This document shows, in pieces, positions 1-32,000 of a DNA stretch of 32,000 bases. This DNA is from Candidatus Electrothrix sp. GW3-4 (lineage in GTDB: Bacteria > Desulfobacterota > Desulfobulbia > Desulfobulbales > Desulfobulbaceae). The notes under the pieces are model-generated. The model worked only from the letters and a program-made list of their open reading frames with translations. It made no database searches and had not been told where the DNA came from. The DNA lies in contig NZ_CP147990.1 of the NCBI RefSeq assembly GCF_037902255.1, positions 3,300,001 to 3,332,000 on the forward strand, written 5' to 3'. Position 1 is the first letter of the stretch. Every line of letters starts with the position of its first letter. The position numbers were made by a program, and so were the translations under genes.

Positions 1-107
1 ACAATCAGCTCCGAGAGCGTATGGGAAAACATTTTGTCAATACCGCTCGATTCGGGCTGTTGATCCGCAGATGTTGAATTTGGGCTTTGGTCTTGGGAGG
101 TCTTCAT
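1..107 (-). CDS. 5' end of an unidentified ORF running off the left edge (MKTSQDQSPNSTSADQQPESSGIDKMFSHTLSELI...)
   Basis: ATG at 107 on the minus strand, with an in-frame alternative ATG at 116. The frame stays open to position 1. No recognisable motif and a weak RBS. Confidence 0.25.
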   Translation of the reverse strand, partial: MKTSQDQSPNSTSADQQPESSGIDKMFSHTLSELI

Positions 108-312
108 AGGAGTCATGTTCAGCCGTGCAGCAAAATTCTTAGCCGGAATGGAGCGTGACACATTCCCCCGGCCCCGTAGGTTCCCATCAATCATACCGGA
201 GCATAGTCAAAAACCACGCAACAGTAAACAGTCAAGACAAAGCTCTCTTTTGATCCGATTATCTCTCGACAGGCCCTATAAGGTAAAAAAAGGCTCATCT
301 ACAAATATACCA

Positions 313-915
313 TTATTTTCTTTCCTGTAAAGGCGCAATAATATCATGGTGCAAAAGTAAGCTAATGCAGGTATGAAGAGGAAGGCCTACCACATTGGAG
401 CAGGAGCCGCTGATGGAACGCACCAGAAAGCCGCCCTTTCCCTGGATACCATAGGCCCCTGCTTTATCCAGCGGTTCGCCGGTCTGGATATAGGCGGAGA
501 GGATGGCATCACTGCATTGAGCAAAGCAGACCTCAGTGGTCTTGCTCAGGCTCTCGCTACAGTCTCCCTGGACACAACACAGGCACAGGCCGGTGATGAC
601 CTGGTGTTTCTTCCCTTGCAGGCTACGGAGGATCTCCAGGGCATGGCTTGCATCATCGGGCTTGCCAAGAATACGGCCTTCCAGGGTGACCACCGTATCG
701 GCGCCAATAACCCAGGAGCTGGGGTGCTGCCGGGCAATCAGCTCGGCCTTTTCCCGGGCCATCCGGTGGGCAAAGGCAGCGGGCAGTTCTTTATCCAGGG
801 GTGTCTCATCAATATCAGCGACCTGGCTCGTAAAGCAGAGACCGAGGTCAATGAGAAACTGTTGCCGCCGGGGGGATGCCGAGGCCAGGATCAGGGGTTT
901 GCAGGTCTGGAACAT
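313..915 (-). CDS. maf: Maf-like nucleoside triphosphate pyrophosphatase / septum formation protein
   Basis: 200-aa ORF. N-terminal 'LILASASPRRQQ' and C-terminal 'DKAGAYGIQG' are classic Maf family signatures. Confidence 0.9.
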   Translation of the reverse strand: MFQTCKPLILASASPRRQQFLIDLGLCFTSQVADIDETPLDKELPAAFAHRMAREKAELIARQHPSSWVIGADTVVTLEGRILGKPDDASHALEILRSLQGKKHQVITGLCLCCVQGDCSESLSKTTEVCFAQCSDAILSAYIQTGEPLDKAGAYGIQGKGGFLVRSISGSCSNVVGLPLHTCISLLLHHDIIAPLQERK

Positions 916-1239
916 AGAAAACCTCCAGTAGTGGTCCAGAAGAACAGGTGCGTTTATTTATCGACTGCTCTTTATAGGCCAAGACGCCCAAAAAGGCAAG
1001 AGTTGACCGCCCTTACCCTCCTTTTCCTGAAGCGCTATCTTACCGGCTTGCGGTTATTTGATAAAGTAATAAGAAAGATTCCTTTCCCGCATTGCACAGC
1101 TTTTCTTGCCGTTAGAGAACAGGGACTCCATACCTGCTTCGGTCGACCTGCCAGCAGACTATTGGCAAGGATTTACTTGTAGGGCAGGACGATACCCGTT
1201 CCGGGCTGAGCAAGGGGGCTCCTGGGACGGTCGCGTTTA

Positions 1240-3603
1240 TCACACATCCTTGTTCAGCCAATCATCAATCAGGGCATTGAGATTCAGGCCCATCCCCGCA
1301 ACATTGGGTTTCAGCTCCGTGCGCTCATTCACCCGGCGCATTAAGGCCTTTAATCGCCCTTCCTCCTTATCCGCCTGCACTGCAACCCGCATCCGCTCCC
1401 CTTCCTGCTCATTATCGGGATGCACCGCAGCAAGGAGATCCTGGACCCTGTAGACCTGCTCCGAATCCTCGGGGATGTATTGCTCCAGGCCCTTTTCCCG
1501 GTAGGTGAGCAGGGTCTGATAGGGCACGCTGCGTCCGGGATCATCCGGCATGGGCACCCGCTCGCTCACCCGCAGACCCTCAAAGCCGGTATTGATCTCC
1601 CGCAGGGAGAGCCAGAGCAAAGCCAGATAGACCTTGCGCTCCTTACCCGTGACCGCGATACGGATACGCCGGGCCTCGTTGTCCGCCCGCACCACGGCAA
1701 CGGCCTCCAGCTGGGGATGGGCCAGCACCACCCCGGTGCGCCAGCGCAGCTTATCCTTGATTTCCCGGTGCCGTTTAACGATGAAGCGGGGCATGACCGA
1801 AGGCGGTAGGAAGTCGGTATAGTGGAGGACAAAGCAAAGCGCACCGTCGTAGGGGAAATCAAACTGCGGCTGCGGCACGGCCAGCAGTTGGGGAATGAGC
1901 ACCTCTTCGCCGGGCAGCTCGTAGCAGAGCTCGAACTTCTTCATCAGCTCGATGATATAGCGGTGATCGGCCCGCCTATATATATAGGGGTCGTCGTCTT
2001 GAAGCCGGAGTATATCCTTGAGGGCATCCAGCCTGAGCAGGCCCTTGTCTGCGGCCACTGACTCGGCATTGATGATCTTATAGACCGCTCCGGTTACCCA
2101 TTTGGGCTCCAGGACGTGATTATCGTCCAGGCCAAAGTCGCTGAAGTGGATGACAATGCCCAGATCGTGGAGGAATTCAGCCAACACATCCTGCTTGCCC
2201 GCCTCGTTGACCCCGGCATCGACACAGATACCGGTAAAGCATTCATAGCTGATGCATGGCTCGCTCATCTGCTCAAACTTCGCCTTGACCCGAAACCAGC
2301 TCCCGGGCCAGCGGGTATGCACCATAGGTACATTGACCAGCTCCTCCAACAGGGCTTGCTTAAAGGCACGGATACCGTTGCCGGTGCAGCAGGATGTCCG
2401 CCAGAAGCCAGCGATGAAAGGGTATTTCTCCAGCAGGAAAGGCCGGTCAAGATCAAAGCCGGGATTGGTGTCGTATTTATTGAGCACCACCAGCACCGGT
2501 GAACCGCCACCAAAGGACTCGATATAGCGCAGCCAGTATTCGGGCCGCTCATCCCGCCTGCCGTCCAGGACCAAAACATAGAGGCTGCGGCGGGAAAGGA
2601 AAAACTGGTGGGTGGCATGCATGATCTCCTGTCCGCCGAAGTCCCAGAGGTTGCAACGTAGCTCCTGGTCACCGGTGTCCAGCTGCCAGTTCTTGATGCG
2701 GATGCCGTGGGTGGTTTCCTCGTGTTGATTGAAACGCTCGTCCCGGAGACAGCGGGTGAGCGAGGTCTTGCCCGAAGCGCCCTCACCTATAAGGATGACC
2801 TTGACCTCACCAACTATCCGGGTGCCTTCTTCGAGGGCGGCGAAGTATTCATGAATAGCTTTGAATCCTTGAATAGCAAGTTCATAAGGAGGAGAGGTAA
2901 GAGGATTGCGGTAAACCGGAACACTCGTATCTACAGATAATCGGACGATTTGTGGAGACAATTCAATAAACTTATTATCAGAAAGATCAAGATATATAAG
3001 ATTTGTCAGTTGATATACTTCAGAAGGTAATTGAGTTAGATAATTATCGTATAAAACAAGCCTAGCAAGGTGAGTTAATAGGCCAATCTTTGGAGATAAT
3101 GCGACAAGATGGTTATGAGCCAAATAGAGATCAGTAAGATTGGTTAGCTGAAATAATTCCTCAGGCAAAGAGGTTAACCAAAGATCACCAAGTTTAAGGT
3201 TATTGAGATTTATTAATTGAAAGAGTTGCCGAGGAAGCCTTATCTGTCGATTTCCGGTAAGATAAAGTCCAGTAAGGTTATTCAGTTGGATAACATTCGA
3301 AGATAGCTCGGTCAATTGGTTGCCGCCAAGATCAAGCTCTATAAGTTTTGTTAGCTGGAAGAGCTGAGAAGGGAGTTCCGTTAGTTGGTTGCCGGTCAGC
3401 TCAAGTCTAAGCAAATTGTTCAATTGAGCAATATCTGGAGAGAGCTCAGTCAACTTGTTAAAGCTAATATCAAGTTTGGTAAGATTGGTTAATTGAAAAA
3501 GCAGTGGCGGCAATTCGGTCAAGTCTAATCCGTTAAGATCAAGCTCCGTTGCCCCTGTCTCCCTTGCCTCCTCAATCCTCCGCAACGCCTCTTCATACCC
3601 CAT
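1240..3603 (-). CDS. ROCO-family protein: about 9 leucine-rich repeats, Roc (Ras-of-complex) GTPase and COR domain
   Basis: 787-aa ORF. The 23-aa LRR units follow LTELPxxLFQLTNLxxLxLxxNx. P-loop GEGASGKTS, switch II DFGGQE, G4 NKYD, then a long COR-like C-terminal region. GGAGG SD lies about 9 nt upstream of the ATG. Confidence 0.85.
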   Translation of the reverse strand: MGYEEALRRIEEARETGATELDLNGLDLTELPPLLFQLTNLTKLDISFNKLTELSPDIAQLNNLLRLELTGNQLTELPSQLFQLTKLIELDLGGNQLTELSSNVIQLNNLTGLYLTGNRQIRLPRQLFQLINLNNLKLGDLWLTSLPEELFQLTNLTDLYLAHNHLVALSPKIGLLTHLARLVLYDNYLTQLPSEVYQLTNLIYLDLSDNKFIELSPQIVRLSVDTSVPVYRNPLTSPPYELAIQGFKAIHEYFAALEEGTRIVGEVKVILIGEGASGKTSLTRCLRDERFNQHEETTHGIRIKNWQLDTGDQELRCNLWDFGGQEIMHATHQFFLSRRSLYVLVLDGRRDERPEYWLRYIESFGGGSPVLVVLNKYDTNPGFDLDRPFLLEKYPFIAGFWRTSCCTGNGIRAFKQALLEELVNVPMVHTRWPGSWFRVKAKFEQMSEPCISYECFTGICVDAGVNEAGKQDVLAEFLHDLGIVIHFSDFGLDDNHVLEPKWVTGAVYKIINAESVAADKGLLRLDALKDILRLQDDDPYIYRRADHRYIIELMKKFELCYELPGEEVLIPQLLAVPQPQFDFPYDGALCFVLHYTDFLPPSVMPRFIVKRHREIKDKLRWRTGVVLAHPQLEAVAVVRADNEARRIRIAVTGKERKVYLALLWLSLREINTGFEGLRVSERVPMPDDPGRSVPYQTLLTYREKGLEQYIPEDSEQVYRVQDLLAAVHPDNEQEGERMRVAVQADKEEGRLKALMRRVNERTELKPNVAGMGLNLNALIDDWLNKDV

Positions 3604-3641
3604 CGCCTGTTCCTCCGTCCTTGGTTATTCCGCAACCCGTT

Positions 3642-3666
3642 GGGACGAAAAGTCTTTCGCCCCTAC
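3642..3666. repeat. REP-like GC-rich hairpin ending in CCCCTAC (member of the GTAGGGG...CCCCTAC family)
   Basis: The sequence gggacgaaa-agtc-tttcgcccc-tac forms an 8/9-bp stem. It carries the same CCCCTAC end as the elements at 5.2, 19.6 and 22.5 kb. Confidence 0.4.
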
Positions 3667-3730
3667 AATCCCTCATCAATCCCGCACATCACCTACCGAT
3701 CTCTTCCCGTAGGTCCGACCAACCTATGAG

Positions 3731-3960
3731 GGAAGGTCAGCATGAGACACCCTGGTTCCTCTAAGGGAGCAACGAGGGTCCCTCCATCAGAGTAACCCTG
3801 GTCCCTCCATCAGAGTAACCCTGGTCCCTCCATCGGAGCAACCCTGGTCCCTCTGTCGGAGCAACCCTGGTCCCTCTGTCGGAGCAACCAAGGTTCCTCT
3901 ACAAGAGCCACTACGGTTCCTCCATCGGAGCAACCCAGGTTGCTCTGCATAAAGATAGCA
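3731..3960. repeat. Intergenic tandem array, 23-bp unit x ~9-10 (consensus ggtccctccatcggagcaaccct)
   Basis: The anchor ggt(c/t)cctc recurs at 3754, 3777, 3800, 3823, 3846, 3869, 3892, 3915 and 3938, an exact 23-nt phase. Units 2 and 3 are identical and the outer units are degenerate. The array lies between the GT2 stop and the ROCO start. Confidence 0.9.
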
Positions 3961-3988
3961 TGTACCTCTTTGCTGATCACCCTCCTGA

Positions 3989-5188
3989 TCAGGGTCGTTC
4001 CTCCTCCCTGATCTTCACCCGCACCCAGGGCAGAGCCGAAACCTTGTACCGCCGCAGCTCCTCCAGGGAATAAAAGGTGCCGCGCCAATCAACTCCACCC
4101 CGGAGCAGGGTGAGCAACACAGCGCGCCATATAATATAGAGCTTGATATAGGGGGTCACGGGAAACCAGTACAGGCAGCGGAGATCCATGTGAAAGAAGC
4201 GAAGCGACAGGAGCAGGCCGAGCACATTGACAGCTACGATGGCCCCGCAAAGAAGCCGGGGCAGGCCGTCAGCCAGCAGCAAGCCCCAGAGCGGGAGGAT
4301 CTGGGTGGAGAAGACTGCCACAGTCGCGGCAAGGAAGAAGGACAGGCGGTAGTCCAGCAGGGCAAAGGTGTTCTTTTCCAGGCCGCGCACCATCTGGCCC
4401 ACAGTTTGGTACCAATCCACGCTGACAAAGCGACCCCCGAGCAGGCAATCGCAACGGCCGCCGCTGATCTTGGCCATGCGCCCCAGCAGCACGTCATCCA
4501 CCGGACAAAGGCGGATGGGATGATGCCCGCCAAAGCTGTGATAGAAACTCTTCCGTATCATGTTGAAGGCGCCTGCCCCGACATAGAAGCGGGGTCCAGG
4601 CTTGCTGACCAGCCAGGGCCTCAGCAGAGAGAAAAGACTGGCAAGGCTGTCTGCAACCAGCAAGGGCAGCAGTGAGCCAGGCGCGCTCATGCGGAAAAAG
4701 AGACAGAGGTGATCCAGGGTTTGGCTCTGCATACGTGCGGCAGCATGCCTGAGGGTATCCGGGGCAAAGTGGACGTCGGCATCGGTAAAGAGCAGGTATT
4801 CGCCCTTGGCCTGGGCCGCCCCCAGGTGCAGGGCATGATTCTTGCCCAGCCAACCCGCTGGCAGATCTGTGATATGAACCACCCGCAGGCGGGAATGCTC
4901 ACCTGCCATACGGTCAAGAATCTGCGGCGTGGCATCAGTGGAACGATCATCAAGGACGATGATCTCCAGGTTGGGATAATCCAGGGCAAGGACCGAGGTC
5001 AGGGCGGTCTCTATCTCCTGCTCCTCATTGCAGGCCGGGATAATGACGGAGACCTGAGGCAGGGTATCTCCCTCCAAAGGCGGGACATCCTCTAAGCGCA
5101 CCATACAACGATGGGCCAAGTACATATTACGTAACACGGCCAGGGCAATAACAAGAAGACAGAACAGGAACAGGGTGAATAGGGTCAT
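3989..5188 (-). CDS. Membrane-bound family-2 glycosyltransferase
   Basis: 399-aa ORF. N-terminal TM helix, then 'VSVIIPACNEE...LDYPNLEIIVLDDRSTD' (GT2 DxD region), 'PAGWLGKNHAL' and 'FTDADV'. Several C-terminal hydrophobic helices. Confidence 0.8.
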   Translation of the reverse strand: MTLFTLFLFCLLVIALAVLRNMYLAHRCMVRLEDVPPLEGDTLPQVSVIIPACNEEQEIETALTSVLALDYPNLEIIVLDDRSTDATPQILDRMAGEHSRLRVVHITDLPAGWLGKNHALHLGAAQAKGEYLLFTDADVHFAPDTLRHAAARMQSQTLDHLCLFFRMSAPGSLLPLLVADSLASLFSLLRPWLVSKPGPRFYVGAGAFNMIRKSFYHSFGGHHPIRLCPVDDVLLGRMAKISGGRCDCLLGGRFVSVDWYQTVGQMVRGLEKNTFALLDYRLSFFLAATVAVFSTQILPLWGLLLADGLPRLLCGAIVAVNVLGLLLSLRFFHMDLRCLYWFPVTPYIKLYIIWRAVLLTLLRGGVDWRGTFYSLEELRRYKVSALPWVRVKIREEERP

Positions 5189-5208
5189 GCTTCCTCCTTC
5201 GGGTTGAT

Positions 5209-5343
5209 GGTGTTATGTAATCGGTTGGGGCACGGCATGCCGTGCCCGTATAATAACACGTTCAACAGACAACCTGTAGGGGCGCGACCTTTGTATCCGC
5301 CCTTGGATTGTTTCTCCGGGCAGACACGCAGGTCTGCCTCTAC
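5209..5343. repeat. Cluster of three REP-like palindromic elements
   Basis: A 20-bp perfect palindrome gggcacggcatgccgtgccc (5228-5247) is flanked by gtgttat/ataacac. It is followed by gtaggggcgcgacc... and by ccgggcagac-acgcag-gtctgcc-tctac. The cluster sits between the truA stop and the GT2 start. Confidence 0.7.
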
Positions 5344-6137
5344 GAGACCCGGTCCTTCCCTGTCATCTCCTCATAATGGACCTGCTCGAGAAAGAGGCCG
5401 CAGGCCGGGGCGGTCGGGCCAGCCTTTTCCCGATCCTGGGCCGCAAGAATGTCCCTGAACTGCTCCGTACTGAGACGGCCTGTCCCCACCTGGAACAGGG
5501 TTCCGGCCAGATTGCGCACCATGTGGCGGAGGAAGCCGTCACCGGAGAAGCGAAAGGAGAAATGCTCTGGTCGGGCAGGATCAGCAAGGCAGTCAGCCTG
5601 GAACAGGGTACGCACAGCACCTCTTCCCTCGGTCCGGGTACGGTCCCGAGAACCTACGGCCTCAAAGGAGGCAAAGTCATGGGTACCCACCAGGTAATCT
5701 AAACTCGCTTGGAGGAGATCCGACTGAAAGGAGCACGGGTAATGGGTGCGGTAAAGGCGTTCTGCGGGGAGCTGGAGGGGCCCGGTAAAGAAATCGTAGC
5801 GGTAGGTCTTGCCCTGGGCAGCAAAGCGGGCATGGAAGCCTGGGGAGGCCTCCTCGGCCGCAAGGATACGAATATCCTTGGGCAGCATGGAGTTAAGAGC
5901 CTTGGCAAAGGCCGGAGCAGGCATGGTCGCGCCGGTGGTGAAATGGGCCACCATGCCCAGGGCATGCACCCCGGCATCGGTGCGCCCCGCACCATGCACC
6001 GCTACCGGGGCCGTGGTGATGATGCGGAGTTTTGCCTCCAGCTCCCCCTGAATACTCGGCCCGTTCTGCTGCCGTTGCCAGCCGCAAAAATTAGTGCCGT
6101 CAAAGGCAAGACAGAGGCGAATGTTGCGCTGCTGCAT
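5340..6137 (-). CDS. truA: tRNA pseudouridine(38-40) synthase TruA
   Basis: 265-aa ORF. 'LAFDGTNFCGWQRQ' and the catalytic-Asp motif 'GAGRTDAGVHA' are present. Confidence 0.9.
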   Translation of the reverse strand: MQQRNIRLCLAFDGTNFCGWQRQQNGPSIQGELEAKLRIITTAPVAVHGAGRTDAGVHALGMVAHFTTGATMPAPAFAKALNSMLPKDIRILAAEEASPGFHARFAAQGKTYRYDFFTGPLQLPAERLYRTHYPCSFQSDLLQASLDYLVGTHDFASFEAVGSRDRTRTEGRGAVRTLFQADCLADPARPEHFSFRFSGDGFLRHMVRNLAGTLFQVGTGRLSTEQFRDILAAQDREKAGPTAPACGLFLEQVHYEEMTGKDRVS

Positions 6138-6151
6138 ACTTCAGAAAAAAC

Positions 6152-7192
6152 TCAGGGGAAGAAGGGCGCACCCATCAGGCCGCAGGTCTCGGCAAAGCCG
6201 TTCATCAGGTTCATGTTCTGCACGGCCTGACCCGAGGCCCCCTTGGCGACATTATCAATGGCTGACATAACGATGATCCGCCCGGTGCGCTGATCCACCT
6301 TGATGCCGATATCGCAGCAGTTACTGCCCCTGACATGCTGAGTGGCCGGGAAAGAACCTGCTGGACAGACCCGGACAAAGGGTTCAGCCGCATAGGTCTT
6401 CTCGTAGAGCGCCTGGATGGCCTCCTCGCTGGTTCCCTCTTGCAATGGAGCGTACATGGTACTGAGGATACCACGGGAGATGGGGAGGAGATGCGGGGTA
6501 AAGGAGATGGTCACTGGTGTGTCCGCCAGTACAGAGAGCTCCTGCTCAATCTCCGGGATATGGCGATGGGTGCCCCCGACCTTATAGGCCCGGAAACCGT
6601 CCGTGACCTCGCAGAACAGGGTGCCAACAGCGGCAGAACGACCTGCCCCGGAGGTCCCGGACTTGGAATCAATGATCAGGTGGGCTGGATCAATCAGCCC
6701 TTCCCGGAGCAGAGGTGCCAGCCCCAGAGTGATGGATGTGGGATAGCAGCCCGGATTGGCGGTCAAACGGGCCTCTTTCACCTGATCCCGGTACAGTTCC
6801 GGCAGGCCATAGACGGCTTCTGCAATAAACTCTGGACTGGAATGGGGCTGATACCATTCTTCGTAGACAGCAGCATCCCGAATCCGAAAATCAGCACTAA
6901 GGTCCACCACCTTCTTGCCCGCCTTGAGCAAGACAGGCACCAGATCCATTGCCGTCTTATGGGGCACGGCGGCAAAGAAGAAGTCAGCCCGCTCGACCAG
7001 TTCTTCTGGTCCAAGGTTCTCACAGACCAGATCGACCCGCTTGCGCAGGTTAGGGAAGACTTCCGAGAGCGATTTGCCTGCATATTGGCGGGAGGTGGCA
7101 ACGGTCAGCTCCACTTCCGGGTGAGTGGAAAGGATGCGGGCCAGTTCAACACCGGTATAGCCGGAGGCCCCGATGATTCCTACTTTCAGCAT
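6152..7192 (-). CDS. argC: N-acetyl-gamma-glutamyl-phosphate reductase
   Basis: 346-aa ORF. '[15 protein letters not shown]' is the NAD-binding N-terminus. 'ANPGCYPTS' contains the active-site Cys. Confidence 0.9.
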
Positions 7193-7326
7193 AGCGTGTC
7201 CTCAAGTATTATGGGGCAGCAACCCTCGCCTGGGAAGAAGCCCTCAACGATGGACTTATGCCCCTATGCCTTTACAGTGAATGCCTTTGCCCCCAAGGGA
7301 CGAAAGAGCGCCCCGAGTGCTTGGCA

Positions 7327-7364
7327 ATAAAAAAAGGGAATAACGAATCGCTTCGTCATTCCCT
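7327..7364 (-). terminator. Rho-independent terminator downstream of rpsI
   Basis: Read on the minus strand: agggaatgacgaa-gcga-ttcgttattccct, a 13-bp stem with 1 mismatch, followed by TTTTTTT. Confidence 0.7.
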
Positions 7365-7411
7365 TTAACAAATAATGTGAACTGCGCTGAAAAACAGCTG
7401 GTCCCTTCTCC

Positions 7412-7804
7412 TTAACGTTTGGAGAACTGGAAGCGGGCACGGGCGCCACGCTGACCGTACTTCTTACGCTCCTTGGTACGGGAGTCGCGGGTCAGGAGGC
7501 CTGCTTTTTTCAGAGAATCACGGTGCTCAGGATTCAATTCCTGAAGAGCCTTGGAAATGCCATGAACCAAGGCATCAACCTGAGCGGACTTACCGCCGCC
7601 AGCCACTGTGGCCTTGACATCAAACTGCGCAGCAGTTTCTGTCACGGCAAAGGGCTTTTCAACCTTCTGTTCAAAGTAGATATTGCCGAAGTAGCTGTCG
7701 CTTGTTTGCTTATTAACAACAACCTCGCCACTTCCCGGAATAATCCAGACCCTGGCTACAGCACTTTTTCGTTTTCCGGTTGCGTATGTCTGATCCTGCG
7801 CCAT
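7412..7804 (-). CDS. rpsI: 30S ribosomal protein S9
   Basis: 130-aa ORF. 'GKRKSAVARVWI' and the C-terminal '...GARARFQFSKR' are present. Confidence 0.95.
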   Translation of the reverse strand: MAQDQTYATGKRKSAVARVWIIPGSGEVVVNKQTSDSYFGNIYFEQKVEKPFAVTETAAQFDVKATVAGGGKSAQVDALVHGISKALQELNPEHRDSLKKAGLLTRDSRTKERKKYGQRGARARFQFSKR

Positions 7805-7815
7805 ATTAAGCTCCG

Positions 7816-8244
7816 TTAGATATCGAGAAGTTCAGGCTGCTGGGCAGCATGGGGATGTTCGGCACCGGCATATACTTTTAATTTCTTCAGCTGGGCCCGA
7901 CCGAGTTTATTCTTGGGCAGCATGCCTTTTACCGCCATAACAATCAGGTCTTCTGGAGACTGTTCACGAACCTCTTTCGCGGTCCGATCTTTGATTCCAC
8001 CCATATAACCAGTATGGCGATAGTATACCTTATCATCCCATTTGGTACCGGTCAGGTGAACACGGTCTGCATTAACAACTACAACGAAGTCACCGTTATC
8101 CTGAAAATTACAAAAGGTCGGTTTATGCTTGCCGCGCAAACGACGGGCGATCTCTGTCGCGATACGGCCAAGGACCTTACCGTCGGCATCAACCACGCAC
8201 CACTTACGATCAATTTCATCTACCGGCGTATAATACGTTTTCAT
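7816..8244 (-). CDS. rplM: 50S ribosomal protein L13
   Basis: The L13 sequence starts at '[20 protein letters not shown]'. The in-frame ATG at 8244 gives the normal 142 aa. The 178-aa version in the track extends into the tRNA and its terminator. Confidence 0.9.
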
Positions 8245-8263
8245 GCATGCGCCCCAATGAGTA

Positions 8264-8295
8264 ATAAAAAAAGGTTCGAACGAGGTTCGAACCTT
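8264..8295 (-). terminator. Rho-independent terminator immediately 3' of tRNA-Gly
   Basis: Read on the minus strand: aaggttcgaa-cctcg-ttcgaacctt, a perfect 10-bp stem, followed by a T-run. It lies about 20 nt upstream of the rplM ATG. Confidence 0.7.
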
Positions 8296-8307
8296 GAATT
8301 GTCTAAA

Positions 8308-8382
<75 letters not shown>

Positions 8383-8406
8383 TCATTACGTTGTGAAACG
8401 AACAGA

Positions 8407-8436
8407 TGTTTACCACAGCCCAGCCATTCATGTCAA
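8407..8436 (-). promoter_or_regulatory. Possible sigma70-type promoter for tRNA-Gly (and read-through into rplM-rpsI)
   Basis: Minus strand: a T-rich UP-like run, then TTGACA, an 18-nt spacer, TAAACA, and about 24 nt to the tRNA 5' end. The -10 element is weak. Confidence 0.3.
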
Positions 8437-8636
8437 CAAAAAAAATCACATCAGGTATCTTTCCCTCCTCCCCCCTCTCTCTACAACCGAACAAGTGACA
8501 GAAAACAACTACCTGAGGTTCCCTAAAAAAAAGCCCTTCCCTTGAGTTTCCTCGTATTTTTCCTTCTCCTTTTCCCTCACATGCCGTAATATTATAACGA
8601 GCTTAGATTATTTTAGTTCTTAAGGAGGAGGTCTGC

Positions 8637-9560
8637 ATGGAAAAAAAAATTTTAGCAGCAGTAGACGGATCAGTATATAGCTCAAACAGTTTGGATTATC
8701 TGATACGTCTTTTTCGACAGGATCAGAACTTTAGTGTTGACCTGTTTGCTGCGGTTTCATCCAGTAGCGGCGACCAAAGCTGGATGTCGGACTGTGATAT
8801 TCAGCGAACTGAAAGTACTGCCGAGCTCCAGCGCAAGGCAAAGGCAACAAGATATCTGAAAGATGCCAAAGAACGTCTTGTCCGCAACGGCTTTCCCGAA
8901 GAAAATATAGCGACCTTTGTCCATGCATCAGGGGAAGGAATTACCAATTCAATTTATCATTTTGCAGAAAAAAATCTCTATGACGGTCTGCTGATTGGCA
9001 GAAGAGGGGTAGGAAGAGTAGGCGAGATGTTACTGGGCAGTGTTTCTGCCGATCTGGTCAGAAAATGCCATGAAGTTCCGATCTGGATCATTGACGGCAA
9101 TATCACCTCTACTCGTTTTCTCCTCGCTGTTCATACCTGCACCCACTCACTTATGGCAGCAGATCATTTGGCCTTTATTCTGCGAAATAACCCCAAAGCA
9201 GAGATCTATATCTACCATTCCCTTGCAGCGTTTGGCTCAACACCACCTGCTGAAACAAAGGAGTTTCACGATCGGTGGGGCGAGAGATGGTGCGAAGAAC
9301 ATCTCGATGTGGAGACATGCCTGTACAAAGCGCATAGCCAGATATTGGTCGAAAACGGCATCCCCGAAGAGCGCATTGTCCGACTCCCTCCACGCCGGGG
9401 GATCCATCCCAGCCATGACCTGCTCCGCCAGGCAAAGAAACATAAATGCGGGACCATTGTTATTGGCCGCAGAGGCCGAGTAGACAAGGGTCTTCTCGGA
9501 GGGGTCTCTGCTCGAGCAGCCAAAAACGCTCAGAATATGGCTGTCTGGCTGGTGGGTTAA
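8637..9560 (+). CDS. Tandem-domain universal stress protein (UspA family)
   Basis: 307-aa ORF. Two Usp halves are each recognisable: 'ILAAVDGS...' with 'GRRGVGRVGEMLLGSVSADLVRKCHEVPIWII', and '...VIGRRGRVDKGLLGGVSARAAKNAQNMAVWLV'. AGGAGG SD upstream. Confidence 0.85.
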   Translation: MEKKILAAVDGSVYSSNSLDYLIRLFRQDQNFSVDLFAAVSSSSGDQSWMSDCDIQRTESTAELQRKAKATRYLKDAKERLVRNGFPEENIATFVHASGEGITNSIYHFAEKNLYDGLLIGRRGVGRVGEMLLGSVSADLVRKCHEVPIWIIDGNITSTRFLLAVHTCTHSLMAADHLAFILRNNPKAEIYIYHSLAAFGSTPPAETKEFHDRWGERWCEEHLDVETCLYKAHSQILVENGIPEERIVRLPPRRGIHPSHDLLRQAKKHKCGTIVIGRRGRVDKGLLGGVSARAAKNAQNMAVWLVG

Positions 9561-9609
9561 AGAGAAAGACTGGAGAAAGACCATACGACGAGAGCGTGAA
9601 GAGAATTGC

Positions 9610-10689
9610 ATGAAACCTGTTGAGCTAAAAAAAAATGTCTGGTGGCTCGCCAACCGCTCAGACTCCCTGCTGGAAGTCAATATCTACCTGCTTTGCTATC
9701 CCCACCCAAAAGGACAGGCCAATATTATCATTGATCCAGGTCCTGTTGAATTATTGACCGTACTACAAAAGGCCGTCCGCCCGATCATAGGGGGGCTGGA
9801 GGAGGTCCATGGCGTCCTCATCAATCATCAGGACCCGGATGTTGCCCCCAATGCAGCCTTTCTCCAAAAATTGAATCCGAAATGCCTGGTGGTCGCCTCA
9901 GAGGATACCTGGCGCCTGATTCACTTTCTCGGACTCAAGGCCTCCCGCTTCAAGGCGGTGGAAACATATAAGAATAACCGGGCCATGATGCCAGGCGGCA
10001 ACAGGCTGATTTTTGTCCCCTCTCCCTTCTGCCATTTTCGTGGGGCGATGATGTACTATGATCTCGCCAGCAGGATCCTCTTTTCCGGGGACCTGTTCGG
10101 TGGACTCTCCTATACCCACGACCTCTATGCCGACGAAAAATCCTGGGAGGGCATCAAGACCTTTCATCAACTCTACATGCCATCCCGCGACGCTTTAAAA
10201 TTGGCCGTTTCCAGGATCAGGAACCTTGATCCCCCACCCGAGATGATCGCCCCCCAGCACGGCTCTCTTATTAAAGGAGACCTTATTCGCGACTTTACCG
10301 ATCGGATGTATAATCTGGATGTCGGATTAGACCTGCTCATGGCCGGTGAGAAGAAAGAAAATTACCTTGGTGCGATCAATGAAATTCTGAGCGAATTAGA
10401 AGAAGAAGACTCCTCTGCATCCATTGCCAGAGGTATCGCGGCACTGAACAAGGACCAGTCGTTCACAAACATTCTGACAGTAGAGAAAAACAGAGTCACC
10501 TCGTTTAAGGTGGATCCACCTGTTGCGGTCAAAACCCTGTTAGCGCATCTTCGCGAAGATGGGGGAGCTGAGCTGGAAAGCCTCGTGAATCTTATTGCCC
10601 TGAAGACCTTAATCGGACGTAACATACCGATCGGCGACATCCTGCCACAGGCTGGCGGAGATCAGGATCTGCCGGATTATTTCGAATAA
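9610..10689 (+). CDS. Metallo-beta-lactamase-fold protein with a non-canonical metal motif (NHQDPD)
   Basis: 359-aa ORF. The MBL-like order of motifs is 'IIIDPGP...', 'VLINHQDPDVAPN', '...PSPFCHFRG...', '...FSGDLFG...' and '...APQHGS'. There is a C-terminal extension of about 110 aa. Confidence 0.6.
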   Translation: MKPVELKKNVWWLANRSDSLLEVNIYLLCYPHPKGQANIIIDPGPVELLTVLQKAVRPIIGGLEEVHGVLINHQDPDVAPNAAFLQKLNPKCLVVASEDTWRLIHFLGLKASRFKAVETYKNNRAMMPGGNRLIFVPSPFCHFRGAMMYYDLASRILFSGDLFGGLSYTHDLYADEKSWEGIKTFHQLYMPSRDALKLAVSRIRNLDPPPEMIAPQHGSLIKGDLIRDFTDRMYNLDVGLDLLMAGEKKENYLGAINEILSELEEEDSSASIARGIAALNKDQSFTNILTVEKNRVTSFKVDPPVAVKTLLAHLREDGGAELESLVNLIALKTLIGRNIPIGDILPQAGGDQDLPDYFE

Positions 10690-10698
10690 CAGGGACTC

Positions 10699-11388
10699 AT
10701 GAGCCGTAAAAACATTCTGATCGTTGACCGGGACAAGGACTTTCTGCTGGAATTGCGGGAGGCCTTTATCCCCTTTAAAAACGTCTATCAACTAGCCTTT
10801 GTCTCCACCCTTGCCAAGGCTCAGGAGATCCTACGTAAATTTACCGTCCACATGGTCATCGCTAATGTCCAGCTTTCAGGAGAAAGCGGCCTGGAGCTCC
10901 TGCTCTCCGTTCGTCGCTGGCATACTGAGACCCATGTTGTCCTGTACAGCGAAGAGCTGACAGAAGAGATCAAACGATCAGCCTACCACAGCGGGGTTTC
11001 CGCAATTCTTCCCTCCCCCTTTAAATTCGAAGAACTCCTCAAGGTGCTGGCAGGTATTTTTGCCAAGGAATCTGGCAATACCACGGTCCTGGACACGATC
11101 CCCCTGGCCGATCTTCTCCAACTCATTGGCATGGGGCATCACTCCACAGATATCATTGTCATTAATGCCAGGAAGGAGCGGGGAATTATTCGAATCCGCA
11201 AAGGAAACCTGCTGGAGGCGGAAGCCGCTGGGGTACAAGGAGTAAATGCGGTCACAGAGATGCTTTCCTGGGAATCGCCGACCATTAAGACCTGCAAAGG
11301 GGTGCATGGAATTTCGTCAGCTCTCCATCCCCTCCCCCTCCATGATGCCCTGATTCAGGCCGCAGCAAGGCTGGATGAAAAATCGTAA
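10699..11388 (+). CDS. Receiver-like (pseudo-receiver) domain fused to a DUF4388-like C-terminal domain
   Basis: 229-aa ORF. It has CheY-like beta-alpha periodicity ('ILIVDRDKD', 'MVIANVQLSGESGLELL', 'VVLYSEE', 'ILPSPF'). The C-terminal part 'LADLLQLIGMGHHSTDIIVINARKERGIIRIRKGNLLEAE' resembles DUF4388. Confidence 0.65.
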   Translation: MSRKNILIVDRDKDFLLELREAFIPFKNVYQLAFVSTLAKAQEILRKFTVHMVIANVQLSGESGLELLLSVRRWHTETHVVLYSEELTEEIKRSAYHSGVSAILPSPFKFEELLKVLAGIFAKESGNTTVLDTIPLADLLQLIGMGHHSTDIIVINARKERGIIRIRKGNLLEAEAAGVQGVNAVTEMLSWESPTIKTCKGVHGISSALHPLPLHDALIQAAARLDEKS

Positions 11389-11516
11389 CCATTGCCATTG
11401 CTCTTCGTTGCTCAGAAATATTAACACGCGGATAAAGGGAGCTCGACCATTACCGCAGCAAAGATGGTAATCAACGGGCTCCCCTTGTGTTTCTTGGTTC
11501 AGGTTCAGTATCCGTG

Positions 11517-11867
11517 CTATTTCTTGACAGAAGATGGTGTTGATGCAGACTCTTTTCCCTGCTCTTTCTCCATAGCGTCTTTATTCACAGCGGTTGCGGC
11601 CACAGGTCCAGAATCCTCGCCAACAGTGATGTCGTCCTTAATGCGGGCAATAATCTTTTCGCCGATCCCGTACACGTTTTTCAATTCTTCAACCTTTTTA
11701 AACAGGCCTTTTTTCTCACGATACTTAATAATTGATTCTGCTTTAACGGGCCCGATACCGGGCAATGAGGTCAATTCCTCCAAGCTTCCTGTATTGATGT
11801 TGATCACAGCAGCGGCCGAAGTCGTCAGGAAAAAAATAAAGAACAGGGTCAGGTAGAATGGTTTCAT
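11517..11867 (-). CDS. comEA: ComEA-family helix-hairpin-helix DNA-binding protein with signal peptide
   Basis: 'MKPFYLTLFFIFFLTTSAAA' is the signal peptide. The tandem HhH region reads 'ININTGSLEELTSLPGIGPVKAESIIKYREKKGLFKKVEELKNVYGIGEKIIARI'. The start was moved to the ATG at 11867, which is preceded by GGAAGG. Confidence 0.8.
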   Translation of the reverse strand: MKPFYLTLFFIFFLTTSAAAVININTGSLEELTSLPGIGPVKAESIIKYREKKGLFKKVEELKNVYGIGEKIIARIKDDITVGEDSGPVAATAVNKDAMEKEQGKESASTPSSVKK

Positions 11868-12205
11868 AATGCCTTCCTTCTTGATTTTTAATCTGTTACC
11901 TGCTCGCACAGGCATTGTCTCTTAGGCTTCGAAGCAAATGCACTATAGGCTCGTTTTCCGCAGGAAGTCAACAGCAAAAAACATGCTGTTTTAAGTCCTT
12001 AATCAAAAGGAACATGGGATTTCATTGCCGCGCAACAAAATTTATTATTTCCCACTTTCAGCTTTTTTTTACAGAAGATACCCGGTACAGTTTACGAGAT
12101 TAGAGTAGCTGTACCTTGCACAAGTTATGCAGAGCACCTGAACCTCAGCAGACCTCCTCAAGAATACACATCAATTCATCGGATTATTCACAGAACTCGT
12201 CACCC

Positions 12206-13918
12206 ATGAAAGATAACCTTTCTCATACTATTTCCTATTCCGAGAGCCTGATCGTTCATTTCTGTCGGGCCAAGGAGTTACGATCCGAGGCTGTCCATCT
12301 TATCTCACTTGACCTGAACAGGCGGCAGCTTCGTGACCTTGAATCCCTGCTCAACCGGGCCTTTTATCCCCTGGCAGGCTTCTTGGGGCAGGATGATTAC
12401 CAGGGTGTACTGCAAGAGATGCGCCTGAGCGATGGCTCTGTCTGGCCGATTCCCATCTGCCTTGATGTAAGCGAAGAATTTGCCGCTTCCCTACAAACGG
12501 GACAGCGCATAGGGCTCAATGATCAGGAAGGTTTTCTCCTGGCCATTCTCACCATCAGCGATATCTGGAAGGGAGATAAAAAAGCAGAGGCAAAAGCTCT
12601 CTACGGCACAACAGACCCTGAACAACACCCCGGTGTCCAGGCCCTGTTCGCCGAAGTCAAAGACTGGTATATCGGCGGGAGCGTGGAAGGGGTGACCCTG
12701 CCGATCCATTATGATTTTTGCGATCTCCGCCTGACACCTACAGAAAGCAACCGCCGTTTTATTCAGTACGGATGGCGTCGGGTGGTCGGCTTCCACACAA
12801 AAGAATATCTGCATTGCGCTCACCGGGAAATGGTCTTGGCCGCGGCTCGGGAAACCGGCTGTTCTATCTTCCTGCACCCGGTGGTTGGAATGGACCATCC
12901 GGGCAATATGGAACATTACACCCATGTCCATTGTTACCAGGAATTTGTCCAACATTTCCCCCGCAATATGATCCAACTGGGAGTCATCCCCCTCGCAGAA
13001 CGAAATGCTGGTCCCAGAGAGGCCCTCTGGCATGCCCTGATCCGCAAAAACTACGGTTGCAGCCATTTTATGGTAGCAGCAGATCACGGCGACCCTTTTG
13101 CGGACACCAATACCGATCTTTTCTACCCCCAGGGAGAGGCCCAACAACTTGTTGCCTCGTTGGCCGCAGATACCGGCATTGAAATGGTTCCAGAGCAGGC
13201 AATGGGCTATGCGGAACAGCAGGGAAAATATGTCTATCTTACAGAGGTCCCCAACGAAGAGGTCAAAAATATTACCTCAAAGGAACTCAAACGACGCCTG
13301 GAGCAAGGAGAAAATATACCAGAATGGTTTTCCTTTCCCAATGTCGTTGCCGAGCTGCGCCGCTCTTTCCCGCCACGCTCCAAACAGGGCTTCACTGTTT
13401 TTCTTAGTGGCCTGTCCGGCTCAGGAAAATCAACCATTGCCAAGGTGTTGATGGTTCGTTTTATGGAAATGCGCGACCGTCCAGTAACTCTCTTAGACGG
13501 TGACATTGTCCGCAAGAATCTCTCCTCGGAACTGACCTTTTCCAAAGAGCACCGCAACCTCAATGTCACCCGAATCGGCTTTGTGGCCAGCGAAATCACC
13601 AAGAACGGCGGTATCGCCCTCTGTGCCCCCATTGCCCCCTATGAGGAGTCCCGCCAGGAGAACCGGCGCCTGATCAGTCGCTATGGTGGCTATATTGAGA
13701 TTCATATCGCCACCCCGCTGGAGATCTGTGAGCAACGTGACCGTAAAGGGCTGTACGAGAAGGCCAGGGCCGGTCTGGTTAAAGGAGTAACAGGCATCTC
13801 AGACCCCTACATTCCTCCAACCAACCCGGAAATCGTTATTGATACTTCAAAGATGACCCCAGCAGAAGCCGTGCAGGAGATCTTCCTTTATCTTGAAGAA
13901 CAAGGATATATTCGATAG
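12206..13918 (+). CDS. cysC: Two-domain APS kinase: N-terminal ATP-sulfurylase-like domain (motifs degenerate) plus C-terminal adenylylsulfate kinase
   Basis: The sulfurylase fold is recognisable ('HPVVGMDHPGN', 'AADHGDP'). The APS-kinase P-loop is 'FLSGLSGSGKSTIA'. The start was taken at ATG 12206 (MKDNLSH) rather than the TTG at 12116. Confidence 0.8.
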   Translation: MKDNLSHTISYSESLIVHFCRAKELRSEAVHLISLDLNRRQLRDLESLLNRAFYPLAGFLGQDDYQGVLQEMRLSDGSVWPIPICLDVSEEFAASLQTGQRIGLNDQEGFLLAILTISDIWKGDKKAEAKALYGTTDPEQHPGVQALFAEVKDWYIGGSVEGVTLPIHYDFCDLRLTPTESNRRFIQYGWRRVVGFHTKEYLHCAHREMVLAAARETGCSIFLHPVVGMDHPGNMEHYTHVHCYQEFVQHFPRNMIQLGVIPLAERNAGPREALWHALIRKNYGCSHFMVAADHGDPFADTNTDLFYPQGEAQQLVASLAADTGIEMVPEQAMGYAEQQGKYVYLTEVPNEEVKNITSKELKRRLEQGENIPEWFSFPNVVAELRRSFPPRSKQGFTVFLSGLSGSGKSTIAKVLMVRFMEMRDRPVTLLDGDIVRKNLSSELTFSKEHRNLNVTRIGFVASEITKNGGIALCAPIAPYEESRQENRRLISRYGGYIEIHIATPLEICEQRDRKGLYEKARAGLVKGVTGISDPYIPPTNPEIVIDTSKMTPAEAVQEIFLYLEEQGYIR

Positions 13919-14070
13919 GCCCCTCCCCCTGCTCTTCACTCCTGCTCAATTGGAGGTGCAAGGCAGGGTCCTAAAAAATTGTTCCTGCTCCATCCTCAGG
14001 AGAACCCAGGCCGTTGGAACAGTTCCGTTCCTCCGTAATTCAACCAGAAAAAAACACCAAGGAGTCCCGT

Positions 14071-14382
14071 ATGTGTATCATGAAAACATCCCGTCTTGCC
14101 GGTCTTTGCCTCTTCCTCTTTCTGAGCTTTGCAGGGATTGTTTTTGCTGCCCCGCAAACCAAATGCCCGGTTATGGGAGGGGATATTAACAAAGAGGTCT
14201 ATGTTGATCATAAGGGGCTCCGGGTCTATTTCTGCTGTGAGGCATGTATCGCCAAATTCAAGGAAGATCCGGAAAAATATCTCACCAAGTTAAAAGAGAT
14301 GGGTGAAGAGCCAGAGGTTATTGAGCAAGGCGGGGAAGAAAAGGATAAAAAAGGAAAAGATATGTCCGAGCATAAGGAGTAG
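14071..14382 (+). CDS. Secreted YHS-domain metal-binding protein (copy 1, intact)
   Basis: AAGGAG SD lies 7 nt upstream. Signal peptide 'MCIMKTSRLAGLCLFLFLSFAGIVFA'. YHS-type motif 'CPVMGGDINKEVYVDHKGLRVYFCCEACIAKFKEDPEKY'. It is a paralogue of 25219-25569. Confidence 0.75.
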   Translation: MCIMKTSRLAGLCLFLFLSFAGIVFAAPQTKCPVMGGDINKEVYVDHKGLRVYFCCEACIAKFKEDPEKYLTKLKEMGEEPEVIEQGGEEKDKKGKDMSEHKE

Positions 14383-14391
14383 GAGAAGATC

Positions 14392-14505
14392 ATGCGGGAT
14401 CTGTTTTTTCAAATGATCATGCTGATCTGCTGTGGCCTTTTTCTCTTCCCAGGGCCCTCCTTTGCTGAACGAACAGATCCGCAGCAAGATCCTGCTGATT
14501 ACTGA
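14392..14505 (+). pseudogene. Truncated 5' remnant (37 codons) of a cusB-like periplasmic adaptor gene
   Basis: MRDLFFQMIMLICCGLFLFPGPSFAERTDP... aligns by eye at about 85% nt identity with the first ~100 nt of the adaptor gene at 25579. Homology ends at 14497/14498 and a stop follows at 14503. Confidence 0.75.
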
Positions 14506-14550
14506 GGATGGTCTCAAAGGATTCCCTTTTCCATAAAAGGCAGTACGATA

Positions 14551-15693
14551 ATGAACCGCAAAGTACATAACATTGTCACCGCACCGGGGAAAAAGAAAAT
14601 CCTGGCCATTGACGCCGGGGGCACCCGGGGCGTTATCTCCGTCGAGATTCTGGCCCGCATGGAAGCAATACTCAGAGAGGAACTGGATGCAGGTGATGAC
14701 TTTGTGTTGGCTGATTATTTCGACTTTTTCGCCGGAACAAGTGCCAGTGCCAATATTGCCTGCTTTTTGTCCTTAGGTCTGTCAATCGAGAAAATCCGTG
14801 CCCTGTCAAGAGAGCATGTCCGCCTGTCCTTTGCCAAAAATGCATGGCACTGGCGCTGGCGCTCCAAATTTGATGGCCAATATGTCACTGCTGCGCTGAA
14901 GAAAGAGCTGGGTGAAGACACACTCCTCGGAACTGACGCCCTCAACACCTTACTCATGCTGGTGATGCGGAACGCGCAGACCGAATCGCCATGGCCAGTT
15001 ACGAACAATCCCTATGCGATCTTTAACAAACGGGACGTACCGGGCTGCAATCTTGACCTCCCCTTATGGCAGTTGGTCAGGGCCAGCTCAGCAGCCCCGC
15101 CGCTCTTTTCACCGCAAAAGATTCAGATCGGCGAGCATGAATTTGTCTTTGAAGACGGTGCGATCAGTCCCTACAGCAATCCCGCCTTTATTGCCTTTCT
15201 CCAGGCAACTGTGGACTCCTATAATATCTGCTGGCAAACCAGTAGAGAGGATATACTCCTTGTCTCTGTAGGCAACGGCAGATACTATGGGAAATGCGAC
15301 GCGCTGCATCCGATGGGGAGAACACTGCTCGAAAACGCCAGGACTCTCCCGGTCAGCCTTCTGCGGGCGGCCAACGATGAGCAGGACATGCTGTGCAGGG
15401 TCTTTGGCCACTGCCTGACAGGTCCTCTTCTGGACAGTGAAATCGGTGATCTTATCAACAGCCAGGGCCCTGTTTCACCAAAGCTTTTCACCTATCTCCG
15501 CTATAATTTTGATATAACAGAAGACTTCTTTCAGGGGATAGGAATAACCGATATTGATATGGATATCATCAGATCTGTTGCTGCTGCTGACCATCTGGAG
15601 GAACTTGAAAACATAGGCACGGAGGTAGGAAAACATCTTGTCAGCAAAGAGCATTATCAGGATTTCCTCTTTAAGAATACCAATAATGCGTAG
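14551..15693 (+). CDS. Patatin-like phospholipase
   Basis: 380-aa ORF. Oxyanion motif 'ILAIDAGGTRG', nucleophile-elbow variant 'AGTSAS' (GxSxS) and catalytic Asp motif 'FEDGAISPYSNP'. Confidence 0.85.
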   Translation: MNRKVHNIVTAPGKKKILAIDAGGTRGVISVEILARMEAILREELDAGDDFVLADYFDFFAGTSASANIACFLSLGLSIEKIRALSREHVRLSFAKNAWHWRWRSKFDGQYVTAALKKELGEDTLLGTDALNTLLMLVMRNAQTESPWPVTNNPYAIFNKRDVPGCNLDLPLWQLVRASSAAPPLFSPQKIQIGEHEFVFEDGAISPYSNPAFIAFLQATVDSYNICWQTSREDILLVSVGNGRYYGKCDALHPMGRTLLENARTLPVSLLRAANDEQDMLCRVFGHCLTGPLLDSEIGDLINSQGPVSPKLFTYLRYNFDITEDFFQGIGITDIDMDIIRSVAAADHLEELENIGTEVGKHLVSKEHYQDFLFKNTNNA

Positions 15694-15695
15694 TA

Positions 15696-16322
15696 ATGTG
15701 TAGATGGACTGGAGAGAAAAGAGGCAAAGATCCGTCTCCTTCTGTCATGGTTTTTTCCGGCCATATGATTGACTCGCCGACCAGAAAACCTCCCCGCTTT
15801 CCTCCTGAACTTGAGCATACTGTCACACATTGCATCAATGAACACCTTGTCCTTAATAAAGGAAAAATCGCGTATGCAGCTGCGGCCTCAGGAGGCGATA
15901 TCATCTTCCTTGAGCAGATGCTCTCTTTGCATGGAGAGATCAACATCATCCTTCCTGTTAGCCCTGCTGATTTTAAAGAACAAAGCGTCGCGCCTGCGGG
16001 ACGAACATGGTCACTGCGTTTTGAACGCCTCCTGGCGCATGCTGCAACCGTGCAGATCCTTGGCCCCTATAGCCCGACAAATTTCAAGGAGAGCCTGTGC
16101 AACTGCAACCTGCACCTTTGCAAACTGGCAACTACCCGAGCCCGAAAAAAGAACATGCAGGTTCGTGGCCTGACTGTGCTGGACAGTACCCAGCCTGGCC
16201 ACCTCACCGGAGGAACAGCCTCTATGATCTCTCTCTGGCAGCAGCAAAAAATCCGGTATTCCTGTATTTTTCTTAACAAGCTAAGGAGTAAAAATAACAC
16301 AGGTAATCTTTATGGATCATGA
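15696..16322 (+). CDS. Stand-alone SLOG/LOG-like Rossmannoid protein (putative nucleotide-ligand sensor or processor)
   Basis: 208-aa ORF starting 2 nt after the patatin stop. The pattern 'VMVFSGHMIDSPTRKPPRFP', '...IAYAAAASGGDIIFLEQ' and '...GEINIILPV' matches the strand / Gly-rich loop / strand layout of LOG/SLOG domains. The assignment is by eye only. Confidence 0.5.
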   Translation: MCRWTGEKRGKDPSPSVMVFSGHMIDSPTRKPPRFPPELEHTVTHCINEHLVLNKGKIAYAAAASGGDIIFLEQMLSLHGEINIILPVSPADFKEQSVAPAGRTWSLRFERLLAHAATVQILGPYSPTNFKESLCNCNLHLCKLATTRARKKNMQVRGLTVLDSTQPGHLTGGTASMISLWQQQKIRYSCIFLNKLRSKNNTGNLYGS

Positions 16323-17400
16323 CGTTTTTATCAGTCATTCTTCGCAAAGCAGTACTGCGGCTACAACGATCGTTCATCAGCTTGAACAAAACGATATCCA
16401 TTGCTGGCTAGCACCTCGGGACCTGGACCCTGGCAGTGAATGGGCAGAGGGAATCATTGACGGCATTGAGGGATGCCCTGTATTTCTGCTCCTCCTCTGC
16501 CCCCATGCCAACAGCTCTCCGCAGGTCCTCCGGGAAGTGGAGCGTGCTGTCAGCAAAAAGAAGCCTATTATCCCGGTCATGCTGGGCAACTTCACCCTGT
16601 CAAAATCCCTGGAATACTTCATCAGCAGCCATCATTGGCTGGAGTTTTCTCCGAAGACCGCCCGCAACAACACCAAAATACTTATTGATGTTATCCATAA
16701 AAAGCTCTCAAACCAAGATCGTGTCCCATCTTCATCACCTCAGGAGGCCCCACCAAACACGCACAACAGGCCAGCTTTTTTTGCTCGCAAAAGAGCAGTC
16801 TTGCCCCTTATTGCTCTCCTTTTTCTTCTGCTGAGCTGGCTCTTTTTTCATTTCTTCCGGCATCATTTTGAATCACCTGCCCCGCCCCCTACTGTGCCGA
16901 AGACAACAACACAAGCACTTGATCACTCCACCCAAGCAACAATCTCTGAAGAAAATCTCGGACCGGACGTTGTTTCTGGAGAAGTTTTCGGGATACCGAA
17001 TGGCAACGTTGTGAAAGCACGTATTCACGGCAAAGAAAGAGAGCTTCGCCTGTACGGCACAGATGCCCCCGCGCCTCAACAGGAGTACAATGAAGAAGCG
17101 CGAGCCTTCCTTGAACAACTGATTATTGACAACCGCATTCGTGCCACCTTACTTGGAAAAGACGACCGAGGACACACAGAGGCTATCATCAGTAGCGGAG
17201 AAGCACTCCTCAACAAGGAAATGATCCGGGCAGGATATGCCTGGAAAAATACCAAGCATTGCCAGAAAGAACCTTTATGTTCCGAAATGGGCAAACTTGA
17301 ACAGAAAGCACGGGCTCAACGCCTGGGACTCTGGCAGGGAGACAACCCTATCCCGCCTTGGGAATGGCCCAGCCATCAGAAACTTTTACAAAAACAATGA
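16312..17400 (+). CDS. TIR domain - single transmembrane helix - SNase (thermonuclease)-like domain protein
   Basis: 362-aa ORF overlapping the previous gene by 11 nt. TIR_2-type 'DVFISHS' and 'SSPQVLREVERA' (putative catalytic Glu). TM helix 'AVLPLIALLFLLLSWLFFHFF' at aa ~162-182. C-terminal SNase-like 'RLYGTDAPAP...DDRGHTEAI...EQKARAQRLGLW'. Confidence 0.8.
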   Translation: MDHDVFISHSSQSSTAATTIVHQLEQNDIHCWLAPRDLDPGSEWAEGIIDGIEGCPVFLLLLCPHANSSPQVLREVERAVSKKKPIIPVMLGNFTLSKSLEYFISSHHWLEFSPKTARNNTKILIDVIHKKLSNQDRVPSSSPQEAPPNTHNRPAFFARKRAVLPLIALLFLLLSWLFFHFFRHHFESPAPPPTVPKTTTQALDHSTQATISEENLGPDVVSGEVFGIPNGNVVKARIHGKERELRLYGTDAPAPQQEYNEEARAFLEQLIIDNRIRATLLGKDDRGHTEAIISSGEALLNKEMIRAGYAWKNTKHCQKEPLCSEMGKLEQKARAQRLGLWQGDNPIPPWEWPSHQKLLQKQ

Positions 17401-17500
17401 GAACATCTTTTGAAGACCTGAAAAACAGAGCGACATAGCCTTGGGTGATGCCCACAGAGTAGCTTGCCCAGTTCATGAAAAATACGGGATAACTTTTTAA

Positions 17501-17545
17501 GGTCACGGTACGCCGTGCCCCAACGAAATTACCATTAACACAATA
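17501..17545. repeat. REP-like element related (opposite orientation) to 5209-5260
   Basis: The sequence ggtcacggtacgccgtgccccaacgaaattaccattaacac resembles the reverse complement of ggtgttatgtaatcggttggggcacggc at 5209. Confidence 0.5.
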
Positions 17546-17547
17546 CC

Positions 17548-17880
17548 ATGCACGAACTCTCCGTCACCCAAAGCATCCTTGATATCGTCCTGCAACACGC
17601 CAAAGGGAGAAAGGTCCAGCAGGTCAACCTGGTGATCGGACAGTTCTCATCCATTGTCGATGATTCCGTGCAATTCTATTGGGATATTATCGCCAAGGAG
17701 ACCTTGGCAGCAGAGGCAAAACTCCATTTTGAACGCATCCCTGGCGAGATGACCTGTAATAGCTGCGGCCACGTCTTTCATCCCGGTAGCGAAACCTTCC
17801 TCTGCCCGTCCTGCGAAAGCAACGCTGTACGGGTCAGCGGGGGCCAGGAATTTCAGGTGGACAGCATTGACGTTGAATAA
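17548..17880 (+). CDS. hypA: Hydrogenase nickel-incorporation protein HypA
   Basis: 110-aa ORF. It starts 'MHELS' and carries the zinc site 'CNSCGH...CPSCES'. Confidence 0.9.
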   Translation: MHELSVTQSILDIVLQHAKGRKVQQVNLVIGQFSSIVDDSVQFYWDIIAKETLAAEAKLHFERIPGEMTCNSCGHVFHPGSETFLCPSCESNAVRVSGGQEFQVDSIDVE

Positions 17881-17985
17881 CTCAAAAAAAAATGGTCAAC
17901 TGAGCAAGGCACTGACCAACTTTAATTTCTTGCTTTCTCAACCCTATTGGACCGAGAGAGCAGTTTATCGGAGAGATGAAATATT

Positions 17986-18696
17986 ATGTGCGATGGTCAT
18001 AATCACAGTCACCCTACTCATACCCATACAACAACACGGGTTCCTGTGGCAGAACAGATCCTGTCTGCCAATGACAGGATCGCCCAACGTAACCACAGCC
18101 TGCTGCATCAGAAAAAAGTGTACGGTATCAACATCATGGCCTCTCCTGGCGCAGGCAAGACCAGTGTCCTGCTCAAGACCTTGGAGGCTCTCAAGGGACG
18201 GCTGCGGCTCGGCGTCATTGAAGGCGACCCGGCAGGCTCCATTGATACAGAGCGGGCTCTTGCAGCAGGAATGCCTGCGGTCCAGATCAACACCGGCGGG
18301 GAATGCCATCTGGATGCGGTGATGATGGAAGATGCCCTCAGCCAGCTGCCCCTGGATGATCTTGATCTGGTGGTGGTGGAAAACGTGGGTAACCTGATCT
18401 GCCCAGCCAATTTCCGGCTCGGTACCCATCTCAATCTGGTGATTGCCTCCATCCCGGAGGGAGATGATAAGCCCTATAAATATCCGGGCATGTACATGGG
18501 CATGCAGGCCCTGATCATTAACAAAATTGACCTCCTGCCCTATGTCCCCTTTGATATGGAGTATTTCCACCAGGGCGTTGAGGTGCTTAATCCCGGCATT
18601 GCCACCTTTCCGCTTTCCTGCCGGACCGGTGAGGGCCTGGATGCCTGGGCAGACTGGCTGGTTGAACAAGCACGTGCGGAGATCATACCCAGATAA
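17986..18696 (+). CDS. hypB: Hydrogenase maturation GTPase HypB
   Basis: 236-aa ORF. His-rich N-terminus 'MCDGHNHSHPTHTH', P-loop 'SPGAGKTS', 'ENVGNLICP' and 'NKIDL'. Confidence 0.9.
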   Translation: MCDGHNHSHPTHTHTTTRVPVAEQILSANDRIAQRNHSLLHQKKVYGINIMASPGAGKTSVLLKTLEALKGRLRLGVIEGDPAGSIDTERALAAGMPAVQINTGGECHLDAVMMEDALSQLPLDDLDLVVVENVGNLICPANFRLGTHLNLVIASIPEGDDKPYKYPGMYMGMQALIINKIDLLPYVPFDMEYFHQGVEVLNPGIATFPLSCRTGEGLDAWADWLVEQARAEIIPR

Positions 18697-21106
18697 TGTT
18701 CGTCCGGGTACAGGGGCTGGTGCAGGCCGTGGGGTTCCGCCCCTTTGTCTACGGTCTGGCCACAGACTTAGGACTCTGTGGCTGGGTGCGTAACACCTCT
18801 GCTGAGGTGGAGATTCTCCTTCAGGGGCAGAACGGGGCTATTAAAGATTTTCTCGCCCGCCTGAAGCAGGATGCACCCGCACTGGCCCGCATTGATGCCA
18901 TCTCCACCGAACCGGGTTCCTCGGCGAAACGACAGACAGAGCGGTATAGGGAGTTCACGATCCTGCCCTCCGAGGAACAGAAGGGCAAAAGGCAAGGCGT
19001 ACAACCCATAGCCCCGGATGCGGCCCTCTGTTCTGACTGTGAACAAGAGCTGCTGGATCCCGCTGACAGGCGTTATCTCTACCCCTTTATCAGCTGCACC
19101 AACTGCGGCCCACGTTTTACCATCATCCAGGATCTGCCTGTGGACCGCCAACGTACGGTCATGCAGGCCTTTCCCCTCTGTCCGACCTGTCAGACGGAAT
19201 ACGAGAACCCACTGGACCGCCGCTTCCATGCCCAGGCCTCGGCCTGCCCGGTGTGTGGGCCGCACCTAACCCTATATGGGAGGAAAACCGGGCAGGCACG
19301 GGGACCTGCCCCTACAGATCTAGATCTGGATGCCCTGCTCACCGCCCGTCGCCTTTTACACGAAGGCAAGATCATCGCCATAAAGGGGCTAGGTGGCTTT
19401 CATCTGGCCTGTGATGCGGAAAACCCTACTGCGGTCGCCGAGCTTCGTCACCGCAAAAATCGCCCAGATAAGCCCTTTGCCCTCATGGCAGCGGATCTGG
19501 AACAGATCAAGAACATCTGTCAGGTCAGCGATGCAGAGGCGGCACTCCTTCAAGGGTCGGAGAAGCCTATTGTCCTCTTGAAAAAAAATACGTAGGGGCA
19601 GGCCCCTGTGCCTGCCCGGTCTGTAGGGGCACGACGCGCCGTGCCCCTACTATTACCTCCAATGTTGCCCCAAACCTGGACCGGCTAGGCTGCATGCTCC
19701 CCTATACCCCGCTCCACCTGCTCCTGCTCAACCAAACAGACCCCGTTCTTGCCCATGAACCTGCCCCGGCCCTGCTGGTGATGACCAGCGGCAACCGCAG
19801 CGGTGAACCCATTTGCACGGAAAACGAGGAGGCCTTGACCCGGCTGGCTCCCCTGGCTGATGCCCTGCTCCTTCATGATCGGCCCATCCATAGTCGCTGC
19901 GATGACTCGGTGCTGCGGATAGACAGAGAAAACCGCACAGCCCTTTTTCTCCGCAGGAGCCGGGGCTATGCCCCCTATCCGGTCCAGCTCCCTTTTCCAG
20001 TCGAACACATACTTGCGGTGGGAGGTCAGCTCAAGAATACCTTTTGCTTAGCCGAAGGGACGCAGGCCTTTCTCAGTCAGCATATCGGCGATATGGACGA
20101 AGCAGCAACCTCTGCCGCCTTTGCAGCAAGCGTGCAGCAGGTCAGCCAGCTCTTCCGCATCCAACCGCAGTACATCGCCCATGACCTCCACCCGCAATAC
20201 TTCACCAGCCGCTATGCCCAGACAGAATCCCAACTAAACGGCCTACCCTGCCTGGCGGTCCAGCATCACCATGCTCATATCGCAGCCTGCATGGCGGATA
20301 ATGGTCTGGAAGATAGAAAGCTCATTGGCCTTGCCTTTGACGGCACCGGCTTCGGCCCGGACGGCACGATCTGGGGTGGCGAGGTTCTGATTACCTCATA
20401 TACCAAGTTTGAGCGCTTTGCCCATCTCCAATACTTTCCTTTGCCCGGAGGTGAAGCCGCCATCCGTCAACCCTGGCGCATCGCGGTCGGTGCAGCCCAT
20501 GCCCTTGGTATAGCAAGTACAGAGCTTGACGACCTGCCCTTTCTCGATCATATTGAGCCCCAGGCCCTGACCATTATCCGGCAGCAGGTGGACAAACAGA
20601 TCAATTGCCCTCAGACCTCTTCGTTAGGACGACTCTTTGATGCCGCAGCCAGCCTGATCGGCATCCGCAATCAGATCAGTTATGAGGCCCAGGCTGCCAT
20701 TGAGCTGGAGGTGCTGAGCAAACCGTACTTGGACTCAGCTACGCCCTGCACACCTTACCCCTTCTCCCTTGCGCAAACGGAAAGAGTTGTTCCCTTGCAG
20801 GGGCTGTTCCGGGCTATGTTAGAAGATGTCCGCAGGCAGGAACCAGTCGGCCTGATCGGGACCAGACTCCACCAAACCATTGCCCAGCTCGCCATCACCC
20901 TCTGCCTCCAGGCCCAAGCCCTAACCGACCTCCAGGAGGTGGCCCTGTCCGGCGGGGTCTGGCAGAACCAGCTCCTCCTGGACCTGGTCCGCAACGGTTT
21001 AGAAAAACACGGTCTGACCGTCTATTGCCACCAGCAGGTACCCTGCAATGACGGTGGCCTTGCTTTGGGTCAACTTGCTGTGGCCTATCATCAAATAATA
21101 ACCTGA
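18696..21106 (+). pseudogene. hypF: Carbamoyltransferase HypF, interrupted by a 59-bp insertion (two ORFs: 18696-19595 and 19694-21106)
   Basis: All expected parts are present: acylphosphatase-like 'VQAVGFRPFVYGLA', four CxxC zinc motifs, the YrdC-like 'GKIIAIKGLGGFHLACD', and after the break 'MLPYTPLHLLLL...' with the Kae1-like domain. Deleting 19592-19650 restores one frame (…PIVLLKKNTITSNVAPNLDRLGCMLPYTPLH…). Confidence 0.85.
19592..19650. mobile_element. 59-bp MITE/REP-like palindromic insertion inside hypF
   Basis: The element is GTAGGGGCAggcccctgtgcctgcccggtctgtaggggcacgacgcgccgTGCCCCTAC. It has 9-bp terminal inverted repeats and two internal hairpins (gggcaggc/gcctgccc and gtaggggcacg/cgtgcccctac). 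'tac' occurs both just before the element and at its end. Its length is 2 mod 3, and it introduces a TAG at 19593. Confidence 0.75.
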
Positions 21107-21113
21107 GAACCCC

Positions 21114-21356
21114 ATGTGTCTTGCTATCCCAGGAAAACTCACAGAAATATATCAAAAGGATACGCTCCGTATGGCCAAGATCGACTTCGGCGGCATAGCC
21201 AAGGAGATCTGCCTGGAATTTGTCCCTGAAGCGGAATTAGGCGATTACGCCCTGGTTCATGCGGGCTTTGCCATCAGCCTGATGAACGAGACTGAGGCCC
21301 AGGAAAATATCCAACTGATCCAGGAGGTCTCGCGCTTTGACGATGAAGTATCTTGA
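21114..21356 (+). CDS. hypC: Hydrogenase assembly chaperone HypC
   Basis: 80-aa ORF with the N-terminal 'MCLAIPG' signature. Confidence 0.9.
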   Translation: MCLAIPGKLTEIYQKDTLRMAKIDFGGIAKEICLEFVPEAELGDYALVHAGFAISLMNETEAQENIQLIQEVSRFDDEVS

Positions 21357-22423
21357 CGAATACCGCGACCCGGCCCAGGTCAAGGCTCTGCTCCAAAAAT
21401 TGAGGAGTGTGTCAGCCAGCACTGGGTGATCATGGAAATCTGCGGTGGACAGACCCACTCCTTTCTTCGCCACGGCTTAGATGCCCTCCTGCCCTCCCAG
21501 ATTGAGTTGGTCCACGGCCCAGGTTGCCCGGTCTGTGTGACCCCGCTGGAGCAGATCGACAAGGCCATTGCCATTGCCTCCCGCCCCGAGGTCATCTTCA
21601 CCTCCTATGGTGACATGCTCCGGGTGCCGGGTTCCAGCACGGATCTCTTTTCCGTACGCGCCAAGGGTGGCGACGTGCGAGTGGTCTACTCGCCCCTGGA
21701 GGCAGTGCAGCTGGCCGAGGCCCATCCTGACAAGGAGGTAGTCTTCTTTGCCATCGGCTTTGAAACCACGGCCCCGGCCAATGCAATGGCCGTCCTGCTG
21801 GTCCAGCGGAAGGGAATCACCAATTTCTCCATCATCACGGCCCAGGTTCGGGTACCACCGGCAATAGAGGCCATTCTCCAGGCCGAGTCCTGCCGGGTCC
21901 AGGGCTTTCTGGCGGCCGGGCATGTCTGTGCGGTCATGGGCTTTCACGAATATCTCCCCATTACCGAGATCTTCCAGATCCCCATCGTGGTCACAGGTTT
22001 CGAGCCCATTGATCTGCTCCAGGGCCTGTACGCGACAATCAGGCAGTTGGAAGCAGGTCAGGCTCAGGTGGAAAACCAGTACCAACGCGCGGTCAGCCAG
22101 CAGGGAAATACAGCGGCCCAACAGAGCATCCAGCAGGCCTTTCAACCTGTCGACCGGAAATGGCGTGGCATCGGCACCATTCCCAAAAGTGGCTGGGGCC
22201 TGCGCCCGGAGCTGGCCACCTTTGATGCAGAACTGAAATTCGAGGTCCAGAACCTCCTCAGCCAGGAATCACCCCTCTGCATTGCAGGTGAGATCCTCCA
22301 GGGCCTGAAAAAACCGTGGCATGCCCTGCCTTTGGCAAAGAATGTACCCCGCAAAACCCGCTGGGTGCCCCTATGGTCTCCTCGGAAGGGGCCTGCGCGG
22401 CCTATTACAGGTACCATCGATAA
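21343..22423 (+). pseudogene. hypD: Hydrogenase maturation protein HypD, two frameshifts as written
   Basis: Three frame segments. (1) N-terminus 'MKYLDEYRDPAQVKALLQKLRSV' from ATG 21343, overlapping the hypC stop, ends at TGA 21427. (2) The core 'IMEICGGQTH...GPGCPVCV...GFETTAP' is in the frame of 21426. (3) The genuine C-terminus '[35 protein letters not shown]' is in a third frame ending at 22423. Confidence 0.85.
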
Positions 22424-22496
22424 AATATCGTTGGATATAGAAAGCCCATCCCCCCAAGGGAGGGACAATAATTATAACAAGAACCAGGAATTGTGG

Positions 22497-22566
22497 GGGT
22501 AAACCTGTGTGTTTACCCTTGCCACCACCCAGAAAATAAAGGGCAGACACATAGGTTTGCCCCTAC
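22497..22566. repeat. REP-like hairpin pair in the hypD-hypE spacer
   Basis: First hairpin: gggtaaac-ctgtgt-gtttaccc, an 8-bp perfect stem. Second: gggcagacacataggtttgcccctac, which is homologous to 5316-5343 and to the left half of the hypF insert. Confidence 0.6.
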
Positions 22567-22577
22567 AATTGACGACC

Positions 22578-23642
22578 ATGAATAAGCCTGATTTTGCAGG
22601 TGCTGCCTGCCCTACCCCGCATCAACCAAAAGAAACCGTCCTGCTCGGGCACGGCTCTGGTGGCACCCTGAGTCGGGAGCTGATTGAGCAGGTCTTTCTC
22701 CCGGAGCTGGGAGCGGTGGCCCCGCGCAGCTTGGACGATGCCGCAATCATTGAGACGACGGGACAAGAGCAGGGACAACGCCTAGCCCTGAGCACAGACT
22801 CCCATGTAGTGGAACCGCTCTTCTTTCCCGGCGGGGATATCGGTCATCTGGCCGTCTGCGGGACCGTCAATGACCTGGCTATGGTGGGGGCAAGGCCCCT
22901 GGCCCTGACCTGCGGTTTTATCCTGGAAGAAGGCCTGCCCTTTGCCACTCTCCGGCAGGTGCTGACCTCCATGCGGGTCGCTGCTGAGGAGGCTGGTATC
23001 TACCTTGCTGCGGGCGACACCAAGGTGGTGCAGCGCGGCAGTGCTGATAAGATGTTCATCAATACCTCCGGGGTCGGCGTGGTAGATCAGGGCGTACAGA
23101 TCTCCGGGGCCAATGCCCGACCAGGAGATGTGATCATCTTGTCCGGCACCCTGGGCGATCACGGTATCACCGTGCTGGCGGCCCGCGAGGGACTGGGCTT
23201 TGAGACCGATCTGGCAAGCGATGCAGCTCCGCTCAACCATCTGGTCCAGGCCATGCTGGCAGCCGGGACAATCCATGTGCTCCGCGACCCCACCCGAGGT
23301 GGTCTGGCAACTTCCCTGGTGGAGATCTCCGAGCAATCCCAGGTCAGCCTGCTGATTGAAGAGGACAAGCTCCCGGTGAAACCTGCTGTCCGGGCGGCCT
23401 GCGAGATGCTGGGCTTTGATCCGCTCTTTATCGCCAATGAGGGCAAGCTGGTCGCCTTTGTGCCGCCAGAGGATGCCGAGACCGTGCTGGCAACCATGCG
23501 GAAGACCCGGTACGGGGAAGATGCCGCGATTATCGGCAGGGTGCTTGATGCGGGCAAGGCCCAGGCCCAGCTGCAAACAGCCATCGGCGGCACCCGGCTG
23601 CTGGATATGCTGCCGGGCGAGCTCTTGCCAAGGATTTGTTGA
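22578..23642 (+). CDS. hypE: Hydrogenase expression/formation protein HypE
   Basis: It starts at 'MNKPDFAGAACP', carries 'LLGHGSGG' and PurM-like repeats, and ends with the canonical 'PRIC'. The track ORF starts 69 nt earlier, inside the REP element. Confidence 0.85.
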   Translation: MNKPDFAGAACPTPHQPKETVLLGHGSGGTLSRELIEQVFLPELGAVAPRSLDDAAIIETTGQEQGQRLALSTDSHVVEPLFFPGGDIGHLAVCGTVNDLAMVGARPLALTCGFILEEGLPFATLRQVLTSMRVAAEEAGIYLAAGDTKVVQRGSADKMFINTSGVGVVDQGVQISGANARPGDVIILSGTLGDHGITVLAAREGLGFETDLASDAAPLNHLVQAMLAAGTIHVLRDPTRGGLATSLVEISEQSQVSLLIEEDKLPVKPAVRAACEMLGFDPLFIANEGKLVAFVPPEDAETVLATMRKTRYGEDAAIIGRVLDAGKAQAQLQTAIGGTRLLDMLPGELLPRIC

Positions 23643-23820
23643 ATCAGAGTCATGCGCTATACTGCTTGATACAGCAACAGCTTCCACAGCTTTCCTCTCC
23701 ACTGGTATTTTTCCTTTGAACTCCCTCAGATAAAGTGCTTTACTAGATTTATCAATCCCCTTTTTACTCCAAAGCCGAAAAAAAAACCGATTCAATCAAC
23801 CCTGCTGCGGAAGCTCACCC

Positions 23821-25164
23821 ATGAAGCGATATATCTGCGCCTGCCTCTGCTGTCTGCCAGTGCTCATACTGACAAGTTCCTCTGTTCTCGCCGCTGAAAA
23901 AGACAAGAATACCCTGGCCGCATACCTTGAACAGGCCCTTGTTGGCAATGATAGCCTGCTGGCGGCCCAGGCCGAACTGCGTGCTGCCTCGGCAAGGGTA
24001 CGCCAGGCTGGCGTCCTGCCGGACCCGAAACTGGAGGTGCAGTATTATCTGCAACCCATTGAGACCAGAACCGGACCGCAGCAGGCAGCCATAGGCATCG
24101 GACAGGGCCTGCCCTGGTTTGGCAAACTGGCCCTGATGCGCAAGATGGGAGACCATGACGAGGCCCTTGCCGCAGCCAAGGTCGCGGCAGCGGAGCTGGA
24201 GGTGGTCCGGCAGGTGAAAGAGACCTATATCGAATACTGTTTTCTCGGTCGTTCGCAGCAGATTCTGAGCGACAACCTTGAACTGCTCCATTATCTGGAA
24301 GGAGTGGCCCGTGATCGCTATACCGGCGGCAAGGCCACCTACTTTGACGTGCTCAAGGTCCAGGTGGAGCTGGCCCAGACAGAGGATAAGGTCCGTACCC
24401 TGGCGGATCAGACAATGCCGCTCCGTGTCCGCCTCAACAACCTCCTGGGCACAGGGCCGGAACGGAGCCGTCCGCTGCCGGAACAGCTGCCAAGGGTTGT
24501 CTTGAAAAAGAAGGCAGAGACAATTTATCCCCTTGCCTTGAAAAAGGCCCCGCTGCTGCTGGCGGCGCAGGAGCGCATTGCCAAGGCGCGTACTGGCAGA
24601 GAACTAGCGGACAAGGCGTTCTTCCCGGACTTCCAGATCTCGTTAAAAACCATTTTTACCGGGTCAGCAGAATACGGCGATCCGCCGGATAGCGGCTCTG
24701 ATCCGGTCATTGCCGGGGTGAGTATGAACATCCCCCTGTTCCGGGAGCGTCGCCATGCCAGGGTGGCTGAGCAGGAAACAGCTGTGAGCGGGGCGCAGGC
24801 CATGGAGGCGGAGCAACAGCGGGGGATACAAAACAAGATTGAGCAGGGCCTGTACGCCTACCGGGATGCAGAGCGCAGAGTGGCCCTGTATCGCGATGAG
24901 CTGCTCCCTAAAGTCAGGCAGCAGCTGGAGGTGGCCGTCAGCGGCTTCCAGAGCGGTAAAAATTCCATCCTGGAGATTATTGATGCAGAAAAGAGCCTAC
25001 TGACCTTTGACTTGGCTAAGAGTCGTGCCTTGGCCGACAGGGCCCTTGCTGTGGCAGGGCTAGAGGCCCAGGCCGGAGCAGTGCTGGCAAGCTGGACCCA
25101 GGACGAGCAGAAGAAGACAAGAGAAGAGAAAAAGAGCAAAACTGAAAGCCGTTCGGACAGTTGA
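23821..25164 (+). CDS. TolC/CusC-family outer-membrane efflux protein
   Basis: 447-aa ORF. It has a signal peptide and two OEP-type coiled-coil/beta repeats ('LEQALVGNDSLLAAQAELRAA', 'YFDVLKVQVELAQTEDK'). It lies upstream of the adaptor and RND pump genes. Confidence 0.8.
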   Translation: MKRYICACLCCLPVLILTSSSVLAAEKDKNTLAAYLEQALVGNDSLLAAQAELRAASARVRQAGVLPDPKLEVQYYLQPIETRTGPQQAAIGIGQGLPWFGKLALMRKMGDHDEALAAAKVAAAELEVVRQVKETYIEYCFLGRSQQILSDNLELLHYLEGVARDRYTGGKATYFDVLKVQVELAQTEDKVRTLADQTMPLRVRLNNLLGTGPERSRPLPEQLPRVVLKKKAETIYPLALKKAPLLLAAQERIAKARTGRELADKAFFPDFQISLKTIFTGSAEYGDPPDSGSDPVIAGVSMNIPLFRERRHARVAEQETAVSGAQAMEAEQQRGIQNKIEQGLYAYRDAERRVALYRDELLPKVRQQLEVAVSGFQSGKNSILEIIDAEKSLLTFDLAKSRALADRALAVAGLEAQAGAVLASWTQDEQKKTREEKKSKTESRSDS

Positions 25165-25218
25165 GGAATGTCCCCGGCTGTCATTAGCCACACCAACATA
25201 AAGAAAAGGAGTACAATT

Positions 25219-25569
25219 ATGCGTATCATCAGAACATTCGGCCTGGTAGGTTTATGTCTTTTCGTGCTGCTGACCTTTGCCGGAACGGCCCTGGCAGAAG
25301 CCGCAGACCACCTGCCCGGTCATGGGCGGCAAGATCAATAAAGAGATCTATGTGGATTATCAGGGACAGCGGATCTATTTCTGCTGTGAGGCCTGTCCGC
25401 CGGAATTCAAGAAAGATCCAGAGAAATACCTGGCCAAGTTGAAAGATCTGGGCCAGGAGCCGGAGAAGATTGAGCAAGGCGAGAAAGAGAAGAAAAAGAA
25501 AGAGAGATGCCTGAGCATAATATGGACATGTCCGAGCATCACATGGATACGCCAGAGCATAAGGAATAG
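25219..25569 (+). pseudogene. Secreted YHS-domain metal-binding protein (copy 2) with Met/His-rich tail; two opposite-sign frameshifts as written
   Basis: Three segments in two frames. (1) The signal peptide MRIIRTFGLVGLCLFVLLTFAGTALA is in frame 1 and stops at 25339. (2) The YHS core 'KPQTTCPVMGGKINKEIYVDYQGQRIYFCCEACPPEFKKDPEKYLAKL' is in frame 2. (3) The tail 'MPEHNMDMSEHHMDTPEHKE*' is back in frame 1. AAAGGAG SD lies before ATG 25219. Confidence 0.75.
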
Positions 25570-25578
25570 GAGGATATC

Positions 25579-27666
25579 ATGCGGGATCTGTTTTTTCACC
25601 TGATCATCCTGATCTGTTGTGGGCTTCCTCTCTTCTCAGGAAACGCCTTTGCTGAACAAGCAGATCCTGCTGGGCATCAGCACGAGCAGGCCCCGGCAAC
25701 GGTCTGGACCTGCTCCATGCATCCCCAGATCCAGCTCCCGGAACCCGGTCAATGTCCTATCTGTTTTATGGATCTGATCGAGGTGGAAAAACAGAACAAC
25801 GAAGAGCGCCTCAGTCTGCGCCAGATCTCTCTGGACAGTCAGGCGAGAAAGCTGGCAGAGATCGAAGTACAGCCGGTCATCCGAGGGAACAAGGAAACCG
25901 ATGCGAGCATACAGATCTTCGGACGGATCGATTACGATGAGACCAGAGTCAGCACCATCACCTCCTGGGTGGACGGTCGCATTGACCGGCTCCTGGTTGA
26001 TTATACCGGTGCGACAGTGCAACGTGGACAGGCTGTGGCCCAGGTATACAGTCCAGAACTGTTCACGGCCCAGGCCGAGCTGATCCAGGCCCTGCAGGAG
26101 GTCAAGCGGGTTGGAAAATCAGAGAACAGCTTAGTCAAAAAAATGGCTGGCCGCACCCTGGCCGCGGCACGGGAAAAGCTGCGCCTGCTGGGGATCGGCA
26201 AAAAACAGCTGCAGGCCATGGAAGGGTTGGAACAACCTGCCCAGCATGTCACCCTCACTGCTCCGCAGGCCGGGGTGGTGATTGAGAAGCATGTCAACGA
26301 GGGCGTGTACGTCAAGACCGGCAATCCAGTCTACACCCTGGCCGACTTGTCCCAGGTCTGGGTGATCCTTGAGGTCTATGAATCAGACCTCCAAGCGGTC
26401 AGCATGGGGCAGAAGGTCGGCTTTACCGTGGAGGCCTATCCCGGTACCGAGTTTCAGGGCAAGGTGGTGTACATCGATCCGCTGGTGGATGAAAAAACCG
26501 GACCGTCCGGGTGCGTCTCAATGCTGATAACAGCAAAGGAAAACTAAAACCGGGGATGTTTATCCGGGCAGAGCTGGTCGTCCCGGCAGACGGACCAGGA
26601 CAGGCCCCGCTGCTGATCCCGGCCTCAGCCCCCTTGCTCACCGGCAAACGGGCCTTGGTCTATGTCCAGCTCCCGGATAAACCAGGGACCTATATCGGAC
26701 GCGAGGTGGTGCTGGGCTCACGGCGGGGAGACTACTACGAGGTAAAGAATGGGCTCAAGGAGGAGGAATTGGTCGTTATGCGAGGGAATTTCAAGATCGA
26801 CTCCGCCATCCAGCTCCAGGCCCGTCCCTCGATGATGAATCCCTTTACAGGGAGTGGTGACCAACAGAACAAGGCATTTCCCGAGCTCTTTTCCTCCCGA
26901 CTTGATCTCTTGAACCAAAGTTTTGTTGAACTCTCCCGGGAGACCCACAAACAGGACGGACAGGATGGAGGCCGATATCGCTCTGCCTTACAGGATTTCA
27001 AGCGGGCACTCTCTGCCATAACCGAAGAGGGGCTTAAAGAAGAGGAGAAGTTAAACTGGCAGGAGTTTGCCATGCTCCTGACAAATGACCTTATCCTCCT
27101 CCAGGAAGCAGAGGACGGCCAAGAAGCCCGACGAATCTACATCGAGTTTGCCGAGCATTTTCATCAGGTCCGTGAACGTTTTGCCATCCGGGACATTCCG
27201 GCAACCCATGCCGCCTCCCCGGAGCTCCAGGCCAAGGTAGGGGATCTGCTCAAAGGCTACCTGATCCTCCAACAAAACCTTGCGACAGATAATGAGCAGG
27301 TGGCCCTGGAGTCGGCAGCGGCCCTCCCCCTTAACAGCTTCCTTAATCACTGCCCTTCGCCAAACAGCAGCAAAGGAAGCAGGTGAGCTGGCAAAACGTC
27401 TGGAAGAGGGCATGCAAGGAGTATCAGCAGCAGGAAACCTGATCGAGCTTCGCACGGCCTTTTATCCCTATAGTCAGGCCGTGGTCGAAACAGTGGAGAC
27501 CTATGGTAGTAACGACCATACCTCCTGGTTTGTCCACTTCTGTCCCATGGCCTTTGATAACACTGGTGCCACCTGGTTGGCGCCCTCAGAGGAGATCAAT
27601 AATCCCTATTTCGGGACCATGATGCTCCGCTGTGGCGAGGTACGGAAGCAGCTGACGCAGGAGTGA
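25579..27666 (+). pseudogene. cusB: CusB-like RND periplasmic adaptor with N-terminal heavy-metal-binding motif and C-terminal DUF3347-like domain; two frameshifts as written
   Basis: 'WTCSMHPQIQLPEPGQCPICFMDL' is the metal-binding motif. The adaptor core continues across 26497 only after a -1 correction (…VDEKT|RTVRVRLNADNSKGKLKPGMF…). It continues across the C5 run at 27326-27330 only after a +1 correction. The C-terminus reads 'FCPMAFDNTGATWL...INNPYFGTMMLRCGE'. Confidence 0.8.
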
Positions 27667-27728
27667 AGGGTAGAGCCTTCTCTCCTCGTCCCAGCAGACC
27701 AAGGATTCCACGCCATTCAGTCCGGTGT

Positions 27729-27899
27729 TCAGAAAGCCCAAGTGCCCAAGAGCAGCAACACGGCTGCCAGAGCAACCAGATGAAACGCCACTGGGCTGAC
27801 TATGGGAATGGCCAGGAACGAACCAAGCATACCGACAATGAACAAGACCATTGCGACGTTCCACAGGTTTCGATTTGGTCTATGTAATTTGATCTTCAT
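27729..27899 (-). CDS. Small (56 aa) two-TM hydrophobic protein, antisense between cusB and cusA
   Basis: MKIKLHRPNRNLWNVAMVLFIVGMLGSFLAIPIVSPVAFHLVALAAVLLLLGTWAF*. AAGGAGG SD lies about 9 nt upstream of the ATG. It is below the length cut-off of the ORF track. No family was recognised. Confidence 0.45.
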   Translation of the reverse strand: MKIKLHRPNRNLWNVAMVLFIVGMLGSFLAIPIVSPVAFHLVALAAVLLLLGTWAF

Positions 27900-28032
27900 T
27901 GTATGCTACCTCCTTGGGACAGATTGATATCGACCGGAGCAAGGACTCCCCTGCATCCAGCCTATGGTCGTTAACTAATATGCGTTGTCCGCATTCATTG
28001 TACTCAAGCAGCCCTCCTGGGCTCAATACCAT

Positions 28033-28285
28033 GAGATCAGGAGCAGACAAAAAACCATCCTCACCGGGAGAACTTCCTTCTGGAACGGGAGAAAAACTTG
28101 CTGCAGCGGGAAAATGTCTCCCCGGATCGGCAGAAATTGCACTGCGGCAGGAAGAATGCGTTCTGCAGTGGGAAAAAATGGTCCTGGAGCAGGCAAAAAT
28201 CATTCTGTAACGGGAGAAAACGGGCCTACAGGAGGAAAAAATCATCCTGCAGCAGGAGAAAGTCATTCTGTAGCACTGCAAGGCC
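28033..28285. repeat. Intergenic tandem array, 21-bp unit x ~12 (consensus ~ (c/t)CTGCAGCAGGAGAAAAATCAT)
   Basis: The CTG(C/G/T)A-type anchor occurs at 28038, 28059, 28080, 28101, 28122, 28142, 28163, 28184, 28205, 28226, 28247 and 28268. Spacing is 21 nt, with one 20-nt step. Each unit has a GGA/GGGA core followed by an A-tract. Confidence 0.85.
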
Positions 28286-28337
28286 ATTTTTGCTTGCCGC
28301 ACCCGCTTCTCTTCCAGAAAATATTGACAAGAAAACA

Positions 28338-31300
28338 ATGAACCACCAAAACAACCACCTCCCCCGGCCACCTCCCCAGTCAGTGCCATCATTCGCTTCT
28401 GCCTGCTCAACAAAATGGTCATCGCCCTGCTCCTGCTGGCCCTGACCGGCTGGGGCCTGATGGTTGCGCCCTTTAACTTCAATCTGGGCGGCCTGCCCCG
28501 CGATCCGGTGCCGGTGGATGCCATCCCGGACATCGGCGAGAACCAACAGATCGTGTTCACCAAATGGGCGGGTCGTTCGCCTCAGGACATGGAGGATCAG
28601 GTCACCTATCCGCTCACCGTGTCCCTGCTCGGCTTGCCCGGGGTCAAGACCGTGCGCAGCTACTCCATGTTCGGCTTCTCTTCCATCTACGTCATCTTTG
28701 ACGACTCAGTGGAGTTCTACTGGTCCCGGTCCCGGCTCCTGGAAAAACTCTCCAGCCTGCCGCCAGGCACCCTGCCCGACGGGGTCCGCCCCACCTTGGG
28801 CCCGGATGCCACCGGCCTGGGGCAGATTTTCTGGTACACCCTGGAGGGCCGCACCCCGGACGGCAAACCCGCAGGCGGCTGGGATCTGGCCGAACTGCGT
28901 TCCATCCAGGACTGGTATGTGCGCTACGCCCTGATGGGGGCCTCCGGGATCTCAGAAGTAGCCTCCATCGGCGGTTTTGTCAAGGAATACCAGATCGACG
29001 TGGACCCGGATGCCCTGCATGACCGGGGCGTGAGCCTGGCAGAGGTCTTTGCTGCGGTGCGCCAGTCCAATATCGATGTGGGGGCGCGCACCATCGAGAT
29101 CAACCGGGTGGAGTACGTGATCCGGGGCATCGGCTTTGTCAAGAGCCTCAAGGATCTGGAACAGTCGGTGATCAAGGCGGTGGATAATATCCCCATCCGC
29201 ATCGCGGACGTGGCCACGGTGAGCCTGGGCCCGGCCCTGCGGCGGGGGTGCTGGACAAGGCCGGCAGCGAGGTGGTGGGCGGAGTGGCGGTGGTGCGCTA
29301 CGGCGATAATCCGCTGGCCGCCATTGAGCGGGTCAAGGAGAAAATTCAGGAGATCTCGCCGGGTCTGCCCAGCAAGACCTTGGCCGACGGCACAGTAAGC
29401 AAGGTGACCATCGTGCCCTTCTACGACCGCTCCGGCCTGATCCACGAGACCCTGGACACCCTGAAGACCGCCCTGAGCGAGGAGATCCTGATCACCATCA
29501 TCGTGATCCTGGTCACGGTCATGCACCTTCGCAGCTCCTTGCTCATTTCCGCCCTCCTGCCCCTGACCGTGCTCATGGCCTTTATCGGCATGAAGGTCTT
29601 CGGTGTGGATGCCAACGTGGTGGCCCTGTCCGGCATTGCCATCGCCATCGGCACCATCGTGGACATGGGGATCATCATCTGCGAGAACATCCTCACCCGG
29701 ATGGACGAGGCCGGGCCCGAGGAATCCACCCTGCGGATCATCTATGATGCCTCGGTGGAAGTGGGTAGCGCCGTGCTGACCGCAGTGGCCACTACCATAG
29801 TCAGCTTTCTGCCGGTCTTCACCATGCAGGCCGCCGAAGGCAAGCTGTTCAGGCCCCTGGCCTATACCAAGACATTCGCCCTGATCTCCTCGGTGGTCAT
29901 CGCCCTGACCGTACTGCCGCCCCTGGCCCATGTCCTGTTCCGGCGCAAAAAAAGGGCAAAGCATCATGGAAAATTCGTTTTTTCCTTCCTGTCCTGCTGA
30001 TTATTGCCGGGATTGTACTGGCCTGGAAGGTCCATCTGCTGGCCCTAATCCTGCTCGGCCTGGGGCTTTACCGCCTGATCCTTCAGTTCCTGCCGAAAAA
30101 AATTCTGCCCGTCCTCACCCGGCTGGAGAACTGGCTGGTCATCCTGCTGGTCATGGTGCTGCTGGCCCGGAGCTGGCAGCCTCTGGGAATTGAGAAAGGT
30201 GCATGGGCCAATTTCTTCTTTGTCGGCCTGCTCATCGGCGGCCTGCTGGGATCGTTCCAGGTCTTTCAGTGGCTCTACCCGCTCCTGTTGCGCATCTTTC
30301 TCCGCTGGAAACTGATCTTCCTGATCTTCCCCCTGCTGATCGTCATCGGCGGAGCAATGGTCTGGCTCGGTGTGCCCAAACTCACCGGCTGGCTGCCGGA
30401 TTCTATCCGCCGCACCAAACCCATGATGACCCTGGCCCACAGCTTCCCCGGTCTGGGCCGGGAGTTCATGCCTGCCCTGGATGAGGGTTCGTTCCTCTAC
30501 ATGCCCACCACCATGCCCCATGCCGGGCTGACCGAGGTACAGGAAGTCTTGGCGGCTCAGGATCGGGCCATCACCGCCATCCCGGAGGTAGAATCGGCTG
30601 TGGGCAAGCTGGGCCGGGCCGAGACCCCGCTGGATCCTGCGCCGCTTTCCATGATCGAGACCATCATCAATTATCATTCTGAATATCTGGAGGATGCAGA
30701 CGGAAAACGCCTCCTGTTCGCCTGGCGGGCGGACAGAAAAGATTTCTGTCGCAGCCCGGAAGGGGTGCTGCTCAAGGCCGGGGATGGCATGCCCTATCTG
30801 GTCCGGGGACGCTTTGAACGGGATGAGCGCGGGTGGCTCATCCCTGATCCTGAGGGAAGGCCCTTCCGGCTCTGGCGAACCGCCCTTGATCCGGCCATCA
30901 ACCCGGAGCGCGAGGCCTGGGCAGGCATTCAGACCCCGGACGACATCTGGAACGAGATCGTCCGGGCCGCCGAGATCCCCGGTGTGACCTCGGCTCCCAA
31001 ACTCCAGCCCATTGCTGCCCGCATCGTCATGCTCCAGAGCGGCATGCGCGCGCCCATGGGCATCAAGGTCAAGGGACCGGACCTGGCCACTATCGAGCAG
31101 GTGGGGCTGGACCTGGAACGATTGGTCAAGCAGGTGCCCTCGGTTTCACCCCTGACCGTGCTGGCCGACCGGGTGGTGGGCAAGCCCTATCTGGAAATCG
31201 TTATCGACCGCGAGGCCATCTCCCGGCACGGGATCAAGCTGGGCAGGGTGCAGGAGGTGATTTCTGCGGCAGTGGGCGGCAAGATGGTCACTATGACCGT

Positions 31301-32000
31301 GGAAGGCCGGGAACGCTATCCGGTACAGGTGCGCTATCAACGCGAGCGGCGCGACTCTCTGGAGGCACTGAGCCGCATCCTGGTCACCGCCTCCACCGGC
31401 GAACACATCCCCTTGGCCCAGCTGGCCGACATCCGCTATGTGCGCGGCCCGCAGATGATCAAGAGCGAGGACACCTTCCTGACCGGCTATGTCCTGTTTG
31501 ACAAAAAAAAGGGCTTTGCCGAGGTGGATGTGGTGGAGCAGACCCGCCAGTTTCTCCAGGAGAAGATCGACAGCGGCGAACTGCGCATCCCGCCGGGTGT
31601 GTCCTACACCTTTGCCGGGAATTACGAGAACCAGATCCGGGCCCAGAAACGGCTCTCCGTGATCCTGCCCCTGGCCCTGCTGGTGATCATGCTCATTCTC
31701 TATCTCCAGTTCCGCTCTCTGGGCACGACCATGATGGTCTTCTCCGCCATCCTGGTGGCCTGGTCCGGCGGCTTCCTGATGATCTGGCTCTACGGACAGG
31801 ACTGGTTTCTGGATTTTTCCCTGTTCGATACGGACATGCGCAAACTCTTCCAGGTCCACGGTATCAACCTCTCCGTGGCGATCTGGGTGGGCTTCCTGGC
31901 CCTGTTCGGTATTGCCACCGATGACGGGGTGCTCATGGCCACCTATCTGGACGAGTCCAGGGCCCGCCTCAGGGATAGGGAGGGCAGAACCCGGCAGGAG
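28338..32000 (+). pseudogene. cusA: CusA/CzcA-family heavy-metal RND efflux pump, 3' end beyond the window; at least three frameshifts as written
   Basis: Four frame segments:
- 'MNHQNNHLP' starts at ATG 28338 (frame 0).
- 'SAIIRFCLLNKMVIALLLLALTGWG...DAIPDIGENQQIVFTKWAGRSPQDMEDQVTYPL' is in the frame of 28415.
- The frame of 29248 takes over after the G5 run at 29244-29248.
- Frame 0 takes over after the A7 run at 29947-29953.
That last frame is open to 32000 ('GREFMPALDEGSFLYMP', 'MGIKVKGPDL', 'ALFGIATDDGV'). This part is absent from the ORF track because it has no stop in the window. Confidence 0.85.

Follow-up and report, generated by a model that had tools for sequence, protein, structure and literature searches.

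Introduction

In every validated type of Thoeris known to us, the sensing domain is fused to the killing domain. A putative Thoeris type that combines a TIR protein with a "SLOG Patatin" protein has been listed (Yirmiya et al. 2025, bioRxiv 10.64898/2025.12.03.692087, Table S2), and two of these "SLOG Patatin" candidates gave no protection when tested in Escherichia coli (Yirmiya et al. 2025, bioRxiv 10.64898/2025.12.03.692087). TIR–Tpr, YpsA–Tpr, and Patatin–Tpr assemblies have also been reported (Burroughs and Aravind 2020, as summarized in bioRxiv 10.1101/2023.05.26.542521, on BcTir/Tpr). Among SLOG proteins, the YpsA-like clade is said to include sensors of cADPR, such as the SLOG domain of ThsA (PMC9503650), and GxD/E after a Gly-rich loop is the ligand-binding signature of the YpsA clade (PMC6459960). 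Here, we analyzed a window of 32,000 nucleotides from the cable bacterium Candidatus Electrothrix sp. GW3-4 (NZ_CP147990.1, positions 3,300,001 to 3,332,000), which contains a cassette of three genes encoding a patatin-like phospholipase, a SLOG-like protein, and a TIR protein. A sequence-only reading had proposed that these genes form a nucleotide-signaling conflict system, and this idea was supported by their domains, genomic linkage, and mobility.

Gene Organization and Domain Composition

The three genes lie on the forward strand and encode the patatin-like phospholipase (14551..15693, 380 aa), a middle protein of SLOG fold (15696..16322, 208 aa), and a TIR–TM–SNase-like protein (16312..17400, 362 aa). 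Their tight packing could be read directly in the sequence, as had been claimed: the patatin and middle genes are separated by a 2-nt gap (GCG TAG ta ATG), and the middle and TIR genes overlap by 11 nt (ttATGGATCATGAcg). An ATG at 15747 (M18) is a possible alternative start of the middle gene, and the first ~10 residues of its product vary among homologues and have low model confidence. Despite this alternative start, the tight packing is conserved, because the middle-gene orthologues of loci L002 and L182 run across the patatin stop with an 8-nt overlap. All four domain calls (patatin, SLOG fold, TIR, and SNase-like) were borne out by Pfam hits and by AF2 and Foldseek.

The Pfam Patatin profile (PF01734) matched the first protein at 61 bits against a cut-off of 27.7 (E = 2.3e-16), over positions 1-190 of its 191. 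The motifs seen earlier were all present: the oxyanion loop D21-A-G-G-T-R-G27 (G23-G24-x-R26) is conserved in the family alignment, S64 and D202 (D202-G-A) are invariant in it, and the Ser/Asp dyad is intact. The elbow G62-T-S64 reads GTSAS against GTSTG in the family, with its last Gly changed to Ser in the subclade of the trio. The protein has no TM helix. CapV (8zr9, E = 3.7e-16) was its top Foldseek match, and CapV and CapE were its best structural matches; these closest solved relatives bind their ligand directly and have no sensor domain. The best PADLOC match was a CBASS-type phospholipase effector (E = 7e-28) and was confined to the N-terminal two thirds; the CBASS models of PADLOC and NCBIfam reach only ~residues 15-245, and the C-terminal third is family-specific and conserved. 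The NCBIfam CBASS_lipase model scored 68.7 bits against a cut-off of 200, so that the protein falls short of a CapV equivalog. It is predicted to be a cytoplasmic executioner resembling CapV and CapE. Its family is large, comprising thousands of members with ~49% identity over the full length, and some relatives were confirmed to be solitary, sitting among metabolic genes.

The middle protein had no match in Pfam (none at E ≤ 1), PADLOC, or NCBIfam, and its profile found nothing significant among PDB sequences. Considering that none of the curated SLOG sequence families (Pfam LOG, DprA, YpsA, TPALS, STALD, LSDAT, and others) matched it, it represents an uncurated SLOG family. Its AF2 model (pLDDT 83, pTM 0.82) matched only SLOG-superfamily folds in the PDB with Foldseek, with YpsA at the top (2nx2, E = 4.8e-7, TM 0.61/0.70) and DprA, ShosA, LOG, and MCP next; its BFVD matches were viral SLOG, DprA-like, and DUF2493 proteins, and the ThsA SLOG was absent from the top 50 PDB fold matches. 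The model thus confidently places the protein among stand-alone SLOG folds of the YpsA/DprA/LOG type, as the SLOG/LOG-like pattern noticed earlier had suggested. G66-G-D68 (G66-x-D68) is invariant in 150 sequences and matches the YpsA-clade signature, and the family conserves the polar residues H23, D26, R30, R34, D68, E73, S97, R108, N138, and T174. Of the LOG catalytic motif PGGxGTxxE, only GGTxxM is left, and the Glu is lost.

An exhaustive profile search for the SLOG-like domain yielded 4,619 cluster representatives, a frequency of ~2.5 per million protein clusters. Of 81 multidomain relatives, 64 carried the domain as a TPR-S fusion, and the commonest architecture was TPR-S + SLOG-like + adenylate/guanylate cyclase; SLATT, nucleotide cyclase, kinase, and TIR were also found as fusion partners. 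Such fusions to output or effector domains fit the role of a signal receiver. As a stand-alone protein, it had 9 homologues in a word-indexed search, and their distribution was very patchy. A large SLOG family (~4,600 representatives) has thus been defined that is unrecognized by Pfam, PADLOC, and NCBIfam and is tied by genomic linkage to patatins, TIRs, TPR-S, and cyclases; its profile could become a detection model.

The third protein begins with a TIR domain (residues 1-135, 16312..16716, forward strand), which is predicted to be cytoplasmic and matched Pfam TIR_2 over residues 5-115 at 75.8 bits against a cut-off of 28. The putative catalytic Glu that had been read in an S-x5-E pattern is intact: within the motif S69-P-Q-V-x-R-E75-V-E-R-A, E75 is invariant in 121/121 aligned sequences, and at least 119 of 120 homologues share each of S69, Q71, R74, E75, E77, and R78. 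The profile match and the conserved Glu after the βC strand are consistent with a putative NADase/cyclase capacity. A single, strong TM helix occupies residues 163-183 (16798..16860, forward strand), where the Kyte-Doolittle profile with a 19-residue window peaks at 2.4 (residue 163), and its N-terminal flank, FFARKRA, is more positive than its C-terminal flank. The protein is predicted to be single-pass and N-in, with the TIR domain in the cytoplasm and the SNase-like domain outside it.

This SNase-like OB-fold (~residues 225-345, 16984..17346, forward strand) matched Pfam SNase over residues 245-342 at 53.9 bits against a cut-off of 21, and its active site is non-canonical. When it was aligned to Staphylococcus aureus nuclease, only R35 (R246) and D40 (D251) of the thermonuclease catalytic/Ca2+ set D21, R35, D40, E43, and R87 were retained, while D21 was replaced by N232, E43 by A254 (in a conserved "DAPAPQ"), and R87 by H288. 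These replacements by N, A, and H/E were common to all orthologues (three compared), and the L002 orthologue carries two tandem SNase-like copies. The earlier description of a TIR–TM–SNase-like protein was right about the domains and the TM helix, but three of the canonical SNase catalytic residues are replaced. Because these residues are replaced and the general base is missing, a binding or sensor module is likelier than a nuclease, and the domain is probably such a module acting on the extracytoplasmic side. An outward-facing, probably non-catalytic SNase-like domain on a membrane-bound TIR raises the question of whether bacteria sense extracytoplasmic signals through TIR receptors. The orthologue of the whole protein in Ca. 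E. scaldis is 92% identical.

Conservation and Genomic Linkage

The order patatin → SLOG-like → TIR was kept in all five lineages with flanking sequence, which show 57-98% SLOG identity and occupy three different chromosomal neighborhoods. Since the order was found in every related lineage with flanking sequence, it is not a matter of chance, and the trio is indeed co-conserved elsewhere. Among the 80 closest metagenomic relatives of the patatin, a SLOG-like gene directly adjoins the patatin gene in 40, and about half have no SLOG-like neighbor. The 40 adjacent genes comprised 23 fused to TPR-S, 11 stand-alone, and 6 truncated forms. TIR_2 was the only recurrent further neighbor. Most loci with both a SLOG-like and a patatin gene lack a TIR, and these two genes may therefore do without a dedicated one. 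In the wider family, the core is SLOG-like + patatin, and the TIR is a frequent but facultative partner.

The related loci differed in composition. Locus L091, from Binatia, had the order TIR-WD40 → TPR-S-SLOG-like → patatin; locus L005 combined three TIR genes with TPR-S, SLOG-like, and patatin; and the closest relative of the TIR (63% identity, L176) was paired with a RyR–SLOG-like protein (45% identity). Accessory domains were exchanged between loci, namely WD40, DUF4384, or SNase-like, and TPR-S or RyR.

Mobility and Genomic Context

The cassette block (14520..17402, forward strand) was 91.8% identical to Ca. Electrothrix scaldis (CP138355.1) over 2,883 nt (blastn), whereas the flanking genes were 70-80% identical. 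At third codon positions, the cassette genes showed identities of 0.83, 0.76, and 0.90, compared with 0.49, 0.60, and 0.42 in three flanking genes; non-synonymous relative to synonymous change was higher in the cassette genes than in the flanking genes. The high identity of the cassette against that of its flanks, together with its lower synonymous divergence, points to a recent horizontal exchange.

Directly upstream of the cassette lies a remnant of the 5′ end of cusB (14392..14505, forward strand, 37 codons), recognized by repeat and blast comparison and by reading the sequence. It belongs to a stretch in which the YHS–cusB region is partially duplicated (14052-14498 vs. 25194-25667), and the cassette does sit at the rearrangement junction noted earlier. 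In E. scaldis, an intact cusB is located upstream, and in two genomes copper-efflux genes immediately precede the cassette. The notion of an accessory island stood only in part: the synonymous-site evidence shows the accessory nature of the cassette, but its flanks in the window are housekeeping genes and do not form a defense island. E. scaldis also has a bona fide Gabija system, at a distance of 7 kb from the cassette.

Proposed Mechanism and Alternative Explanations

We hypothesized that the cassette is a Thoeris-like three-component abortive-infection (conflict) system, to which we assign a probability of about 0.5 on the strength of the sequence analysis. We infer the direction of signaling, the chemical signal, the contact between SLOG protein and patatin, the trigger, and the anti-phage role as follows. 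A single-pass protein of the inner membrane would expose its TIR domain to the cytoplasm and, on the outer side, an SNase-like OB-fold that is catalytically degenerate. A trigger, possibly periplasmic nucleic acid, would be perceived by or through this protein and would cluster the TIR domains, which would then turn NAD+ into a signal derived from ADP-ribose. Once bound to this signal, the free YpsA-like SLOG protein would activate the CapV-like patatin, directly or via co-assembly, and the activated phospholipase would break down membrane phospholipid, leading to cell death or arrest. With a free SLOG protein passing the TIR signal on to a separate lipase of the CapV type, bacterial TIR signaling would gain an adaptor tier. 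The cassette is among few candidate immune modules for cable bacteria, which could benefit from altruistic cell death because they are multicellular.

A sensor domain facing outward would be an uncommon way to detect phage, which counts against a conflict system. The TIR–TM–SNase-like protein might be a true outside-in receptor, whose catalytically dead SNase/OB-fold would bind periplasmic nucleic acid, for example, phage DNA passing through or eDNA, and signal through the TIR and the SLOG adaptor to the phospholipase; we give this only a slim chance. If true, it would be a bacterial counterpart of TLR9-type signaling with three tiers of sensor, adaptor, and executioner. In cable bacteria the periplasm is shared along the filament, and the excision of infected or damaged cells would then be possible.

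The same parts could also be wired in another way, with the patatin as the ligand receptor, the SLOG-like enzyme making, maturing, or degrading and thresholding the signal, and the TIR giving a precursor or acting in parallel. The earlier view of the free SLOG as the sensor is plausible, but CapV and CapE manage direct binding, taking up cyclic nucleotides at their protomer interfaces. Moreover, SLOG-like + patatin pairs usually occur without a TIR, which would allow the SLOG-like protein to generate the signal itself, in the role of a CD-NTase; its family conserves many polar residues, as enzymes do, N-glycosidases such as LOG occur among SLOG proteins, and according to one preprint a cADPR isomer is made by the non-TIR partner of a TIR/TPR pair. 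We nevertheless consider this wiring rather unlikely: the degraded LOG motif lacks its Glu, YpsA and not LOG is the best fold match, the SLATT and cyclase fusions suit a receiver better than a generator, and the conserved C-terminal region of the patatin lies beyond the CBASS models and is unlike CapV, with CBASS_lipase far below its cut-off. If the TIR were an NAD+-depleting effector, it and the patatin would be parallel toxins, and the SLOG-like protein would be a regulator or antitoxin. Many bacterial TIRs are NADase effectors (CBASS, Pycsar, and pAgo), the catalytic Glu is intact here, and the weak PADLOC matches of the TIR are effector-type TIRs, for example, SAVED-TIR. Effector TIRs usually carry a cytoplasmic sensor (SAVED, STING, or the pAgo partner), however, and not a TM helix with an outside domain, and the SLOG-like/TIR linkage holds even with a cyclase or other non-toxin domain as the output; this arrangement is very unlikely.

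A role outside immunity is distinctly unlikely. The cassette would then be a module for lipid remodeling or envelope stress under the control of a nucleotide second messenger, with a patatin of housekeeping type adjusted by the SLOG-like protein and with the TIR–TM–SNase-like protein as a receptor for the envelope or eDNA. For a multicellular cable bacterium, the task of such a module might be filament maintenance or programmed cell separation. Such a role would suit the large, well-conserved patatin family with its solitary members among metabolic genes, the signaling-protein layout of the commonest TPR-S + SLOG-like + cyclase architecture, the housekeeping flanks with copper-efflux genes directly upstream in two genomes, and the hint of environmental sensing given by the extracytoplasmic domain. 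By contrast, the horizontal exchange of the exact three-gene block, its different chromosomal sites, its very patchy distribution (the 9 stand-alone homologues of the word-indexed search), the swapping of accessory domains between loci, the linkage with multi-TIR clusters, and a greater amount of non-synonymous relative to synonymous change than the flanking genes show are all typical of conflict systems and argue for that character.

Comparison with Known Systems

No PADLOC model recognized the three-gene cassette as a system, and a check against the systems already named there thus returned none. There were no PADLOC Thoeris hits; Pfam ThsB_TIR scored 14.8 bits against a cut-off of 21.2, leaving the TIR below threshold, and NCBIfam ThcB4 scored 18.6 bits against 220. 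The earlier impression that the arrangement was undescribed nevertheless had to be abandoned, since the logic of TIR + SLOG + patatin is found in Yirmiya et al. (2025) and, to the extent of the available summary, in Burroughs and Aravind (2020).

Like CBASS with CapV or CapE, the cassette has a patatin whose best structural matches and best PADLOC models are of that kind. Unlike CBASS, it has no CD-NTase among its three proteins or the annotated flanking genes, its patatin scores below the CBASS_lipase cut-off, and the C-terminal third of that patatin is family-specific. The cassette also resembles TPR-S-centered (ASK-signalosome-like) systems, as its SLOG-like domain is mostly fused to TPR-S in relatives and operons of TPR-S-SLOG-like + patatin, with or without TIR, are common; in contrast to them, none of its three proteins contains TPR-S (PF20308), and its TIR carries a TM helix and an SNase-like module. 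With type III Thoeris (several TIR genes and a small SLOG effector) it shares a small SLOG beside a TIR, and L005 has three TIR genes; the ThcB4 model of that type, however, scores far below its cut-off in the cassette, and the small LOG-like SLOG of a Sinorhizobium meliloti plasmid multi-TIR locus was undetected by the SLOG-like profile.

The "SLOG Patatin" candidate shares the TIR, SLOG, and patatin domain types and the predicted logic with the cassette, but it consists of two genes, with a single effector gene and ThsB-type TIR partners, whereas the cassette consists of three proteins. The plasmid locus with the closest available homologue of the "SLOG Patatin" TIR encodes an 858-aa TM-inserted patatin, which matched neither the SLOG-like nor the patatin profile of the cassette families; judged on this one plasmid locus, the candidates appear to be built from other families. 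In type I Thoeris (ThsB TIR and ThsA SIR2–SLOG), as in the cassette, a TIR with its Glu adjoins a SLOG-fold protein of the YpsA-like group; in Thoeris the latter is a ligand receiver that controls a cell-killing enzyme, and the same is proposed for the cassette. The cassette differs in that its SLOG is free and not fused to the effector, its effector is a patatin lipase and not SIR2, and its TIR, in place of a soluble ThsB, is a membrane protein of the TIR_2 type whose SNase-like domain lies outside. What appears to be new here is the split three-protein form assembled from these particular families, the overlap with Burroughs and Aravind (2020) being judged from the summary of that work. We conclude that the cassette is a new putative three-component variant of Thoeris-like signaling.

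Organization of the Three-Gene Cassette

The cassette consists of three genes on the forward strand, encoding a patatin (protein 1; 14551–15693, 380 aa), a SLOG-like protein (protein 2; 15696–16322, 208 aa), and a TIR–TM–SNase-like protein (protein 3; 16312–17400, 362 aa). The tight, co-oriented packing described in the sequence-only reading was confirmed by the open reading frames and by the junctions: a gap of 2 nt separates the patatin and SLOG-like genes (TAG ta ATG), and the SLOG-like and TIR genes overlap by 11 nt (ATGGATCATGA). Orthologous SLOG-like genes overlap the patatin stop by 8 nt, and therefore tight packing is a conserved feature. Considering that the first ~10 residues of the SLOG-like protein were variable and poorly modelled, its gene might start instead at M18 (ATG 15747). 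Promoter and terminator scans yielded nothing above shuffled expectation.

Domains of the Three Proteins

The middle protein was the boldest call of the sequence-only reading, which had assigned it a SLOG-like fold. It had no match in Pfam, PADLOC, or NCBIfam; phmmer against the PDB returned a single, chance-level match (retron Ec86 effector, E 1.7), and the profile of its family failed to place it among PDB sequences. Its AF2 model (pLDDT 83, pTM 0.82) showed a Rossmannoid α/β fold, for which the best match was YpsA (E 4.8e-7, TM 0.61/0.70), followed by DprA, ShosA, LOG, the Moco-carrier protein, viral YspA/DUF2493, and DprA-like proteins. All significant PDB and viral matches were members of the SLOG superfamily. 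Moreover, G66-x-D68, invariant in the family, corresponds to the GxD/E substrate-binding signature of the YpsA clade (PMC6459960). The model, the YpsA-type matches, and this motif thus support the SLOG-like assignment.

Only 9 relatives of protein 2 were recovered by a word-indexed search; an exhaustive profile search for the SLOG-like domain collected 4,619 cluster representatives, including 827 with E ≤ 1e-30. Among 81 multidomain members, TPR-S (PF20308) occurred in 64 and an adenylate/guanylate cyclase in 34, and further fusion partners were RyR, SLATT, protein kinase, AAA_35+TIR, and receiver domains. Within the fused proteins, no Pfam or PADLOC model covered the SLOG-like domain in any context.

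The other two proteins also proved to be what had been proposed. Protein 1 matched the Pfam patatin family (61 bits) and kept the oxyanion loop, Ser64, and Asp202 intact; its subclade has the nucleophile elbow GTSAS versus GTSTG in the family, which is large (~371 aa, ~49% identity). The closest structures to its AF2 model (pLDDT 74) were the CBASS effectors CapV and CapE, followed by plant patatin. It is not a CapV equivalog in NCBIfam (68.7 bits against a cut-off of 200), and no transmembrane helix was found in it. Residues 244–311 (15280–15483), the most sequence-conserved part of the family (NEQDxLCRVFGxCL…D-E-G), were modelled with pLDDT <50; this segment could act as a mobile lid, or as an interface for a partner or ligand, that becomes ordered only on activation.

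In protein 3, all the proposed parts were found: an N-terminal TIR_2 domain (Pfam) whose Glu75, at the catalytic position, was invariant among 120 homologues; a single strong transmembrane helix (residues 163–183) with positive charges on its N-terminal side; and a C-terminal SNase-like domain (Pfam). Compared with S. aureus nuclease, the latter keeps R35 and D40, with D21 replaced by N, E43 by A (in a conserved "DAPAPQ" motif), and R87 by H or E. These substitutions occur in every orthologue, and the domain, predicted to be extracytoplasmic, is probably a non-catalytic binding module. An orthologous TIR protein of 509 aa (locus L002, 4925–6454) carries two tandem SNase-like domains, and in both of them the canonical catalytic positions again hold N, A, and H or E.

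Distribution of the Cassette

The order patatin, SLOG-like, TIR was kept in five lineages, namely the window, Ca. Electrothrix scaldis, L181 (72% identity), L182/183 (60%), and L002–4 (57%), which occupy at least three unrelated chromosomal neighbourhoods. The trio is thus co-conserved elsewhere, a check set by the sequence-only reading, and this conserved order rules out a chance juxtaposition of three genes. Among the 80 closest metagenomic relatives of the patatin, a SLOG-like gene was directly adjacent in 40 (23 TPR-S-fused, 11 stand-alone, and 6 truncated). Among the other neighbours, as classified with Pfam, TIR_2 was the sole recurrent partner (9 ORFs), and DUF4062, FHA, clostripain, and WD40 were minor ones; some patatin relatives were solitary. 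Since most SLOG-like and patatin pairs occur without a TIR gene, the conserved core is the SLOG-like protein plus the patatin, and the TIR protein is a facultative partner. This patatin-profile scan is more informative on trio conservation than a genome scan with the SLOG-like profile, in which a TIR gene was adjacent at 11 of 80 loci and the fused TPR-S/cyclase form dominated; the latter scan recovered almost only fused forms and hence is no measure of trio conservation.

Other arrangements of related parts were also observed. A Binatia MAG (L091) contains TIR-WD40, TPR-S-SLOG-like, and patatin genes in that order. A larger cluster (L005; GCA_024449855.1, contig JAANSV012306347.1, 1–9693), possibly an expanded form related to the cassette, contains a patatin and a stand-alone SLOG-like gene together with three TIR_2 genes, a separate TPR-S/MAP3K_TRAF_bd protein, and an ATPase matching the PADLOC candidate PDC-M28B. 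The closest TIR relative of protein 3, a TIR–TM–DUF4384 protein, is encoded immediately downstream of an RyR–SLOG-like protein (L176; GCA_054043905.1, 3244–5969) that has an additional C-terminal region of ~200 aa, possibly a degenerate cyclase; this locus represents a second recurrent combination of TIR with SLOG-like, one that lacks patatin. On a Sinorhizobium plasmid (L175), a stand-alone SLOG-like gene lies amid TIR genes.

Mobility and Chromosomal Context

A block of the window (14520–17402), beginning 31 nt 5' of the patatin ATG and stopping 2 nt past the last stop codon, was 91.8% identical to Ca. Electrothrix scaldis, a relative of the source organism, whereas the flanking core genes were 70–80% identical. 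At similar protein identity, third-codon identity was 0.76–0.90 in the cassette versus 0.42–0.60 in the flanks. These excesses indicate a recent horizontal exchange of the cassette, with relatively relaxed or diversifying evolution. The rearrangement junction previously placed at the cassette is real, since the YHS–cusB region is partially duplicated upstream of it, and the duplicate ends in a 37-codon cusB remnant directly preceding the cassette. This diverged copy (14052–14498 against 25194–25667, ~70–84% identity) spans the YHS gene and ~118 nt from the 5' end of cusB. Compared with E. scaldis, both the OEP–YHS–cusB block and the hyp genes have been rearranged.

Apart from the duplicate, the cassette is flanked by housekeeping genes (sulfate activation, hydrogenase maturation, and copper efflux), which rules out a "defence island" context for the window. 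In E. scaldis, a complete Gabija system (L006, CP138355.1, 18133–21089; PADLOC, GajA 601 bits and GajB 539 bits) lies ~7 kb downstream of the cassette copy, with Hdr/Mvh genes in between. The hypF gene of the window is split into two ORFs (18696–19595 and 19694–21106) with the break inside the Sua5/YrdC domain, which is a frameshift/pseudogene or an assembly error. cusB (25579–27386) is apparently split as well, into overlapping ORFs (25579–26547 and 26511–27386); its E. scaldis orthologue is a single 697-aa protein. A 23-nt tandem repeat at 3749–3946 has ~8.3 copies with 79% matches (consensus ACCCTGGTCCCTCCATCGGAGCA). On either side of it are reverse-strand genes for an LRR–Roc–COR protein (ROCO GTPase; 1240–3603) and a GT2 glycosyltransferase (3989–5188).

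Proposed Mechanism and Relation to Known Systems

In the best-supported reading, the membrane TIR protein would sense a trigger by means of, or together with, its outside domain, its TIR domains would produce an NAD-derived signal, the free YpsA-like SLOG protein would receive this signal and switch on the CapV-like patatin, and the activated patatin would destroy the membrane. This reading is favoured because the YpsA-like clade has been linked to cADPR sensing (PMC9503650), because the SLOG-like domain is elsewhere fused to effector or output domains, and because the structures most similar to the patatin are those of suicide effectors activated by nucleotides. Its main rival assigns the same parts other roles, with the signal received directly by the patatin and the SLOG-like protein acting as an enzyme; CapV binds its ligand without a sensor domain, and the many SLOG-like and patatin pairs lacking TIR also speak for it. 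Weighed against signal relay from TIR through SLOG to patatin, it is less likely that the cassette is a non-immune signalling module or that the TIR protein is the effector.

No named defence system in PADLOC was matched by the cassette; the matches were generic, to a CBASS-type lipase, with weak TIR and SNase matches. CBASS membership is ruled out, since the lipase match falls under its cut-off and the cassette lacks the cyclase. The interpretation as a TIR/SLOG/patatin conflict system stood in its domain identities and co-conservation, but not in the novelty of its logic. "SLOG Patatin" is already one of 29 putative Thoeris effector types, of which two operons were assayed with no defence seen (Yirmiya et al. 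2025, bioRxiv 10.64898/2025.12.03.692087), and TIR–Tpr, YpsA–Tpr, and Patatin–Tpr assemblies are listed, in the summary of Burroughs and Aravind (2020) given in bioRxiv 10.1101/2023.05.26.542521. Thus, as far as these sources go, the logic of combining TIR, SLOG, and patatin is not new.

The closest available homologue of a "SLOG Patatin"-class TIR was found on a Mesorhizobium plasmid (L179; NZ_AP023248.1, 9351–17668), where a ThsB-type TIR, an Nmad2 protein, an 858-aa patatin with a multi-TM insertion, and a second TIR form a TIR–patatin configuration differing from the cassette. The other plasmid surrogate for this comparison was a multi-TIR/LOG-like-SLOG locus. Because the 858-aa patatin matches neither the SLOG-like nor the patatin profile of the cassette, the families of the two configurations seem to differ, as judged on a plasmid surrogate rather than on the P. 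veronii protein. The cassette is, as a prediction from sequence, a new three-component variant of Thoeris-like TIR signalling. It is set apart by its free SLOG protein, whose family is uncurated, by a CapV-like patatin encoded separately, and by a TIR–TM–SNase-like protein that resembles a receptor.

Follow-up and report, generated by a model that had tools for sequence, protein, structure and literature searches.

A membrane-anchored TIR protein with a pseudo-nuclease ectodomain in a putative Thoeris-like three-gene cassette of Candidatus Electrothrix

What is the role of a bacterial protein in which a TIR domain is joined, through a single transmembrane (TM) helix, to a nuclease fold that has lost most of its catalytic residues? 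The question is raised by a gene found in a 32,000-nucleotide stretch of the genome of Candidatus Electrothrix sp. GW3-4 (the whole of this stretch is referred to below as the window). Its product combines TIR, TM and staphylococcal nuclease (SNase)-like regions, and no description of this architecture was found in the literature on TIR-nuclease fusions, TIR-TM proteins and cable-bacterium TIRs. The reading that we favour, at a probability of about one half, is that the protein represents the sensor that generates the signal in a Thoeris-like conflict cassette (immune or suicide) based on TIR, the other two of its three genes encoding a SLOG-fold protein and a patatin-like phospholipase (Table 1).

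Table 1. Features of the three-gene cassette and its 3' flank, in window coordinates
Feature	Position	Strand	Basis or remark
Patatin-like phospholipase, 380 aa, predicted effector	14551..15693	+	Pfam, PADLOC
SLOG-fold protein, YpsA-like, 208 aa	15696..16322	+	AF2 + Foldseek
TIR-TM-pseudo-nuclease protein, 362 aa	16312..17400	+	ATG start
TIR domain, cytoplasmic (predicted), aa 1-135	16312..16716	+	Pfam, AF2, hhalign
Single TM helix, aa 162-185, R/K-rich N-side flank	16795..16866	+	Kyte-Doolittle, AF2
Pro/Thr-rich disordered stalk, aa 186-217	16867..16962	+	AF2 pLDDT
SNase-fold pseudo-nuclease domain, extracytoplasmic (predicted), aa 218-352	16963..17367	+	
G+C-rich palindrome AGGTCACGGTACGCCGTGCCCC	17500..17521	.	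100 nt past stop codon

The original prediction described a protein devoid of a signal peptide, with one TM helix preceded by ARKR, and all three points were borne out by the hydropathy profile (Kyte-Doolittle) and the AF2 model. Since the N-terminus is hydrophilic, there is no signal peptide. Apart from the TIR core, only residues 160-184 are strongly hydrophobic (Kyte-Doolittle maximum 2.4), and the AF2 model has a helix at residues 163-185, followed by a stalk with pLDDT below 50 over residues 196-216. Four positive charges (R153, R159, K160 and R161) precede the TM segment and a single one, R183, follows it. The predicted N-in/C-out layout thus agrees with the positive-inside rule as well as with the presence of a folded TIR region of 160 residues without a signal peptide. 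Furthermore, the closest SNase relatives are exported and possess the same cysteine pair, C317/C323. Indeed, an N-terminal hydrophobic segment is found in 119 of the 149 closest SNase relatives and the cysteine pair in 107 of 176 related SNase domains; the pseudo-nuclease domain is a member of a thermonuclease subfamily that is exported and bears disulfides. On these grounds, the pseudo-nuclease domain is probably periplasmic and the TIR domain cytoplasmic, as the predicted topology has it.

The C-terminal domain has kept the SNase scaffold. It matches the SNase family of Pfam (PF00565; residues 245-342, E = 2.8e-14, 53.9 bits against a cut-off of 21), is modelled with pLDDT above 90 over residues 218-362 and superposes on staphylococcal nuclease from the PDB (Foldseek E = 6e-10, target TM score 0.84, r.m.s.d. 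2.2 Å over 127 columns), displaying the OB-fold beta-barrel plus three helices of that family (AF2, Foldseek). With the YncB- and EcnA-type members of PF00565 it shares R35, D40, P42, the hydrophobic core and the Cys pair, and with secreted SNase homologs the C-terminal LGLW and PIPPWEW motifs. Unlike these proteins, however, it sits behind a TM helix and a cytoplasmic TIR domain and not behind a signal peptide, and the nuclease catalytic set (D21, D40, D19, E43, R35, R87) is not intact. Residue equivalences were derived from phmmer matches to PDB SNase chains and from a MAFFT alignment with 19 canonical homologs. It turned out that the Ca2+ ligands D19 and D21 correspond to N230 and N232, whereas D40 is kept as D251; in the DTPE motif, T41 and E43 have become A252 and A254, and P42 is kept as P253; of the two arginines, R35 is kept as R246 and R87 is replaced with H288. 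This formal alignment reproduced every equivalence earlier drawn by eye (D19N, D21N, retention of R35 and D40, T41A, E43A and R87H) and, together with the PF00565 match and the Foldseek superposition, upholds the claim that the scaffold is retained while most catalytic residues are gone. A similar loss of active-site residues from a preserved scaffold is known in the inactive SN domains of Tudor-SN/SND1 and in degenerate bacterial SNase repeats. The replacements also extend beyond those first noticed, to K84 (D285), Y85 (R286) and Y115 (H316). As K84, Y85, R87 and Y115 hold the nucleotide in SNase, the nucleic-acid or nucleotide cue that had been proposed for the domain finds no support, and homology gives no grounds for assuming DNA, RNA or pdTp binding. 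In the periplasm, the domain probably senses a ligand or damage and does not work as an enzyme.

Seven copies of the pseudo-nuclease domain are known from about five carriers: one each in the window protein, P0001 and P0002, and two each in L003 and L004. The L004 gene encodes a TIR-TM protein of 509 residues with two tandemly duplicated pseudo-nuclease domains, and in L003 a frameshift or the gene call has split this same gene. PNGN, DAPA and G(H/E) are present in 7/7 copies. Relative to the SNase family, D19N, D21N, E43A, R87H, K84D, Y85R and Y115H are fixed in this clade, the second tandem copies having Glu at the R87/H288 position and Ile at the H316 position. At 53-66% identity, 62 columns are invariant across the seven copies, including the polar positions N230, N232, R246 and D251 of the former pocket. 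In two comparisons, dN/dS was 0.15 and 0.07 for the pseudo-nuclease domain, 0.16 and 0.04 for TIR, and 0.52 and 0.39 for the linker class, which comprises the linker and TM. Because its dN/dS matches that of TIR and lies far below that of the linker, the domain is functional and not decaying, being under purifying selection as strong as that on TIR.

By comparison, close secreted homologs retain DGDT, DAPE and YGRT, and the D-D-R-D-E-R set is kept in 18 of 19 of them. Among the SNase domains of the best 150 cluster representatives, it is kept in 102 of about 176, and roughly a quarter of the domains deviate from it, often in tandem-repeat proteins; none of the other degenerate domains listed for these representatives has a TIR fusion. 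The N-N-R-D-A-(H/E) signature was found only in P0001 and P0121 among 1.84 billion representatives scored. P0121 (144 aa) was considered as an independent secreted form of the pseudo-nuclease and rejected, as it is the second tandem domain of the 509-residue L004 protein. A scan of GTDB species genomes with the full protein returned TIR-only matches (L008-L014) and no further pseudo-nuclease domain, and scans with the pseudo-nuclease alignment gave 285 pattern matches in JGI metagenome contigs and 103 in IMG/VR viral contigs, with none confirmed in either set.

In a rival reading, the domain would still be a hydrolase (nuclease or phosphodiesterase) with a remodelled His-based or other-metal site, and the protein a periplasmic nuclease anchored in the membrane, with a regulatory TIR part. 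R246 and D251 are kept, and the first-domain copies have acquired conserved H288, H316 and R286 residues around the former active site. Moreover, eukaryotic Tudor-SN is reported to cut RNA although its SN domains lack the canonical residues. Nevertheless, we consider this very unlikely. In each of the seven copies, Ala stands at the position of E43, the general base, and Asn at those of the two acidic Ca2+ ligands, and single substitutions of D21, E43 or R87 are enough to cut SNase kcat by orders of magnitude. In addition, since H288 and H316 are replaced (with Glu and Ile) in the second tandem copies, the histidines do not constitute a conserved catalytic set. The same replacements led us to set aside metal sensing, for which the new His residues and the nearby Ni and Cu genes might have spoken, and it is further disfavoured by flanking genes that differ between genomes. 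Another reading, in which the ectodomain binds no ligand and serves as a periplasmic anchor or oligomerising scaffold (e.g. on peptidoglycan or periplasmic fibres) with activation from the cytoplasmic side, appears very unlikely. The loss of nucleotide-binding residues would fit it and tandem duplication, as in L004, would suit a spacer or a gain in avidity, but the 62 invariant columns, former-pocket polar positions among them, are more than a spacer needs, and relatives of the protein swap typical sensor ectodomains.

The TIR domain is assigned by profile (TIR_2, PF13676; residues 5-115, E = 5.2e-21, 75.8 bits against a cut-off of 28; Pfam) and by its flavodoxin-like fold (AF2 pLDDT above 90, and 92-98 over residues 1-100). 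Glu75 lies in a REVERAV motif that is near-invariant in 83 relatives, and in hhalign it aligns with the Glu of 'HKEIV' in SARM1; BLASTP of the TIR domain against that of SARM1 gave no usable alignment. TIR domains depend critically on a Glu between betaC and betaD for their NADase activity (PMC7075850). The TIR domain of the window protein keeps this catalytic-type Glu. Among the 120 closest TIR relatives, a TM segment follows the TIR domain in 71 and at least 80 residues extend beyond the TM in 61, and the ectodomains found on TIR-TM relatives include DUF4384, PDZ, Sel1, FGE-sulfatase and CsgG-like domains. SLOG and patatin genes as the general company of TIR-TM proteins were considered and rejected, the DUF4384 versions being adjoined by RyR-domain or TPR genes. 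The TIR-TM-ectodomain family, with at least 665 relatives and a TM after TIR in so many of the closest ones, merits systematic study for its size. Of the transmembrane sensor originally envisaged, the architecture stands and the sensor role is favoured by the interchangeable ectodomains and by the operon with SLOG and patatin genes, while the nucleic-acid or nucleotide cue is not supported.

The layout brings to mind animal Toll-like receptors, such as the DNA-sensing TLR9, which likewise combine an ectodomain, one TM segment and a cytoplasmic TIR domain and in which, as in the window protein, signalling is expected to proceed via TIR oligomerisation. The resemblance is one of analogy only: the TIR domain of the window protein is N-terminal (type II orientation) and of the enzymatic bacterial type, and the ectodomain has an SNase fold and not LRRs. 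Tentatively, such single-pass proteins might form a large bacterial class of inside-out Toll-like receptors, in which swappable periplasmic recognition domains, here a nuclease fossil turned into a binding module and elsewhere DUF4384, PDZ, Sel1 or FGE-sulfatase, would drive oligomerisation of a cytoplasmic enzymatic TIR. If true, this would amount to envelope-level innate immune surveillance in bacteria, and in a cable bacterium the split SLOG-patatin effector could sacrifice single cells of a filament with a shared periplasm.

The patatin, SLOG and TIR-TM-pseudo-nuclease genes follow one another in this order, with a gap of 2 nt between the first two and an overlap of 11 nt between the SLOG stop and the TIR start; the TIR gene is translationally coupled to the SLOG and patatin genes. 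Ca. Electrothrix scaldis (L001) and the metagenome contigs L004 and L005 share this three-gene order, at protein identities of 53-86%. The middle gene product had no match in Pfam, PADLOC or NCBIfam, and only nine homologs were found. Its AF2 model (pLDDT 83, pTM 0.82) displays the Rossmannoid fold and Gly-rich loops of the SLOG superfamily, with YpsA as the best Foldseek match in the PDB (2nx2; E = 4.8e-7, TM scores 0.61/0.70), followed by DprA, ShosA, the MoCo carrier protein and LOG. The conserved motifs of the protein are GHMID-P-R-PRFP, AAxGxDIxFxE and GGTxxM, within which AAxGxD and GGT are invariant. It is predicted to be a receptor for a nucleotide ligand. The first gene product is a patatin (PF01734; E = 2.3e-16, 61 bits against a cut-off of 27.7; Pfam) with an intact Ser-Asp dyad: the GGxRG oxyanion motif (G23-G24-x-R26-G27), the nucleophile Ser64 in GTSAS and the Asp202-Gly-Ala motif are all recognizable, and G23, G24, R26, G27, S64 and D202 are invariant in the alignment. 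The patatin fold is common to CapV-type effectors of CBASS, and the best PADLOC and NCBIfam matches of the protein are indeed CBASS or anti-phage lipases ('Effector phospholipase', E = 7e-28; CBASS_lipase, E = 5e-19, 68.7 bits, under the cut-off of 200). However, the nucleophile motif is GTSAS and not the GTSTG of CapV, its partner is a SLOG protein, and no CD-NTase was found among the cassette neighbours.

In type I Thoeris, a TIR-generated signal acts on a SLOG effector, and 29 putative Thoeris types have been listed, including some with predicted phospholipase effectors (bioRxiv 10.64898/2025.12.03.692087). Similarly, the cassette places a TIR domain with a catalytic-type Glu beside a SLOG-fold gene and an enzyme of the cell-killing type, and this operon of TIR, putative ligand-binding and putative toxic effector genes is kept in L001, L004 and L005. 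None of the three proteins reached the threshold of a Thoeris model in Pfam or NCBIfam (ThsB_TIR, PF08937: E = 0.039, 14.8 bits against 21.2; ThcB4: 18.6 bits against 220), and there was no PADLOC Thoeris match. In contrast to ThsA of type I Thoeris, which is a SIR2-SLOG fusion, the SLOG protein and the effector of the cassette are separate and the effector is a patatin and not a SIR2; and whereas described ThsB proteins are soluble, cytoplasmic sensors that detect infection inside the cell, the window protein is membrane-anchored with a predicted periplasmic domain. In the Thoeris-like mechanism that we propose, the pseudo-nuclease would engage a ligand or damage cue in the periplasm, and this would cluster the receptors, so that the cytoplasmic TIR domains oligomerise and turn NAD+ into an ADPR-derived messenger. 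The SLOG protein would bind the messenger, in the manner of the ThsA SLOG domain, and switch on its partner, the patatin lipase, which would break down the membrane and thereby kill or isolate the cell. Coupling between SLOG and patatin is assumed here, because they are two separate polypeptides.

The TIR domain might instead be the effector itself, depleting NAD+ upon engagement of the ectodomain, with SLOG and patatin as a parallel or accessory branch (such as an enzyme that is LOG-like or degrades the signal, alongside a lipase acting on its own) and not a downstream receptor-effector pair. Many bacterial TIRs deplete NAD+ rather than make signals (bioRxiv 10.64898/2025.12.03.692087), the SLOG superfamily includes enzymes such as LOG, and the closest TIR-TM relatives, those with DUF4384, have no SLOG or patatin neighbours, so the TIR-TM module can work without them. 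Yet translational coupling links the three genes, whose order has been kept at 53-86% identity. Furthermore, YpsA-type SLOG and patatin genes are known from TIR/Tpr assemblies, YpsA-Tpr and patatin-Tpr combinations being listed (bioRxiv 10.1101/2023.05.26.542521), and BcTir/Tpr and other Tpr-centred assemblies (TPR-S / MAP3K_TRAF_bd) house distant homologs of the window SLOG protein: in L006, a SLOG and patatin pair (patatin identity 44%) lies beside soluble TIR_2 genes and TPR-S proteins, and in L007 a SLOG homolog lies beside a gene for TPR-S and a TIR_2 match too weak to reach the threshold. The window cassette differs from these assemblies in having no TPR-S, a TIR of another, TM-anchored clade and a pseudo-nuclease in the sensor position. 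Occurrence of SLOG and patatin beside unrelated soluble TIR genes is what a module that receives a signal should show, and we regard a TIR effector with an accessory branch as unlikely.

The cassette seems to be a so far undescribed form of bacterial immune signalling through TIR proteins. If the Thoeris-like reading is true, extracytoplasmic recognition would be coupled to TIR signalling in bacteria, as it is in animal Toll-like receptors, the split SLOG and patatin effector would join the known receivers of TIR signals, and the ectodomain would illustrate clearly how a nuclease fold can be turned in nature into a sensor devoid of catalysis. As the three proteins are small and separable, the hypothesis is directly testable.

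In a further reading, the cassette would not be antiviral but an envelope-integrity device or a filament-level programmed-cell-death or signalling device of multicellular cable bacteria. A cue of periplasmic damage, or a molecule of the filament's own in the shared periplasm, would cause the damaged cell to be sacrificed or sealed off. The ectodomain is predicted to face the periplasm, the sole carrier of assigned taxonomy is Ca. Electrothrix (the others being metagenome contigs), and multicellular prokaryotes show an enrichment of conflict systems of the TIR type (PMC7159879). The neighbours in the window are sat/cysC, a YHS gene, hypothetical genes and metal-efflux genes, with no obvious defence island; in L001, the distance from the cassette to an OLD/TOPRIM AAA_15 gene is about 7 kb. 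On the other hand, TIR, SLOG and patatin are known or predicted to serve against phages in other systems, and the flanking genes differ between carriers, including the two Electrothrix genomes, which fits the mobility typical of defence genes. A purely non-antiviral device is therefore unlikely in our view.

Scans of positions 13800-17700 with promoter and terminator consensus sequences yielded no more sites than shuffled sequence did. The palindrome downstream of the TIR gene occurs at three sites in the window against 0.03 expected, and it may be a marker of the operon 3' end or a REP-like element.

The TIR gene encodes a protein of 362 aa in which Pfam finds both domains of the original prediction, each far over its curated cut-off (see table). 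An AlphaFold2 model, for which an alignment of 83 relatives served as input, has a mean pLDDT of 87, exceeding 90 for the TIR (aa 1–135) and the SNase-like domain (aa 218–362), with a helix at aa 163–185 and disorder at aa 149–157 and 196–216. The top Foldseek matches in the PDB are staphylococcal nuclease (E 6e-10, target TM-score 0.84, rmsd 2.2 Å, 127 columns), and this superposition bears out the suggested retention of the nuclease scaffold. Residue equivalences were obtained with phmmer against SNase chains and with MAFFT using SNase A together with 19 closely related bacterial proteins. Both agree at every position with the alignment earlier made by eye, and most of the catalytic residues are indeed replaced (D19, D21, E43 and R87, with R35 and D40 kept). 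Each compared position is conserved in 15–18 of the 19 closest canonical homologs, which have N-terminal signal-type segments. Fold and profile make the domain a member of the SNase family, one whose catalytic set is no longer intact. In the SNase complex with pdTp, the nucleotide is held by K84, Y85 and Y115, three positions absent from the earlier list. Because these nucleotide-contacting residues are lost too, the nucleic-acid or nucleotide ligand proposed for the domain is unsupported.

Features of the cassette, its relatives and its surroundings
Feature	Sequence	Position	Remark
Patatin-like phospholipase	window	14551-15693	first gene; Pfam E 2.3e-16; top PADLOC match CBASS-type lipase effector, E 7e-28
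SLOG-type protein, 208 aa	window	15696-16322	second gene; AlphaFold2/Foldseek
TIR-TM-SNase protein	window	16312-17400 (+)	
TIR_2 domain	TIR protein	aa 5-115	N-terminal; Pfam E 5.2e-21
Staphylococcal-nuclease domain	TIR protein	aa 245-342	C-terminal; Pfam E 2.8e-14
SNase D19	TIR protein	N230	replaced
SNase D21	TIR protein	N232	replaced
SNase R35	TIR protein	R246	kept
SNase D40	TIR protein	D251	kept
SNase T41	TIR protein	A252	replaced
SNase P42	TIR protein	P253	kept
SNase E43	TIR protein	A254	replaced
SNase K84	TIR protein	D285	replaced
SNase Y85	TIR protein	R286	replaced
SNase R87	TIR protein	H288	replaced
SNase Y115	TIR protein	H316	replaced
Tandem-domain protein	L004	4925-6454	509 aa
Split tandem-domain gene	L003	2-1415	
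TIR-TM-DUF4384	L016	4459-5949	
TIR-TM-DUF4384	L017	3244-4752	
LRR-Roc-COR protein	window	1240-3603 (-)	787 aa
YHS	window	14014-14382	upstream of cassette
OEP, CusB-like	window	23821-26547	downstream of hyp cluster
OEP, YHS, CusB-like	L001	2160-6178	upstream of cassette
OLD-family AAA_15/TOPRIM	L001	16133-17089	Gabija/OLD-like
hypF	window	18696-21106	ORFs 18696-19595 and 19694-21106
Palindrome copies	window	5227-5248, 17500-17521, 19626-19647	

Only a handful of relatives display the TIR-TM-SNase architecture, namely, P0001 of Ca. Electrothrix scaldis (92% identity), the fragment P0002 (56%) and proteins of the metagenome contigs L003 and L004/L005. The L004 protein has two tandem degenerate SNase-like domains. 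The same gene is split in L003, where the second SNase domain is annotated as a gene of its own (P0121, 144 aa) that shares 11 nt with the first, probably through a frameshift or an assembly artefact. PNGN and DAPA are present in 7/7 domain copies of the clade, and the R87 position shows G-H in first copies and G-E in second copies. When all 1.84 billion cluster representatives were scanned with HMMER, 10,607 SNase relatives emerged, among which the N-N-R-D-A signature was found only in P0001 and P0121; canonical D-D-R-D-E-R occurs in 102 domains among the best 150 proteins. For the SNase-like domain, dN/dS is 0.15 relative to the E. scaldis locus (L001) and 0.07 relative to L004, compared with 0.16 and 0.04 for the TIR and 0.52 and 0.39 for the linker and TM. 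The clade-wide fixed residues and low dN/dS argue that the non-catalytic form is kept by selection and is therefore a fixed state, not decay.

The sole strongly hydrophobic segment beyond the TIR core spans aa 160–184 (Kyte–Doolittle up to 2.4), and hydropathy indicates a hydrophilic N-terminus. Four lines of evidence back the originally proposed topology, predicted to place the TIR inside and the SNase-like domain outside the cytoplasm. By the positive-inside rule, four Arg/Lys residues ahead of the TM (R153, R159, K160, R161) versus one behind it (R183) give an N-in orientation. Export of a folded TIR of 160 aa lacking a signal peptide is unlikely. The source subfamily of the SNase-like domain is exported, an N-terminal hydrophobic segment being found in 119 of 149 relatives. 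Finally, a Cys pair aligned with C317/C323 is conserved in 107 of 176 subfamily domains, consistent with a disulfide in an oxidising compartment. The Pro/Thr-rich stalk, modeled as disordered after the TM helix, likewise agrees with extracytoplasmic placement.

The TIR gene is the last of three closely packed genes and overlaps the second by 11 nt. The product of the latter has no profile match (Pfam, PADLOC, NCBIfam) and only nine homologs, whose alignment reveals invariant Gly-rich motifs. Foldseek relates its AlphaFold2 model (pLDDT 83) to the SLOG superfamily, with YpsA ranked first (E 4.8e-7, TM-score 0.61/0.70), followed by DprA, ShosA, the MoCo carrier protein and LOG. The patatin retains GGxRG, Ser64 and Asp202 in the alignment. 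Its nucleophile motif (aa 62–66) is GTSAS, conserved in cable-bacterial copies, instead of the usual GxSxG; a distant homolog in locus L006 has GTSTG. The gene order is the same in E. scaldis and L004/L005, and the flanking genes differ. The patatin is by far the most conserved protein (86% identity to L004 versus 53% for SLOG and 61% for TIR). A distant SLOG homolog in L006 is overlapped by a homologous patatin (44% identity); upstream are two genes for soluble TIR_2 proteins, one for a ParA-like ATPase and one for a TPR-S/MAP3K_TRAF_bd protein. In locus L007, a distant SLOG homolog comes after two genes, one for a TPR-S protein and one that matches TIR_2 weakly. Because SLOG homologs occur in these other TIR loci, SLOG and patatin behave as a module pairing with varied TIR proteins.

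From the anatomy of the cassette, we infer that the periplasmic pseudo-nuclease would be a recognition module, engagement of which would cluster the receptor and activate the cytoplasmic TIR; the SLOG protein would then read an NAD+-derived product and switch on the patatin lipase. The TIR retains Glu75 within a near-invariant REVERAV motif, and in a profile alignment it coincides with the catalytic Glu of SARM1, the residue that TIR NADase activity requires (PMC7075850). In type I Thoeris, TIR signals via 3'cADPR to the SLOG domain of ThsA, and phospholipase-type effectors have been predicted (bioRxiv 10.64898/2025.12.03.692087). Furthermore, genes for YpsA-type SLOG proteins and for patatins are among the components of TIR/Tpr assemblies (bioRxiv 10.1101/2023.05.26.542521). 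By analogy, the same proposed logic may apply to the cassette, which would work like Thoeris while falling outside every described type by sequence models. The lack of a threshold match to Thoeris models (Pfam, PADLOC, NCBIfam) and of defence-island context in the window and E. scaldis neighbourhoods counts against a defence role. The sole recognisable defence-type gene close to any cassette copy is the OLD-family gene of E. scaldis, ~7 kb downstream.

Proteins that share the TM position but carry other C-terminal domains, including DUF4384, PDZ, Sel1/TPR, FGE-sulfatase and CsgG-like ones, have TIRs 50–67% identical to that of the cassette. A TM-like segment follows the TIR in 71 of the best 120 relatives, and in 61 the chain continues for at least 80 aa past that segment. 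Neither the TIR-TM-SNase architecture nor bacterial membrane-anchored TIR receptors were found described in the searchable literature; it is tempting, if rather speculative, to view the whole TIR-TM-ectodomain family as ‘inside-out Toll-like receptors’. DUF4384 relatives have RyR-domain or TPR genes in place of SLOG/patatin neighbours. In both L016 and L017, which encode the closest of these, a gene for a ~500-aa protein whose N-terminal part is an RyR domain (PF02026, E 1.4e-30) comes first; the two genes together may represent a second, distinct two-gene TIR-TM system.

The cassette adjoins a rearrangement point, with a gene order differing from that of E. scaldis: OEP, YHS and CusB-like genes are together upstream in the latter, and YHS stands there alone in the window. 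The palindrome GGGGCACG-N4-GCCGTGCCCC has three copies in the window, allowing for up to 2–3 mismatches, where chance alone would give 0.03; two lie between genes, one of these directly downstream of the TIR gene. The third, a perfect G+C-rich palindrome (GGGGCACGACGCGCCGTGCCCC), occupies the ~100-nt gap between two hypF ORFs that lie in different frames and share out the Sua5/YrdC domain. This split looks like the result of a small REP-/MITE-like insertion, of pseudogene formation or of faulty assembly. ROCO-type GTPases are typical conflict or signalling components in multicellular bacteria, and the window encodes one, the LRR-Roc-COR protein, in a region of lower G+C (0.45–0.47 around 2500–4000).
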